From an uncultured Gammaproteobacteria bacterium (GTDB lineage Bacteria > Pseudomonadota > Gammaproteobacteria > CAWCPV01), in NCBI GenBank assembly GCA_963797555.1, contig CAWCPV010000003.1, forward strand, positions 864,001 to 928,000: a stretch of DNA of 64,000 bases, given 5' to 3'. A model generated the notes under the pieces. It saw only the letters and a list, made by a program, of their open reading frames with translations, was not told the origin of the DNA and ran no database searches. The translations under genes were made by a program, and so were the position numbers. This document shows, in pieces, positions 1-64,000 of the stretch (position 1 is the first letter of the stretch; each line of letters opens with the position of its first letter).

Positions 1-428
1 CCACCGTCACCATTCCGCGGTCCCGGTGGGCCGCGGAGTAAATGTGCTTGACGCCGGGTATCTCGCTCATGAGCCGCTCCAGGGGGGCGATGGCGAGGCT
101 CGCCACCTGCCTCGCCGAGGCCCCCGGATAGCTCACGAAGATATCGATCATGGGTACTGAGATGTCCGGGTCTTCCTGGCGTGGGGTGAGGAGCAGGCCG
201 AGGATGCCCATCGCGAGGCAGGCGAGCAGTAACAGCGGTGTGAGTGGGGAATTGATGAAGGCGCGGGCGGTGGGTGGAGCCGGCCACGCCCAGCGAATGG
301 GTGGGTGCTTCCCCGCCCGGTGAGGGTCCCCGCGCAATCGGCTCGGCCGCCGGCTCGCGATCGCCGGGCGCCGGCTCCGGCGATGTGCCGGCGCGGCCTT
401 CGGAAGCCCCCTGTCCAGGTTCCTCCAC
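1..428 (-). pseudogene. N-terminus of an RND efflux permease (AcrB/CzcA superfamily); runs off the window edge and carries an apparent 4-bp frameshift
   Basis: Manual translation: HSLGVAGS/TARAFINSPLTPLLLLACLAMGILGLLLTPRQEDPDISVPMIDIFVSYPGASARQVASLAIAPLERLMSEIPGVKHIYS. A GGTG duplication at 269-276 shifts the frame. Likely GTG start at 428. Confidence 0.75.
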
Positions 429-546
429 TGATCCCCCGAAATCCCAACTCTGGTCGGTCGGGTGCGACTGCGGCAGCGCGGCTGCGGTCGCCGAGCACCC
501 TGCCGGGTGTCAGATCACGCGCCGCCGGCGGGTACTCCCTAAATTT

Positions 547-888
547 AAGTGACGGTGCAAAAACAAGTAAAACATTTTATGAAAATGATCCGCTGGGATC
601 CACGACATAGTTCCACTGTCCGAGAACTTCATCGTGGCGAATAAATTAGTCTTTAATAGCGTGGAATGTATTGGAGCACTTCCGCCCCAGTTCGTAGGTT
701 GTGTCGAGAATACGGGCGGTAACCCGCAAGCCAGTTTTGGTATGGGTACGCTCTACGGTTTCCAGTGCGGTCTGGGGTGAGTCCAGGATGACGCCGCGCC
801 AGGATCGCTCGACGTGGCTGAACAAGCGGTGCTCAATGGGATTCCACTTGGAAGTATAAGGCGGGTAGTGCGCGATACGCAGGCGACG
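547..888 (-). mobile_element. ISAzo13-family transposase C-terminal remnant with probable element end
   Basis: HYPPYTSKWNPIEHRLFS...TKTGLRV motif. An internal stop at 646-648 is followed in frame by FIRHDEVLGQWNYVVDP. End-like sequence TAAGTGACGGTGCAAAAACAAGT begins near 547. Confidence 0.75.
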
Positions 889-1436
889 CCTCCGTCCAAC
901 GTACCGTCTCGTCGGTCGGACTGCCGGCGCTGTGGGCTTCAAGAACAATAGAGCCTCATGAATTCTTCGTGCGACGCTTCATAACCGGGAAACTCGTTCA
1001 TGGCGTTACCCACGGACTGGGCTAAGCAGACCTCATGTTTGCATCAATATTGTTCCCGTTCAAGCAACTATCGGCCCAGGTTCAGACTCTACACCACGAA
1101 AGCTGGATAACTTGTTAGTGAACCGTTCCTAAGCACAATTGTGCGAATGCACCATAGGCGCGCGCTCCACCGCCCAAACGCGGCGCGGCCAGGACAAACC
1201 CAGCGCCCGGTAGTAAGCGTGAGATTGTGATCGGCTACTCGATGCCTCGACCGATCGCAACTCGCTCCCCCATCGCCACGTGGACGCCACGACCAAATCC
1301 TCGACCACCGGGCGCCTCGCACGGGCTTTCCGCTGGGCTCTCGGCTCTCGTCGGGGAGAACGGCCACGGTCACCACCCTGACTCGCTCGGACCCCGCTCG
1401 GCCTGGGCCATGTCTCCCGCCTCGGCAGCAGGACGT

Positions 1437-1600
1437 TCACCCTACCTTTCCCGGCTGACCCTCCAGCGCGATGTCCCCCTCGTGCTCCTGCGTGATGTGC
1501 CGGGCGATGGCCAGCCCGTACCCGGACCCGCTCGCTCGGGCGGTGTAAAATGCCTCGAAGATCTGCTGACGCTGGTCACGGCTGATGCCACGGGCAGAGC
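1437..1600 (-). pseudogene. Histidine kinase HATPase C-terminal fragment
   Basis: GISRDQRQQIFEAFYTARASGSGYGLAIARHITQEHEGDI carries the F and G2 boxes. No upstream kinase domains are visible. Confidence 0.6.
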
Positions 1601-1684
1601 CGAGCCGTATCCTGCATGGGAACCGTTGCCGCCAACCATGACCCGTGCAGGCGCTCGCCGCGCCAGCCGCGTCGAGACCGAACC

Positions 1685-3190
1685 ATGAGATCGAGCGCGA
1701 GAGAAAATCGCTCCGGCAGCGGGTCAGTGCACTCCCCGAACGAGTCGGCCCTGCTTGCAGCACTCAGCTCGGTGTTGCCGCCGGACTCCGTGCTGCACTC
1801 GGAAGAGGCGCTGCGCCCATACGAATGCGACGGGCTGTCCGCGTACCGAGAGACCCCGATGGTCGCGGTGCTGCCCCGCACCGTCGAGGAGGTGCAGGAG
1901 ATCGTGCGCCTCTGCCACCAGTACGGAGTTCCGGTCGTGGCACGGGGTGCGGGTACGGGCCTCTCAGGGGGCGCCCTCCCCCTGCGCAGGGGGGTCCTGC
2001 TCGGCCTCGCCCGCCTCAAGTCCATTCTCGATATCGATCCCGTCAATCGTACCGCCCGAGTGGAGACCGGTGTGCGCAATCTCGCGATCTCCGAGGCGGT
2101 CGCGGCGCATGGCCTGTTCTATCCTCCCGACCCCTCGTCCCAAATCGCGTGCACCATCGGCGGGAACGTGGCGGAGAACTCCGGAGGAGTGCACTGCCTG
2201 AAATACGGCCTCACGGTGCACAACGTGCTGAAGCTGCGGGTAGTAACGGCGGACGGTGAACTGGTCACCGTCGGTGCCGAGGCCCTCGATGCGCCCGGCT
2301 ACGACCTCCTCGCCCTGATGGCGGGGTCCGAAGGGATGCTGGGGATCGTGGTGGAGGTCACGGTGCGCCTTCTTCCGCTGCCCGAGGGCGCGCAGGTGGC
2401 GCTCGCCGGCTTCAACACCGTCGAGCAGGCCGCGGCTGCGGTGGCGGAGGTCATCGGCGCCGGCATCATCCCGGCGGGGCTGGAGATGATGGACCGCCTG
2501 GCCATCCGGGCCGCCGAAGACTTCGCGCACGCGGGCTACCCTACGGACGCCGAAGCCATCCTGCTTTGCGAAGTGGACGGCTCCAATGCGGAGGTGTCGG
2601 AGCAGATCCTTCTCATCGCGGACATCCTCACGCGTAGCGGCGCCACCGAAGTACGCACCGCGCGCGACGGGGCCGAACGGCTCCTGCTGTGGAAGGGCCG
2701 CAAGGCGGCCTTCCCGGCAGTCGGGCGGCTGTCTCCGGACTATTACTGCATGGACGGCACCATCCCGCGGAAGTGCCTACCCGAGGTGCTGCGGCGCATC
2801 TCGGACCTCTCAGCCGAGTACGGGCTGCCGGTGGCCAATGTGTTTCACGCCGGAGACGGGAACCTCCATCCACTCATCCTGTACGACGCCAATCGGCCAG
2901 GGGATCTCGCCCGAACCGAGGAACTGGGAGGGAAGATCCTGCAACTGTGCGTTCAGGTAGGCGGAACCATCACCGGCGAGCACGGCGTCGGCATCGAGAA
3001 GCTCGACCAGATGTGCATCCAGTTCGGGGAACCCGAGCTGGCGCAGTTCCACGCCGTCAAGGAGGCATTCGACCCCCTCGGGCTGCTCAATCCCGGCAAG
3101 GCGGTTCCGACGCTCCGCCGCTGTGCCGAGCTCGGCCGTATGCACGTGCACGGCGGCAAGCCAGCCTTTTCGGAGCTGGAGCGCTTCTAG
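1685..3190 (+). CDS. glcD: Glycolate oxidase subunit GlcD (FAD-linked oxidase)
   Basis: RGAGTGLSGG, PPDPSSQIACTIGGNVAENSGG, HAGDGNLHP and GEHGVG motifs. About 501 aa from ATG 1685. Confidence 0.9.
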   Translation: MRSSARENRSGSGSVHSPNESALLAALSSVLPPDSVLHSEEALRPYECDGLSAYRETPMVAVLPRTVEEVQEIVRLCHQYGVPVVARGAGTGLSGGALPLRRGVLLGLARLKSILDIDPVNRTARVETGVRNLAISEAVAAHGLFYPPDPSSQIACTIGGNVAENSGGVHCLKYGLTVHNVLKLRVVTADGELVTVGAEALDAPGYDLLALMAGSEGMLGIVVEVTVRLLPLPEGAQVALAGFNTVEQAAAAVAEVIGAGIIPAGLEMMDRLAIRAAEDFAHAGYPTDAEAILLCEVDGSNAEVSEQILLIADILTRSGATEVRTARDGAERLLLWKGRKAAFPAVGRLSPDYYCMDGTIPRKCLPEVLRRISDLSAEYGLPVANVFHAGDGNLHPLILYDANRPGDLARTEELGGKILQLCVQVGGTITGEHGVGIEKLDQMCIQFGEPELAQFHAVKEAFDPLGLLNPGKAVPTLRRCAELGRMHVHGGKPAFSELERF

Positions 3191-3514
3191 CCGTGCGGCC
3201 CCAGTCGGAGCCCGCGGCGCGACAGAGTGCTCCGGGCCGCGGCCGAATGCCGTGCGCTCCCGGATCGGGGCACAACGACGGCGGCAGGCCGATGCCCAAC
3301 TGCTGCTGGTGAGAGAGGTTCTTGTCGGCCGCTCGGATGGTAGATGCCACGGAAAGTTCCACTGTTGAAGGTCAGGCTCCCCGGGCTGAAAGACAGCCGC
3401 GGCTCCTATCAAGGGAAAAAGCCCATGAGCGCGCGGCGCTTCCGTCGACCCGCATACCGGGAACGGCTGGTACCGCAACTGAACTGTTGCCACTCCAACC
3501 TTTTGCAGGCCATC

Positions 3515-3928
3515 TCATCGTGGAAAGGGCATATCCATCTTGTTGGTGTTCTGCAACGCCGCAATGAGCCACCCGTCCGGTCCTCGCATTAACACCATGC
3601 TCATGATGCCTTTCCGCGGTGGAATCGAGCTTCCATCCGGACTTCTCTGGCCGGTCATGTCCCACTCACAATGAGTGAGCGCAACGTCCGAATTCAACAG
3701 CTTGGCTCCGCTCAGGTTGAGATGCAGAACGCTGTCCCTGAACATCGTCGCGTGGGCGCGGACGTGACCTGCCTCGATCTCACTTCGGTCATGCCACCAC
3801 ATCCCAACGACGTTCACGAACTGGGCATCCGGGAGAAAACAAGCGGAGAACGCCTTCATGTCGTGCTCGTTCCAGGCGCCTTCAAGCCGCCCCACGATTT
3901 GACGAATTTCATCGGTGAATTCGGTCAT
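3515..3928 (-). CDS. NTF2-like (SgcJ/EcaC, DUF4440-type) protein, probably an integron cassette gene
   Basis: AWNEHDMKAFSACFLPDAQFVNVVG...WLIAALQNT. Strong RBS AAGGAGG before ATG 3928. Lies directly downstream of an attC-like core site. Confidence 0.75.
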   Translation of the reverse strand: MTEFTDEIRQIVGRLEGAWNEHDMKAFSACFLPDAQFVNVVGMWWHDRSEIEAGHVRAHATMFRDSVLHLNLSGAKLLNSDVALTHCEWDMTGQRSPDGSSIPPRKGIMSMVLMRGPDGWLIAALQNTNKMDMPFPR

Positions 3929-3960
3929 GTCGCTACCTCCTTTTTGGTCCCTCACGACCG

Positions 3961-4046
3961 CTCCAACGCCGCGCTCACCGGGAGAGCGAAGCGAGGGTAC
4001 CGACCCGCGCAGCGGCTCGCTGGCCTGCGTGGAGCCATAGTTCGCT
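3961..4046 (-). repeat. attC-like integron recombination site (degenerate, solitary)
   Basis: Minus strand reads AGCGAAC-tatg-GCTCCAC...AGCGAG...CCGCTGCGCGG...CTCGCTTCGCT...GTGAGC-gcggc-GTTGGAG. It has AAC/GTT cores, L boxes pairing with one bulged base, and a typical variable terminal structure. Confidence 0.6.
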
Positions 4047-4360
4047 GCTTACTCATTGCTTATCGTACCCGCGGACGCACCAGCTCCGAACAATTCTTAC
4101 TATGCAGGCCTGGCCACGTCGGATACAAACTCGGCACCCGTAGTCGTGGACAAGACAGAGAGAGTGCCGAAGGATGGAACCGGAGCCCGCCGTTGACCAC
4201 AGATTACCGCATCAAGGGTTCAGGCACGTACGGTTGCGGCCTGCCACCGGGTGTGGTAACGGCCTAGTGGCCCCACGACGGGTAGCGCAATACGGGCGCG
4301 ACCACGGCATGCGGCCGTGACGTGGCCCGGTAGCGGTCACACCATAGACCCTCGGCGGAT

Positions 4361-4389
4361 GGTATGGGAAACTTCTGTTTCTGTATACC
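4361..4389. promoter_or_regulatory. Possible NikR-like operator upstream of the Ni/Co permease
   Basis: GGTAT-N19-ATACC inverted repeat about 70 bp before the ATG, loosely resembling GTATGA-N16-TCATAC. Confidence 0.25.
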
Positions 4390-4456
4390 AACCCTGCAGC
4401 AGTCACCATCAAGCATAGGTCATGGTACCCTTTGGTTCTGGCTCGGCGGGGTTAGG

Positions 4457-5317
4457 ATGATCGAGCAGCTTCCGGGCAACTGGCTCGCTTTGCTGGGCAT
4501 CGTGTTCCTGTTGGGGCTGCGCCATGGCTTGGACGCGGACCACCTTGCCACGATCGATTCTTTGACCCGTTTCAACAGCGTGCATCGGCCGCGGCTAGCC
4601 CGTTGCTCGGGGTGTCTGTTTTCGCTCGGTCACGGTCTTGTGGTCACGCTGGTGGCTCTGAGCATCGGCCTGTGGGCGAAACGCTGGGCCGTCCCTTCCT
4701 GGCTGGATGCGTTTGGGACCTGCGTCTCCGTACTGTTTCTGGCTGCACTCGGGGTGCTCAACCTGCTGGCCGTCCTGCGTGCGCGCCAGGACCAGGTCGT
4801 GCGCAGTGTCGGGCTGCGGGGCCGGCTTTTCGCGCGGTTCAGTCACACCGGCCGGCCGGTTGCCATCGTGTTCGTCGGGGCGCTGTTCGCGCTGTCCTTC
4901 GATACCATGACTCAGGCATCGCTGTTTTCCCTCGCTGCGTACAGCATCGGGGGCGGCCTGTTCTCCGCAACGCTGGGTGTGACCTTCATGAGCGGCATGA
5001 TGGTCACCGACGGCGTGAACGGGCTATGGGTCTCGATCCTTCTCAGGCGGGCTGACCGGCGGGCACTGGTCGCTTCGCGGGTCCTCGGTCTCACCATTGC
5101 CAATCTGAGCTTGCTGGTGGCCCTCTTCGGCCTGGTCCGCTTTTATTCCGATGGGCTAGGCCGGTGGGAGGACGGCCGCGGACTATTCTTTGGCGTCGGC
5201 GTGATGGCAACCCTACTGCTGAGCTACGCGCTTGCGCTCTGGATGACGCGCCCCGCCGCAAGCGACACCCCAGCATCCGGACGTTCCGGAGGTCGCACTG
5301 ATCTTCCCCTAGTGTAG
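4457..5317 (+). CDS. High-affinity nickel/cobalt permease (NiCoT, HoxN/HupN/NixA family)
   Basis: Signature LGLRHGLDADHLATID, FSLGHG, ALSFDT and MMVTDG motifs, with multiple transmembrane segments. Confidence 0.88.
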   Translation: MIEQLPGNWLALLGIVFLLGLRHGLDADHLATIDSLTRFNSVHRPRLARCSGCLFSLGHGLVVTLVALSIGLWAKRWAVPSWLDAFGTCVSVLFLAALGVLNLLAVLRARQDQVVRSVGLRGRLFARFSHTGRPVAIVFVGALFALSFDTMTQASLFSLAAYSIGGGLFSATLGVTFMSGMMVTDGVNGLWVSILLRRADRRALVASRVLGLTIANLSLLVALFGLVRFYSDGLGRWEDGRGLFFGVGVMATLLLSYALALWMTRPAASDTPASGRSGGRTDLPLV

Positions 5318-5635
5318 TGTCTCGCAAATAGCTATGCACAGATCTGCTCCATCCGGTTTCGGGCCGCGACGATCTTGCGCAGGATGTCCTCGCCCTTGGC
5401 GTTCCAAACATAGCGCTTGGGGTGGGCGTTACGCTCAGCGAGAAAGGCGATGATAGCCTCGGGGAGCGCCTTGACGGAGCCAAAGCTGCCTTCGGCGAGA
5501 AAATCGCCCAGATCGCGGAAGAACCGCTCGACCAGATTCATCCAGGACGAAGAGGTGGGGGTGAAGTGCAGGTGCATGCGCGGGTGCTTCGCGAGCCACG
5601 CCTTGACCGCCTGATGCTTGTGGATGGCGTAATTG

Positions 5636-7150
5636 GGCTCTTTCGGTAATTGTGTGGATCGTGGTGGTCGAGTAGCATCCGTTCTGAGCAATCGTCTATC
5701 ACAACATCTTGTGGTTGGGCCTGTGGGGTTGTGGGCGAGAGGCCCGCGAGTGTGGGCAACCGGGAGGTTGTCCACACGGTCCTTGGGACGCGGGCCGCTC
5801 CGCAGGACTCGTCCACAAATCCACAGGCCATCAAGGGGGGAGCGCCATGGAGCCAACGCATCTATTCACGACGGCACTGGGTCTCACGGCGCCTTGGGAA
5901 GTCACCGGCGTACGCTTTGACCCCGAGGCTGGGCGCATCGACCTCGAGGTGGCCTTTGCCAAGGGGAGCCGCTTCGCCTGCCCGGCGTGCGGAGCGCCAG
6001 GCCAGCCGGTGCATGATACCCGCAAGCGCAGCTGGCAGCACCTGAGCTTCTTTAAGTCACGGGCAGACCTGCACGCGCATCTGCCGCGAGTGCGCTGTGA
6101 GAGCTGCGGCAAGACGACTCAGGTCGAGCCGCCGTGGGCGCGCGCACAGAGTGGCTTCACGGCGCTGATGGAGGCACTGGTGGTGACGCTGTGCCAGGCG
6201 ATGCCGGTGGCGACCGTCGCCCGGCACCTGGGCGTGGGCGATGAGCGCCTGTGGGGGGTGCTCGAGCACTACGTGGAGGCGGCCCGCGCCCAGGAGGACC
6301 ACTCCCCGGTGCGCGCCGTGGGCCTGGACGAGACCGCCGCCCGGCGTGGGCAGCACTACATCAGCCTGTTCCATGACCTCACGGGCAAACGCCTGCTGTT
6401 CGCCTGCGAGGGCCGCGACCGGAGCACCGTGGCGGCCTTTGCCGCCGACCTCCAGGCGCACGGGGGCGACCCGCAGGCCATCGAGCAGGTGTGCATCGAC
6501 CTGTCCGCCGCTTATCTCGCCGGGGTGACCAAGCATCTGCCTAAAGCCACGGTGAGCTTCGATGCCTTCCATGTCATCCAGCTCGCCAACCAGGCCGTCG
6601 ATACAGTGCGCCGCGAGGAGGTCAAGACCGAGCCCGCCCTCAGGGGCACCCGCTGGACCTGGCTCAAAGACGCCCACGACTGGACCTGGGAGCAGCTCAC
6701 CGACTTTCACTGGCTCTCCCGCGCCCGGCTCAAGACCGCCCGCGCCTGGCGCCTCAAGGAGGCGCTGCGCGATATCTACGCCACGGCCAGCACCCTCGAG
6801 CAGGCCGAGACCGCGCTCACGCGCTGGTATAGCTGGGCACGGCGTAGCCGCCTGCAACCCATGAAGCACCTCGCTGCCACTCTGAAAGACCACTGGGACG
6901 GTGTGCTCGCCGCGTTCGACTCCGGCCTCACCAACGGCCGCGCCGAGGGCATCAACTCCCTCATCCAGGCCGCCAAGGCCCGCGCCCGGGGCTACCGCAC
7001 CACGCACTCGCTCATCACCATCGCCTACCTCATCGCGGGCAACCTGGCCCACTTGCCGGCCTCGCCGTTCAACACACGATCTTGTGTCAGACCTCAGGCA
7101 GAGGCTGCCGCAGCGTAAGCATATCTACCCACACGATTCCGGTAAGAACC
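5636..7150 (+). mobile_element. ISL3-family insertion sequence, copy 1 (1515 bp, intact)
   Basis: Ends GGCTCTTTCGGTAATTGTGTGG and CCACACGATTCCGGTAAGAACC. 8-bp target duplication CGTAATTG at 5628-5635 and 7151-7158. Confidence 0.95.
5847..7118 (+). CDS. ISL3-family transposase
   Basis: CPAC...CESC zinc finger, GLDET, CIDLS, FDAFHVI and TNGRAEGIN motifs. Confidence 0.95.
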   Translation: MEPTHLFTTALGLTAPWEVTGVRFDPEAGRIDLEVAFAKGSRFACPACGAPGQPVHDTRKRSWQHLSFFKSRADLHAHLPRVRCESCGKTTQVEPPWARAQSGFTALMEALVVTLCQAMPVATVARHLGVGDERLWGVLEHYVEAARAQEDHSPVRAVGLDETAARRGQHYISLFHDLTGKRLLFACEGRDRSTVAAFAADLQAHGGDPQAIEQVCIDLSAAYLAGVTKHLPKATVSFDAFHVIQLANQAVDTVRREEVKTEPALRGTRWTWLKDAHDWTWEQLTDFHWLSRARLKTARAWRLKEALRDIYATASTLEQAETALTRWYSWARRSRLQPMKHLAATLKDHWDGVLAAFDSGLTNGRAEGINSLIQAAKARARGYRTTHSLITIAYLIAGNLAHLPASPFNTRSCVRPQAEAAAA

Positions 7151-8065
7151 CGTAATTGTCGAGGATAAGATGGAGGTCGAGGTCCTGGGGGGTTTCCCGG
7201 TCGATGCGGCGCAGAAACGCGAGCCACTCCTGATGGCGGTGCTTGCGCGCCAGGGCGGTGGTGAGCTTGCCCTCCAAGTAGTTGAGCGCCGCGAACAGGG
7301 TGAGCGTGCCGTGACGGATGTAGTCGTGGGTGCGCGTCCTGGGCAGCCCTGGCTGGGTGCGCTCCAGCGCCTGCATCTGGGTCTTCTCGTCGCAGCAGAG
7401 CACGACCGCCTTGTCCGGGGGCGCCAGATACAGCCCGATCACGTCCCAGAATTTCGCCTCAAAGTGCTTGTCCTTGGACAGCTTGAACTGGCGGTTCAGG
7501 TGCGGCTTGATGTCATTGGCCGCCCACAGCCGCTGCACACTCGCCTTCGAGATGCCCGCGGCGGCAGCCATGGTGCGGCAGCTCCAGCGCCCCAGATGCG
7601 CCGGCGGCTTACCGACCGTCTCCAGCACCCGCCCCACCTTCGCCTGCGAGAGCCTGGGCTTGCGCCCTCGTCCGGGCGCATCCGCCAGCCCCGCCAAGCC
7701 CCGCTGCCGATAGCGCCGGCACCACTGCCCGACGCTCGCCCGCGTGGTGCCCAGCTTCGCGGCGATGGCCTTCTGATCCAGTCCTTCAACAGCCAGCAGA
7801 ATGATTCTCGCGCGCTGCCGATCCCGAACTGCCACCGTGTGCGAACGCACTCGACGCTGCAGCTCTTGCGCCTCTTCTGGCAATACCTCCAGGGACATCC
7901 TCCTCATGGCTCCCGCCTCCCAGTGCCCGTACTTCCAGTATGGCACCAGTCCGGCATAAGTAAAGGCATTTGTGAGACACTGCACTAGTGTAGACTCGGC
8001 GAACCGGCACGGTCCCGTCAAAGTCCGTTGGTGGCCGACCAGGAAACCTCGGCACCGAGCGCGAC

Positions 8066-8819
8066 ATCTTGGAGCCGCACTGGCGCTGTTCTGCGGCACG
8101 GATGCGGGAGCACGAAATCGTGCTGTGCATCCAAGACATCACGGAGGTCGATTTCAACGGGCAGGACATCGCCGGCTTGGGGCCATTGAGTTATGAGGCC
8201 CAACGGGGCATGTACCTGCACCCGACGTATGCCGTGACGCTTTCGCGCGAGCCGTTGGGCGTGCTGGATGCGTGGATGTGGGCACGCGAGCCGAGGGATG
8301 CCGAAGGCCGTCGGGGAGGTGTTCTGGAAAGTGCCCGCTGGGTGGAAGGCTATAAGCGCGTCGCCGAGCTTGCCGCTGAGCCGCCTCGGACGCGTCTGGT
8401 GTAGGTGGCCGACCGGGAGGCCGACATCGTAGCCCTCATGGCCAAAGCGCGCGATCTGGCCCAACCGGCCGACGGGTTGATCCGCTCCCAGCACAACCGC
8501 GCGCTTGCCAAGGGCGGCAAGCTGTGGGAGGAGGTGACCCGAGGCGACCCCTCGGGGGATACGCTTCGCGATGGCCTCGCGGCACGGGCAGAAGGCGGGG
8601 GAAGTCCACTAACAGGTGTGGGCAACGCGCGTGGCGCTCTCCGACGGCAGGGGGGGTCGAATGCAGGCCACCTGCATCGTGGCCCGGGAAGTGGGCGCGC
8701 CAGCGGGTGTGAAGCCCATCGAATGGCGCCTGTCGACCAACCGCGAGGCCGGCAGCTTCGAGGCGGCGGCCAAGTTCATCGACGGGTACCGCGCCCGTTG
8801 GGAGATCGAGGTGTTATAG
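8066..8819 (+). mobile_element. IS4-family (IS50/Tn5-like) transposase remnant
   Basis: VLCIQDITEVDF, YLHPTYAV, ESARW, VADREADI, IEWRLSTN and YRARWEIE motifs. Stop at 8402-8404 and further frameshifts. Confidence 0.85.
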
Positions 8820-9014
8820 CGCGGGGCGTGGGCCGGGGTCTGGAGGAGGTAACGCTGACCCTGAAGCTGACCACCCAGTTCTTGGAGAGGGTGCGGCGAG
8901 CAGAGGTGAGAAGAGCTCGGCAGCCGAGCCGCTCCAGAGCCGGTGGGCAACCGATGGCAAAAAAACGCGCCTTCTCCCCCTCCGGGATGCGCCGATGGGA
9001 CCGGCGGCCCCGGC

Positions 9015-9225
9015 GCTTGCTCTACCCCTGCCGAACCGATAGCCCCAGCATGTGGGCCGCATCGCCCTGTGATCCGCCTGCCCGCCACCCGCTGCACCAC
9101 CTCCAGTCGCTCCAACTCTCGCCGGCTCATCGCGATCACCCCCTCTCTCATACGTCCCCCCTTCGAGTGCCAAAAGGGGACATCTCTCCTTTGTTCAAAG
9201 GGGACATTACGACTTTGGCGCTACA
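9015..9225 (-). mobile_element. IS1202/ISNCY-type left end plus transposase N-terminal remnant
   Basis: Minus-strand end TGTAGCGCCAAAGTCGTAATGTCCCCTTTGAACAAAGGAGAGATGTCCCC (TGT end with repeated ATGTCCCC). Followed by MSRRELERLEVVQRV and a frameshifted DAAHMLGLSVRQ HTH. Confidence 0.7.
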
Positions 9226-9245
9226 CTCGCCCCTGTCTTCTGTCG

Positions 9246-9260
9246 TTGTGCAGTGCACAA
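9246..9260. promoter_or_regulatory. Probable PhaR operator upstream of the phasin gene
   Basis: Perfect palindrome TTGTGCA-G-TGCACAA containing TGC-N3-GCA, about 60 bp before phaP. phaR is in the same cluster. Confidence 0.6.
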
Positions 9261-9318
9261 TTACACGTGGTGGCATGAAGTTCATCGTGTCTCACGCAGA
9301 GACGAGGGGGTTACCGAC

Positions 9319-9687
9319 ATGAGCACCGAGGCGCTAGAGATGTGGGGACAGTTCGCCCAAGCAGGGAAAACTGCTGTGGAGTCCATGGCGCGCTTGCAGG
9401 AGGTCGGGGCACGCAGCATGGAGCGCATGGCGCAACATCAACTGGCTGCGGCGCAGGACATGTTCGAGCTCGGCCTCCGCCACTTGGAGGCCCTCACCGA
9501 AGCCAAAGGGCCGGAAGACCTATGGACTGCCCAGACTCGCTTCGCGACGCGGGTCGGCGAGAGGTGGGTGGCAAACGCAAGCAAGTTCGTGGATCTCTAT
9601 GTGGAGAACCAGAGCGAAGTGGGCAAGCTATTCACCGAGCATCTGAGCAACCTGACCTCAAAGACCACGGCCCAAGCTGCGAACTGA
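9319..9687 (+). CDS. phaP: Phasin (PHA granule-associated protein)
   Basis: 122-aa amphipathic helical protein (ERMAQHQLAAAQD...AKGPEDLWTAQ) directly upstream of phaA-phaB-phaR. Confidence 0.75.
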   Translation: MSTEALEMWGQFAQAGKTAVESMARLQEVGARSMERMAQHQLAAAQDMFELGLRHLEALTEAKGPEDLWTAQTRFATRVGERWVANASKFVDLYVENQSEVGKLFTEHLSNLTSKTTAQAAN

Positions 9688-9928
9688 ACCCAGCCGCGAC
9701 CTGAACCTAACCCATCGAGGGGGGTTCTTCCCTGTCTTCCGTCGCTCGTGGGCCTCGGGAATAAAACCTGAGGTCCGCCTTCCTCTGATCGACAAGCCAC
9801 CGCGCGCCCAGCCCAGGAGCGCCCTGGCGCCTCCCCCCAGAATCTGCTAACCTTCCGGTTCGCAATGGCCCAGGCGGCACCATCGCTGGCCGCCACATCC
9901 ATCTGGCCAACTGAACTGGAGTGTACCG

Positions 9929-11107
9929 ATGGAAGATGTGGTGATCGTCGCCGCGGCACGCACACCCGTTGGAAAGTTCGGCGGAGCGCTGGCAGGATTT
10001 CCGGCAGCCGCGCTGGGAGCGAAGGTGATCGGCGCCCTGCTGGAGCGCAGCGGAATGCAACCATCCCAGGTGGACGAGGTGATCTTGGGGCAGGTGCTGA
10101 CCGCGGGAGTCGGCCAGAATCCGGCGCGCCAGGCGGCGATCCAGGCCGGAGTGCCGGTGACCGTGCCGGCCATGACCATCAACAAAGTTTGCGGCAGCGG
10201 GCTAAAAGCGGTGCATCTAGCGACCCAGGCGATCCGCTGCGCAGACGCCGAGGTTATCATCGCGGGCGGCCAGGAGTGTATGAGCATTGCCCCCCACGTG
10301 TTGCCGAAGTCCCGTGAAGGCATGCGCATGGGCGAATGGCCTCTGGTGGATAGCATGATTACGGATGGGCTATGGGATGTCTTCAACGACTACCACATGG
10401 GATGCACCGCTGAGAACGTGGTCGACCAGTATGGCCTCACGCGAGCCGAGCAGGACGCGTTCGCAGCGGCCTCCCAGCACAAGACGGAAGAAGCTCAGAA
10501 GGCCGGGTATTTTCGGCGGGAGATCGTTCCGGTGCAGGTCCCACAGCGCAAAGGCGAGCCCATCGTGTTCGATACGGACGAATTCCCGCGGCACGGAACC
10601 ACGGTGGAGGTTCTCGCGACATTGCGTCCCGCCTTCAGGGATGACGGCACCGTCACCGCAGGCAACGCCTCCGGCATCAACGATGGAGCCGCCGCTGTGA
10701 TCGTCACTTCTGCCGCCCGGGCAAAGACGTTAGGACTCCGGCCCATGGCTCGCATCGTGGCCTACGCCAACGCAGGGGTGGATCCCGCCATCATGGGGAC
10801 GGGCCCCATCCCTGCCACGCGCCGCTGTTTGGAGAAGGCTGGCTGGACAGTAGGCGATTTGGACTTGATCGAAGCCAACGAGGCATTCGCCGCACAGGCC
10901 ATCACAGTGAACCGGGAACTCGGCCTGGACCCGGCAATTGTCAACGTGAGCGGGGGCGCCATCGCATTGGGGCATCCCATCGGAGCCTCGGGAGCCAGAA
11001 TCCTGGTCACCCTGCTCCATGGCATGGAACGTCTGGACGCCCATCGCGGGCTGGCCACCCTATGTATCGGCGGAGGCCAGGGGGTGGCGCTCGCGGTCGA
11101 GCGCTGA
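9929..11107 (+). CDS. phaA: Acetyl-CoA acetyltransferase (beta-ketothiolase)
   Basis: [22 protein letters not shown] and CIGGG thiolase motifs. Confidence 0.95.
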
Positions 11108-11234
11108 GTCGCGTCGAGTCGGTATAAATAAACGAACCGATGTTGACGGGCTGCGGCACCGATCCGGGCGCGTCTCGACACCGAAGCCTCCAAAACAGAA
11201 CACCGCAAAAGCTGAAACCCGAGGTAATTCGAAC

Positions 11235-11966
11235 ATGCCACACAAAACTGCGCTCGTCACCGGGGGCATCGGAGGTATCGGCACCGAAATCTGCAGACAC
11301 CTGGCGGCGGACGGCTCGAAGGTCGTAGCCACCTATATCGCCGCGGAGACCGATAAGGCGCGACAGTGGCGAGAGGCGCGCAAACAGGAAGGCCACGACA
11401 TGGCCATCTTCGAAGTGGATGTGGCAGATTTCGACTCCTGCGCTGCCGTGGTCGCCCAGGTCGGCCCGGTGGACATTTTGGTCAACAATGCCGGCATCAC
11501 GCGGGATGCCACGCTGCGCAAGATGACCCACGAGCAATGGCAGGCGGTCATCCGGACCAATCTCGACAGCGTGTTCAATATGACGAGACAGGTCATCGAC
11601 GGCATGATGGAGCGAGGGTTCGGGCGCATCGTAAACATCTCTTCCATCAACGGCCAAAGAGGCCAGTTTGGGCAAACCAACTATTCCGCTTCGAAGGCGG
11701 GAATTCACGGTTTCACCATGGCGCTGGCGCGCGAGGTCGCGCGCAAAGGCGTTACGGTCAACACGGTGTCGCCGGGCTACATCGGGACCGAGATGGTCAT
11801 GGCCATCGCCGAAGACGTCCGCAACCGGATCATTGCCGAGGTCCCCGTGGGGCGCCTGGGTCGCCCGGAGGAGATAGCCCGCGTCGTCGCGTTCCTCGCC
11901 GCCGACGAATCGGGCTTCATTACCGGTGCTGACTTCTCGGTCAACGGCGGGCACCACATGTACTGA
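11235..11966 (+). CDS. phaB: Acetoacetyl-CoA reductase
   Basis: TGGIGGIG, NNAGITRD and GQFGQTNYSASK motifs. Confidence 0.95.
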   Translation: MPHKTALVTGGIGGIGTEICRHLAADGSKVVATYIAAETDKARQWREARKQEGHDMAIFEVDVADFDSCAAVVAQVGPVDILVNNAGITRDATLRKMTHEQWQAVIRTNLDSVFNMTRQVIDGMMERGFGRIVNISSINGQRGQFGQTNYSASKAGIHGFTMALAREVARKGVTVNTVSPGYIGTEMVMAIAEDVRNRIIAEVPVGRLGRPEEIARVVAFLAADESGFITGADFSVNGGHHMY

Positions 11967-11969
11967 CAC

Positions 11970-12485
11970 GTGCAGCAACCGACACAACATCGGCAGGCGG
12001 ATCTGGGGGCGAAGGGGCAGTCCCGGATCATCAAGAAGTACCCGAACCGCCGCCTCTACGACACCGCGATCAGCAGCTACATCACGCTGGAGGATGTGAA
12101 GAAGCTGGTGCTGTCTGGTGTGGAGTTCCGGGTGATCGACAGCCGAACTGCGGATGACCTGACGCGCGCTATTCTCTTTCAGATCATTGCCGAGCAGGAA
12201 CAGGGGGGCACCCCGCTATTCAGCACGGCGTTCCTCGTGCAGCTCATCCGCCTATACGGGGATACATTGCAGGAGGCCATCCGTAGTTACTTCGAGTTCG
12301 TCTCGCAGATGCTGGTGGAACAGCACAACGTCGTCACGAACCAGGTGAGCGCACTGCTGGAGACGAACCCGATGTCGCTCATGGTCGAGATCGCCCAACG
12401 CAATCTCGCCCTCTGGACCAGTATGCAGGAGGCAACGTCGGCCGGTCGCGGCGAAACCGACAGTTCCACTCCTCACACCGGGTGA
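11970..12485 (+). CDS. phaR: PHA synthesis repressor
   Basis: IIKKYPNRRLYDTAISSYITL...DLTRAILFQII. The start is uncertain. Confidence 0.9.
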   Translation: MQQPTQHRQADLGAKGQSRIIKKYPNRRLYDTAISSYITLEDVKKLVLSGVEFRVIDSRTADDLTRAILFQIIAEQEQGGTPLFSTAFLVQLIRLYGDTLQEAIRSYFEFVSQMLVEQHNVVTNQVSALLETNPMSLMVEIAQRNLALWTSMQEATSAGRGETDSSTPHTG

Positions 12486-12868
12486 TCGCGCAACCGGCGT
12501 CGACGGCTAGGCCGTTCGGTGGAGACGCGGCACGGACACCAGCCCTGCCGTGCTCCCCCGCGGCAAGCGACAGGCACGCAGTTGCGAAGGCGGAGTCGGC
12601 CCACTCTCCTACGGGGCTGAAGCGGCGGCTTCGCGGCTCGTTCGCGTCGCCGGACCGACGCCCCGGGGTTTCGTGTTCTCACCTCAGCGCTAACCCCTGT
12701 TACCCATACCCCCGGCCCTCGCCAGCGCTGCAGTCCAGCGCGCGGCAGGCAGCATTGCCGTGTCGATGCGGAAAAGGCGGGCGGGCGCTGCCCCTGATGC
12801 CATGGGCGCAGCGAGCAGGCCCGACGGCTGTCCATCGACTCCGCGCTGGCGTCCGGGGAATGCCTGAG

Positions 12869-13282
12869 TCACTTCTCGAAGACCTGGGCAAGGTCAGCAA
12901 ATGCCTTGAACTCCAGTACGTTGCCGCTCGGGTCCTGGACGAACATGGTGGCCTGCTCGCCCGGCTGGCCGCTGAAGCGCACCGTCGGCTCCAAGACAAA
13001 GTTGGCACCCGCTCGTCGTAGCTTGTCCGCCAGGGCGTGCCACCGCTCCAAAGAGAGAATCACGCCAAAATGCGGAACGGGGATATCGTGGCCGTCGACG
13101 CGATTGGTGCATGAGGCACGAAGCGCACCCGGACAAAGATGAGCGACAATCTGATGACCGCACAGGTCGAAATCGACCCATGTGGCCTCGCTCCTGCCTT
13201 CGCCACAGTCCAGCACGCCAGCATAGAAGGAACGGGCCGTATCCAGATCATCGACCGGAAACGCCAAGTGAAAAGGTGTCAC
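12869..13282 (-). CDS. VOC/glyoxalase-family protein
   Basis: PFHLAFPV...WVDFDLCGHQIVAH...VPHFG...DPSGNVLEFKAF. GTG start with GGAGGG RBS. Confidence 0.85.
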   Translation of the reverse strand: MTPFHLAFPVDDLDTARSFYAGVLDCGEGRSEATWVDFDLCGHQIVAHLCPGALRASCTNRVDGHDIPVPHFGVILSLERWHALADKLRRAGANFVLEPTVRFSGQPGEQATMFVQDPSGNVLEFKAFADLAQVFEK

Positions 13283-13424
13283 GGGCTTACCCTCCGCTAC
13301 CGAGAAGTCCTTCAGTGCCGCAGATCTCAGCGCTCCAGAGTCGCCTGTTCGGGCCGCGCGATGGGGCTGCCACCGCATCGCACCGACCAAGGCATCTCCT
13401 CACCCCTCTGTTCATCCTTGACGG

Positions 13425-14114
13425 ATGAGTGAGAGCCATCGGAAGATTTCAACCCCATCTTTCATGACGGTACCGTCCGTGCAAGCTGACTCCGGCGATC
13501 CCAAGTCAATGCGCCCTACTCTGCGAGAATTGAAGCCCCATAGCTTCATTTATCAAATCAAAGCCGCCCTACCTGGGGAGATATGCCGGGATATGATTCG
13601 GCGTTTCGAAGCGAAGCGTGACCAGCAGTATCCGGGCAGACTCGGGCAGCAAGCAAGGGAGGAAACTAGCATAAAGCGATCCACCGACCTGCGGATCAGC
13701 GGCCGATCAGATTGGAAGGATGTCGACCAAGCGCTTTTCCGCTCTCTGAGTCAAGGGCTGAGCGAGATCGCAGCCATGCATCCCTTTTTCGCCACAAACG
13801 CGTTCAGGGATACGGGATACAATATGCAGCGCACGGAGGCCGGCGAGTTTTATCACTGGCACGTCGATGGCGGGCCCGGCGAGTTCAGTCAACGACAGAT
13901 GGTGGCGCTATGGTATCTGAACCACGTGAAGGGCCCCGGTGGTGAAACCGAGTTCTTCTTTCAGAAGGTGAAGGTGAAGCCGGAGGAAGGGAAACTGATC
14001 CTGTTTCCCCCATTCTGGACTCACGTGCACCGCGGAGTAACCTTGGAAAATGGCGTTAAATACATCGCTACCACCTGGGTGTCATTCGCCTGCGGCGGTG
14101 ACGTGACGCCGTGA
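13425..14114 (+). CDS. Fe(II)/2-oxoglutarate oxygenase (prolyl-4-hydroxylase-like)
   Basis: YHWHVD, WYLN..GGET.F, FPPFWTHVHRG and KYIATTW motifs. The true start may be ATG 13509. Confidence 0.85.
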   Translation: MSESHRKISTPSFMTVPSVQADSGDPKSMRPTLRELKPHSFIYQIKAALPGEICRDMIRRFEAKRDQQYPGRLGQQAREETSIKRSTDLRISGRSDWKDVDQALFRSLSQGLSEIAAMHPFFATNAFRDTGYNMQRTEAGEFYHWHVDGGPGEFSQRQMVALWYLNHVKGPGGETEFFFQKVKVKPEEGKLILFPPFWTHVHRGVTLENGVKYIATTWVSFACGGDVTP

Positions 14115-14168
14115 GAACAGGCGCACACGGCGAGGATCTGACGCCGCAACGGTGGGTCCCTATCGTAA

Positions 14169-14630
14169 TCAGGCACCCGCACGCGGAGAGCCCCTACGCA
14201 CTGCATGGCAGGCGATTCGCCGGACGATCGTGGGGAGCGGCAGGTCGGGGGGATTCCCGAAGGAGCGATACACCGCCTTTATGATCTCGTACACGTTGGT
14301 CACTGCCGTTGCACCGCCCGACTCGGGGACAACGGCGTGCTGAAGCCCTAACAGTCCCCCGCACTGCAGCTTCATCGCCTTGATATGGGGGAGGTGCTCC
14401 TCAGTTCCCGTCAGCTTCAGTGCAAACTTGGCGCCGCGCTGCAAACAAGCGGCAACCTCTAGGCACGCCCGCTGGGCCTCCGCCGAGGCGCATCCCACCA
14501 CGTCGCGTTCGGCGATGTTGATGCGCGTCGACCGCTCACAGCCGAAATGGCCGGTGAGAATGGCCTTCTCGAAAGGACAGCGCAGGCTACTCAGCGCCTG
14601 AGAGATCTCACGATATTCCCGTTCATCCAT
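14169..14630 (-). CDS. Hypothetical 4-Cys protein, paralog A
   Basis: C-x12-C-x15-C-x8-C and PH-x4-K-x-Q-x-GGLLGLQ, both shared with 18726-19142. Confidence 0.8.
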   Translation of the reverse strand: MDEREYREISQALSSLRCPFEKAILTGHFGCERSTRINIAERDVVGCASAEAQRACLEVAACLQRGAKFALKLTGTEEHLPHIKAMKLQCGGLLGLQHAVVPESGGATAVTNVYEIIKAVYRSFGNPPDLPLPTIVRRIACHAVRRGSPRAGA

Positions 14631-14670
14631 GGATAGTCAACCCAGGCCTTTGTGCGATCCTGGTTCCATG

Positions 14671-14889
14671 CTAGTCGTCTTCGGACGGACGCCGCTCGCG
14701 TCTTGCCGAAAGCAACCGCTCGGCGTCCTCGGGATTCTTGGCAAAGATAACCTTGATAGCGGTCGCGTCCGCCGGCCCCAATTCCGCCCGTATGGAGCGC
14801 GCCTTCTCTCTGGCGTCGCCGTATTTTTCGTAGGAACCGACTGGGGTCAACTCCCGCCTTGAGGATATCCTAAAAATGAAATACGGCAT
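14671..14889 (-). CDS. Hypothetical protein (72 aa)
   Basis: AAGGA RBS; co-oriented and 40 bp upstream of the 4-Cys gene. Confidence 0.7.
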   Translation of the reverse strand: MPYFIFRISSRRELTPVGSYEKYGDAREKARSIRAELGPADATAIKVIFAKNPEDAERLLSARRERRPSEDD

Positions 14890-15115
14890 CCCGATTCCTT
14901 ATTTGTTCTACTGTGCCTCTCTATCGAGCAGAAGTCGCGATCCGGTTCGAGGAGACATTATACGATTATACGACCACTTCCTTAGAAGTGAAAATCCGCA
15001 CTGTTTCAAAGGCTTCTCTTGAGCGCCGGAGCGGCAGAGGAAGACGGCGACCCTCGCACCGGGTACACACGGCGCTTATAATGGTGACCATGTACACACT
15101 TGCGTCCGAGGAATC

Positions 15116-15427
15116 ATGGAAACACGTGCGGGACTGAGCAAGGAAGAACGTGTCCTGCGCATACTGAAGATGGTGTTGACGACCGTCATCAAGGAGACGG
15201 CCGTGCCTTCCGGCGCGGTGCATGTGCTCAGCGAGCGCACCATCGAGGACCTTAGACGCTCTTTAGCGCTAATCGCCGACCGGGAAAGGGAGTTGGCCCA
15301 GGCAGCCGGGCATGCGATGAATCTTCGCCCGAGATATGCCGACGACCCGAGACCCAGAGCGCCCGTAGTAATTCCCCTGCATCAGACCGGTCTGACGCGC
15401 AAGAAGAAACCGAGCGGCCAGCGGTGA
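15116..15427 (+). CDS. Hypothetical helical protein
   Basis: GAGGA RBS; LSKEERVLRILKMVLTTVIKET...LSERTIEDLR...RPRYADD. Confidence 0.7.
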   Translation: METRAGLSKEERVLRILKMVLTTVIKETAVPSGAVHVLSERTIEDLRRSLALIADRERELAQAAGHAMNLRPRYADDPRPRAPVVIPLHQTGLTRKKKPSGQR

Positions 15428-15520
15428 CTCAGGTCGGGTTCCCAAGAGGCTGCGTGCCGTAACGTGGGAGCGTCCCCGCACTGGCCCTGCAGGCCGATTC
15501 AGACGGATGCGGAGGAAGAC

Positions 15521-15946
15521 ATGTCCGAAGAGCAGCAAATGAGCTTGGCGAGTGGCATCGCGGCGTTCGAGACGAAACAGTTCACACGCGCGATGCGGCT
15601 ACTGTCTCCGCTGGCCGAACTGGGAAATCCTGACGCGCAGTACCGGGTAGCGATCATGCGTCAGAATGGCCTGGGAGTCGCGCGCCACGCGGAGCAGGCC
15701 CTCAGGTGGATGCGGGCTGCAGCCGACCAAGGGCACGCCCTGGCCCAGCACGGGCTCGGGTTCATGTACCTCGAAGGCGACTGCGTCGAAGCGAACGGGC
15801 CCGAGGCTGCGAAGTGGTTCCGCTTGGCTGCAGAGCAAGGCCTTGCCGGGTCGCAGACGACCCTGGCCATGATGTACGAAGAAGGCCGCGGAGTCGGAAA
15901 GAACCCCGAAGAAGCTCGGAAGTGGCTGAAGAAAGCGGGGTTCTGA
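15521..15946 (+). CDS. Sel1-like repeat (TPR) protein
   Basis: Three Sel1 repeats (GNPDAQY, GHALAQHGLG.MY, GLAGSQTTLAMMY); GGAGG RBS. Confidence 0.9.
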   Translation: MSEEQQMSLASGIAAFETKQFTRAMRLLSPLAELGNPDAQYRVAIMRQNGLGVARHAEQALRWMRAAADQGHALAQHGLGFMYLEGDCVEANGPEAAKWFRLAAEQGLAGSQTTLAMMYEEGRGVGKNPEEARKWLKKAGF

Positions 15947-16363
15947 GCAGGCCGAAGCGCGCGTCGGCTGAACACGGCTCAGGACTCCCGATTGGCGTCC
16001 GCCGTTCTCCTCCGCCACCGACCGCCTCGCTGTGACATTCAGAGCTTGTGAAGCCATCCTCGCCAGCCGCCCGAGAGCAAGGTGCACAGCTCAGCGACTC
16101 AGCATATCAAGCACGTAGACAAGAAGCGAACACGCGCAGCAGATTTGCTCACGCATCTTCGAGCACGTCTCTCACCATGTCCTGCGGTCTGCGGCCGTGC
16201 GGATTAATACCGTGAACTCGGGCAGAATAGGTTCCCGGTCGGAGGCGCCCATTCACCACCGTCCATCTCTGCCACCTGCCTGCAACCAGCCGCGTCCACG
16301 CGAGGACTACAGGCGCGGTGCACTCCTCTGCCCTGGAGATGACGACTCCGCAAGGGGCGCGCC

Positions 16364-17401
16364 GTGACCTACCGCGTCCGCGTGTTGCCGAGCGGGCATG
16401 AATTCCCCGTGGAGGGAGCAGTCTCTCTCCTGGATGCAGCGCTCAAGGCCGGTCTTGCACCGGACTATGGCTGCAACAACGGTACCTGCGGCCTCTGCAA
16501 GGCGAGGGTCGTCTCCGGCGAGGTACGGAACGTGCGTCCCCATGACTATGCCCTCACCGAGACGGAGAAAAGCCTGGGTTACGTGCTGATGTGCTCTAGC
16601 AGCGTGTCGACCGACTTGGTGATAGAGGCACCAGAGGCATGGGGTGTGCAAGACATTCCGCTGCAGCAGATCTTGACGCGCGTCAAGAGGACACAGGAGC
16701 TGGGGCAGTACGTGCGCGTCCTAGAGCTGCAGACCCCTCGAACCCAAAGACTGCGATTTTTGGCAGGGCAGTACGCGACCCTGACCGCGCCCGGGAGCGT
16801 TCGGGCGGACTACTCGATCGCCAGCTGCCCGTGCGACGGACGTAATCTGGAGTTCCACATCCCCAGGCAGCCCGGACACGCGTTCTCTGATTATGTTTTC
16901 GGAGCAGCGCGAGCACAGGACGTCGTCTCGATAGAGGGGCCCAAGGGTAGGTTCACCCTGCGGGACGAGGACATCAGACCTGTCATTTTCCTCGCATGTG
17001 ACACCGGCTTTGCGCCGATCAAGAGCCTCGTAGAACAGGCTATGGCGGTCGAGCTAACGGAGCCCATGCATTTCTACTGGCTCGCCACACCAGACACGGG
17101 ACATTACATGCACAACTTGTGTCGTTCGTGGCTGGACGCGCTCGACAACTTCCGCTATACGCCGCTCGCACTAGACGCCCCCGGGCACCGTTTTCCCGTG
17201 GTGGCTGGCCCCGGCCCCTCCGCGAAGCGCTCGACCCTCCCTCAGATGTTGCGGCGTGTTGCACGCGACCAACCCGAACTACGCGAATACGATGTCTACA
17301 TCGCCGGATCCGAAAACCTACTAAAGGCCGCGGAGCACTTCTTCACGGATCAGGGGCTTTCGCGCGATCGGCTATGCATGGAGCGAGTCCCTAGACAGTA
17401 G
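16364..17401 (+). CDS. 2Fe-2S ferredoxin:NAD(P)H reductase (AscD/benzoate-reductase-like architecture)
   Basis: N-terminal CNNGTCGLC...LMC plant-type cluster, YSIAS FAD motif and DTGFAPIKS NAD motif. Confidence 0.88.
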   Translation: MTYRVRVLPSGHEFPVEGAVSLLDAALKAGLAPDYGCNNGTCGLCKARVVSGEVRNVRPHDYALTETEKSLGYVLMCSSSVSTDLVIEAPEAWGVQDIPLQQILTRVKRTQELGQYVRVLELQTPRTQRLRFLAGQYATLTAPGSVRADYSIASCPCDGRNLEFHIPRQPGHAFSDYVFGAARAQDVVSIEGPKGRFTLRDEDIRPVIFLACDTGFAPIKSLVEQAMAVELTEPMHFYWLATPDTGHYMHNLCRSWLDALDNFRYTPLALDAPGHRFPVVAGPGPSAKRSTLPQMLRRVARDQPELREYDVYIAGSENLLKAAEHFFTDQGLSRDRLCMERVPRQ

Positions 17402-17995
17402 GCTATCGAGTGCCCCGCCGGTGCACGGCACATTCCGCTGGCGACAGGAAACGCCGGGGTGCGAATCTCCGGCCGCAAGCTTCGAAGGCTGTCGCTTTGT
17501 CCGACCCCGCGGTCCCCAAGGGCTCCTGCGGTTTCAACAGGCGTTCCTGCACGTCCGGTAGCACTCTCTACTAGCACCGGACGAGGCTGCCCCTCACGCT
17601 GGCCTCTCGCAGGCACGCGCGGCGACACCGCCCCCGCCCGAAATGGCGGCTCACCCTACTCAGGCCCTTCCCCGAGACCACGGTGCTGCCGGCGTCGCTC
17701 GCCCTGACCGGCCGAGGCGCTGCACACCCAGCACGCTCTCGGGTCGAAGACTAGCCGGCCTAGGGCCTCTTCGGCGTTCAACGGCGCCGTGTCCAAGTGA
17801 GCCTGCGCCCCTTCGCTGGGGCAGTGCTGCGGCTGCACTCATCAAGGGAGCTGGACGGGACCGTGCCGTGGTCGCTTCAGGCCACGTCTGCGTGCAGACT
17901 GTAGTGTATACTCACTTTTTTTGGCAATCTTCAGCATCTGACCAGAATCGAGTCGCGCAGCATGACCCGTGCGGCCTTAGGAATGGAGGTGAAGG

Positions 17996-18361
17996 ATGTC
18001 GGATATCAATAAGTTCATCCTCGACCAAGAGGCAGTCGAGACCGATCCGCTAGGCAACCTGATCGATCTGGACGAATGGTCAGAGGGGCTGGCTGAAAAG
18101 CTGGCTACCCAGGAGGGGATCCGGATGACCGATGAACACTGGGAAGTGGTTCGTTTTCTGCGTGATAACTACCGCGACCATGGCGAAGCCCGTAGCGCTC
18201 GGAAGCTGCTGGACGCCCTGACCGAGAGGTTCGCGGCAAGGGGGGGCAAGAAGGGCCTGTATGTGCTATTTCCGGGGGGTCCCATCAGCCAGGGCTGTAA
18301 GATCGCTGGGCTTCCGTTGCCTGAGTACAGTAAGGACCCGTCCTTCGGTACCTCTAGCTGA
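17996..18361 (+). CDS. DsrC/TusE-family paralog retaining only CysB, with no C-terminal Cys
   Basis: EHWEVVRFLR and LYVLFPGGPISQGCKIAGLP, then a PEYSKDPSFGTSS tail. Confidence 0.85.
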   Translation: MSDINKFILDQEAVETDPLGNLIDLDEWSEGLAEKLATQEGIRMTDEHWEVVRFLRDNYRDHGEARSARKLLDALTERFAARGGKKGLYVLFPGGPISQGCKIAGLPLPEYSKDPSFGTSS

Positions 18362-18725
18362 CGGCGTTCCAAACCCACGACAGCAGGTGGCCATTGGGGG
18401 CGGGCGTCGCGGCGCGCTGACGCCCAGATGCCCTTCCCCTCGCAATAGAGGTGCCCGGAGATCGGGTAGAAACCCGTTTCGGAGGACGGTTTGGTTCACT
18501 GCGCCGAGGTGCGCGCGTAGGCATGTGGATACCAGTGTAGTCGGGCCAGCGAACCCCGCTGAGGCGCTGGATCCACTTGGTCGGCGGCGCGTCCGCGACC
18601 GCCTTCCGGACTTTCCCGCGCTCCGGTACGCCATGCGATCCGGGCCCCACGCACAACCCCGCGGCGGTGCAGTAAGGCACGGCATGGACCGCCAGTCCGG
18701 CTCACATGCCACCCGTGCTGGCTGG

Positions 18726-19142
18726 CTATCCGGAAGCCCTACGCCGAAGCCTGTAACTGACCATGTCCTGGACGAAACCCTGACAAAGGATGGCGTCAAC
18801 CGCCCCGCTCGAACCTGCCGCCTGCTCCACTAGCCCGGCTACATTGGCGACCGCACGCGCTGGGCTTGCTGCGCCCTCGAGCACCCGCTGTAGTCCCAGC
18901 AGACCGCCGAACTGGATCTTCACCTGCACGCTGTGAGGCATGGTCAGCGGGTCGTCCTCCACTCCAAACACTGGCAGCGCCACGGCCTTCATCTGCCGGA
19001 AAAGGGCCTCGCACCGACGGCGTGCGTCTTCGGAGACACAGGCCACATCGGGCCCGCTGCGGCGCGTCACGGGCGTTGCATACCGGCAGCCGAAGTCGTT
19101 GCCGATCAACGTCGCATTGAATGCACAGGTGTATTCCACCAT
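18726..19142 (-). CDS. Hypothetical 4-Cys protein, paralog B
   Basis: Same C-x12-C-x15-C-x8-C spacing as 14169-14630, plus PHSVQVKIQFGGLLGLQ. Confidence 0.8.
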   Translation of the reverse strand: MVEYTCAFNATLIGNDFGCRYATPVTRRSGPDVACVSEDARRRCEALFRQMKAVALPVFGVEDDPLTMPHSVQVKIQFGGLLGLQRVLEGAASPARAVANVAGLVEQAAGSSGAVDAILCQGFVQDMVSYRLRRRASG

Positions 19143-19186
19143 GGCCCGTGTCTAAACGCGGGCACCAGAACCAGTTCCGGATCGGG

Positions 19187-19387
19187 TCAAGGCGCCAACG
19201 GGTCGAAGAGCTTGCCGGCGGCGCCACTGTTCTGGATGAATGTGACACTGGAGGTGATGTGGTGCGGAGTGTAGAGCGTAGTTCTGAGCAGCCATCCCTT
19301 ACCGGGCGCCAGCGCCTGTTCCGTCATGGTGCGGATGTGGGTGGTGTCGTCGAAAGAATCTTCGACTATGTCGTACTCCAGCTTCAT
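19187..19387 (-). CDS. Hypothetical protein (66 aa)
   Basis: AGGAGG RBS; MKLEYDIVEDSFDDTTHIRTMTEQA...GWLLRTT. Confidence 0.7.
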   Translation of the reverse strand: MKLEYDIVEDSFDDTTHIRTMTEQALAPGKGWLLRTTLYTPHHITSSVTFIQNSGAAGKLFDPLAP

Positions 19388-19704
19388 GGCGCAACGTCCT
19401 CCTGTATGTGTGTCGGCCCCATTATACACAGGCGCCGGGAGATCGCGCGCCGCCAGCACAGAATGGCGCCCGATCTCCCTGAAAACCCCCGGGGCGCCCT
19501 CAGCTCATCAGCGGCACGCGTCGGGGCGCGATGTCCAAGGTCATCGGTCTCGGACGCGTGTGCTCGCGCGGTTTCCGGTGCCCCTGCCACCGACAGAGCG
19601 CCAGGGACACCGTCACGCTAACAGTGTCCGGCGCGACTCGTTCCGGCCCGGCGATTAGCAGGAATCGAATTGTATGGTGGTCTACGCCCTCCAGCACCGC
19701 CGGA

Positions 19705-20061
19705 TCACAACAAGCGCACGGCCTCTTCAGCCGACAGACCGAGAACTTTGCGCACCGCATCCAATGCCTCTTGGGCGAACACGTCCAGATCTCCCCATCG
19801 GGTCGAGGTACCGACCACTTCGCATCCGCCGTGCATGATGAGCCGCATCGTATACCAACCCTCCTCGGAGCGCTGCATGCCGCTCGGCTCCGCCGTCAGG
19901 TAGAGGCCCGGCTGCGAATCGCCCTCCCGCACCACGGCCAAGATGTAACGGTAGTCGAGGCCATCACCGCTGTCGATCTCCCCCAGCACGACGATAGAGA
20001 AATCACTCAGTTGGTAACGGCGTTGGGGCACAGCCGTCCTGATTACCGGCCGGTTTTCCAT
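19705..20061 (-). CDS. Hypothetical protein
   Basis: GGAGA RBS; PVIRTAVPQRRYQLSDFSIVVLGEIDS...YRYILAVV. Confidence 0.65.
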   Translation of the reverse strand: MENRPVIRTAVPQRRYQLSDFSIVVLGEIDSGDGLDYRYILAVVREGDSQPGLYLTAEPSGMQRSEEGWYTMRLIMHGGCEVVGTSTRWGDLDVFAQEALDAVRKVLGLSAEEAVRLL

Positions 20062-20173
20062 CCAATCTCTCCGCAGGACTGCACAGGCGGCATGCGACCG
20101 TGTTAAGGTTAAGAATACCAGAGTTAGATTCTCGGAATTAGCCCCGCTGCGCTGCCGCGAGGGAACGGGCACC

Positions 20174-21226
20174 ATGCATGAGTTGCCACAGATGACATCC
20201 ACCGTCCAGAGGAATTGTCACATCTCTGACGCTAGGTTTGCAGGGGACTATACCCTTTGCATCTACCTACTCAAGATGAGGGAGTACTACCGGTGGGAGA
20301 AGAGGTATCCCCTAGGTGCCGCCCTCCCCAAGGAGGGAGTGGGGAGCTGGCTCGCCGAACGGGAGGGGCTCTGGGAGCGCATCCGGGGTGAACCCCTGGA
20401 GCGCCTGTCGTGGAACGGCAAACGCCACGATCCCTTCGAAGCGGGGGCCATCAACCGGACACTGGTGCCCCAAGGGCTGGTCTACAGCGCCGGTTATGGC
20501 CGGTATGCCAAGCCTCATTTCTTCTTGGGGCGGCTGCAACGCGCCGAGCAGCGCCAGGGCTTCACTATTCTGATTTCCGACGAAGAGTATGCCAGGGATC
20601 TCGTTGCGCCACCGGCCATGACCCAAGGCGAGACCATTTTCGTGAGGCGCGACTCGGTGCGCCGCATGCTCTGGGAGAAGATTGAGGAGTGGCGCTGGCA
20701 GAAGCAGAACAGGGCCATGGAGAGAGCCATGGCCTATTACCAGCCGACTTCGGGTGACAGGCTAGAGCAGTCCCTGGACCGACTCACGGACAAGGAGCTG
20801 GAGCCCGTTATCCTCCATGAGTTGGGAGAGGCCATGCTGGAAGACGTGCTCGGCCGTACCTGGTCCGAGATGCTAGTGACTGTCGCACGCTCCAGAGCAG
20901 AGATCCTGGCACGCGCCATCCGCGATCTGCTGGCGGATTGTGTCTCCACCCTGCCGGGGCTGTTGGCGGCCGAACAGCCGGGAGCGATGCACTTCTACTT
21001 CGCCAACCTCCGCGGGATGCGCAGACAGCTGTTTCCTGATCTTGTGGCCGCATACGAGGTCTGGGCGGATCGCGCCGACCCGGGCGCCTTGAAGCGTACC
21101 GCGGAGGAAGGCAAAGAACGCTGGCTGGAGCAGGCGCGCACGATCCTCGATCTGTACCGCCAGCACGGGCCAGACTGCGCGGGGCCGATAGAGGCTCTGC
21201 AGCCGGCCTCCACCTCAGCGCAGTGA
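20174..21226 (+). CDS. Conserved hypothetical protein (Sfum_1244-like)
   Basis: VQRNCHISDA...YTLCIYLLKMREYYRWE and ILHELGE. The family name is from recall. Confidence 0.7.
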   Translation: MHELPQMTSTVQRNCHISDARFAGDYTLCIYLLKMREYYRWEKRYPLGAALPKEGVGSWLAEREGLWERIRGEPLERLSWNGKRHDPFEAGAINRTLVPQGLVYSAGYGRYAKPHFFLGRLQRAEQRQGFTILISDEEYARDLVAPPAMTQGETIFVRRDSVRRMLWEKIEEWRWQKQNRAMERAMAYYQPTSGDRLEQSLDRLTDKELEPVILHELGEAMLEDVLGRTWSEMLVTVARSRAEILARAIRDLLADCVSTLPGLLAAEQPGAMHFYFANLRGMRRQLFPDLVAAYEVWADRADPGALKRTAEEGKERWLEQARTILDLYRQHGPDCAGPIEALQPASTSAQ

Positions 21227-21367
21227 GGGCTCCCGCCTTGGACGTTGGCCAAGGCCTGATGCAGATCAACAGCCCCAACATCGCGCGCAGCCTTTCGCTC
21301 CGCTAAACCGACGAGGGCGTGAGAGCGCAAGGCGTCTCTGGAGTGCTTACAGGCCGCCACGTCCGCG

Positions 21368-21847
21368 ATGCCAGAATCGCCGCATCCCGACCTACATCCC
21401 TCTGCCCGTGGGACGCTTTGCATCGTGGAGCCCCGGGGCGAAGAGGAGTTCTTGGCCTACTATGACCTGCGCTGGCGAATCCTGAGGAAGCCGTGGGGTC
21501 AACCGCAGGGAAGTGAGCGTGACGGGCTGGAGGAATACAGCATCCATCTCATGGTATGCACCGAGCATGGACAGCCGCTGGGGGTCGGGCGACTGCACTT
21601 CAACACCCCGGCCACAGCGCGGATCCGCTATATGGCCGTCGAAGGAGGTCACCGGGGCCACGGCATCGGCAGCTGGCTACTACGTGAGCTGGAGAACCGC
21701 GGGAAAGCGCAGGGTGCCCGGACAGTCGTGCTAGACGCCCGCGAATTCGCTGCCGGGTTCTATCGCAGGCACGGTTATCGGAACGTCGCCCGCGGACCGA
21801 CGTTGTTCGGTGTCATCCGTCACGTACGCATGGGTAAACACTTGTGA
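21368..21847 (+). CDS. GNAT acetyltransferase (YiiD N-domain-like)
   Basis: LRWRILRKPW, IRYMAV..HRGHGIG and AAGFYRRHGY motifs. Confidence 0.85.
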   Translation: MPESPHPDLHPSARGTLCIVEPRGEEEFLAYYDLRWRILRKPWGQPQGSERDGLEEYSIHLMVCTEHGQPLGVGRLHFNTPATARIRYMAVEGGHRGHGIGSWLLRELENRGKAQGARTVVLDAREFAAGFYRRHGYRNVARGPTLFGVIRHVRMGKHL

Positions 21848-21895
21848 GCGACGCACACTCATCGTCGGTTTGTGGCTCTTGCCGCAGCGGGACCA

Positions 21896-22294
21896 TCAAG
21901 GCTCTGCGAGCCCGGAGGGGCCGTCACCCATGATGATCTCGGTGTTGAACATCTCGCCATGGGTGTCGATGTCCACCGCGCGGACCCCAGGCAACCGGCT
22001 AAGGATGTATCCAGCCATGAGCGCCGCCATCTTTTGGTCCCCGGTATGCATGGCCGTCAGTATCCTGTCCGCCGCAATCTGACAACGCTGGATCGGGCTC
22101 GGATGTTCTACATAGTCTCTACTCATCTGCCAACCTCTGTCCATGTCCCGGTCCATCATGGAGAAGAAATCCTCTGCCTCCTCCAACACCTCCCGTGGGA
22201 CTTGGATTGGATACGGCTCGCTATCGACGTAGACGTTCAGCATCATGCGCTGCTCCTGGAACAAGGGATCGAGCCGGGTTAGCGGATACACCAT
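21896..22294 (-). CDS. Hypothetical protein
   Basis: DFFSMMDRDMDRGWQMSR...RCQIAADRILTA. The start may be about 15 codons downstream. Confidence 0.7.
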   Translation of the reverse strand: MVYPLTRLDPLFQEQRMMLNVYVDSEPYPIQVPREVLEEAEDFFSMMDRDMDRGWQMSRDYVEHPSPIQRCQIAADRILTAMHTGDQKMAALMAGYILSRLPGVRAVDIDTHGEMFNTEIIMGDGPSGLAEP

Positions 22295-22390
22295 CGAATC
22301 ACGTCGCCGCTGGGACGCCGGCTACCGACTTGTGCTACCGCCCGCCGACTGACGACCCAGCAACCCCAAGCCGCATTGTGCCCCGGAACA

Positions 22391-22666
22391 TCAACCGAGC
22401 CGGTAGTGCTTGCGCACGGGGCTGGTAATCTTCCAGGTACAAACCAGCCCGGGCAGGAAGGTTACGAGGTCACCCTGCGCGATACGAACCGCCTTCCCCC
22501 CTTCGGGCGTCACAACCGCTTCGCCCTCCAAGAGATAGCACGTCTCTGTCTGCTCGTAGTGCCAGGGAAACTCGGACTGCTCCTTGGCCCATATCGGCCA
22601 GCCATCTACCCTGAGCACCTCCAGCTTCATGGGTGAGGGTTCGTGCTCAACCAGTATCCTATCCAT
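22391..22666 (-). CDS. Cupin (DUF861/EutQ-like)
   Basis: WPIW..EFPWHY..ETCYLLEG...GDLVTF.PG..CTW..VRKHY; GAGGT RBS. Confidence 0.85.
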   Translation of the reverse strand: MDRILVEHEPSPMKLEVLRVDGWPIWAKEQSEFPWHYEQTETCYLLEGEAVVTPEGGKAVRIAQGDLVTFLPGLVCTWKITSPVRKHYRLG

Positions 22667-23030
22667 AAGCTCACCTCGGTTTAACTCTTAATAGTACTGC
22701 GCGTAGGCGGAACGCCGCCGGCCTGGCCCGTTGCCCGCACTCGTTGCCTGAAGCCGCTCCAACAGACCGTTCAGCAAGCTTGCGCGAGATCGCCTGGGTA
22801 GCCCTCCTTCCCGTCCATCAAGCTTCATCTCGAGCGCCATCTTGACCGTATCAGCCGTTTAACGCGCCGTCAACGTCTCGACCCCATCGCGACGCTCAGG
22901 GCGCACCCCGGCAAACATATGGCCAGATACCGGATAGACAGCAAGGACACACTGGGAAACGCCTTCGCAAGCCGGTAACAGACATGGTGCCTGGCGTGAG
23001 TGCGAATGAGCCACGAGACGTCGGGTGGCC

Positions 23031-23061
23031 GGGTCGTAGTCGAAACTTTCGTCTACGACCC
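23031..23061. repeat. 31-bp near-perfect palindrome
   Basis: GGGTCGTAG-T-CGAAA-C-TTTCG-T-CTACGACCC in the ORF-free gap downstream of dsrS. Confidence 0.7.
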
Positions 23062-23199
23062 ATACGTGGGGACAACGCGGTAGCTCGGAGCGAATCTGGT
23101 AGGCGAGGCAGCTAGCCGCTCATCCGGAACCCGATCGCGCGTCCCGACGAGAGGATCACCGTGAGATGGACGGCCCGGCGTTGAGCCAGTTTGGAACTT

Positions 23200-24333
23200 C
23201 TACGCAGCCATACCCCGCAGCACGGCATACTGCTCGAGGAGCGGCGCGGTAACGGGCTCGATTTTCCTGCGCATCAGAGCGCCGACTGCCGTGGTGCGGG
23301 CGAAAATCGACCGTACCAGTGGCTCACCCACCTGCGACAGGACTAACATGGCTCGGATCTCCTCACGTAGCTCCGGCACCGCTTCCAGCAAGTCGCGGAG
23401 CGCATCGGGGCAGCCGTCCGCCAATCCACTGGAGGACACGCGCTCAGCGAACTGCACGATAGCACCGATATCACTCTCGTCGGCTGCTGGCAGCCGCACT
23501 GCCGCCAAGTAGTCCCTAAGGGTCTCCAGGACCGCCACGACGACCTCTTGGTCAACCGGCCTGCGCAGCACAGTCTCGCTGACCGCCAGATAGGTCTGCC
23601 CGGGTCCCGAAAGCAGGCGCGATAGCTGAAGGGCGAATGGGTTTGCCGCTGCGATTAGGGGCTCCATCCGTTGGCGTTGGCGCTCCCAGTCCGGCCGCGC
23701 GGAATGCCGCTCCGGCAGATTGTCCGGTGACACTTGCAGAAACCCGATGGAGCAAGCGTTGGTTCGGCTGCTCGTGCTCCATATCCGCTGGCGTAGGTCT
23801 TCGTTAATCAAACCCTCTTGCAGCACGAGGCGTGTCGTCTCGATGAGCATCCCGGGATCTTCCTCGAAGGGCAGGTACTCCACCAGATACTCGGCCAACA
23901 CTCTCCCCATTTCCCCCTTCACCACGGCTGCCCGTTGTAGCATGTGTCGGGCGATCTCCGGCGTAGGCATCGCCCACCATGCTCTGCGGGCGAGATCATC
24001 TGTCAGTCCCGGAGCGCATGAGACCGCAACCACCGCCTCAGGCTCACCCAACATGAGCAGCTGATCGAGGCGCGTGCTATTCATCTGGCCCATGCGCGTC
24101 CAGCGCCGGAGGTACACAGGATATCCTCGGGGCGACCCCAGCACATGGGTCGAGAACATTTCGCGTACCAAGCGTAGGTAGGAATCCGCCCGACATGTCG
24201 GATTGAGGGAGACTTTCGCTTCCCCGACTTCGAGCAGACCATGAACGCACAGGGCATGCTCGTCGATGCGGACGGCCTGCGCATTGACCAGCAGGACGTT
24301 CAGACGCAGCATATCTTCACTCGACAGGCCCAT
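23200..24333 (-). CDS. dsrS: Sulfur oxidation accessory protein DsrS
   Basis: LSSEDMLRLNVLL...LNPTCR...HVLGSPRGYPVYLRRWTRMGQ...LLMLGEPEAVVAV; 377 aa; dsr context. Confidence 0.85.
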   Translation of the reverse strand: MGLSSEDMLRLNVLLVNAQAVRIDEHALCVHGLLEVGEAKVSLNPTCRADSYLRLVREMFSTHVLGSPRGYPVYLRRWTRMGQMNSTRLDQLLMLGEPEAVVAVSCAPGLTDDLARRAWWAMPTPEIARHMLQRAAVVKGEMGRVLAEYLVEYLPFEEDPGMLIETTRLVLQEGLINEDLRQRIWSTSSRTNACSIGFLQVSPDNLPERHSARPDWERQRQRMEPLIAAANPFALQLSRLLSGPGQTYLAVSETVLRRPVDQEVVVAVLETLRDYLAAVRLPAADESDIGAIVQFAERVSSSGLADGCPDALRDLLEAVPELREEIRAMLVLSQVGEPLVRSIFARTTAVGALMRRKIEPVTAPLLEQYAVLRGMAA

Positions 24334-24593
24334 GTGCTGTAATCCTGAAAATGCGCCGCACGTGCCCCACAGCTCCCCCGCCTCGTTTGTGGGATCGCCA
24401 GAGGTAGAGGGAACCGGTCACAGCGCCGCGACCGTTTTCATGTTGCTGGGGTGGGGAATTTCGCCACAACCGTTCAGGCAGCACGGTGTTCGTTGTCCCC
24501 CGCACACGAGGACAGCCTCCCCGATGGGCGAAAGCGCATGCCTGCGAGGCAGGACTTCCCGACGCTATTTGGAAGCATGATAGGCTCATTTCG

Positions 24594-26110
24594 GGCTCTT
24601 TCGGTAATTGTGTGGATCGTGGTGGTCGAGTAGCATCCGTTCTGAGCAATCGTCTATCACAACATCTTGTGGTTGGGCCTGTGGGGTTGTGGGCGAGAGG
24701 CCCGCGAGTGTGGGCAACCGGGAGGTTGTCCACACGGTCCTTGGGACGCGGGCCGCTCCGCAGGACTCGTCCACAAATCCACAGGCCATCAAGGGGGGAG
24801 CGCCATGGAGCCAACGCATCTATTCACGACGGCACTGGGCCTCACGGCGCCTTGGGAAGTCACCGGCGTACGCTTTGACCCCGAGGCTGGGCGCATCGAC
24901 CTCGAGGTGGCCTTTGCCAAGGGGAGCCGCTTCGCCTGCCCGGCGTGCGGAGTGCCAGGCCAGCCGGTGCATGATACCCGCAAGCGCAGCTGGCAGCACC
25001 TGAGCTTCTTTAAGTCACGGGCAGACCTGCACGCGCATCTGCCGCGAGTGCGCTGTGAGAGCTGCGGCAAGACGACTCAGGTCGAGCCGCCGTGGGCGCG
25101 CGCACACAGTGGCTTCACCGCGCTGATGGAGGCACTGGTGGTGACGCTGTGCCAGGCGATGCCGGTGGCGACCGTCGCCCGGCACCTGGGCGTGGGCGAT
25201 GAGCGCCTGTGGGGGGTGCTCGAGCACTACGTGGAGGCGGCCCGCGCCCAGGAGGACCACTCCCCGGTGCGCGCCGTGGGCCTGGACGAGACCGCCGCCC
25301 GGCGTGGGCAGCACTACATCAGCCTGTTCCATGACCTCACGGGCAAACGCCTGCTGTTCGCCTGCGAGGGCCGCGACCAGAGCACCGTGGCGGCCTTTGC
25401 CGCCGACCTCCAGGCGCACGGGGGCGACCCGCAGGCCATCGAGCAGGTGTGCATCGACCTGTCCGCCGCTTATCTCGCCGGGGTGACCAAGCATCTGCCT
25501 AAAGCCACGGTGAGCTTCGATGCCTTCCATGTCATCCAGCTCGCCAACCAGGCCGTCGATACAGTGCGCCGCGAGGAGGTCAAGACCGAGCCCGCCCTCA
25601 GGGGCACCCGCTGGACCTGGCTCAAAGACGCCCACGACTGGACCTGGGAGCAGCTCACCGACTTCCACTGGCTCTCTCCCGCGCCCGGCTCAAGACCGCC
25701 CGTGCCTGGCGCCTCAAGGAGGCGCTGCGCGATATCTACGCCACGGCCAGCACCCTCGAGCAGGCCGAGAGCGCCCTCGGGCGCTGGTATAGCTGGGCAC
25801 GGCGTAGCCGCCTGCAGCCCATGAAACGCCTCGCCACTACCCTGAAAGAGCACTGGGACGGCGTGCTCGCCGCATTCCACTCCGGCCTCACCAACGGCCG
25901 CGCCGAGGGCATCAACTCCCTCATCCAGGCTGCCAAAGCCCGCGCCCGAGGCTACCGCACCACGCGCTCGCTCATCACCATCGCCTACCTCATCGCGGGC
26001 AACCTGGCCCACTTGCCGGCCTTGCCGTTCAACACACGATCTTGTGTCAGACCTCAGGCAGAGGCTGCCGCAGCGTAAGCATATCTACCCACACGATTCC
26101 GGTAAGAACC
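24594..26110 (+). mobile_element. ISL3-family insertion sequence, copy 2 (1517 bp)
   Basis: Same ends as copy 1. 8-bp target duplication TCATTTCG at 24586-24593 and 26111-26118. Confidence 0.95.
24805..26078 (+). pseudogene. ISL3 transposase, frameshifted
   Basis: An extra CT near 25672-25677 relative to copy 1 splits the ORF. Confidence 0.85.
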
Positions 26111-26321
26111 TCATTTCGCCTGTTGACACAACCCGAGTCGCGAACATCTACCGCTGACGAGGTATCCCAGTGGGACATAGACCTCCTCCGGCATGAATTA
26201 CCCGTATTGTCTTTGTGACAACCACAGCCCCAGACGAGGCGGCTTGTTGGCTTGGCTCAGCTGTAATATCATTAGCAGCCGACGGCTCGATTCCCCGTGT
26301 TCTCAGTGAGGAGCTAGGCGT

Positions 26322-26519
26322 ATGAACAAGCATTATTACGAGATTGTCGACCGCTTGGAAAAGATGGGCACCAACCGGGAATATATCGTTGGCTGGATGA
26401 CTGGCTATCTGGGAAACCCCGCCAGGGAAGAACAACGCACCAACGACGCTTACACTGCAGGTTACGAGGACGGCAAGAACGACACGACCGATCGGGCCGG
26501 GGCATGGAAGAAGGCGTAA
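26322..26519 (+). CDS. Alvin_2107-like small protein (sulfur globule oxidation associated)
   Basis: YYEIVDRLEK...EYIVGWMTGYLGNPAREEQR..DAYTAGYEDGK; GAGGAG RBS. Family recognised from recall. Confidence 0.7.
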   Translation: MNKHYYEIVDRLEKMGTNREYIVGWMTGYLGNPAREEQRTNDAYTAGYEDGKNDTTDRAGAWKKA

Positions 26520-26634
26520 GCGCTCCCGCTCAGCCTCCGGGGCAACCCATCGAGGTGCGAAAACCAGAGCAGGAGAACCCTTCCTCTTGCTATCGTCTCC
26601 CTTCACTCCGAGTCGATTCGATCACAGTATGGGG

Positions 26635-27246
26635 TTACTGGTCTGGGTCGATGTTCATCGGCACATGACGGGGCGTGGTCCCGTATAGCGCGCCCACGGC
26701 CTGCCTGAGATTCTCTATGGCCTCAGGGCCGTCAATCTCGATAACCTGCTCCGCGATCCAACGATTCACCTGCTCCGACCCCATTAGTGCCTGGATCTTC
26801 TCCGCCAGATAGCGGAGCGCGCTGTAACTCGCCATCTCGGCATCAAATGGCATCTCGGCATAATCCTGCGAGCGTTCGTTGAGCAAAGCGATAAACGCCG
26901 TCCCGTAATTCGCCGGCCCTATCAGGTCGGTCTGGTTATCGTGGAGGTGTCTCGTAACGGCCCGCGCCACGGACGTTACGAAGCGCCCTCGGTCTTCGTC
27001 AACCATCTGGGGGGCGGTCAGGCGGTCCGATAGATGGACCAGGAATGCCAGATACTCGCTAACGACCCCAAGGCGCTGTCCGTCGGACTCGTAAACGTAG
27101 TCCTGCTCGTGCAAATTCTTCGCGCAGGTGACGGCGATACGCCAGATATTAGACGCCAGCACCACGGCGTTATCGTCCAAAGACCTGGTTCTGTCCTTGT
27201 CCCGCCACTTGGTTTTGAGCCGCATCCGCATAGCTGCTGTCTCCAT
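26635..27246 (-). CDS. Hypothetical protein
   Basis: 203-aa ORF with RLKTKW, EYLAFLVHLSDR and NRWIAEQVIEIDGPEA; GGAG RBS. Confidence 0.75.
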   Translation of the reverse strand: METAAMRMRLKTKWRDKDRTRSLDDNAVVLASNIWRIAVTCAKNLHEQDYVYESDGQRLGVVSEYLAFLVHLSDRLTAPQMVDEDRGRFVTSVARAVTRHLHDNQTDLIGPANYGTAFIALLNERSQDYAEMPFDAEMASYSALRYLAEKIQALMGSEQVNRWIAEQVIEIDGPEAIENLRQAVGALYGTTPRHVPMNIDPDQ

Positions 27247-27490
27247 TGAACTCCGACCCGGCTGAGGTCAGCGCCCATGGGCGCCCCGCGTATTGGGACC
27301 GGTCCGCCCGAATGCGTTGACCACGCACCTCTTGAATTCGCCACGATACAACTATTAAAAGGATCCGTCTGTGTCCCGTGCAACGTCTGCCCTTCGCTGT
27401 ATACCGCAAGCGCACTTTCGCCCATAATGTCCGTCGGGTCCCCGCGCACGACACCACCCGCGTCCCGAATTAGGGTGATCCAACCTGGTC

Positions 27491-28162
27491 ATGTTGCTAC
27501 GCATCCCTTCCGTCCTCTCTGCGCGCCAGATCGAGGCTGTTCGCAGCTTGCTGCACCGGGCCCATTTCGTGGACGGCAGACTGTCGGCGGGATCCGCCGC
27601 TGGCCGGGTCAAGCAGAACCAGGAACTGGACCAGAGCGCCCCCGAGCTGGACACCCTGAACAGCGTCGTCATGGGCAGCCTGGTGCGCCATTCGATCTAT
27701 CTCAGCGGAGCGCTACCGCAGCGTGTCGCCGTGCCCTATTACGCGCGTTATACGGCCGGCATGGCCTATGGGGACCATGTCGACGACCCGGTCATGGGCC
27801 CCGGGCCGCGCTACCGTTCGGATATCGCCATCACGGTGTTTCTGAGCGACCGGGAGGATTACGACGGCGGAGAACTCGTCGTCCGCACGCCCTTCGGGGA
27901 GCAAGAGATCAAGCTCCCCGCCGGCGACGCAGTGATGTACCCGGCATCTAGCCGGCATCGCGTCGCCGAGGTGACGCGCGGGGAGCGTTTGGTCGCACTG
28001 ACCTGGGTGCAAAGCCTGGTTCGGGATCCGGTAAGGCGGGAGCTCCTGTACGAGTTGGGACTGGCCAGAGACCGCCTCATGGAGGTATCGCCGGACGCCG
28101 AGGAGACGGCCCGAGTAAGCCACGCATACGCCAACCTCATCCGCATGTGGGCAGAGGTGTAA
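27491..28162 (+). CDS. PKHD-type Fe(II)/2OG hydroxylase (YbiX/PiuC family)
   Basis: FVDGRLSAG, YGDHVDD, RSDIAITVFLS, YDGGEL and HRVAEVTRGERL motifs. Confidence 0.9.
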   Translation: MLLRIPSVLSARQIEAVRSLLHRAHFVDGRLSAGSAAGRVKQNQELDQSAPELDTLNSVVMGSLVRHSIYLSGALPQRVAVPYYARYTAGMAYGDHVDDPVMGPGPRYRSDIAITVFLSDREDYDGGELVVRTPFGEQEIKLPAGDAVMYPASSRHRVAEVTRGERLVALTWVQSLVRDPVRRELLYELGLARDRLMEVSPDAEETARVSHAYANLIRMWAEV

Positions 28163-28373
28163 AGGCTGCAGGCGCGGCTGGCGTCCGCGATGAGCCGACA
28201 CGTCAGCTAAGGGGCGCGTCCGGAAATGACTGTATCAACTGTCCGTTGGCAGGATGGTGTAATTCCACTCCCCGTGAAGGGAGTCCCGCTGGATGTTGAG
28301 GTTGGCCATCTCCCCATCCGACCCTAAGAGCTTCCCGGGCCGGCCATGAAAAGTTCAGCGTACGCGAAAGGCG

Positions 28374-28577
28374 TCAGCGTTTCGAACCGACCTGCTGGTG
28401 GGCAAGATCGACCACTCTCATGGCAAGATCCTGGTATTCCTTGCGGAAGTTCTCCAGCGGGTGTCCGGAATCCGGGGTGTAGTAATCCTTCGGATCCACC
28501 CCGTGGGCATGCTCGTATGCCATGAACTGCTTTTGCAGCTCCAGCATTCGACGAATCAGCTCCTGCTTCTCACTCAT
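28374..28577 (-). CDS. Hypothetical protein (67 aa), last gene of the cas6-like operon
   Basis: GGAGG RBS; MSEKQELIRRMLELQKQFMAYEH...DYY...HPL...VVDLAH. Confidence 0.75.
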   Translation of the reverse strand: MSEKQELIRRMLELQKQFMAYEHAHGVDPKDYYTPDSGHPLENFRKEYQDLAMRVVDLAHQQVGSKR

Positions 28578-28657
28578 TGCACTGGCCTCCAAGACTGCCA
28601 TTATTTAAACAGTCTAACATACGGCGCTTGACTGTCTGCGCTTACTGCGCTTCGCCA

Positions 28658-28999
28658 TCAGTAACCGCCTTTGCGTCGGCTCTCCGGCAGACCGGCGATG
28701 CGCCCGGCCTGTTTGCTGGGGTCCAAGGGGAAAAGCTGGTAGAGCGAATTCGCGCTGACCTTCTGGTCACCCCATCTTTCCTGCATGCCCTTCACCATGC
28801 TTCGGGTGTTCGGCTGGCTCCCGGCATTGTTGAAATACTCGTCCCTCAAGTAATTGAGGACATCCCAATGGCGTTGGGTCAGCTCAATGCCCTCGCTGGC
28901 AGCGATCGCCTCAGCGACCCGCTCGTTCCAATCCTCTTGGTTGACCAAGAAACCGGGCGCAGTCATTTCAATGGTTCGCCCGTCGACTTCTAGTGCCAT
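28658..28999 (-). CDS. Cys-free DsrC/TusE-family paralog
   Basis: LEVDGRTIE...GFLVNQEDW...LTQRHWDVLNYLR...LYQLFPLDPSKQAGRIAGLPESRRKGGY. No cysteine. AAGGAG RBS. Confidence 0.88.
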   Translation of the reverse strand: MALEVDGRTIEMTAPGFLVNQEDWNERVAEAIAASEGIELTQRHWDVLNYLRDEYFNNAGSQPNTRSMVKGMQERWGDQKVSANSLYQLFPLDPSKQAGRIAGLPESRRKGGY

Positions 29000-29086
29000 A
29001 TATGTCGCTCCTTTAGCTCCTCTTCGAGGTCCACACATGCACCGACTCTTTGACCAGAGCCCACAACGTGACCAAAAACGTCCACT

Positions 29087-29777
29087 TCAGTCTCCGCTGA
29101 CCTGCTGGGCTGGTCCGACACCCTTGTGGGGAAGAAACAGGCCGCACCCAAGTTTGACGTCCAGGACCGAGGCCTCGCTGCTGCAGCCTGACGGATGCGT
29201 GGACTTCCAAATCGGCGACCATCAGACTACGGGTCAGGATGTCACTCCCGGGCGTCCTAATGACATGCGCTCGTCCACACACCAGCTTTCGAACGGGGAA
29301 GCCCTCCCCCTCTAGGAGGCCAGCCGCATGGGCGAGGAACTGCTGTTCGTCGGACTCCGGCGGCGCCGCCACATACCGTGCGAATAAGGTGGGTAGCGTG
29401 CTCAGGGGCCGCACCGAGGATTTCCCCACCTCCAGGGGGCAATCACCGACATCGAGCGTTGCGCCCACGAGCCTACGCGCCTGGCCCAGCCGTTCCTTGG
29501 GTAGGCGCAGTACCATCTTGGTGCGGCGAGAAAGGTGGAGCCGCTGGCCCGACGATTCGTCCGGCCGGTACCAGCCGTTACCAGATTCGGCCACATGGAT
29601 CTGGTGGATTCCCGCGTTGGGCTCGGTCCGCAACCAGGGGAGCACCGCCCATACCGCCTCGGCGAGCGCGTACGCGTGGTCCACCGGAAGAAGCCGGCCC
29701 GTGATCGCAAACGATAGGTCGACCACGTCGACTGGGACGACGTAGGGTTCCTGCGCCTCGTCTTGTTCCCAATAAAT
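29087..29777 (-). pseudogene. cas6: Stand-alone Cas6 (Cmx6/type I-MYXAN-like) RAMP protein with ATT start and +1 frameshift as sequenced
   Basis: VVDLSFAITGRLLPVDHAYAL, GIHQIH, LSRRTKMVLRLP and SVRLQQRGLGPGR. Removing the base at 29156 gives KLGCGLFLPHK, completing the GhGxxxxxGhG G-loop, with a stop at 29087-29089. Confidence 0.8.
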
Positions 29778-29778
29778 G

Positions 29779-30477
29779 TCAGTTCACCGGAAGCTTGACC
29801 CGGAGGGATTCCCGGTCGAACCACCATTCGTCCTGCACCAGCACGTCGACGACGTTGCGCAGTCGCGGCAGAAAGCGCTCGGGATCGTCCAACTGGAGTC
29901 GCTTGACCCACGCGTCGAACCCTTCCTGGGACAGGACTCGACTATGACGCTGGGCGACTCCCCCCAGCAGTTGATTGGCGAAGAAACGTAGGGTCGGTGC
30001 CTGCTCATCCGACGCGCGCAGATCCACCACATAAACGGCAGCAGCTGCGGCCACTGCAGCACCGTCAGAGTCGTCGGGCGTCTCGTCGACCACGTGCTCC
30101 AGCATGGCGAGGGTCAGCCCAGGATCCACAGGGTAGGTGACCGCCAACCAGATACCCTGACCAAGCGCACTCAGCGAGCCCGGTTGCTCGGCTCGAAACA
30201 GGATGTCGCAGGCCTCGACCGCTTGGTTCCACGCCTCGGCGGCGTGGCATGTCTCGAAAGCCTGACGAGCTACCTGCCAGGCATCTTCGCTCCGCTGCAA
30301 GGCCAGCAGGGTGCGCGCCATCTCGAGTCTCACGGCGACACCCTCCAACGGATGAGCGTCGGACAGCTCGCGCAGCCTCTCCCGTTGAGCGTCGAGGTGT
30401 GATTGCAGCGCATCCGCCGATGCGCTTTCCCCTAGCGCATGCGGCGGCGCGGCCTCGCCCAGTCCAAGATAGTTCAT
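29779..30477 (-). CDS. Hypothetical alpha-helical (TPR-like) protein
   Basis: AVEACDILF, ALGQGIWLAVTYPVDP.LT and DETPDDSDGAAVAAA. Its stop is 1 bp from the cas6-like start. Confidence 0.8.
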   Translation of the reverse strand: MNYLGLGEAAPPHALGESASADALQSHLDAQRERLRELSDAHPLEGVAVRLEMARTLLALQRSEDAWQVARQAFETCHAAEAWNQAVEACDILFRAEQPGSLSALGQGIWLAVTYPVDPGLTLAMLEHVVDETPDDSDGAAVAAAAAVYVVDLRASDEQAPTLRFFANQLLGGVAQRHSRVLSQEGFDAWVKRLQLDDPERFLPRLRNVVDVLVQDEWWFDRESLRVKLPVN

Positions 30478-30511
30478 CGATCGCTCCGGAGTCCAGAGCC
30501 ATGCCGGCCCC

Positions 30512-30706
30512 TTACTTGATAGCCGCGCTGAACGCTGCCTCCAACCGGTCTTCCCAATCCTCCGGGGTGTCGGGGAATGGGGGCTTGACATCCATGCGGA
30601 AGAATACCTCGCCGCCTCGGGCGGCCTCCTGGACTACTTTCACCAAGTCATCGAACGACTGCAGCGTATGCTGGGAGATCAGTATCTCGCTTAGCCAGAG
30701 CATCAC
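30512..30706 (-). CDS. Hypothetical small protein (about 63 aa)
   Basis: LWLSEILI...FFRMDVKPPFPDTPEDWEDRLEAAF; GGGAG RBS; 12 bp after the TauD-like gene. Confidence 0.75.
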   Translation of the reverse strand: MMLWLSEILISQHTLQSFDDLVKVVQEAARGGEVFFRMDVKPPFPDTPEDWEDRLEAAFSAAIK

Positions 30707-30718
30707 GCTCCCCGGGGA

Positions 30719-31663
30719 CTAAGCAGCGACCGCGCAGCCAGTTGCATCGATGCGGTCGTAGTATCTGGCCCGGTAGACTAGGCGCTGTCGGCCGATTCCG
30801 GCGTCGTCAACGAACGCAGTCCGGCTATGCAGCACGTTGTTGCAGACGATACCCTGCCCCGGCTCAAGGCGATGCCGCAACAAGTACGGGGACTCCGCCA
30901 AGAGGCACTGGAGGAACTCCACCGCCGCTCCAGTAGTCCGGTCGGGCTTCCAGTGGATGTTACGCTTGCGGGCCGTGTAACGCATATGGAGGCTGCCCGT
31001 GCCCGCATCCACCGAGAACACCGGACCGGACTGGGCAGCGCGGATCTCGCAACCGTCCTCCATGTTCGGCGGGATGGTCATGGCGTCTGTCTGCATCAGC
31101 GCCGACACAAGACGCGGATCGTGGTCACGCATCAGCAGATAGGCCATCTCGTGGTCGAACAACGCATTCTCGCCGCCACTCGCGGCGTCCTGGGCGCACA
31201 GCAGGATAAAGGCACGGATCCGCTGCGGCGGCGGATTATAATAGCCGTCCGTATGCCAGCTAAGCGGACGATTAGTGTAGGGTATATATCCTTGGTGCCT
31301 GCCCTCGGACTTCACCTGCACAGAGGTCACGCTATCTTCATCAGCGCACAAATTGAAGTCTAAGCGCCGCAACCCAAGCTGCTCACCGACGCTGCGCACC
31401 GCCGACTTGTCCACCGGTTGCGGGCGCCGGCAGGCGAAGATAGCCGTATTTGTTTTGTGACAAGCTCGCAAGATCGCCTCCCGCTCCCCGCGGGTCAGGG
31501 AAAACAGATCCCGAACCTCGACTAACAGGTCATCGGCCGAACGCGGGTAGCCCGAAACTTTCCGGTCGCGCCATCTTTCGTATGCCGACTGAGCACTGAG
31601 ATCGAAAGGCCCAAGCCCATCCCAGCTTAGCCGAGATGCCAGGCCTGCCACCTGCACCTCCAC
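30719..31663 (-). CDS. TauD/TfdA-family Fe(II)/2OG dioxygenase
   Basis: LSWHTDGYY, GGENALFDH, CNNVLHSRTAF and RLVYRARY motifs. Confidence 0.85.
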   Translation of the reverse strand: MEVQVAGLASRLSWDGLGPFDLSAQSAYERWRDRKVSGYPRSADDLLVEVRDLFSLTRGEREAILRACHKTNTAIFACRRPQPVDKSAVRSVGEQLGLRRLDFNLCADEDSVTSVQVKSEGRHQGYIPYTNRPLSWHTDGYYNPPPQRIRAFILLCAQDAASGGENALFDHEMAYLLMRDHDPRLVSALMQTDAMTIPPNMEDGCEIRAAQSGPVFSVDAGTGSLHMRYTARKRNIHWKPDRTTGAAVEFLQCLLAESPYLLRHRLEPGQGIVCNNVLHSRTAFVDDAGIGRQRLVYRARYYDRIDATGCAVAA

Positions 31664-32429
31664 GAGCGCGAAACACGTGCCACAGCATGCACCTCGACTC
31701 TACTTCATGCAGCCCGGCAGGCTGCAAAAGCTATCGTCAGCAATCCACCGGACAACGTCATGGTAACCAATAAATCATAATAAAGTTGGGCGCTTATGTA
31801 AACCGGGCGGAAACGCCAAAGAACTGGCGCATTTCTGGCACCGCCTGCCTCCGGAAACACGCGCATGCCGGCGGATGGCGCCGGCATCTGCAGCCGCCTG
31901 GCCGAGCGCCAAAACGCCGACGCCGGGACGTGGGCAGCACTCCGGGGAAAGTGCGGCAGGGGACCCTGGACAGCGGGGGCATGGCAGACGTGTTGAGCGC
32001 GGTCGACAGGCCGGGCGGGTCGTCGTGGAAAGGTCCCAATCACGCTCGGGTCTTCCCGGACCTTCACGCGGTGGATTTGGCCGAGTAACATGATGGGGGG
32101 GTCTGCCGACGAGCGGCCCGAGAGGTGGCCCCAGCATCGCCATCGCCTCGCCGAAGGACCTCGATCATCAGCCGCCCCGGAGGACAGGCCGGTGCAACAG
32201 CTCATCGATGCCAGCAGAGCCGCACGCCTCGCAGGGGTGCCGCACGAGAGATCCAGCGCCAGATCGTGGCGGGCAGCCTGCCGACCTGCGAAGGGGTCGG
32301 CGAACTCAGGCGCCTGGAGTACCCGTACTCAAGTCGCGGCTAACCGCTTTGCCATCCCTTGTCTGTTGTCCCTCACACTGGCGCCCACGGGATCCATTGA
32401 TGAGGGTAGCGGCACTGACGTTCGACACC

Positions 32430-32738
32430 ATGACCGGTTGCGCTGACAGCGAGCCTTTTGCCCTGCGGGTACTCGGCGACAGCATGGAGCCGGAGTTCGC
32501 GGAAGGCACTATCATCATCATCGAGCCCGGCGGCTTGGTCGAGGATGGCTGCTTCGTCGTTGCACAGCACGACGGCGAGTACGTTTTCCGCCAGTTGGTC
32601 CGGGACGGCGTGCGGTGGCTGCTCAGGCCCCTCAACGACAGATATCCCGCGGTCGAAATACCGGGCATTCAGTCCATCAAGGGCCGGGTCATCCAAAAAG
32701 CCGGCAAGTACCGACGCGACAGGAAGCACTACCTCTGA
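32430..32738 (+). CDS. Stand-alone S24 (LexA/UmuD C-terminal) domain protein
   Basis: FALRVLGDSMEP...EYVFRQL...LRPLN..YP...IKGRV. No N-terminal HTH. Start is 32400 or 32430. Confidence 0.8.
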   Translation: MTGCADSEPFALRVLGDSMEPEFAEGTIIIIEPGGLVEDGCFVVAQHDGEYVFRQLVRDGVRWLLRPLNDRYPAVEIPGIQSIKGRVIQKAGKYRRDRKHYL

Positions 32739-32816
32739 CGGCGGATCGAGCCAGTCCTTCAGGGACCCGCTGGGCGTTGTGTACGCGCGTCGCCCTGCGC
32801 CGCGCCTTTGGTCGCC

Positions 32817-34268
32817 TCACCAGTCCCACGTGGCATAGATGCCGGGACGGAACACCTCCCTGCCGGATTCGGTGAACGCGAAGGTGTACGGATCAATGGC
32901 ATTGCCCAGATCCTCGCACCAGGAGGGATGACTGTAGTTGATGTCGGTGAAGAACCACAGCCCTCGCACCGATTGGCATGCGGCCGTAATCATCTGGATC
33001 TGCTCACCCGCCTCCCTGCCGACGATGCACCCGCCCAGCAGTTGTCCGGTCTCCTCATCGTGCACCACCTCTATGAACCCTTCGTAGTCGTGGCGGGCGC
33101 GCGCCTTGGGTGAACCGCTGAGGTTGGTGCGCACCACCGCGGCATCGAAACCTGCTTCCTCTGCCCGTTCCTCGGTGAGCCCCACGGCGGCGATCTCCAG
33201 GGCGGAATCGATTACGATGGGCACCCGGTTATAGTTGCTGCGCAACTGGTTGCCTTTGACGGCGTTGACCGCGGCGACCTTGGCGTCGTGGAGCGCGGCG
33301 TTGGCAGTCATCGGACCGCGCTTGACATCACCCACGGCGTAGATGCCGGGGACGACTGTCTCGAGGTACTCATTCGTCACGACGAAGCCATCCGCGTCCA
33401 GTTGGACGCCGACGTGCTCTAGCCCGAGGCCGCGGCTCGTTGGTGTGCGCCCGATGGCAACCAAGACCCGCTGAAAGGTCCCCTGGCTGCCGTCGGTGAA
33501 GGTCACCCGCACCCCTTCGCGCTGGATCTCCCCGCGAGCCACCGACACTCCTTTACATACCTCGATGCCGAGGCGCTGGAACTTTCGCTCCAACATCTGG
33601 CTGGCACGCTGCGGGATACTGGTCTTGTTGAGCAGGCGGTCCGCCTGCTCCGCAATGGTGACGTTTGCGCCGAACTGATGCATGAGGTAGCCCAGCTCGG
33701 TCCCGATAGCGCCTCCGCCGAGGCAAAGCACGCTCTGCGGCAGCGCATCAAGGTGCAGCATGAAGTCCCGGGAGGTCAGCACCCGGTCGCGGTCGCTCGG
33801 ACAGAGGGGATGCTCCCGAGGTGAGCTGCCCGTAGCGATGACGACGTGCTGGGCACGCAGGGTCTGGTACACCGCCCCGCCGCCGCCAGTGGGCTCCACT
33901 TCCACCAGACGCGCATCCTGGAGCCTTGCATGCCCCCGATACAGGCGAATACCCAGACGTCGGAGCCAGACCGGAAAGTGCTCCCGGATGTCTCGGACCA
34001 CTTGGTTCTTGTGCTCGACCGCGCCCGCAAAATCGCCGTTGACGCGCCCTGTAAGACCGCGACCTTGCAGGGCGTTGATGTCCTCGATCATGGACGCCAA
34101 GTGCAGCAGCGTCTTCTTGGGCACACAGCCCTGGTTCAGACAGGTGCCTCCAGGCAAAGACTTCTCCACCAAGGCGACGCGTGCCCCGAGCTGAGCCGCG
34201 GTTACCGCCGCCTTGTAGCCTCCCGGGCCGCTGCCGATAACAACGAGATCAAAATCCTTGGCATCCAT
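32817..34268 (-). CDS. Dihydrolipoamide-dehydrogenase-like pyridine nucleotide-disulfide oxidoreductase
   Basis: GSGPGG, GGTCLNQGCVPKK, GGGAIG, IYAVGD and C-terminal HPSWCE motifs. Confidence 0.88.
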   Translation of the reverse strand: MDAKDFDLVVIGSGPGGYKAAVTAAQLGARVALVEKSLPGGTCLNQGCVPKKTLLHLASMIEDINALQGRGLTGRVNGDFAGAVEHKNQVVRDIREHFPVWLRRLGIRLYRGHARLQDARLVEVEPTGGGGAVYQTLRAQHVVIATGSSPREHPLCPSDRDRVLTSRDFMLHLDALPQSVLCLGGGAIGTELGYLMHQFGANVTIAEQADRLLNKTSIPQRASQMLERKFQRLGIEVCKGVSVARGEIQREGVRVTFTDGSQGTFQRVLVAIGRTPTSRGLGLEHVGVQLDADGFVVTNEYLETVVPGIYAVGDVKRGPMTANAALHDAKVAAVNAVKGNQLRSNYNRVPIVIDSALEIAAVGLTEERAEEAGFDAAVVRTNLSGSPKARARHDYEGFIEVVHDEETGQLLGGCIVGREAGEQIQMITAACQSVRGLWFFTDINYSHPSWCEDLGNAIDPYTFAFTESGREVFRPGIYATWDW

Positions 34269-34307
34269 GGCTTCCGGCTGCGGCGCCCCACCGTCCGGAC
34301 CGGCTCC

Positions 34308-34622
34308 TCAACGCTTCTTCGGTGGCACGTAGTGGGGGTCGTTGGGATTCATGAAGATGAACTGGAAGCTACCCGCCTCCAGCTCCACATAGTCTAGGAC
34401 GCAGCCATCCAGCAGATCCGTGTATTCCGGGTCCACCACCACGTCCACCTCGTATGCTGGAATGCGGATATCGCTATCGCGGATGTGGTCAAAACCCATC
34501 GCATAGTCGATGGAGCCGTCGGGCTTACGGGTCGCCGCGATGCGCAGAGCCATGCCTTCCATGCCTCCACCCTGGGCAGCCACATGAATCTGCTTCCCCG
34601 CTCGCTCGGTGACGGTGATCAT
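34308..34622 (-). CDS. dsrR: DsrR (IscA/HesB-like, lacking the Cys triad)
   Basis: LRIAATRKPDGSIDYAMGFD...LDYVELE...FIFMNPNDP; directly after dsrN. Confidence 0.85.
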   Translation of the reverse strand: MITVTERAGKQIHVAAQGGGMEGMALRIAATRKPDGSIDYAMGFDHIRDSDIRIPAYEVDVVVDPEYTDLLDGCVLDYVELEAGSFQFIFMNPNDPHYVPPKKR

Positions 34623-34652
34623 GGGTCTCCTCCGATTGGCTCCGCGCCAGCC

Positions 34653-36068
34653 TCAGTGCATGCCGACCGCGTGCCGCCAACTCTCCCGGGCCCTCCGGCA
34701 ACGACGCACGTAGGCCACGAAACGGCTCACCCAACGGTTGTCCTCTGCGTCGCGCTGGTGCGCATAGCTGGCGAGAACGCGTCTGTACACGATCCCGTCG
34801 TGATTCCCATCGATTCCAGCGCCTCTGAGCACCCGATAAGCGAACTCGATGCCCTCGCCAAGGTTCTCCACACTCGAGTGATGGAATTCGTGAGCGGCGA
34901 ACTCTGCGGGCCTCCCGTCGGAGCTGAGCAGCGGCCAGGGCCCCTTACCGGTCTCCTGCAAGCGCACATAACCGCGCCCCATCGGCCGGTCGTGCATCAC
35001 CACGTCAGCCGGGATGGCGCCGACCATGGCGCAGCTCTGACCCCGCCAAGTAATGCGCCGTGCTAGATACATGAGACCTCCACACTCGGCGTACACCGGC
35101 ATATCCGCTTCGATGAACCGACGCACGTCGGCGCGCAGCGCCGCATTCTTCTGCAGGGCGGCCATGTGCGTCTCCGGGAATCCACCCCCGATGAACAGGG
35201 CATCCACGTCCGGCAGGAGACCAGCGCTGAGCGTGTCAAAGGGCACGATGTCCGCTCCTGCGGACCGCATGGCCTCCAAATCCCCCGGGTAGTAGAAGCC
35301 GAATGCCGCGTCTCGCGCCACGCCGATGCGCACGTCGGGAACTGGGTCGGGACTGCGTGAGGTCCCGAGCACGTTTTCCGAGTCCTGGGCTTGTCCGGCC
35401 ACCTCGAGCACCGCGCCGAGGTCCACATGCGCCGCGACGAGGCGTGCGATCTGCTCGACGCGCGCATCCGGCTGACCGGCTTCGTTGCTCGGTATCAGAC
35501 CAATGTGACGCTCGACAATCTCCATATCGGCGTGATTCGGCACCGCGCCGAGGACACGCACATCCGTGTAGTGCTCGATTACGGCGCGAAGCTTGCCCTC
35601 GTGCCGGCTTCCTCCAAGACGGTTCAGGATCACCCCGGCGATGTGGATATCCGGCTCGAATGCCTGGTACCCCAGAATAAGCGGCGCGATGCCGCGGGTC
35701 ATGCCGCGGGCGTCGATGGCCAGAACCACGGGCGAACCCAGTAGGCTCGCCAGGGCAGCATTGCTGTTGCTGCCGTGCAGATCCAGCCCGTCATAGAGCC
35801 CCTTGTTACCCTCGATGACGGCGAGATCTGCACCGGCCGCGTAGCGGGCGAACGTCGCCCGAATCTCCGACCTGCCCATGGTGTAGAAGTCCAGGTTGTG
35901 GCACGGACGTCCCGCCGCCCGCCCGAGCCACATCGGATCGATGTAGTCCGGCCCTTTCTTGAACGGCTGCACGACGTGGCCACGGGCCGCGAGGGCCGCG
36001 CATAGTCCGATGCTGACCGTAGTCTTGCCCGAGGACTTGTGAGCGGCAGAGATTAGCAGATGGGGCAT
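34653..36068 (-). CDS. dsrN: Siroheme amidase DsrN (CbiA/CobB-like)
   Basis: HKSSGKTT, FKKGPDYIDP, IEGNKGLYDG, AECGGLMYL and HEFH motifs. Confidence 0.9.
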   Translation of the reverse strand: MPHLLISAAHKSSGKTTVSIGLCAALAARGHVVQPFKKGPDYIDPMWLGRAAGRPCHNLDFYTMGRSEIRATFARYAAGADLAVIEGNKGLYDGLDLHGSNSNAALASLLGSPVVLAIDARGMTRGIAPLILGYQAFEPDIHIAGVILNRLGGSRHEGKLRAVIEHYTDVRVLGAVPNHADMEIVERHIGLIPSNEAGQPDARVEQIARLVAAHVDLGAVLEVAGQAQDSENVLGTSRSPDPVPDVRIGVARDAAFGFYYPGDLEAMRSAGADIVPFDTLSAGLLPDVDALFIGGGFPETHMAALQKNAALRADVRRFIEADMPVYAECGGLMYLARRITWRGQSCAMVGAIPADVVMHDRPMGRGYVRLQETGKGPWPLLSSDGRPAEFAAHEFHHSSVENLGEGIEFAYRVLRGAGIDGNHDGIVYRRVLASYAHQRDAEDNRWVSRFVAYVRRCRRARESWRHAVGMH

Positions 36069-36217
36069 GCCCAAGCGACCTGCGTCAACGTGAGGACGGT
36101 CTTCCGCCGTCCAGTGGGGATTGGCGCGGCCCGACAGCAAGATACCGCAACGCCGTGCGCCGAGCCTTAGTCCACGCGGTCCCGCTGCGCCGCACGGGCG
36201 CCGCAGAAGCAAACACC

Positions 36218-37462
36218 TCAGGCTGTTGCCGGCTTCGCGCCCACCTGCGACGGCTCGCCGGCAGCGTGGGGATCCACCTGCTCATCCGCCAGGCTTTTCG
36301 GGAGGAAAGGAAGCACCTTAATGGCAACGGCTGCCATGAGCAACGCGATGGCTACGCCACCCACACCCAGCGCCACCTCGGGCACACTCGGGACATAGTG
36401 CGCCACCGTTCCGTCGAAGAAGGCGCTGCGCACCTCCATGCCCGGAAACATCAGGAGCGGATAGGCCTGGCCGCCGATGATGGTGACGTACATCTGGCCC
36501 AGTCCGCCGACCACCACCAGTGCCGCACCCACCACCGTCCAAAGCCGACTGCCGCTGAACGGCGTCAGGTAGAAGAGCACCAACGGGATGAGCCCCCCAA
36601 TCCCCACCTGCACAAGCCAGAACACGGCAGTGTAGGAACCCCCGTCCAGCAGGATGAAGCGCTCCACGCCATGGTGGTTCGTCATGTACAGGTTGGTAAG
36701 GTGGTAGACCAAGACGAAGTACAGCACGGCAGCGACAAATACGCCGAGCAGATTCTTCAGGCGCCTCACCACGGCATCACCCAAAGGACGCCCGGCGCTC
36801 CGGTAGGCGGCCATCATGACCAGCAGGAATATCGCGGTCCCATAGGCAAACGACATGACCACGAACATCGGCGCCATGATGGCCGAATCGTAAGCCTGTC
36901 GCGCAACCAGGAAACCGAATATGGACCCGGTGCCGGTGGTCAGGATGAGCCGCCACAGAAACGCGAAGAAACCCACCGGCTTGCTATAGGGGTTCATGCG
37001 CCGCTCCATCATCATCCACACGTACACTGCCACCAAGCCGATGAACCCGGTATACAGGAAGATGTTCCAGGCGAAAATGGACTTGAAGTTGTAATAGGTC
37101 ATGGCCACGATGAGCCTGTCCGGCCGCCCGAGGTCGAGAACGAGCACGCACAGTCCCCCGACGAGGAGCGCGATGGCCAGCAGCCCAGAGAGCCTCGCCA
37201 GCGGTTTATAGAGACTCCGGCCGAACACGGAGGCGATGGACGCGACGTTCAGCGCGCCGGAGGCAGCGACGATCAGGAAAACCGCGAACACGTGCGGCGT
37301 GCCCCACACGATCTGGTTGCTCATGCCGGTGACTCGGTGACCCTGCGTTTCCATGTAATAGGCCGCCGCCAGCCCGATGGCCACCAGCCCAGCCAGCAGC
37401 GCCACAAGGCCCCAATAGCCTGCGCTGCGCCCTGCGAGTTCCTGGTATTCGATGGTTTTCAT
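36218..37462 (-). CDS. dsrP: DsrP (NrfD/PsrC-family membrane subunit)
   Basis: TGMSNQIVWG.PH and DLGRPDRL motifs, with multiple transmembrane helices. Confidence 0.92.
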   Translation of the reverse strand: MKTIEYQELAGRSAGYWGLVALLAGLVAIGLAAAYYMETQGHRVTGMSNQIVWGTPHVFAVFLIVAASGALNVASIASVFGRSLYKPLARLSGLLAIALLVGGLCVLVLDLGRPDRLIVAMTYYNFKSIFAWNIFLYTGFIGLVAVYVWMMMERRMNPYSKPVGFFAFLWRLILTTGTGSIFGFLVARQAYDSAIMAPMFVVMSFAYGTAIFLLVMMAAYRSAGRPLGDAVVRRLKNLLGVFVAAVLYFVLVYHLTNLYMTNHHGVERFILLDGGSYTAVFWLVQVGIGGLIPLVLFYLTPFSGSRLWTVVGAALVVVGGLGQMYVTIIGGQAYPLLMFPGMEVRSAFFDGTVAHYVPSVPEVALGVGGVAIALLMAAVAIKVLPFLPKSLADEQVDPHAAGEPSQVGAKPATA

Positions 37463-37630
37463 GTGTCCCTACAAGCAGTCATCCTGAAGTATACGCCGGG
37501 TGCTGTAGGTCCCACTCACCCGCTTGCGGGAGGAGCTAGCGGCGACGGAACCCGTCATGGCGCGAGCGTTTTCCTGCGCCCGGACGGCGAAAGCCGCCAT
37601 GAGCGGTTTGGGTAGCGCGGCCGGGGCCCC

Positions 37631-38378
37631 TCATACGCCCTGGTAGCGCACGCCGGTATTCAGCTCGAGATCGGCCCGGACCTGTCGGCTCACCACCTGT
37701 CGAGCCCGCTTGGAGATGTCGCTGTCGGGATTATTCATATCCCCGAACACCATCGCACCACCAGCCTTCGCGCTACAGGCCTCGACGCAGGCCGGGATAC
37801 GCCCGGTGTCCACCCGCTGCACGCAGAAGGTACAGCTCTCCACTGTCCCCTTGCCTCGCGGCACCTGGGTGACCTGCTCGTGCAGGGGCTCGTGGACAAA
37901 GGAGCGCGCCTTATACGGACAGGCCATCATGCAGTAGCGGCAGCCGATACAGATGTGCTTGTCCACCAGCACGATGCCGTCCGCGCGGCGGAACGACGCG
38001 CCGGTCGGACAGACATCCACGCAAGGCGGATGCTCACAGTGCTGGCAGAGCATCGGGAGGGTGATGCCTTCCCCGTAGTCTTGTCCCGCAGATCCACTTT
38101 GCGGATCCACTGCGCATCGATCCGGGACGATCGGTGACACTCCAGCCGTTTTCATCACCGCAAGCCTTCACGCACGCATCGCAGCCCTCGGCGCACTTGG
38201 TCGCATCGATCAGCATCCCCCAGCGCACCGCAGACGACACAGGCTCATCCGCCGAGCGCGCTCTGACCAAGTCTACCAGCCGAATCCCGGGTGCCAACAT
38301 GAGCAGGGCTGTTGCCGCCGCAGCCGTCCCCAGGAACTCCCGGCGCCCGCTGTCGGGCTGATCTTCCCTCTTGCTCAC
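37631..38378 (-). CDS. dsrO: DsrO (Tat-exported 4Fe-4S protein); two single-base frameshifts as sequenced
   Basis: RREFL Tat signal and CAEGCDAC. A bridging frame IDAQWIRKVDLRDKTTGK lies between shifts near 38122 and 38066, then LCQHCEHPPCVDVCP and CIGCRYCMMACP. Confidence 0.88.
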
Positions 38379-38860
38379 CGTGCCACCCCTGCGCCAGAAA
38401 CGTGACTCGCTGACCTGCCCTTTTCCGCGGGACTCTTGTGCTCCGCCTCCCGCACCTCGAACTCACTTTCCCGTGGCACCGTTGCGTGACACTGGAAGCA
38501 GTCGATCTCCACGGCCGCGTACTCGTGGCAACTCTCGCAGAACTGCCCCCGTGCGTTCACCGGCACGGGCTTGCCCGTGTGATCCTTGCTGACATGGCAG
38601 GCCACGCACTCCGCGAGACTGTGTCGTGTGGTGCGTATGCCCAGATGCATGGTCTCATCGCGCTGATGCAAGATGAATTCCATATGGTCACGCCGCATCA
38701 CGTCGATGGGCTCGACGCATTGCTGCGTCGCGCTGAACCTCGCGTTGGCCTCGGGGTGGCTGGGCAAGGGCACCCGGCTATCCCTGGCCGCCACCGGACC
38801 CGCGGCAAGCGCCGCCGCGAGCGCCAGCCCGATGATACTCACAGGCTTCAAGCCGCGCAT
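38375..38860 (-). CDS. dsrJ: DsrJ triheme cytochrome c
   Basis: Signal peptide; CVACH, CESCH and CFQCH heme motifs; MRRDHM. Confidence 0.92.
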   Translation of the reverse strand: MRGLKPVSIIGLALAAALAAGPVAARDSRVPLPSHPEANARFSATQQCVEPIDVMRRDHMEFILHQRDETMHLGIRTTRHSLAECVACHVSKDHTGKPVPVNARGQFCESCHEYAAVEIDCFQCHATVPRESEFEVREAEHKSPAEKGRSASHVSGAGVAR

Positions 38861-38872
38861 TCCCGACCGACC

Positions 38873-40822
38873 CTAGTCGCCCATCCCCATATCGATGTAG
38901 CCGGTCGGGCACACGTCGGAGCAGATGTGGCACCCGATACAGCGCGTATAGTCGGTGTCCACGTAGCGACCGGTCGTCGCCTCGGTCTTCTTCACTCGGA
39001 ACACCGCATCCTGAGGGCAGAACACGACGCAGTTGTCGCATTCGAAACACATGCCGCAGCTCATGCAGCGCTTCGCCTCGGCAACCGCCTGCTCGTCGGT
39101 GTAACCGAGCATCCGCTCCTCGAAGTGGCCGATCACTTCGTCCCCCACGGGGCCGTGCTCCGCGCGCTTGTTGCGGGGCGTGTACTGGAAGTGGGCCAGG
39201 AACAGCTTGTCGGCAGGAATGATTTCGTGCGCCGCGCGGTCCTCGTAGTTGTGAACCGCGAACTTGGCCGACGATGTTCCCCATACGTTCTCGTGACTGT
39301 AACCCTCCGGTTCGAGGCCGGCCTCCCGGAGCTTGCTGAGCAGATTGAAATGGTGCACGTCCACCTTGGGGCGCTTGCTGAGTTCCTGATGTTTCATGTA
39401 GTACTCGATGCTCTCCACCGCGATGGAGGCTTGCCCGATGGCCGTAGTCAGCAGGTGCGGACGCACGATGTCCCCAGCCACGAAGTGCCCGGGCCGTCCA
39501 GGCACCTGGTAGTGCTTGTCCGCATTGATGAAGCCGCGGCCGTTGTCCAGACCTTCCAGCCCCTGACTCATGTCCCCGGACTGTCCGATGGCAGACACGA
39601 ACAGGTCGGCCTGTAGGACAAACTCCGTGCCCTGCCGCGGCACCGGGCGGTTGCCCTGCATGTCGCACTCGCACAGCCGCATCCCGATAGCCCGGCCGTT
39701 CTCGTCCTTGAGAATCTCTAGCGGCATGACACTGCCCCGGATATCCACCCCTTCCTGGATGGCGTCGTGTACCTCGTGCTCGGCAGCGGTCATCTTCTCG
39801 ATCGGGAACAGGGAGGTGAGGGTTACTTGGGCCCCCTCGCGCACCAGCGTGGCGGACACGTCATGCGCGGTGAATCCCCACACCACGTTCTCGGGGCGGT
39901 CCTTGTCACGTACGCTGGTGATATGACCGAGGCGCCGTGCCACTGACGCCACGTCGATGGAGGTATCACCGCCGCCCACCACCACCACGCGACCGGACAC
40001 GACCTGCAGCCTGCCCTCGTTGAACGCGCTCAGGAAGTCCACGCCGGAAACACAGTTCGGGGCGTCCCAGCCGGCGACCGGCAGACCCTTTCCTTTCTTG
40101 GTTCCGATCGCCCAGAGGATGGCGTCGAACTCCTGCTCCAGGGCCTCTACGCTCACGTCCTTGCCCACACGGGTGTTGGCCCGCACCTGCACACCCATGT
40201 CGATGATCCGCTGGATCTCGCCATCCAGCACGTCGCGCGGGGTCCGGTAACCCGGAATTCCGTAGCGCATCATGCCGCCCAGTCCGACGTGGTCGTCGAA
40301 GATGGTGCAGCCATGACCCTTGCGCCGCAGCTGGTAAGCAGCGGCCAAGCCCGCCGGACCACCGCCGATGATGGCCACCTTCTTGCCGGTCTCCTGAGCA
40401 GGCGCGGGAAACTTCAAACCGTTCTTCAGGGCGGTGTCACCGATGAACTGCTCCACCGCGTTGATGCCGACGTGATCCTCGACCTCGTTGCGGTTGCACC
40501 CATCCTCGCACGGCGCCGGACATACGCGCCCCATCACCCCCGGAAACGGATTCGCGTCCGTGGAGCGGCGAAACGCATATTCCTGCCAAGTTACATCCTT
40601 TGGCGGCTTCTCGATGCCACGCACGATGTCCAGCCAGCCGCGGATGTCTTCGCCGGAGGGACAGCTCCCCTGACAAGGCGGGGTGCGGTGGACATAGGTT
40701 GGGCACTTATGGGAGTAATCTCCCACGAAGATCTGCTGCTGGAAAGACTCCCAGGTATGCTGGCCGTCCCGGAACTTGCGGAACGTCAGGTCTTTCCTCA
40801 CGTCTTCAGTAGAACTTGCCAT
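38873..40822 (-). CDS. dsrL: DsrL iron-sulfur flavoprotein
   Basis: PPCQGSCP, GRVCPAPCEDGCNR, GGGPAG, and C-terminal CMSCGMCFECDNC and CIGCHICSDVCP. Confidence 0.95.
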   Translation of the reverse strand: MASSTEDVRKDLTFRKFRDGQHTWESFQQQIFVGDYSHKCPTYVHRTPPCQGSCPSGEDIRGWLDIVRGIEKPPKDVTWQEYAFRRSTDANPFPGVMGRVCPAPCEDGCNRNEVEDHVGINAVEQFIGDTALKNGLKFPAPAQETGKKVAIIGGGPAGLAAAYQLRRKGHGCTIFDDHVGLGGMMRYGIPGYRTPRDVLDGEIQRIIDMGVQVRANTRVGKDVSVEALEQEFDAILWAIGTKKGKGLPVAGWDAPNCVSGVDFLSAFNEGRLQVVSGRVVVVGGGDTSIDVASVARRLGHITSVRDKDRPENVVWGFTAHDVSATLVREGAQVTLTSLFPIEKMTAAEHEVHDAIQEGVDIRGSVMPLEILKDENGRAIGMRLCECDMQGNRPVPRQGTEFVLQADLFVSAIGQSGDMSQGLEGLDNGRGFINADKHYQVPGRPGHFVAGDIVRPHLLTTAIGQASIAVESIEYYMKHQELSKRPKVDVHHFNLLSKLREAGLEPEGYSHENVWGTSSAKFAVHNYEDRAAHEIIPADKLFLAHFQYTPRNKRAEHGPVGDEVIGHFEERMLGYTDEQAVAEAKRCMSCGMCFECDNCVVFCPQDAVFRVKKTEATTGRYVDTDYTRCIGCHICSDVCPTGYIDMGMGD

Positions 40823-40890
40823 CGTGCTCTCCTCTGCCGTTTGTCCAGGCGGACCGGACTTCGACGGTCATCCGTCACCCGCGCCCAGGG

Positions 40891-42396
40891 TCAGTGCGTC
40901 GTACCGAATTCCAGCGCGTCCCCCACCAGTTGGTGGACGCTCACGATCATGTCCATGCCGAAGCCATAATACGGCAACACCTTGGCGAACTGGCTCTTGC
41001 AGATGGCGCAGATGGCCGCCATGTGCGTCACGCCGTGGTCGTCCACGACGCGCTTGAGAGCCTCCATCCGCGGCAGGGCCCCTTTGACGCGCAGTTCCAT
41101 CAGGTCGTCCGTGAGCAGCCCGCCGCCGCCGCCGCAGCAGAAGGTCGCCTCGCCGATGGTCTCCGGCGCCATGTCGTAGAAACGCCGACAGGAGGCCTTG
41201 ATGATCTCCCGGGGGATGGTGAACTGCCCGCCAGGCATGTCACCCATGCGCGACGCGCGCGACACGTTGCACGAGTCGTGAAAAGTCAGCACCCGGTGGT
41301 CATTGGCCTCTTTATTCAATCTCAGGGCGCCCCGTTGGATCAGGTCGTAGGTGAGCTCGCAGATGTGCTGCGGGACGGGGTAGCGCTTGTCCAGGAAGTC
41401 GAACGGACCGATGAGCGTATTCCAGAAGCTGTACGCCACACGCCAGGCGTGCCCACACTCCCCCACCACGATGCGCTTGACCCCGAGATCCAGGGCCGCG
41501 TCGCGGATGCGCTGGGCCACCTTCTGCATGTTCTGATAGCTGCCGATGAAAATCCCGAAGTTTGCCGCCTCCGAGGCGTAGGAACTCAGCGTCCAGCGGA
41601 TGCCCGCTTGGTGGAACACCTTGCCATAGCCGATCAGCCCATCGACGTGAGGCTCCGCGAAGAAGTCCGCGGAAGGCGTGATGAGAAGGACTTCGGCACC
41701 TTTCTCGTCCACCGGATACCGGACGTCCGCCCCGGTACCCGTCTTGACCTCTTCCTCCAAGCCTTCCAGCGTATCCCGCAAGGCTGGCTCCGGCAGACCC
41801 AGGTTGTTCCCAATCTTGTGGACCTTGCCGATGATCTCGTTGGAGTACTTTTGTCCGATGCCGACACTGTCCAGAATCTCGCGCCCGGCCATGGTGATTT
41901 CGGCCGTGTCGATGCCGAACGGGCAGTACACCGAACAACGCCGACACTCGGAGCACTGGTGGTAGTACTTGTACCAGTCCTCCAGCACCTCCTCGGTCAG
42001 GTCCGCAGCGCCGACCAGTTTCGGGAAGTATTTGCCGCCAACGGTGAAGTAGCGCCGATAGACCTTGCGCAGCAGGTCCTGGCGTGCCACCGGCATGTTC
42101 TTGGGGTCCGCCGTCCCCAGATAGTAGTGGCACTTATCCGTGCAGGCGCCGCACTTGACACAGGAGTCCAGGAACACCTGCACCGAACGGTACTTGCCGA
42201 GGATCTCGCCCATCTTGTCGATGGCAACATCCTTCCAGTTGTCCACCAGCTTGCCTGGGAACCCGAGGGCGTCCTGGTGCTGCGGAGACGCCACAAAAGG
42301 CTTGCTGTGAGCCATCGCCCCCTCGCGAATGCGGGGGATGACCGTGACTTCCTTGAGTTCCGGCGTTTGGAACTTGTGCTGACCTGCGTGGGCCAC
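40891..42396 (-). CDS. dsrK: DsrK (HdrD-like catalytic subunit)
   Basis: CVKCGACTDKC, CSECRRCSVYCP, GECGH, HDSC, CCGGGG and CAIC motifs. Confidence 0.95.
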   Translation of the reverse strand: MAHAGQHKFQTPELKEVTVIPRIREGAMAHSKPFVASPQHQDALGFPGKLVDNWKDVAIDKMGEILGKYRSVQVFLDSCVKCGACTDKCHYYLGTADPKNMPVARQDLLRKVYRRYFTVGGKYFPKLVGAADLTEEVLEDWYKYYHQCSECRRCSVYCPFGIDTAEITMAGREILDSVGIGQKYSNEIIGKVHKIGNNLGLPEPALRDTLEGLEEEVKTGTGADVRYPVDEKGAEVLLITPSADFFAEPHVDGLIGYGKVFHQAGIRWTLSSYASEAANFGIFIGSYQNMQKVAQRIRDAALDLGVKRIVVGECGHAWRVAYSFWNTLIGPFDFLDKRYPVPQHICELTYDLIQRGALRLNKEANDHRVLTFHDSCNVSRASRMGDMPGGQFTIPREIIKASCRRFYDMAPETIGEATFCCGGGGGLLTDDLMELRVKGALPRMEALKRVVDDHGVTHMAAICAICKSQFAKVLPYYGFGMDMIVSVHQLVGDALEFGTTH

Positions 42397-42416
42397 TGGC
42401 TTACTCCTCTGTCAGG

Positions 42417-43154
42417 TCACTGACCACCAGCGCGGAGCTGCTCTGCCCACGCCGCGACGTGCCGCTTCTCTCGCGGATTGTCCACTTGGTTGCGCGTCGG
42501 ACTAAAGAACAACCCGGGTGCATGGAGCAGCTTGCTGTAAGGGAACACGATCAGGAGTGTGGCGACCAGCGCTAGGTGGATCAGCAGCATGGGATCGGCG
42601 GGCAGCCGCTGCCAATCGAAGTACATGAGCCCGAGGACAAACGCCTTCAGGCGCACGACGTCGGTGTGCCAGACGTACCTCATCAACAGCCCGCTCGCCC
42701 CGATGCCCACGAGCAGGGCCAGCATCAGGTGGTCAGAGGGTGCGGAGATGTAGCGAACACGATCGACGAGGAACCGGCGCCCCCATAACCCCAGCAGACC
42801 GAGGACCATGGCGTACGCCGCGTACTTTCCATACGGCTGCACCAGCTCAACCCAGTCCCACACCGGGTGGGTAAAATACCGCAGGTGGCGCAGCAGAACG
42901 AGCAGCAAAGCGAAATGGAAGACCCAGCCGAATAGCCACGTCCACTTGTTGCCCTTGAACAGGCTTTGGAAGAACACCACCTCGCGGAACATCCTAGCCA
43001 CGACACCGGCCCGGGTGGTAGGCGCCGGGGTCGTCGGAATCTTCAGCGGCGCTGGGATGCGTGCATACCGCTGGACGCGATATGTCAGCCCGCCGACGAG
43101 AATTGCGGTCGCCGCGTAAAAGAGCAGTGCATAAACAAACGTCAGAACCCACAT
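42417..43154 (-). CDS. dsrM: DsrM (NarI-like cytochrome b)
   Basis: PAPLKIPTTPAP, GWVFH, RHLRYF and IHL...PYSKLLHAPG motifs. Confidence 0.95.
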   Translation of the reverse strand: MWVLTFVYALLFYAATAILVGGLTYRVQRYARIPAPLKIPTTPAPTTRAGVVARMFREVVFFQSLFKGNKWTWLFGWVFHFALLLVLLRHLRYFTHPVWDWVELVQPYGKYAAYAMVLGLLGLWGRRFLVDRVRYISAPSDHLMLALLVGIGASGLLMRYVWHTDVVRLKAFVLGLMYFDWQRLPADPMLLIHLALVATLLIVFPYSKLLHAPGLFFSPTRNQVDNPREKRHVAAWAEQLRAGGQ

Positions 43155-43192
43155 GGTCCCGCAGCCTTATCCAGATGGACTGAGAAGGGGCG

Positions 43193-43216
43193 CGGGGGGC
43201 GTATTCGCGCCCCCCG
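43193..43216 (-). terminator. GC-rich hairpin immediately 3' of dsrC (partial terminator or mRNA stabiliser)
   Basis: Perfect 9-bp stem CGGGGGGCG/CGCCCCCCG with a 6-nt loop; only a weak U-tract. Confidence 0.55.
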
Positions 43217-43227
43217 ACGAATCCGAA

Positions 43228-43560
43228 TCAGACGCAACCGGTCGGCTTGGGCAGACCGGCGTACTTGCATGCCTGCTTCGCCGGACCGTACGGGAACAGC
43301 TCGTAGAGGTACTTGCTGTTGCCCTTGTCCGGCCCCAGCTTCTTGCCGATAGCCTTGGTCAGGACGCGAACAGCGGGTGCGATCTGGTATTCCTGATAGT
43401 ACTCTCGCAGGAAATTGAGCACTTCCCAATGGCTCTCGCTCAGAGGCAGGCCATCCTCTGTCGCCATCTTGTCGGCCACCTCGGGCTCCCAGTCGCTCAG
43501 GTTGGCCAGGTAACCCTCCTCGTCCGTCTCCAGCATCTTCCCGTTGACTTCAATCGCCAT
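43228..43560 (-). CDS. dsrC: DsrC sulfur carrier (canonical, CysB and CysA)
   Basis: LFPYGPAKQACKYAGLPKPTGCV. Confidence 0.97.
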   Translation of the reverse strand: MAIEVNGKMLETDEEGYLANLSDWEPEVADKMATEDGLPLSESHWEVLNFLREYYQEYQIAPAVRVLTKAIGKKLGPDKGNSKYLYELFPYGPAKQACKYAGLPKPTGCV

Positions 43561-43605
43561 GATGCCGTCTCCTCGTCGTCGCTAATAAACAGACTGTGCT
43601 ACAGT

Positions 43606-43908
43606 TCACAGCCAGGACTGGACCTTGTCGTGCTCGACCACGAGGTCCACGAACCCGCCATAATCGACGAGATGCACGCCGTCGATCACCTTGGTCTCCT
43701 CCATTCCGCGCGCCTTGAGGTCGGGTCCCAGGACATAGACCCGGTGGCGCTCCATCGCCTGCCTTATGTCACCTTCCACGACCGTCCCTTTCATGGCTGC
43801 GTACACCCCATCCTCTATGAACAGGATCGCGCTGCCGGGCTTGGCCAGCCGCAAACAGGCATCCAAGCTTCTCTTCTCGAACGGTGACTTATTTACCGTG
43901 TGCAACAT
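43606..43908 (-). CDS. dsrH: DsrH
   Basis: MLHTVNKSPF...IEDGVYAA...DLKARG. Confidence 0.95.
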   Translation of the reverse strand: MLHTVNKSPFEKRSLDACLRLAKPGSAILFIEDGVYAAMKGTVVEGDIRQAMERHRVYVLGPDLKARGMEETKVIDGVHLVDYGGFVDLVVEHDKVQSWL

Positions 43909-43924
43909 CCCAGGTCGGGCCTCC

Positions 43925-44323
43925 CTAGTAGTTCAGGATGACGTCCTGCTGTTCCAGCAAGTCAGCAAGCTGCGCGCGGCCGAGCACCTCCACCGGGACC
44001 ATCAGATCATCCTCGGTCAGGCCACGCTCCTCCAGCGACTCCTTCTCTACGTAAAGCTTCTCCACGTCATACATCTCCAAGGCTCGGTACGTGGGGGAGA
44101 AATTCTTCATGCCGGACTGGGAAGTATCCTGCCCTTTCTTGAGCTGATACACCCCGTCGTCCACGAACGCCACGCTCACGTCCTGCTCGAACGCCGCACC
44201 GATCAGCACCACCTCCAGACCCTCGAGCGCGTAGATGGTGCCGTAGGGCGCCCTGCGGTTGACGTACATGAACTTCTTGACTACACCGCCCTGCCGACCG
44301 TCGTCTTCCATCATCTCAGCCAT
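43925..44323 (-). CDS. dsrF: DsrF
   Basis: KKFMYVNRRAPYGTIYALE...DDGVYQLKKGQ. Confidence 0.93.
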   Translation of the reverse strand: MAEMMEDDGRQGGVVKKFMYVNRRAPYGTIYALEGLEVVLIGAAFEQDVSVAFVDDGVYQLKKGQDTSQSGMKNFSPTYRALEMYDVEKLYVEKESLEERGLTEDDLMVPVEVLGRAQLADLLEQQDVILNY

Positions 44324-44338
44324 CCGCTCGATGCTCCG

Positions 44339-44731
44339 TCAGTCCCCGAAGGCCACCAGACGATCCGCCTGGACGCCTGCCTCGATAAGCTGACCCAGGC
44401 CGGAGATGCGAAAGCCGGGGGCGATGTTGTCGGCATCCTTGCCGTGACGCTTCTTCTCTTCGACATCCACGATGCCACGGCGCTGGGCGGCAGCCACGCA
44501 GACCACCAGATCGAGCCCATACTTCTCGGCGAGATCCGTCCAGCGCTTCTGGATGTGCCGGTCGTCCTGGGGCGGCGTGGTGAGACGTGTGCCGTTGTTC
44601 ACACCGTCGTGGTAGAAGAACACGCGATACACCTGGTGACCCTTCTCCAACGCCGCCTTGGTGAACTGGTACGCGCTGTCGGCGGCCTGATGCGTGTAGG
44701 GCCCCTCGTTTACGAGTATGGCGAGCTTCAT
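44339..44731 (-). CDS. dsrE: DsrE sulfurtransferase
   Basis: NEGPY, VFFYHDGV and VCVAAAQRRG (active-site Cys); ATG at 44731. Confidence 0.95.
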   Translation of the reverse strand: MKLAILVNEGPYTHQAADSAYQFTKAALEKGHQVYRVFFYHDGVNNGTRLTTPPQDDRHIQKRWTDLAEKYGLDLVVCVAAAQRRGIVDVEEKKRHGKDADNIAPGFRISGLGQLIEAGVQADRLVAFGD

Positions 44732-44748
44732 GGGCGTGCGACTATCGC

Positions 44749-45825
44749 TCAGAACCGGATATGGGCCGACGCGTTCAGGCTCTTGCGCGCACCGCGCCAG
44801 TTGTCCAGATGGAACTTGGTGAACGGCAAGTCGGTAAGCTCGAAGAAGCGCGTCCAACCGATGCGATCGATCCAGTCGTTCATGCGCTCCCAGTCCTTGG
44901 CATCCTGCTGATATGCTTTGAGGATGCGCTTGACGATGGCGCTCGCTTCGGGCCAGCGCGGCGGGTTGTTGGGGATGCCGGCCGCAACCAGCTTCTGGAA
45001 CGTGGGCTTACTGCGCGCGTTCGAGTGGTTGCCCCCCACCCAAATCGCCAGCTTCGAGTGCTCCGGGTCGTTGATCTGCATGGGCGGACAAGGCGGATAG
45101 CAGGCACCGCAGCAGATACACTTCTTCTCGTCCACCTCCAGGGAAGGCTTGCCGTTCACCTGGGCCGGCCGAATCGCCGCCACCGGGCAGCGGGCCACCA
45201 CGGATGGACGCTCGCACACGTTGGCGACGAGGTCGTGGTTGATCTTGGGAGGCTTGGTGTGCTGAATGTTGATGGCGATGTCGCCCTGACCCCCGCAGTT
45301 GATCTGGCAGCAGGAGGTGGTGATGTGCACGCGGTTCGGCATTCGGCAGGTCCTAAACTCGTCGATGAGTTCGTCCATCATCGCCTTCACCACCCCGGAG
45401 GCATCGGTACCCGGGATGTCGCAGTGCAGCCAGCCCTGGGTATGCGAGATGAAAGCCACCGAATTGGCCGTACCGCCGACGGGAAAGCCTGCCTCCTCCA
45501 AGGCGTTGATAAGAGGCTCCACCTTGGAACCGTCGGCCACCATGACCTCCGGTAGGCTGCGGATGGTGAACCGCAGGTGACCCTCACCGTATTTATCCAC
45601 GATGTCGGTCAACTTGCGCAGCGTGAAAACGTCCAGGATACGCTGCGTGCCGCACTTCACCGTCCAGATCTCGTCCCCGCTGTGGGCCACGTGCCGCAGC
45701 ACGCCCGGACGGGGATGCTCGTGGTACTTCCACTGACCGTAGTTTTTCTGCATGAGCGGATGCATGTACTGGAAACCATCCGGGCATCCACTCTCGATCG
45801 GCGTCCGATGCTGAGCTTGCGCCAT
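44749..45825 (-). CDS. dsrB: Dissimilatory sulfite reductase beta subunit (oxidative type)
   Basis: HTQGWLHC, SCCQINCG and CICCGAC motifs; followed by dsrEFH, with no dsrD. Confidence 0.97.
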   Translation of the reverse strand: MAQAQHRTPIESGCPDGFQYMHPLMQKNYGQWKYHEHPRPGVLRHVAHSGDEIWTVKCGTQRILDVFTLRKLTDIVDKYGEGHLRFTIRSLPEVMVADGSKVEPLINALEEAGFPVGGTANSVAFISHTQGWLHCDIPGTDASGVVKAMMDELIDEFRTCRMPNRVHITTSCCQINCGGQGDIAINIQHTKPPKINHDLVANVCERPSVVARCPVAAIRPAQVNGKPSLEVDEKKCICCGACYPPCPPMQINDPEHSKLAIWVGGNHSNARSKPTFQKLVAAGIPNNPPRWPEASAIVKRILKAYQQDAKDWERMNDWIDRIGWTRFFELTDLPFTKFHLDNWRGARKSLNASAHIRF

Positions 45826-45934
45826 TGCTAACCTCCAAACGGGTATTGCGCAGACATTAAGCTGGCGCAGAGGGCGGTAGCATGTCCCGCCCCACGCGCC
45901 GCCCTACGATACGGCGTCTCTGCGAAGGGACCAG

Positions 45935-47206
45935 CTAGCCCGCCGCAGCGTGCTTCTGCTCGGCCCTGCGCTGGAACCACTTCTCAGCCTCCTCGTCCCA
46001 CGTGTCCAAGCGCACGTAACTGCTCTCGCGGGGATGGTTGATCATGTTCGGGTCGGGCTCGACGCCGATACCCTCGAGGAAGTTCACCAGTCCGATGCGC
46101 TCGATCATCTCGCCGCAGCGCTCGTGCTCCAAGCCGTTTTCGGCCCAGAAGTCGATGGTGCGCTCGGCGAGTTCCACCAGCTTCTGGTAATCGTCCTCGC
46201 TTTCCAGCTTCGTGAAGGGGACGATGACGGTGCCCATCATGTCGCCGATCTTCAGGGTGCGCTTGCCGCCGATGAGGATGCTTACACCCTTGTCGTCTCC
46301 CGGCGAGAGCGCCTTGGTCATGACATTCAGGCAGTGCATGCAGCGCACGCAGTTGCGGTTCTCCACGCTCAGCGTGTCGTCGTCATTCAACGACATGCAG
46401 TTCGTTGGACAGCGGGCGATGACGTTGTCGATCACGTACTTGCGGCCCTTCTTTTGGACGAAAGCCCGGACCTCGTCCTGATCCACTTTCATATCATCGC
46501 GCCAAGTGCCGATGACGGCGAAGTCCGCGCGCTCGATGGAGTTGGTGCAGTCGTTGGGACAACCGGAGACTTTGAACTTGAACTTATACGGCAGGGCCGG
46601 ACGGTGTACGTCGTCGGTGAAGTTGTTGACCAGCGTGCGGTGAATCTTCTGCTCGTTGGCGCAGGATTGCTCACAGCGAGCGGACCCCACGCAGGACATC
46701 GCGGTGCGCACGCACGGGCCAGCGCCGCCGAGGTCGAAGCCGTAGTCGTTGATCTCGTCGAAGAAGTGCTGGGTGTTCTCGGTGGTCGCGCCGATGAACA
46801 TGATGTTGCCGGTCTGACCGTGGAAAGTGACCAGCCCGGAGCCCCACTTTTCCCAGCTGTCCGCGAGCTGGCGCAGGATGGCGGTGTTGTAGAAGTTGCC
46901 GGCAGGTGGCTGAACGCGCAACGTGTGAAACTCCCTGGACTTCGGGAACTGATTGCCCACCTCCGAGAAGCGCGGAATGATGCCACCCCCATAACCATAG
47001 ACGCTGACCGTTCCCCCTTTCCAGTAACCCTTGCGAGTCTCGTAAGAGTGCTCCAACTGCCCGAGCAGGTCATTCGCCACGCCGCGAATCCGTCCATCGT
47101 CGTGGCCGTCCCGCAGACGCTTGATCCCAGAGATGAAGCTCGGCCAGGGGCCGTGCTCAAGCTCGTCCAGCATCGGGGTTTCATGCTTCTTGGTCTCTTC
47201 CGCCAT
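45935..47206 (-). CDS. dsrA: Dissimilatory sulfite reductase alpha subunit (oxidative type)
   Basis: GPWPSF, WKGG, CVGSARCE, KFKFKVSGCPNDC and CVRCMHC motifs. Confidence 0.97.
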   Translation of the reverse strand: MAEETKKHETPMLDELEHGPWPSFISGIKRLRDGHDDGRIRGVANDLLGQLEHSYETRKGYWKGGTVSVYGYGGGIIPRFSEVGNQFPKSREFHTLRVQPPAGNFYNTAILRQLADSWEKWGSGLVTFHGQTGNIMFIGATTENTQHFFDEINDYGFDLGGAGPCVRTAMSCVGSARCEQSCANEQKIHRTLVNNFTDDVHRPALPYKFKFKVSGCPNDCTNSIERADFAVIGTWRDDMKVDQDEVRAFVQKKGRKYVIDNVIARCPTNCMSLNDDDTLSVENRNCVRCMHCLNVMTKALSPGDDKGVSILIGGKRTLKIGDMMGTVIVPFTKLESEDDYQKLVELAERTIDFWAENGLEHERCGEMIERIGLVNFLEGIGVEPDPNMINHPRESSYVRLDTWDEEAEKWFQRRAEQKHAAAG

Positions 47207-47445
47207 GGCGTTCGCCTCCTGTCAATCCTCGGTTTGCACGTCGATTAATCGAGACAGATTATGTCAAGTCCGCGCGAGAGGAGAAATCTGCGACAGGCCA
47301 GACCGGCAACACCCGCCCGCCCACCGGCCGGCACGCACCACCCAGCCTTCGCTCGCGCCCACCGCAACCGCCCAACTACGCCAACTTCGCTCGCCGCGCG
47401 AGGATACTCAAGGTCATATATAGTAACGCAGCCTCGGAGCGGCGC

Positions 47446-47499
47446 ATACCCTACCGATGGGATAAGGTATTGCCGACGCCCTACCCCAAAAGAGATAGG
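47446..47499. promoter_or_regulatory. Two imperfect inverted repeats upstream of dsrA (candidate activator sites)
   Basis: ATACCCTACCGATGGGATAAGGTAT and CCTACCCCAAAAGAGATAGG, upstream of a minus-strand TACTAT -10-like hexamer near 47421-47426. Confidence 0.3.
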
Positions 47500-47837
47500 T
47501 TACTTCAGGGACTGGACAGTGTCATCCGGAACGCGACATGCCGATCCTCGGACTGAACCTCCGGACCCCTATCGAGGTCGTACACGCCACTCTTGCTCGT
47601 ACCGGGAACGCTGCGGCGGACCTGACCGCGCCTGCGCCGTTCCCGCATAGGATACCCCCACCGGGTGGGTGCCGCTGGGGGCTTGTGAATAGTTCCGCTG
47701 CAGGTCTCGATAGCGGCCTTGCGCTCGCTCCGCGCCCATCGACTGGATAGGTGTCGTCGCTGCACTCCGTGCGCCTTGCCGCCGGGCGCTGTCGCGATTT
47801 CTTCACAAGCTCTGAGACTCCCGCGGCCCGGCCAAAG

Positions 47838-48902
47838 CTAGAGACGCTCCTTGAGCCAGGCAGCGATAGCGGACGGAATCTCCTTCTGCGCCCGGCCACT
47901 CACGTAGACGCCGATATGCCCCCCCTTGAAGGGCAATGCCGTATAGTCGTCCGTCCCGACGCACGACTGCAGGGCAATGGACGACTCGGGGGGCACCAGA
48001 TGGTCCTGGGTCGCATAGACGTTGAAGATTGGCATGGTAACCTGCTGCAGATCGACTTGCCGGCCACCGATCGCCAGGTCGCCCTTAATCAACGCGTTGC
48101 GCTGGTAAAAGTCCTTAATGAACTGCCTGAACGCCTCACCGGCCTGATCGGGACTGTCGAAGATCCACTTCTCCATGCGCACGAAATTGCGCAACTTCTC
48201 GGGGTCGTCGAGCATGTCCACCAGATCGAGGTACTTTTGACCGGTAAGGCGGAATGGCTTCAAGGACAGGAACGTCCAGTTGAGCAGCTCGCCTGGGACG
48301 TTGCCTAGCGTATCCACCAGCAGATCGACATCGACGTGCTGCGCCCAGCGCCCCAAGGTGTTGTTGTCGGTGTGGAAATCGACCGGCGTCACCATGGTGA
48401 TGAGGTTGCGGACCCTCTCCGGATACAACGCGCTGAAACACAGGCTGAAGGTCCCGCCCTGGCAGATGCCTAGCACATTGAGGCGACCCACGCCGTGCTG
48501 TTCGCAGATGTGCTCGACGCAGCGCCGAATGTACCCGTTGATATAGTCGTCCAGTCCTAGATAGCGGTCCGCTAGGTCCGGATAACCCCAGTCGATAAGG
48601 TAGAGATCCAACCCCTGCTCCAAGAGGCGCCGTACCAGTGAGCGGTCCTCTTGCAGATCAGTCATGTAGGGTCGGTTTACCAAAGCGTAAACGATGAGCA
48701 CCGGCACGCGGACCGGCTGCTCCACCAGGGGGCGGAAGTGGTACAGGACGAGCTTGTCCTCGGAATACACCGGGTCTTTGGGGGTCACCCCGACGTCGAC
48801 TTGACCTAAGCCGCTGAGTGTGACTATGCCCTTGCTGAGCTTCTCCGTAAATCCGAGCAACTCCTGGCCGAGCTTGTGCGGCTGTAACGCGAAAGGAAAC
48901 AC
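47838..48902 (-). CDS. phaC: Class III PHA synthase PhaC
   Basis: YALVNRPYM.DLQ, GICQGG lipase box, MEKWIFDSPD, DHLVP and GGHIG motifs; 354 aa. Confidence 0.95.
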   Translation of the reverse strand: MFPFALQPHKLGQELLGFTEKLSKGIVTLSGLGQVDVGVTPKDPVYSEDKLVLYHFRPLVEQPVRVPVLIVYALVNRPYMTDLQEDRSLVRRLLEQGLDLYLIDWGYPDLADRYLGLDDYINGYIRRCVEHICEQHGVGRLNVLGICQGGTFSLCFSALYPERVRNLITMVTPVDFHTDNNTLGRWAQHVDVDLLVDTLGNVPGELLNWTFLSLKPFRLTGQKYLDLVDMLDDPEKLRNFVRMEKWIFDSPDQAGEAFRQFIKDFYQRNALIKGDLAIGGRQVDLQQVTMPIFNVYATQDHLVPPESSIALQSCVGTDDYTALPFKGGHIGVYVSGRAQKEIPSAIAAWLKERL

Positions 48903-48905
48903 GGG

Positions 48906-50135
48906 CTATCCTCCTCGCTTGGGCTGAGCCCGGGGTTTGCGCGACTTGGCGGCACTTCTGGCACCGGGGGCGCCCTTCGCCGCTGACGGCGCCAGCGATG
49001 TGCGGGATGCCCTGAGGGTTGCCAGTTCCTCTCGCAGCTGCGTTACCTGGGCTTTCACATCCGCAACGTCCAGACCTTCCACATCCTCGCGGAGCTTCCC
49101 CACCGCCCGCGAAAGATCCTCTGCGTCTGTCTTCTTGGCCTGTGCCTCCAATTCCTTGACCCGCTGGTTGAGGTGGTGAGCACGCTGGTGAGCAGTGTTC
49201 AGCTCGTGCCGGCTCGGCATATTCATCGCACTCAGCACCTCGTCCACCATGAGCTGCCCATGCCGCTTCAAGGCCATCGAGGAGTTGACCAGTGCGGCAC
49301 TAAGCTCACCGTATTCGCCGCTGGACACGACCTCCGCATAGGCGTCCTCCCCACAGTCGACCCACAGGTCATACAGCGCTCTTGCAGTCTCCAACTGCTT
49401 GTCGCTCGAGGCCATTTCCAGGACTTTGCGCTGGAAGATCTCGAGGGCGCGCACGCCGACCTTTGCGAATACCGTCGTGTACTTGCGCAGTGCCTCGACG
49501 TAGTCCATCCAGTAGCGCATGGCCTCCTGCACCTGCTCCTGCGACTCGCGCGTGTAGCCCAGCGGAGGGATGGACAGGTACTGCTCGAATTTCAGGCGCA
49601 AGGCGTCTCCGATGTGGCGTACGTCCTCCTGCTTGAGGACTTGGAGCAAGTCTCCGGGGAATAGCGACAGCGACGAGGCGACCCGCCTCCAAGTGTCCAT
49701 CGGCAACCCCAAAAGGGCCATGCAGCCCTGTGCAGCGCCACTCGAGTTGGAGCAAGCCTTATTGAAGGCGTCTTTGGCCTGCTCGAGGCTGCGGTTAACG
49801 GCAGCCATCCAGTCGGCACCCGCCTTGTGGGCCGCCTCCACGTTGTTGAGCGCGCTAAATAGCTGCTCGCTCAAGCCTAGATAGCTGAACCCCTGATCCA
49901 GCAGCCGACCGTACAGCTCCTGGACCGGACCCTCAGTCTGGGACCTCAGCGCCGCCTGCCAGCGCTCTAGTCCTTCTCGCCAAAGCCGCCACGGGTCCGC
50001 ACTCACGCGCGCGCCGGCGCCGACCGCGGGGATGATCGACTGTCGGCCGAGCGATACCCACGCTTCCCAAGAACGCCGCTGTACGTCGGCCCATGCTTGC
50101 ATCCACTTGCCCGTCAACTCGGGTTGCTCATCCAT
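48906..50135 (-). CDS. phaE: Class III PHA synthase subunit PhaE
   Basis: PPLGYTRESQE, LYDLWVDCGEDAY and MPSRHEL motifs, coiled coil; 3 bp upstream of phaC. Confidence 0.92.
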   Translation of the reverse strand: MDEQPELTGKWMQAWADVQRRSWEAWVSLGRQSIIPAVGAGARVSADPWRLWREGLERWQAALRSQTEGPVQELYGRLLDQGFSYLGLSEQLFSALNNVEAAHKAGADWMAAVNRSLEQAKDAFNKACSNSSGAAQGCMALLGLPMDTWRRVASSLSLFPGDLLQVLKQEDVRHIGDALRLKFEQYLSIPPLGYTRESQEQVQEAMRYWMDYVEALRKYTTVFAKVGVRALEIFQRKVLEMASSDKQLETARALYDLWVDCGEDAYAEVVSSGEYGELSAALVNSSMALKRHGQLMVDEVLSAMNMPSRHELNTAHQRAHHLNQRVKELEAQAKKTDAEDLSRAVGKLREDVEGLDVADVKAQVTQLREELATLRASRTSLAPSAAKGAPGARSAAKSRKPRAQPKRGG

Positions 50136-50244
50136 GGTTCACCTTCTCGCTCGTCCGGGGCCACCGCCGGTCCGGCCCGGGCAATATTACACCGCCGCGA
50201 AGCATCTGGGATCGGGCGAGAAGTCTATCACGCACATAATTACA

Positions 50245-50269
50245 CCGCAACATCAATGGTTTGTTGCGG
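50245..50269. promoter_or_regulatory. Inverted repeat in the phaE/suf divergent promoter region
   Basis: CCGCAACA-N9-TGTTGCGG. Confidence 0.4.
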
Positions 50270-50354
50270 CGTGGGGATGCGCGCCGGGCCGCGGATGGCG
50301 CGCGAAGTTGAACATCCATAGCGGGCCATAGGCCCAACGAACAGCGAGGAAATA

Positions 50355-50393
50355 GTACTCCCTAAGTACCACATATTCGGACTATAATGGTCC
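50355..50393 (+). promoter_or_regulatory. Tandem Rrf2-type operators overlapping a TATAAT box
   Basis: GTAC-N7-GTAC (50355-50369) and GGAC-TATAATG-GTCC (50379-50393), just upstream of the Rrf2 gene. Confidence 0.55.
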
Positions 50394-50418
50394 CAGTTTT
50401 TCTGAGGAGGCGGCACTT

Positions 50419-50910
50419 ATGGTCCGCATGAGCAAACTCACTGACTACGGCACCGTCGTCATGAGCTACCTCGCCCGTCGGCCAAGCGAGCTTCACTCTG
50501 CGGGCGAGATCGCGGCGCACGTACACGTGGCGCTGCCCACCGTCAGCAAGGTGCTGAAGCTCTTGGCCCGCGATGGCCTGCTGGTGTCTTCCCGCGGAGC
50601 GCGCGGGGGCTACGGGTTGGCCCGGCCGGCAGAGGCCATCTCGATGGCTCAGATCATTCGCGCCATGGAGGGCCCCATCGCTCTCACGGAGTGCAGCGAC
50701 GAGGCTGGCAGGTGCGTCCAAGAAGCCCTCTGCTCCATCGGGGGCCACTGGCAACGCATCAACGAGGCCATGCAAGCGACCTTGGATGCCATCAAGTTGG
50801 CGGAAATGATCGAGCCGCTGCTGGCCAGGACCTCGGGGGTCCGCGTCGCCCAGCCGCAACGTTCGGCGGAGGATGTCCCATCTCCCCAGCCAAGCGATGT
50901 CGAACACTGA
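50419..50910 (+). CDS. Rrf2-family SUF system Fe-S assembly regulator (IscR-like)
   Basis: [16 protein letters not shown] and EGPIALTEC...C...C motifs. Confidence 0.9.
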
Positions 50911-50932
50911 GATACGGACCCTGGAGACTCTT

Positions 50933-52378
50933 ATGGCCACATCGACCCAAGACATCAACGCACTTCTGAGCCGCAGGTACAAGCACGGATTCGTGACCGA
51001 CATTGATGCCGACACCGTGCCCCCCGGACTCAACGAGGAGGTAATCCGGGTCATCTCCGCCAAGAAGAACGAGCCGGAGTTCATGCTGCAATGGCGACTC
51101 AAGGCCTACCGCCACTGGCTCACGATGCCGCAGCCGAGATGGGCTCACCTGAAGATCGACCCCATCGACTTTCAGGCGATCAGCTACTACGCCGCTCCGA
51201 GGGTCAAGGAGGGGCCGAAGAGCCTGGGCGAGGTCGATCCCGAGTTGCTGCGCACCTACGAGAAGCTCGGCATCCCGCTCAAGGAGCAGGAGATGTTGGC
51301 AGGTGTGGCGGTGGACGCGGTGTTCGACAGCGTGTCCGTGGCGACCACCTTCAAGGACAAGCTGGCGAAGATGGGCATCATCTTCGGCTCCTTCTCCGAT
51401 GCGGTGCGGGAGCATCCCGAGCTGGTGGAGAAGTACCTCGGGTCGGTGGTCCCATACACCGACAACTTCTTCGCCACACTCAACTCGGCGGTATTCAGCG
51501 ACGGCTCCTTCGCCTACATCCCCAGGGGGGTGCGCTGCCCGATGGAGCTCTCCACCTACTTCCGAATCAACGCCAAGTCCACCGGCCAGTTCGAGCGCAC
51601 CCTGATCGTCGCCGATGAGGGTAGCTACGTAAGCTATCTGGAGGGCTGCACTGCACCGATGCGCGACGAGAACCAACTGCACGCCGCGGTGGTGGAGCTG
51701 GTCGCGCTGGAGGGCGCCCAAATCAAGTATTCCACGGTACAGAACTGGTACCCGGGGGACGAGGAGGGCCGCGGCGGAATCTACAACTTCGTCACCAAGC
51801 GGGGCGAGTGCCGAGGCGCTAATTCCAAGGTCTCTTGGACCCAAGTCGAGACCGGCTCCGCCATCACCTGGAAATATCCGAGCTGCGTACTCACTGGAGA
51901 CAACTCGGTGGGCGAGTTCTACTCGGTGGCACTCACCAACCACCGGCAACAGGCCGACACCGGAACGAAGATGGTGCACATTGGCAAGAACACGCGATCC
52001 ACCATCCTCTCCAAGGGGATCTCGGCAGGGCGCGGCCAGAACACCTACCGCGGGCTGGTAAAAGTCACCAAGGGGGCCGAGAGCGCCCGCAACTACACCC
52101 AGTGCGACTCCATGCTCCTCGGCAGCCGCTGCGGCGCGCACACCTTCCCCTACATCGAGGTGGCCAACCCCACAGCCAAGGTGGAGCACGAGGCATCCAC
52201 CTCGAAGATCAGCGACGACCAACTGTTCTACTGCATGCAGCGGGGCATCAGCTCCGAGGACGCGGTGTCGATGATCGTCAACGGCTTCTGTAAAGCAGTC
52301 TTCAAGGAGCTGCCGATGGAATTCGCAGTCGAGGCCCAGAAGCTTCTCGGGGTGAGCCTGGAAGGGAGCATTGGCTAA
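50933..52378 (+). CDS. sufB: Fe-S assembly protein SufB
   Basis: [24 protein letters not shown] and VEHEAS motifs. Confidence 0.97.
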
Positions 52379-52433
52379 GAGATCGGGAAGACGGTTCAAC
52401 GGATTCATATCATTCGAAAGAGGTCAAAGGCGC

Positions 52434-53207
52434 ATGCTGTCCATCAAGAATCTGCACGCGAGCGTGAACGGTAAGCCCATCCTCAAGGGCATCGACTTGG
52501 AGGTCCGCCGGGGCGAGGTGCACGCCATCATGGGCCCCAACGGCTCGGGTAAGAGCACCCTGTCCCACGTCCTAGCCGGGCGCGCGGGCTACGAGGTCAC
52601 CGACGGCGAGGTGCTGTACGAGGGTCGCGATCTATTGGAGATGGCGCCCGAGCAGCGCGCTCGGGAGGGTATCTTCCTCGCCTTCCAGTACCCGGTGGAA
52701 ATTCCTGGCGTCAGCAACATCTACCTGCTCAAGGCCGCCGTCAACGCCATCCGCAAGCATCGGGGCGAGGTGGAGCTGGACGCGATGGACTTTCTCACCC
52801 TGGTCAAGGAGCGCACCCGGCTGGTAGAGATGGACGAGTCGTTCCTTTACCGGGCGGTTAACGAAGGCTTCTCCGGCGGCGAGAAGAAGCGTAACGAGGT
52901 GTTCCAAATGGCGGTGCTGGAGCCCAAGCTCGCGGTCATGGACGAGACCGACTCCGGACTCGACATCGACGCCCTGAAGATCGTGGCCAACGGCGTCAAT
53001 GCGATGCGCGGCCCGGAGCGCGCATTCGTCCTGGTCACCCATTACCAGCGCCTCCTGGACTACATCGTGCCGGACTTCGTCCACGTCCTGGCCGCAGGCC
53101 GCATCATAAAGTCGGGTACCCGGGAGCTGGCCCACGAACTGGAGGCCAAGGGTTACGGGTGGCTCGAGAAGGAGCCGGAGACGGCTGGGGCGGGGGTGAT
53201 GGGATGA
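52434..53207 (+). CDS. sufC: Fe-S assembly ATPase SufC
   Basis: [19 protein letters not shown] and [10 protein letters not shown] motifs. Confidence 0.97.
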
Positions 53208-54547
53208 GCGGCCCGGCGTCGAACGGCATCGATCGCTATCTGCGCAGCTATGCGGATCGCCGAGCGACCCTGCCCGGCCGCTCGCTCCCGTGGATACAGG
53301 GACTGCGCGAGGAGGCACTGGCAAACTTCCGCGACCGGGGGTTCCCCACAACGCGCGAGGAGGAGTGGAAATATACCCGCGTGGCAGCCATCGAGAACGG
53401 GGACTTTGTGCCTGCGCATAACGGCGTGGATCGGATCGATGGGAGCTGGGTCGCCGCGCGGACCCTCGGCGACCCGGGACCTCACCTCATGGTGTTCGTC
53501 GACGGCCGTTTCGCGCCGGGATTGTCCCGTCTCAATAGCCTCCCGGGATCCGTGCAGGTGCGGAGCCTGGCCGAGGCACTGGAGAGCGAGCCGGACTTAG
53601 TCCAGCCCTACCTGGGCCGGCAAGCGGACAGTAGGCGGCATGGATTCGCAGCGCTGAATACGGCGCTAATGGCGGACGGCGCGTGCGTCATCGTGCCCCA
53701 CGGGGTGAGCCTCGAGGAGCCCATCCAGATAGTGTTTATCGGCGGCGTCCAAGGGAACACCGGTGCCTACATCCGAAACCTGTACGTGGCCGAGGCAGAC
53801 GGTCGGGCCACCATCGTCGAGACCTATGTAGGCTTCGACGACACCGCCTACCTCACCAGCGCGGTAACGGAGACGGTCTTGGGGCGGAACGCCGTGCTCC
53901 ACCATTACAAGCTGCAGCAGGAAAGCATGAAGGCCCACCACATTGCCGCGCTGCACCTCCATCAGGCGCGGGACAGCCAGCTCCAGGCTCACAGCTTCTC
54001 ATTGGGGGGGCTGCTTGCCCGCCACGAGATCAACGCCGTGCTCGCGGAAGAGGGGGTGCACTGCGCACTGAACGGTCTTTATCTGGCCGACGGCCGCCGA
54101 CAAGTGGACACCTACCTGTTCGTCGACCACGCCCGGCCGCACGGCACCAGCCGCGAGGAGTTCAAGGGCGTCGTTGGCGGCCGCGCCCGCGCGGTATTCA
54201 ATGGGAAGGTGCTGGTGCGCCAGGACGCCCAGCAGACGGACGCCCATATGAGCAACAAGAACCTCTTGCTGTCCAAGGACGCGGAGGCCGACACACGACC
54301 CCAACTGGAGATCTACGCCGACGACGTGCGCTGCACTCATGGCGCCACGGTGGGACAGCTCGACGAGGACGCGCTCTTCTATCTGCGCTCCCGCGGCATC
54401 GCCGAGCAGACCGCCCGGGGTTTCCTCATCTTCGGCTTCGCCCACGACATTATCGACCGTATCCCGGACGCCAAGGTGCGAAGCGGTCTGGCGCGGTTGG
54501 TCGTCGGTCATCTACCCAACCACGACCAAATGAAGGACCTTCTATGA
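53204..54547 (+). CDS. sufD: Fe-S assembly protein SufD
   Basis: [23 protein letters not shown] and LFYLRSRGI motifs; ATGA overlap with sufC. Confidence 0.95.
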
Positions 54548-55809
54548 GTGCCCAGGTGAAGCGGGTCGAGCCCACCGTGGCCCCATGTCCTGCCTATGAC
54601 GTGGGGCGGGTGCGGGAGGACTTCCCGGCATTGCACCAGACCGTCCATGGGCGCCCCCTGGTCTACCTGGACAACGGAGCCACGAGCCAGAAGCCCAACG
54701 CGGTGATCGAGGCATTGGCGGACTATTACCGCCGCTACAATGCCAATGTCCACCGCGGCGTCCACCAGTTGAGTCAGCTGGCCACCGAAGCGTACGAAGG
54801 AGCCCGCACGCGCGTGGCGGCCTTCATCCATGCCCGCAGTGCACGGGAGATGGTCTTCGTGCGCGGAGCGACCGAAGGGATCAATCTGGTAGCCCAGACC
54901 TACGGCCGGCAAAACCTGCGGGCCGGCGACGAGATCCTGCTCACCGAGATGGAGCATCACTCCAACATCGTTCCCTGGCAGATGCTATGCGAGCATACCG
55001 GAGCGGTCTTGAGGGTGGCCTCCATCAACGACGCCGGCGAGGTGAACCTGGCCCACTTCGAGTCCCTGCTAAGCGACCGCACACGCTTGGTGGCCGTGGG
55101 CCACATGTCCAATGCCCTGGGAACTATCAACCCGGTGCGCCGCATGGCGCGCTTGGCCCATGCTGCGGGCGCCAAGGTGCTCGTCGACGGTGCCCAGGCG
55201 GTTCCCCACCTGCCGGTGGACGTGCAGGCCCTGGACTGTGACTTCTATGTCCTGTCTGGGCACAAGCTCTACGGACCGACCGGCGTAGGCATCATCTATG
55301 GAAAGCTGGAGCTGCTGGAGGCGATGCCGCCTTACCAAGGGGGCGGAGACATGATCCGCATGGTCAGCTTCGACAAGACCGTGTACAACGACGTGCCGTT
55401 CAAGTTCGAGGCCGGTACCCCGCACATCGCCGGCGCCATCGGTCTCGCGGCCGCGCTCGACTACTTGAACGGACTGGGATTGGATGCGGTCGCGCGCCAT
55501 GAGAGCGACCTCTTGGATTACGCCACCGACGCTCTGAGCGCTATCAAGGGCCTGCGCATCATCGGCAACGCTCGCGAAAAGGGAGCAATCCTCTCCTTCG
55601 TGCTCAGCCGGGCGCATCCCCACGACATTGGCACTATCATGGACCACGAAGGGGTGGCCATACGGGCTGGGCACCACTGCGCCATGCCGGTGATGCAGCA
55701 TTTCCGAGTCCCCGCGACAGTCCGCGCCTCGTTCGCCTGTTACAACACCCGTGAAGAGGTGGATCGGCTGGTGCAGGCCATCGATAAAGTTCGAGATCTC
55801 TTTCCCTGA
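54544..55809 (+). CDS. sufS: Cysteine desulfurase SufS
   Basis: YLDNGATSQKP, SGHKLYGPTG and RAGHHCA motifs; ATGA overlap with sufD. Confidence 0.96.
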   Translation: MSAQVKRVEPTVAPCPAYDVGRVREDFPALHQTVHGRPLVYLDNGATSQKPNAVIEALADYYRRYNANVHRGVHQLSQLATEAYEGARTRVAAFIHARSAREMVFVRGATEGINLVAQTYGRQNLRAGDEILLTEMEHHSNIVPWQMLCEHTGAVLRVASINDAGEVNLAHFESLLSDRTRLVAVGHMSNALGTINPVRRMARLAHAAGAKVLVDGAQAVPHLPVDVQALDCDFYVLSGHKLYGPTGVGIIYGKLELLEAMPPYQGGGDMIRMVSFDKTVYNDVPFKFEAGTPHIAGAIGLAAALDYLNGLGLDAVARHESDLLDYATDALSAIKGLRIIGNAREKGAILSFVLSRAHPHDIGTIMDHEGVAIRAGHHCAMPVMQHFRVPATVRASFACYNTREEVDRLVQAIDKVRDLFP

Positions 55810-55881
55810 TGACCGCTGGAGGCGCGTCGCTCGGTCCAGACGGAGATCTATCGCCGCGGTCGCGCCTCTGAGGAGACAGAC

Positions 55882-56226
55882 ATGAGCACGGAGCAGTCCG
55901 AATCAGCAGCGGGTGGCGAAACCGAGGATCTGAAACCTCGCGTCATCGACGCGCTGCGCACGGTTTACGACCCGGAGATCCCGATCAACATCTACGACCT
56001 CGGCCTCATCTACGAGCTTCAGATCGAGTCCGGCGGTCACGTGGCCATCCGCATGACCCTGACGGCCCCAGGCTGTCCCGTGGCGCAGACCTTCCCGGCG
56101 ACGGTAGAGGGGACGGTGCGGGCCGTTGACGGAGTCGTCGACGCCGAGGTCGAGTTGGTCTGGGACCCCCCCTGGACTATGGAACGCATGTCCGAGGCTG
56201 CGCGGCTGCAGCTTGGGATGCTCTAG
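55882..56226 (+). CDS. SufT-like (DUF59) Fe-S maturation protein
   Basis: DPEIPINIYDLGLIY, MTLTAPGCP and WDPPW motifs. Confidence 0.9.
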   Translation: MSTEQSESAAGGETEDLKPRVIDALRTVYDPEIPINIYDLGLIYELQIESGGHVAIRMTLTAPGCPVAQTFPATVEGTVRAVDGVVDAEVELVWDPPWTMERMSEAARLQLGML

Positions 56227-56294
56227 AATCGGACTCAGGCGCCGCAAGGACTCGGCCCGGCAAGAGCGCTGCGTTGCCGAAGAGGAAGGCGCCC

Positions 56295-56616
56295 GTGGCG
56301 GATTGGGTAGACGTGGCACGTGTGGACGAGTTCCCGCCCGGGACTTGGCGGGTGGTGGAGGTGGAGGGCGCGCTGATAGCAGTATTCAACCTCGAAGGGG
56401 CGTACTACGCCATCGAGGACGTTCTGCACCCACGACGGCAGCACGCTGACTGGCGGGGATATCGAAGGAGAGGTGATCGTCTGTCCGCGCCACGGGGCGA
56501 AGTTCTCCATCAAGACGGGGGAGGTGCTCGCACCGCCCGCGTACGAGTCTGTCTCCATCTTCCCAGTGCGTACCGAAGGCGGCAAGGTGCAGGTCAAGGA
56601 CGACCGCTGGGACTGA
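56295..56616 (+). CDS. Rieske-type ferredoxin; +1 frameshift near 56423 as sequenced
   Basis: AIEDV then shifted CTHDG...CPRHGAKF (CxH...CxxH); stop at 56614-56616. Confidence 0.85.
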
Positions 56617-56699
56617 GAGTTTGTGAACAAAGCTGCTGCGCGTCCCGATGGCGGCGTTGCGCGGTGTTCATGGCATGCTTCCCTGTCCGCCACCCCTTT

Positions 56700-57170
56700 G
56701 GGGCGTCCCGGGGCGCTGGGCACCCCGAGACCGCGAGGGCGGCGGAGGCTGTTCTCCTGGAGGGCGGAAACGCGTTCGACGCATGTCTCGCCGCCCACCT
56801 CACCGCTTGCATCGCCGAGCCGTTGCTGACCTCGCTCGGCCGCAGTTCCCTGCTCACTCGCACCGCATCAGGCCGCGACATCCTGTTACGACTTCTTCCC
56901 GCAAACGCCGCTGCGCGCAATAGCTACGGCAGAGATCGATTTCTATCCGATCCACGCGAACTTCGGGACCGTGACCCAGGAGTTTCATATCGGCCTGGGC
57001 GCGATCGCTACTCCTGGCATCGTCAGGGGCCTGTTTGCCGTACACCGGGACCTCGCTAGCATGCCCATGGCGCGCATCGTCGAGCCTGCCGTGCGGTGCG
57101 CCCGCGAAGGCGTGGTAGTCAATGCCCTCCAGGCCTATACGCTGTCGGTGGTCAGTCCCAATCTATCGCT
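56700..57170 (+). pseudogene. Gamma-glutamyltransferase N-terminal fragment
   Basis: AGHPETARAAEAVLLEGGNAFDA...AEPLLTSLG, DFFPQTP and IATPGIVRGL across frameshifts; truncated. Confidence 0.75.
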
Positions 57171-57372
57171 ATCGGGCCACGCCGGCCCGCCCGCGCTTTG
57201 TGGGGCAGCGCGCTGGACCATGGGCGCTTCCCGGAGACCAAGGAGGTGAAACTCCTGCCGGACTGTATCGCGCCTGAAAAGAGCCTCAGGCACTGCGCTC
57301 GCCGGAGAGCTCTTCACGAGTTCGGCCTGGAGGCGACCACCGGTCGATTCGGGGGGCAGGCGTCGTTTGCGA

Positions 57373-58437
57373 TCAAGTCCCGGCCGATGCCGTTAGAAGG
57401 GTCCCCGTGAGATGCACGCTGCCCGGCTCCCCGAGTCGTCTCCCGATCTCGATCTGTACCGGCAAGGCTCGCCTGATCACCTCGGCGGCGGTCAGAAGAT
57501 GCTGCGTTATCTCCGCCGTTCGCAGCAGCGGCGCGCCGGGCACGACCGACGGCGGCAGCAGCAGTTGGTCGGCGAAATAGCGGTCCAGCGCCGCGCCCGT
57601 CTCCAGGAATGCAAACACCTCGTCCGCCCCCTCCTCGGCCACACGCTCGGCGGGCTTGCCACGCTCACCCAAGGCAAAGCAGCAGAAGCTGGTGTGAGCA
57701 AACTGGGCGGACAGCCAGCAGCATGGTCCTCGGGGAACCTCCAGGCAGGCTGACCAGATTCATCTCCAAGTTCTCGCAGACTCCGCAAAGCCGTTGCAGG
57801 GCACGCAAACGCTGTCGGCCGGCAATCTCCGGGTCGAGATTGCAGACCGCCGCCACACCACGGAGGTAACGCGCGGCGGCCACGCTCGGTCAAGTCCAGT
57901 CAGCCGGGTCGCCGGACGGATTTCGGCCAGAATGGCCCCGCCGTCGCGCGGATAGAAACCCGCCTGCTCCACCGGTAAGGCTGCCCCGTAACCGATGCAC
58001 GCGACAGCGGGCAGCCACTGCCTTTCCAGGTAGTGGTAGCAGGGGCTCCGAGGCACGTAGGTGCCGCCCGTGATAGTGGACTTCCGAGCCTACGCTCGCC
58101 AAGGCGAGAGGCAAGAAGATGGTCGGGAGTACCATAGAGGTGGCGCCAGCGGTCCCGACGTGGAAGCGGTAATGACCCTGACGCACGGATCCCGGTAAAG
58201 AAACTCAGCTCACGCGCGCCCAGCCTCGCCCCCTCGAAACGTCCGTCACAGTTGGCAGCGGCGGCTTCGACGGCCTTGAGGTGCTGCGGCATTAATTAAC
58301 CTCGGCGTAGCGCGCCGCGCGCGGATGTTGGTGACACGCAGCGGCGTTGACGTCAGCACCGAGAGCGCGAGGGCCGTTCTCAGCACTTGGCCGCCGCCCT
58401 CCGCCCGCGAGCCGTCGATGGCGAGCATTGCGGCCAT
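57373..58437 (-). pseudogene. rtcA: RNA 3'-terminal phosphate cyclase, multiply frameshifted
   Basis: [33 protein letters not shown] and LGERGKPAERVA...ADQL motifs spread over several frames. Confidence 0.85.
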
Positions 58438-58451
58438 GGTATTCTGAGCGG

Positions 58452-59336
58452 GTGCCGTGGATTCAGATCAGATTCGAGGTGCCACGGGACGACGCCGAAG
58501 GCCTCTCGGAAACCCTCGAGGCGGCGGGCGCGCTCGCGGTTGGGCTGGAGGATGCACGAGACGAGCCACTGTACGAGCCGGCGCCCGGCACTATACCACT
58601 ACCACTGTGGCCGTTGACCCGTCTGGTTGCCCTTTTCGAGGAGGGGACGGACGTTGCGAAGGTGCTGAAGACACTGAGCATCACCCTTGTAGCGGGGGTG
58701 CCGACACCGGTCAGGATCGCGGCGGTGGAGGAACGGGACTGGCAACGGGAATGCCAGGAGAACTTCACACCTCAGCTGTTCGCGGACCGGCTGTGGGTGT
58801 GCCGCACTTGGCACCGACCGCCCGACGGCCCAGCGAAACACGTCATTCTGGACCCGGGACTGGCGTTCGGGACGGGAAGCCACGCTACGACGGCTCTGTG
58901 CCTGGAATGGCTCGCAGCGCAGTCACTCGAACGGGCCACCGTGGTCGATTACGGGTGTGGCTCCGGCATCCTGGGAATCGGGGCGGCGCGGCTTGGTGCG
59001 GATGTCGTGTGGGCGGTGGACATTGATTCCCAGGCGCTCACCGCCACTGCCGAGAACGCTCGCTTGAACGGCGTCGACGGGCAAATGTGCGTGGCGGCCC
59101 CGGAAGCGCTGTCGGCAGTAATCGCGGACGTTGTGGTCGCCAACATCCTGGCGTCTCCACTCACCGCCCTGGCCCGCCGCTTCGCGCGGCTGCTGCATAC
59201 CGGCGGTCGAATCGCCCTGTCGGGCATCCTCGAAGCACAGGCCACGGGGGTCCAGTTGGCCTACGAGCCCTGGTTCTCGTTCGGGGACGCAGCGCAGCGG
59301 GAAGGGTGGGTGCGTTTGCAGGGGGTGCGCCGGTAG
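58452..59336 (+). CDS. prmA: Ribosomal protein L11 methyltransferase
   Basis: [23 protein letters not shown] and VANIL motifs; upstream of dusB-fis. Confidence 0.93.
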
Positions 59337-59599
59337 CTTTTTACAGGTATGATTTTGGCCCCCCGTGACAACGGGATCGGCCCGCGGACGGACGACCCCG
59401 GCGGACGACGGCCCGTATCCCACCTCGGGACAGAGGCGCCTCTTGCGCCACGGGCACTGTAGTCCACAAGGGGACGGCGAGGGGTATGTGCGTTGGGGGA
59501 CAATGCCGCGAGTGCCGGTTGAGCCAGCGAGCCATGACACCCAGCGACCAGCGAATTCGGGCTTGGCCCACACCGGCTGCTGCTTCCCGGTCTGACCGC

Positions 59600-60592
59600 G
59601 TGCGCATCGGGCCGTTCCAGCTCCCCAATCGTCTGGCGCTCGCACCCATGGCCGGCGTTACCGACCGGCCTTTTCGGCAGCTCTGCAAGCAGTGGGGGGC
59701 GGGCCTCGCAGTCTCTGAGATGGTGTCCTGCAGCTCGTTGCTGTCGGGCAGTGAGAAGACTCAACGCCGCGCAAACCACGAGGGCGAAGGCGAGCCCAGA
59801 TCCGTTCAGATCGTCGGGGCGGACCCCCGTATGATGGCCGAAGCTGCCCGCTACAACGCGGACCGTGGGGCACAGATTATCGACATCAATATGGGTTGCC
59901 CGGCCAAGAAGGTGTGCAACGTCATGGCTGGCTCCGCCCTCATGCGGGATGAGCAGCTCGTCGCCTCGATATTGCGGGCCGTGGTAGCGGCAGTGAGCGT
60001 CCCGGTGACCCTAAAAATCCGCACCGGTTGGGATACGGCCCACCGCAATGGCGTTCGCATCGCTCAGATCGCAGAGGATTGCGGCGTTCAGGCGCTGGCG
60101 GTGCACGGCCGCACGCGCGCATGCGGCTTCTCCGGAGAGGCGGAGTACGGCACCATACGAGCGATCAAGCGGGCGGTGAAGCTGCCGGTGATCGCCAACG
60201 GCGACATCACGACGCCCGAGAAAGCGCAGCGTGTGCTCGACGACACCGGAGCCGACGCGCTGATGATCGGCCGCGCGGCCCAAGGCCGGCCCTGGATATT
60301 CTCGATGATTGACCATTATCTCACTACCGGTGAGGTGCCACCCGAGCCCTCCCCGGCCGAGGTTCGCGACACGATGCTCGCCCACCTGCACAACCTGTAC
60401 GCGTTCTACGGCGACCGTACGGGTGTCCTCGTCGGGCGCAAGCACCTGTCCTGGTACAGCAAAGGCAGCGTGGGAGGCGCGGCGTTCCGGCAGATGATTA
60501 ATCGAATCGAGACGACCCAAGAACAACTAAAGCTCGCCCGCGGGTTTTTCGAGCACGGGGAGCACCCACAGATGGAGGAGTTGGCCGCATGA
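59600..60592 (+). CDS. dusB: tRNA-dihydrouridine synthase B
   Basis: LAPMAGVTD, DINMGCPAKKV, VHGRT and IANGDI motifs. Confidence 0.95.
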   Translation: MRIGPFQLPNRLALAPMAGVTDRPFRQLCKQWGAGLAVSEMVSCSSLLSGSEKTQRRANHEGEGEPRSVQIVGADPRMMAEAARYNADRGAQIIDINMGCPAKKVCNVMAGSALMRDEQLVASILRAVVAAVSVPVTLKIRTGWDTAHRNGVRIAQIAEDCGVQALAVHGRTRACGFSGEAEYGTIRAIKRAVKLPVIANGDITTPEKAQRVLDDTGADALMIGRAAQGRPWIFSMIDHYLTTGEVPPEPSPAEVRDTMLAHLHNLYAFYGDRTGVLVGRKHLSWYSKGSVGGAAFRQMINRIETTQEQLKLARGFFEHGEHPQMEELAA

Positions 60593-60888
60593 GCAGCCGA
60601 GCAAACAACATTCAGGCCGTTGCCGAGGACCACTGCGTTGCACCGGAACAGGCACACCAACCGCTGCGGCTGTGCGTGCAGCAGGCGCTGGAAACGTACT
60701 TCCAGCATCTCGATGGGCACCCGCCTCACGACCTGTACCAGTTCGTCATGGCCGAGGTCGAGCCGCCTTTGCTGGAGGTCACGTTGCGCTATTCCGCGGG
60801 GAACCAGAGCAGGGCTGCGGAGTTGCTGGGGATGAACCGCGGCACGCTCCGCAAGAAGCTACGCTACTACGGCATCGACAAGGCATGA
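60589..60888 (+). CDS. fis: DNA-binding protein Fis
   Basis: EVEPPLL...GNQSRAAELLGMNRGTLRKKL; overlaps the dusB stop. Confidence 0.93.
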   Translation: MSSRANNIQAVAEDHCVAPEQAHQPLRLCVQQALETYFQHLDGHPPHDLYQFVMAEVEPPLLEVTLRYSAGNQSRAAELLGMNRGTLRKKLRYYGIDKA

Positions 60889-60931
60889 GTGAAGATAGGC
60901 CAATCAGGCGCTGCGACCGGGAGAGAGTGGC

Positions 60932-62515
60932 ATGAGCGACGCGGCCGGTTTGGTAATCCGGCGCGCACTCCTGAGTGTGTATGACAAGCGAGGCATCGCG
61001 GAGTTGGCGGCCGACCTGCACCGCCTCGGGGTGCAGCTATTGTCCACCGGCGGAACCGCCAAGCTATTGGCGGAAACTGGCGTACCGACGACGGAGGTGT
61101 CCGACTACACGGGATTCCCCGAGATCATGGATGGTCGTGTTAAGACGCTCCACCCGAAGATCCACGGGGGACTGTTGGGCAGACCCCGAGTCGACGACGA
61201 GGTGATGTCCCGCCATGGGATCGCACCCATCGATCTACTCGTGGTGAACCTCTATCCGTTCGTCGAGGTCACGGCCCGTTCCGACTGCGATCTGGCCATG
61301 GCCATCGAGCATATCGATGTCGGAGGCTCGGCGATGATTCGGGCCGCGGCCAAGAACCACGGGCGCGTTACCGTGCTGGTGGATCCGGACGACTATGCCC
61401 TGGTGCGGGGGGAGCTGAGATCCCACGGCGGGGCCGTGGGCGAGGCCACGCGTTACCACCTGGCCACCAAGGCGTTCCAGCACACAGCGGCGTACGATGG
61501 CGCCGTCGCCGCCTACCTGGGGAGCCGGCAAGCCGACAGCACTCGGCATGCGTTTCCGACAACCTGGCACCTACAGCTCACCAAGGCGATGGACCTCAGG
61601 TATGGCGAGAATCCTCATCAACGCGCTGCGTTCTACGTGGAACCCGACGCGCCGGCCGGCTGCATCGCCAGCGCGCGCCAGCTACTGGGCAAGGAACTGT
61701 CCTTTAACAATATCGCCGACGCCGATGCGTCCTTGGAGTGCGTCAAGTCCTTCGACGAGGGAGCCGCGTGTGTCATCGTCAAGCATGCCAACCCTTGTGG
61801 TGTCGCGCTTGGCGAGGTCCCGCTGGAGGCATACGAGCGGGCCTACGCCGTCGACCCGACCTCGGCCTTCGGCGGCGTCATCGCCTTCAACCGCCGGCTC
61901 GATGCCGCCACCGCGCGAGCCATCGTCGAGCGCCAGTTCGTCGAAGTGATCGTCGCGCCTGAAGTGACGGCGGATGCGTTGGCTATCTTGGCCACCAAGA
62001 AGAACCTGCGGGTGCTCGCCTGCGGCTGGTGGGCGCCACCCAGCGCGACGGACATCGATTATCGACGTGTCCTCGCAGGCATGCTGATCCAACAACGCGA
62101 CGTGCCGGCCACATCTCCGGGCCAGGGCAAGGTGGTGAGCCGGCGCGTCCCGTCCCCTCAGGAGTGGGACGACCTTTGGTTCGCCTGGAAGGTCGTGAGG
62201 TTCGTGAAGTCCAATGCCATCGTGTATGCGCGCGGCGCACAGACGGTCGGCATCGGGGCGGGGCAGATGAGTCGTGTCATGAGCGCCAAGATCGCGGCGC
62301 TGAAGGCCGACGAGGCCAAGCTCGGACCGTCCGGGGCGGTCATGGCCTCGGATGCGTTCTTCCCTTTCCGGGACAGCATCGACCAGGCCGCCGCCGCGGG
62401 AATCCGGGCCGTGATTCAGCCCGGAGGTTCGATACGCGACTCGGAGGTGGTCACCGCAGCCGACGAGCATGACATGGCCATGGTCTTCACCGGAATCCGC
62501 CATTTCCGTCATTAG
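60932..62515 (+). CDS. purH: AICAR transformylase/IMP cyclohydrolase
   Basis: [24 protein letters not shown] and SDAFFPF motifs. Confidence 0.97.
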
Positions 62516-62687
62516 TCTCGCCGGGCGTGGGCAACGCAATCGCTGTTCGGCGAACGCCGGTACCAGCCGCCCCGAGGACAGGACGGCCTAGTCCAGGGTG
62601 GCGGCTCAGGCGCCCCCGGTGTGGCATCGCTTGCCTCGGACACGGCAGCGAGCACCAAGCCGAGCCGCCAGGCGCGGGAAACGGCAT

Positions 62688-63980
62688 GTGAGGATCCTCA
62701 TCGTCGGCAGTGGCGGGCGAGAGCATGCCCTCGCCTGGAAAGTCGCCCAGTCGCCCCAGGTGCAGCACGTGTTCGTGGCACCTGGCAATGCTGGAACCGC
62801 CCGCGAGCCGAAGGTCCACAACGTGCCGCTAAACGCTGGCGAGCTGGAACGGCTTGCCGACTTTGCCCGATCGCAGTCCGTGGACCTGACCATAGTCGGA
62901 CCCGAACTGCCCTTGGTCGCGGGCCTTGCGGATCTCTTCCGGGCTCAGGGGCTGCGCTGCTTTGGGCCTTCCCGCGCCGCAGCACGACTGGAGGGCTCCA
63001 AGGTCTTTGCCAAGGACTTCATGGTCCGCCACGGTATCCCGACGGCGTCGTCTCGGACCTTCACGGACCTATCGGAAGCCCTGGCGTATGTGCAGTCGCA
63101 CCCGTCACCCTTGGTGGTCAAGGCGGACGGGCTGGCGGGGGGTAAGGGCGTGGTCGTGGCTCAGAACCGCGAACAGGCTGAGACCGCGATCCGCAACATG
63201 TTGGCCGGCAAAGTCTTCGGAGAGGCTGGTCAGCGCATCCTCGTCGAGGAGTATCTCGTCGGGGAAGAGGCGAGCTTCATCGCCATGGTGGACGGCCAGA
63301 ACGTGCTGCCCTTCGCTGGCTCCCAGGACCACAAGACGCGGGACGACGGCGACCGCGGTCCTAACACCGGGGGCATGGGGGCGTACTCGCCCGCGCCCGT
63401 GCTGACGGAGCCGGTTCAGGAGCGGGTCCTGCGCACCATCGTCGAGCCGGTCGTGCGCGGCATGGTCGCCGAGGGACACGCTTACTCGGGCTTCCTTTAC
63501 GCGGGCATCGTGATCGACCCGGAAGGCCTGCCGCGCGTCCTGGAGTTCAACTGTCGCCTCGGTGACCCGGAGGCCCAGCCGCTCCTCATGCGACTTCGCT
63601 CGGACTTGGTGGACCTCTGCCAAGCAGGCTGCAGCGGCAGCTTGAGCGATGTCCAGGCACGCTGGGACCCACGCACTGCGGTGGGGGTGGTGATGGCGGC
63701 GGCTGGATACCCCGAGACCTATCGCAAGGGCGACATCGTCCACGGGCTGCCCGAACATGAGGTCCCGGACGCGAAGGTTTTCCACGCTGGCACGGCGGAG
63801 GAGCAGGGGAACATCGTGACCGATGGAGGCCGGGTGTTGTGCGCGGTCGCCCTGGGGACGGATGCCGCCGAAGCGCAGGCGCGTGCCTATCGGCTAGTGC
63901 GCCAAATCCATTGGGATGGGGTGTATTACCGTAGCGACATCGGGCACCGGGCGATTGCCAGGGCGGTAGCTCGTGAATAA
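62688..63980 (+). CDS. purD: Phosphoribosylamine-glycine ligase
   Basis: GSGGREHA, KADGLAGGKGV, GPNTGGMGAY and EFNCRLGDPE motifs; GTG start. Confidence 0.96.
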   Translation: MRILIVGSGGREHALAWKVAQSPQVQHVFVAPGNAGTAREPKVHNVPLNAGELERLADFARSQSVDLTIVGPELPLVAGLADLFRAQGLRCFGPSRAAARLEGSKVFAKDFMVRHGIPTASSRTFTDLSEALAYVQSHPSPLVVKADGLAGGKGVVVAQNREQAETAIRNMLAGKVFGEAGQRILVEEYLVGEEASFIAMVDGQNVLPFAGSQDHKTRDDGDRGPNTGGMGAYSPAPVLTEPVQERVLRTIVEPVVRGMVAEGHAYSGFLYAGIVIDPEGLPRVLEFNCRLGDPEAQPLLMRLRSDLVDLCQAGCSGSLSDVQARWDPRTAVGVVMAAAGYPETYRKGDIVHGLPEHEVPDAKVFHAGTAEEQGNIVTDGGRVLCAVALGTDAAEAQARAYRLVRQIHWDGVYYRSDIGHRAIARAVARE

Positions 63981-64000
63981 ATCTGCTTCGTCCCGATGGC

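What the first reader, a model, noticed from the sequence alone, without database searches (positions are those of the whole stretch)
28374..31663. CRISPR-independent Cas6 in an operon with a Cys-free DsrC paralog next to the dsr cluster
Seen: six co-oriented genes with gaps of 12, 34, 1, 87 and 80 bp. In order they are a TauD-like dioxygenase, a 63-aa protein, a helical-repeat protein, a Cas6/Cmx6-like RAMP, a Cys-free DsrC paralog and a 67-aa protein. The window has no array, cas1/2/3 or Cascade genes. Known: Cas6 enzymes bind and cut specific RNA hairpins, and DsrC folds contain an HTH-like motif. From memory, cas6-annotated genes occur near dsr loci of other sulfur oxidisers, but I know of no described function. 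Inference: this may be an exapted RNA-binding or RNA-processing module that post-transcriptionally controls sulfur oxidation genes, for example by processing the long dsr transcript.
Basis: partly seen in the sequence, partly recalled or inferred. Interest (0 to 1): 0.9.

Follow-up and report, generated by a model that had tools for sequence, protein, structure and literature searches.

The report
Cas6-like gene tied to sulfur oxidation
A relative of the CRISPR RNA-cutting enzyme Cas6 sits here with a cysteine-free DsrC-like protein, and in related sulfur-oxidising bacteria this gene pair almost always accompanies the dsr sulfur-oxidation genes rather than CRISPR, which points to a borrowed, still unknown role in sulfur metabolism.

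Summary

- **The Cas6 gene.** It matches Pfam Cas6 (PF09559, E 2.8e-51) and NCBIfam cas6_cmx6. A relative's model has a Cas6 fold (pLDDT 91; TM 0.75-0.81 to a type I-B Cas6).
- **Link to dsr.** In 401 genomes of the class, 124 carry PF09559 and 126 carry dsrA; 119 carry both. Of the 124, 67 have no Cas1 match. Of 52 related loci with enough upstream sequence, 47 have dsrA divergent, about 1.6 kb from cas6.
- **Separate clade.** CRISPR-linked Cmx6 proteins (25-29% identical) fall on the other side of a strongly supported tree branch.
- **No trans role.** Every CRISPR locus in this genome has its own processing enzyme.
- **This window is atypical.** The module lies at the far end of dsr. cas6 starts at ATT and has a 1-nt frameshift that close relatives lack, so the shift is probably an assembly error.
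- **Prior work.** The TauD-like gene is the published dsrQ. I found no paper on the Cas6 link.

The function is unproven. RNA binding or processing is the leading inference, but no target RNA was found.

The parts
30719..31663 (-). TauD-family Fe(II)/2-oxoglutarate dioxygenase, the dsrQ-type gene
   Evidence: PF02668, E 9.7e-22. Orthologue found in 54 of 62 related loci with enough upstream sequence. The dsrQ name comes from a passage in PMC7596348.
31774..31802 (-). sigma-70-like promoter match upstream of the TauD-like gene
   Evidence: TTTACA-17-TATGAT, 10 of 12. This is a consensus match only.
30512..30706 (-). 64-aa conserved protein (p64), usual partner of the TauD-like gene
   Evidence: No Pfam or NCBIfam match. 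Found in 61 of 62 loci. Also next to TauD/dsrA in 4 of 6 out-of-class loci. Model pLDDT 90.8, no PDB fold match.
29779..30477 (-). helical protein, optional module member (ORF opens at 30591; likely start at 30477)
   Evidence: only a sub-threshold TPR hint, E 1.4. Present in 18 of 62 loci.
29087..29777 (-). Cas6/Cmx6-family RAMP gene of the dsr-linked clade. ATT sits at the start position, and a 1-nt frameshift near 29154 cuts off the Gly-rich C-terminal loop.
   Evidence: Related metagenome contigs lack one base at 29154. Fold evidence.
28658..28999 (-). Cys-free DsrC/TusE-family protein ending in RKGGY
   Evidence: PF04358, E 1.8e-34; TIGR03342, 103.6 bits. Of 74 orthologues, 62 have no Cys, and all full-length ones end in ...RKGGY. 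Present in 50 of 54 loci.
28374..28601 (-). small conserved protein (75 aa from 28601, 67 aa from 28577)
   Evidence: No family match. Present in 39 of 54 loci.
27491..28162 (+). PKHD-type 2OG-Fe(II) oxygenase, convergent neighbour that travels with the module
   Evidence: PF13640 and PF18331. Present in 45 of 54 loci.
26635..27246 (-). 203-aa conserved protein of no known family, frequent module neighbour
   Evidence: Present in 40 of 54 loci. Kept in a 1.1-Mb genome.
26322..26519 (+). 65-aa conserved protein, frequent module neighbour
   Evidence: Present in 29 of 54 loci.
47405..47507 (.). conserved cis element upstream of dsrA: two short palindromes or hairpins, 17 nt apart in 38 of the 41 aligned sequences and 16 nt apart in the other 3. 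In relatives it lies between dsrA and the module; here it stayed with dsrA.
   Evidence: It gives the only hit at E below 0.8 in the genome.
34653..47206 (-). dsr cluster (dsrA 45935-47206, dsrB 44749-45825, dsrM, K, L, O, P, dsrN 34653-36212)
   Evidence: Pfam matches. TIGR02064 dsrA, 639.8 bits.

Best explanation
The gene belongs to a distinct, CRISPR-independent clade of the Cas6/Cmx6 RAMP family. That clade has become an accessory of the oxidative dsr system in this bacterial class.

It forms a conserved gene pair with a Cys-free DsrC paralogue whose C-terminal arm ends in (R)KGGY. The pair usually lies in the dsrQ (TauD-like) operon, which is transcribed divergently from dsrA.

Shown here: family membership, the Cas6 fold, co-occurrence and synteny with dsr, and separation from CRISPR-linked Cmx6.

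Inferred: the protein still binds a specific RNA, and possibly cuts it. It keeps the family's Asp-His motif, the Gly-rich loop and many invariant Arg/Lys residues. I propose that, together with the DsrC-like protein, it controls sulfur-oxidation genes after transcription, or escorts their mRNA. The target would be the dsr mRNA or the module's own mRNA.

In this window the module has been moved to the other end of dsr. The 1-nt frameshift is most likely an assembly error rather than gene decay.

The confidence given is for the whole statement, including the inferred RNA role. For the identity and the dsr link alone I would put it at about 0.9.
For: **Family and fold**
- PF09559, E 2.8e-51; TIGR02807, 107.8 bits against a cut-off of 98.85.
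- Model of the 67%-identical P0003: pLDDT 91.2.
- Best PDB matches are type I-B CAST Cas6 chains 8fcj_B and 8fcu_B (E 5e-16, TM 0.75-0.81), followed by other Cas6 and Cse3 structures.
- Profile against PDB sequences: 8fcj_B, E 2.6e-25.

**Link to dsr**
- Class sample of 401 genomes: PF09559 in 124, dsrA in 126, both in 119.
- Three of the five 'Cas6 only' genomes hold a dsr-type module cut by a contig end. The other two are true CRISPR loci.
- dsrA lies divergent in 47 of 52 loci, a median of 1645 bp from cas6.
- The module is kept in two 1.1-Mb genomes.

**Independence from CRISPR**
- 67 of the 124 have no Cas1 match, among them six single-contig genomes that are 99-100% complete.
- The own genome has one PF09559 gene. 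Its CRISPR loci each have Csb2, Cas6e, Cas5d or a PF10040-type Cas6.

**Separate clade**
- 40 CRISPR-type proteins sit on one side of a branch with SH-aLRT 99 and length 1.07.
- A GNGW insertion is found in 43 of 48 dsr-type proteins and 0 of 40 CRISPR-type proteins.

**Kept RNA-enzyme features**
- The (V)DH motif and the G.G..RK.GCG.F loop are conserved in both groups.
- Invariant R71, R85, R91 and R134; nearly invariant K164, R183 and K218.

**The pair with the DsrC-like gene**
- Found in 50 of 54 loci.
- Kept in rearranged lineages G730 and G701, again with a ...KGGY ending.

**The frameshift**
- Contigs from two runs, about 96-97% identical, lack one base at 29154.
- Several cas genes of this assembly are also split.
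Against: - No RNA target was found. The cas6-dsrC-like spacers share no conserved hairpin. There is no Rfam match across 26000-48500.
- The dsrA-upstream palindromes vary on each side independently. 91.7% of cells pair against 89.7% in shuffles, and the RNAalifold covariation term is -0.49. This fits a DNA operator at least as well as an RNA hairpin.
- Here, and in G239, the element stands without the module beside it.
- The closest conserved neighbour is a sulfur-relay-family protein, not an RNA gene.
- Divergent in-class members (G730, G701) lack the GNGW insertion.
- Outside the class, 0 of 57 dsrA-positive genomes have the gene. It is therefore not needed by every Dsr system.
- No RNA-seq holder was listed, so expression was not examined.
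- If the frameshift and the ATT start are both real lesions, this copy may be inactive.
Confidence: 0.45

Rival explanations
1. The Cas6 fold has been re-used for a job that does not involve RNA. It could be a protein-binding or ligand-binding partner of the KGGY-type DsrC paralogue. For example, it could be an assembly, protection or regulatory factor for DsrAB or DsrC, or part of an O2- or 2-oxoglutarate-dependent modification system built on the two dioxygenases in the module.
For: - The tightest conserved neighbour is a DsrC-family protein with an invariant C-terminal arm...AGLPxxxRKGGY.
- Two Fe(II)/2OG oxygenases travel with the pair.
- No RNA target was found.
- Clade-specific motifs (GNGW loop, LSRRT, N-terminal MxW) replace several CRISPR-type motifs.
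Against: - The Gly-rich loop, the Asp-His motif and many basic residues of RNA-processing Cas6 proteins are retained under selection.
- I know of no Cas6 with a non-RNA role (recalled, not searched).
Confidence: 0.3
2. In this particular genome the cas6-like gene is a decaying pseudogene. It was displaced from dsrA by a rearrangement, lost its ATG and was frameshifted. The family as a whole remains functional.
For: - ATT stands at the start position, and the frameshift removes the conserved C-terminal loop.
- The module is relocated, with a split ISL3 transposase at 24667-26078 beside it.
Against: - The shift is a single base in a T run, and it is missing from relatives' contigs.
- The 17 residues after ATT are still conserved at the protein level.
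- No change at the ATT was listed in the relatives, so it is a lineage feature. ATT is an allowed start in table 11.
- Other genes of this assembly are also split, which fits indel errors.
Confidence: 0.2
3. It is an ordinary crRNA-processing Cas6 that acts in trans on an array elsewhere in the genome.
For: - The genome has at least five CRISPR-Cas loci.
- Cas1 is somewhat more frequent among PF09559-positive genomes (57 of 124) than among the rest (79 of 277).
Against: - Each own locus encodes its own processing enzyme.
- No own array has the I-MYXAN-type repeat seen beside true Cmx6 genes.
- 67 of 124 carriers have no Cas1 match.
- The gene tracks dsrA, not cas genes.
- It is only 25-29% identical to CRISPR-linked Cmx6.
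Confidence: 0.03

Closest known systems
Cas6/Cmx6 of type I-MYXAN (I-B-like) CRISPR-Cas; solved relative: type I-B CAST Cas6 (PDB 8fcj_B)
   Same: - Same Pfam and NCBIfam family.
- Same two-domain RAMP fold (TM 0.75-0.81).
- Shared Asp-His motif and Gly-rich loop.
   Different: - Not next to cas genes or an array.
- 25-29% identity to CRISPR-linked Cmx6.
- About 30 residues longer: an N-terminal MxW extension, a roughly 10-residue GNGW loop and a C-terminal tail.
- Lacks several CRISPR-type motifs.
- Tracks dsrA instead of cas genes.
DsrC/TusE/RspA family (sulfur relay and putative regulatory paralogues)
   Same: The neighbour gene matches PF04358 and TIGR03342 over its full length. The family name is used in PMC8477390 (passages read).
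   Different: - Both redox Cys are missing.
- The C-terminal arm ends in an invariant (R)KGGY instead of ...PTGCV.
- I recall that Cys-free members are called RspA and that Allochromatium vinosum DsrC binds DNA upstream of dsrA. I did not see either paper.
dsrQ, the tauD-like gene divergent from dsrA (Lenk et al. 2012, as cited in Loffler et al. 2020, PMC7596348)
   Same: - The first gene of the module is a TauD-family dioxygenase.
- In relatives it lies divergent from dsrA.
   Different: - The passage I read mentions only the tauD-like gene, not a Cas6-like or DsrC-like gene.
- I could not read Lenk et al..
- In this window the gene is not next to dsrA.
Other domesticated Cas components (for example CRISPR-associated transposons)
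   Same: A Cas protein serving something other than adaptive immunity.
   Different: - Those systems keep crRNA guides and arrays.
- Here a single Cas6 stands alone beside core energy-metabolism genes.
- This comparison is from recall.

Membership tests
Cas6 / Cmx6 family (PF09559, TIGR02807) | Sequence match above the curated cut-offs | tested here: met
   PF09559: 174.7 bits against a cut-off of 26.7. TIGR02807: 107.8 bits against 98.85.
Cas6 / Cmx6 family (PF09559, TIGR02807) | Two-domain RAMP (ferredoxin-like) fold | tested here: met
   Model of relative P0003: pLDDT 91.2. Foldseek top hits are all Cas6 or Cse3 chains, the best at E 5e-16. The window's own protein was not folded.
Cas6 / Cmx6 family (PF09559, TIGR02807) | C-terminal Gly-rich loop | tested here: inconclusive
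   Present in relatives and in the next frame of the window. In the assembled sequence it is cut off by a 1-nt frameshift. Relatives' contigs lack the extra base.
Cas6 / Cmx6 family (PF09559, TIGR02807) | Conserved His at the position shared with CRISPR-linked Cmx6 (presumed catalytic) | tested here: met
   H34 is invariant in 48 dsr-type proteins and conserved in 40 CRISPR-type proteins. Its catalytic role is assumed, not shown. The solved CAST Cas6 has Asn at this position.
Cas6 / Cmx6 family (PF09559, TIGR02807) | Sequence-specific RNA binding and cleavage | not testable with these tools
   No biochemical data. No candidate target confirmed.
Type I-MYXAN CRISPR-Cas system | Neighbouring cas3, cmx8, cas7/devR, cas5/devS, cas4-cas1, cas2 and a repeat array | tested here: not met
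   None in the window. A true locus (L128) shows the full set plus 18 repeats.
DsrC/TusE/RspA family | PF04358/TIGR03342 match | tested here: met
   118.8 and 103.6 bits.
DsrC proper | Two conserved C-terminal Cys in the ...PTGC(V) arm | tested here: not met
   No Cys; the protein ends in ESRRKGGY. It is therefore a Cys-free paralogue, not DsrC or TusE.
dsrQ-type module | TauD-family gene transcribed divergently from dsrA | tested here: not met
   In the window the gene lies about 14 kb from dsrA, beyond dsrN. In relatives the feature is met: dsrA lies divergent in 47 of 52 loci.

The most novel reading that the evidence does not exclude
A Cas6 endoribonuclease was domesticated once in Gammaproteobacteria as a fixed part of the sulfur-oxidation (rDsr) apparatus. 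It works with a KGGY-tailed, Cys-free DsrC mimic as an RNA-binding switch, and this switch couples the sulfur or redox state (perhaps through the two Fe/2OG oxygenases) to the processing, stability or translation of dsr mRNA. This would be the first Cas protein recruited into core energy metabolism, and it is retained even in 1.1-Mb symbiont-sized genomes.
Probability: 0.3. Interest if true: 0.9.

Novelty: new variant of a known kind. Interest (0 to 1): 0.8.

Why it matters
**Annotation.** Pipelines name this gene 'type I-MYXAN CRISPR-associated protein Cas6/Cmx6' (source names; it passes the equivalog cut-off). In the class sample, about 122 of the 124 PF09559-positive genomes carry it with dsr rather than with CRISPR. 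It therefore inflates counts of 'CRISPR proteins' in sulfur oxidisers and symbionts.

**Sulfur biology.** The gene is a near-universal, uncharacterised companion of rDsr in one major class of sulfur oxidisers. It is paired with an equally uncharacterised DsrC paralogue. How dsr expression and DsrAB/DsrC function are controlled is still poorly understood.

**CRISPR evolution.** This would be a clean case of a single Cas protein taken over for a housekeeping pathway.

**Testability.** Cultured carriers exist: Thioalkalivibrio denitrificans ALJD, Thiohalobacter thiocyanaticus and Thioalkalivibrio sulfidiphilus (record and source names).

Tried and rejected
**Searches for an RNA target**
- Folding 58 of the 63 cas6-dsrC-like spacers (those up to 200 nt) plus the window's own spacer gave no shared hairpin.
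- Rfam at E up to 1 over 26000-48500 found nothing.
- The conserved dsrA-upstream element was aligned for 41 of the 58 dsrA-TauD spacers plus the window's own dsrA-upstream region; the rest lacked both motifs. Two short hairpins are predicted, but the covariation is weak.
- The element gives one hit below E 0.8 in the own genome.
- I do not claim this element is the target.

**Complex prediction.** p64 + DsrC-like + Cas6-like, using the L063 sequences with alignments, returned 'no answer' (score 0.01 against a mark of 0.32). This is neither for nor against binding.

**The small protein p64**
- ESM Atlas clusters are auto-named 'sulfur relay protein DsrC'.
- A profile-profile comparison with the DsrC-like family gave a probability of 0.2%. 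I reject that name.
- The p64 model has no PDB fold match.

**p203.** Only unnamed Atlas clusters were found.

**Expression.** No RNA holder was listed. Only metagenome contigs could be laid.

**Literature**
- No paper linking Cas6 to dsr was found with these term sets: Cas6 + DsrC; Cmx6; Cas6 + dsrAB; CRISPR-associated / dsrA / sulfur oxidation; and orphan / solo / stand-alone Cas6.
- Passages on CRISPR or Cas6 in PMC5361782 and PMC10952691 did not mention it.
- Lenk et al. 2012 is not held, and supplements are closed. Either could mention the gene.
- PMC3397948 gave nothing on DNA binding by DsrC.

**Limits of the counts**
- Cross-tabulations were made by hand from the printed handle lists.
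- Absence of Cas1 does not prove absence of arrays, and I could not scan the other genomes for arrays.
- I did not determine whether the 57 out-of-class dsrA genes are of the oxidative or the reductive type.
- The tree is the quick search, not the careful one, which did not finish.

Full report

Yes. Six minus-strand genes lie at the stated coordinates with gaps of exactly 12, 34, 1, 87 and 80 bp.

- The gaps hold if the helical protein starts at the ATG at 30477, the Cas6-like gene at 29777, and the last small protein at 28577.
- Pfam and NCBIfam identify a TauD-family dioxygenase (E 9.7e-22), a Cas6 (PF09559, E 2.8e-51; TIGR02807 cas6_cmx6, 107.8 bits against a cut-off of 98.85) and a DsrC/TusE-family protein (PF04358, E 1.8e-34).
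- The DsrC-like protein (28999-28658) has no Cys and ends in ESRRKGGY.
- The 64-aa, helical and 75-aa proteins match no family.
- The dsr cluster (dsrA, B, M, K, L, O, P, N) occupies 34653-47206 on the same strand.
- An Lpd-like oxidoreductase gene and an opposite-strand S24 peptidase gene lie between dsrN and the module.
- The window holds no CRISPR-like repeat run, Cas1 match or Cas3 match.

**2. State of the Cas6-like gene in this window**

An alignment with 13 relatives shows homology from residue 1.

- Where the relatives have Met-Tyr/Phe-Trp, the window has ATT-TAT-TGG, one base after the stop codon of the upstream gene.
- The reading frame breaks after ...GLGPGRQ. The next frame reads LGCGLFLPHKGVGP..., which is the conserved Gly-rich C-terminus. 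It is intact in P0001, a 95%-identical metagenome protein.
- Contigs from two marsh-metagenome runs (X2 and X4), about 96-97% identical to the window, lack one base at 29154, exactly at the break. They show no listed change at the ATT.
- Several cas genes elsewhere in this assembly are also split into pieces. The genome scores only 84.6% complete although its contigs are long.
- I therefore read the frameshift as a probable indel error in a T run. I read the ATT as a lineage feature that may serve as a start through translational coupling. A real lesion is not excluded.

**3. What the protein is**

- A model of P0003, a 67%-identical intact relative, built with 64 aligned sequences, has pLDDT 91.2 and pTM 0.86.
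- Foldseek against the PDB puts the type I-B CAST Cas6 first (8fcj_B and 8fcu_B; E 5e-16; TM 0.75-0.81). Pyrococcus and Thermus Cas6 and Cse3 structures follow.
- A sequence profile finds the same chain at E 2.6e-25.
- The RAMP fold is therefore not in doubt.

**4. Where its relatives live**

- I examined the 80 best loci with tblastn, using the window's proteins as queries.
- The recurring order is: dsrB-dsrA on one strand, then on the other strand TauD-like, p64, (helical protein), Cas6-like, DsrC-like and p75. A convergent PKHD-type 2OG oxygenase, p203 and p65 follow.
- Counting only loci with enough flanking DNA:
  - dsrA is present and divergent in 47 of 52, with a median of 1645 bp from the dsrA start to the cas6 start.
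  - p64 is present in 61 of 62, TauD-like in 54 of 62 and the helical protein in 18 of 62.
  - DsrC-like is present in 50 of 54, p75 in 39 of 54, the 2OG oxygenase in 45 of 54, p203 in 40 of 54 and p65 in 29 of 54.
- Record titles name sulfur oxidisers: Thioalkalivibrio, Thiohalobacter, Thiogranum, Sulfuricaulis, Candidatus Parabeggiatoa and Candidatus Thiomargarita.

**5. Phyletic pattern**

In 401 genomes drawn evenly from the window's class (G000 included):

- PF09559 matches 124, nearly always as a single copy.
- dsrA (TIGR02064, E up to 1e-30) matches 126.
- By hand comparison of the two lists: 119 have both, 5 have only PF09559, 7 have only dsrA and 270 have neither.

The five with only PF09559:

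- G131, G166 and G257 hold a dsr-type module that runs into a contig end at the TauD-like gene.
- G021 and G307 are CRISPR-linked.
- G021's locus is a complete type I-MYXAN system: Cmx6, Cas3, Cmx8, Cas7/DevR, Cas5/DevS, Cas4-Cas1, Cas2 and 18 repeats.
- For G307, which is unpublished, only the coordinates show Cas6 and Cas1 on one contig.

Of the seven with only dsrA, I fetched four:

- Three are cut by a contig end beside dsrA (G292, G374, G152).
- One (G239, 92% complete) has 6 kb upstream of dsrA without the module.
- The other three are 55-81% complete.

Two 1.1-Mb genomes (G186 and G346) keep the gene within 2.5 kb of dsrA.

**6. Independence from CRISPR**

- Cas1 (E up to 1e-10) is found in 136 of the 401 genomes.
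- Among the 124 PF09559-positive genomes, 57 have Cas1 and 67 do not. The 67 include six single-contig genomes that are 99-100% complete.
- The window's own genome has several CRISPR loci, each with its own processing enzyme:
  - a type I-G locus with Csb2;
  - a type I-E array with Cas6e;
  - a type I-C array with Cas5d fragments;
  - one repeat family on three contigs, with PF10040-type Cas6 genes near two of the arrays.
- The genome has only one PF09559 gene.
- None of its repeats resembles those next to true Cmx6 genes.
- The trans-acting explanation is therefore very unlikely.

**7. A separate clade**

- CRISPR-linked Cmx6 proteins are 25-29% identical to the window protein and about 200 aa long, against about 230 aa for the dsr type.
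- I built a quick maximum-likelihood tree of 124 proteins: 48 with verified dsr context, 40 relatives of the G021 Cmx6, and 36 representatives found with P0003. The 40 CRISPR-type proteins form one side of a branch with SH-aLRT 99 and length 1.07.
- A GNGW-type insertion occurs in 43 of 48 dsr-type proteins and 0 of 40 CRISPR-type proteins. It is also absent from the solved CAST Cas6.
- Both groups keep the Asp-His motif after strand 1 and the G.G..RK.GCG.F loop.
- The dsr type has many invariant Arg and Lys residues.
- These retained features are the basis for inferring that RNA binding, and possibly cleavage, persists.

**8. The partner**

- The 74 DsrC-like orthologues extracted include 62 with no Cys. 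All full-length ones end in ...AGLPxxxRKGGY.
- In two divergent in-class genomes the order is dsrBA, then Cas6-like, DsrC-like, p203 and TauD-like. The Cas6-like proteins there lack the GNGW loop. They still sit next to a DsrC-like gene ending in ...GKGGY.
- The Cas6-like/DsrC-like pair is thus the most stable unit.
- By contrast, TauD-like plus p64 also occur divergent from dsrA outside the class, without the pair, in 4 of the 6 out-of-class loci fetched. A fifth has TauD-like only.
- In a phylum sample of 381 genomes, dsrA was found in 61. Four of these are in the class, and all four have PF09559. The other 57 are outside the class, and none has it.

**9. Prior knowledge**

- A passage in Loffler et al. 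2020 (PMC7596348) states that Lenk et al. 2012 named the tauD-like gene upstream of dsrA 'dsrQ'.
- The same passage says they found it in most aerobic chemotrophic sulfur oxidisers, and that release of sulfite from sulfonates has been proposed as its function.
- I could not read Lenk et al..
- None of my searches found a paper that links a Cas6 homologue to dsr.
- The family name DsrC/TusE/RspA is used in PMC8477390.
- From recall only: Cys-free members were proposed to be regulatory, and A. vinosum DsrC was reported to bind DNA upstream of dsrA.

**10. Search for a target**

- The spacer between dsrA and the TauD-like gene holds a conserved element: GAAGTCTAGG, about 19 nt, ACCCTACCCATGGGGT, 17 nt, then CTATCCCnnnnGGGATAG.
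- In the window it lies at 47405-47507, about 240 bp upstream of dsrA. It therefore stayed with dsrA when the module moved.
- It gives a single hit at E below 0.8 in the genome.
- RNAalifold predicts two short hairpins, but the covariation term is only -0.49. The two sides of the variable pairs vary nearly independently.
- It may be an operator for a dimeric DNA-binding protein, possibly the DsrC-like protein. It may also be a pair of RNA hairpins of the size that Cas6 enzymes bind. The data do not decide between these.
- No conserved hairpin was found between cas6 and the DsrC-like gene, and there is no Rfam family.

**11. Verdict**

- What it is, a dsr-associated and CRISPR-independent Cas6 clade paired with a KGGY-type DsrC paralogue, is well supported.
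- How it works is inferred. I favour an RNA-binding or RNA-processing regulatory role (about 0.45). A non-RNA partner role comes next (about 0.3).
- In this window the copy is atypically placed and carries a probable assembly frameshift.

Noticed in passing
window 47405-47507; loci L019-L096 between dsrA and the TauD-like gene: A conserved element of about 100 nt lies upstream of dsrA. It has two palindromes or hairpins, 17 nt apart in 38 of the 41 aligned sequences and 16 nt apart in the other 3. It gives one hit below E 0.8 in the own genome and is found in 54 of 80 loci. Covariation is weak, so a DNA operator and an RNA hairpin are both possible.
   Followed up: partly
window 28658-28999 and orthologues in L018-L096, L133, L146, L147: The Cys-free DsrC paralogue always ends in (R)KGGY. 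A Gly-Gly near the C-terminus recalls sulfur-carrier proteins that expose a terminal GG after processing. This is an idea from recall only and was not tested.
   Followed up: no
L140, L142, L143, L144 (genomes outside the window's class): The TauD-like (dsrQ-type) gene and the 64-aa protein lie divergent from dsrA without a Cas6-like or KGGY-DsrC gene. In L140 they are followed by a pyridine-nucleotide-disulfide oxidoreductase, a PF03601 protein and a DsrE2-like protein.
   Followed up: partly
window 24667-26078: An ISL3-family transposase is split into two ORFs (385 aa and 85 aa) right beside the distal end of the relocated module. It may have had a part in the rearrangement.
   Followed up: no
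window 32208-32738 (+) and 32817-34268 (-): An S24 peptidase-domain gene lies divergent from the TauD-like gene, and an Lpd-like pyridine-nucleotide-disulfide oxidoreductase gene follows dsrN. S24 matches also occur near the module in L063 and L146.
   Followed up: no
G000 contigs C2, C4, C7, C9, C17, C20: The genome has at least five CRISPR-Cas loci: type I-G, I-E, I-C, and two with PF10040-type Cas6 and a shared repeat family. Several of their cas genes (cas1, cas4/1g, cas5d) are split into pieces, which suggests either indel errors in the assembly or decay.
   Followed up: partly
L020 and L021: Two loci have dsrN, P, L, K and dsrC next to p64 and the Cas6-like gene, but tblastn finds neither dsrAB nor the TauD-like gene between them.
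   Followed up: no
L042:10828-11163: The DsrC-like orthologue in this locus carries an internal stop codon.
   Followed up: no
window 47838-50135: PHA synthase genes (PhaC-like and PhaE) occupy the place upstream of dsrA where relatives have the module.
   Followed up: no
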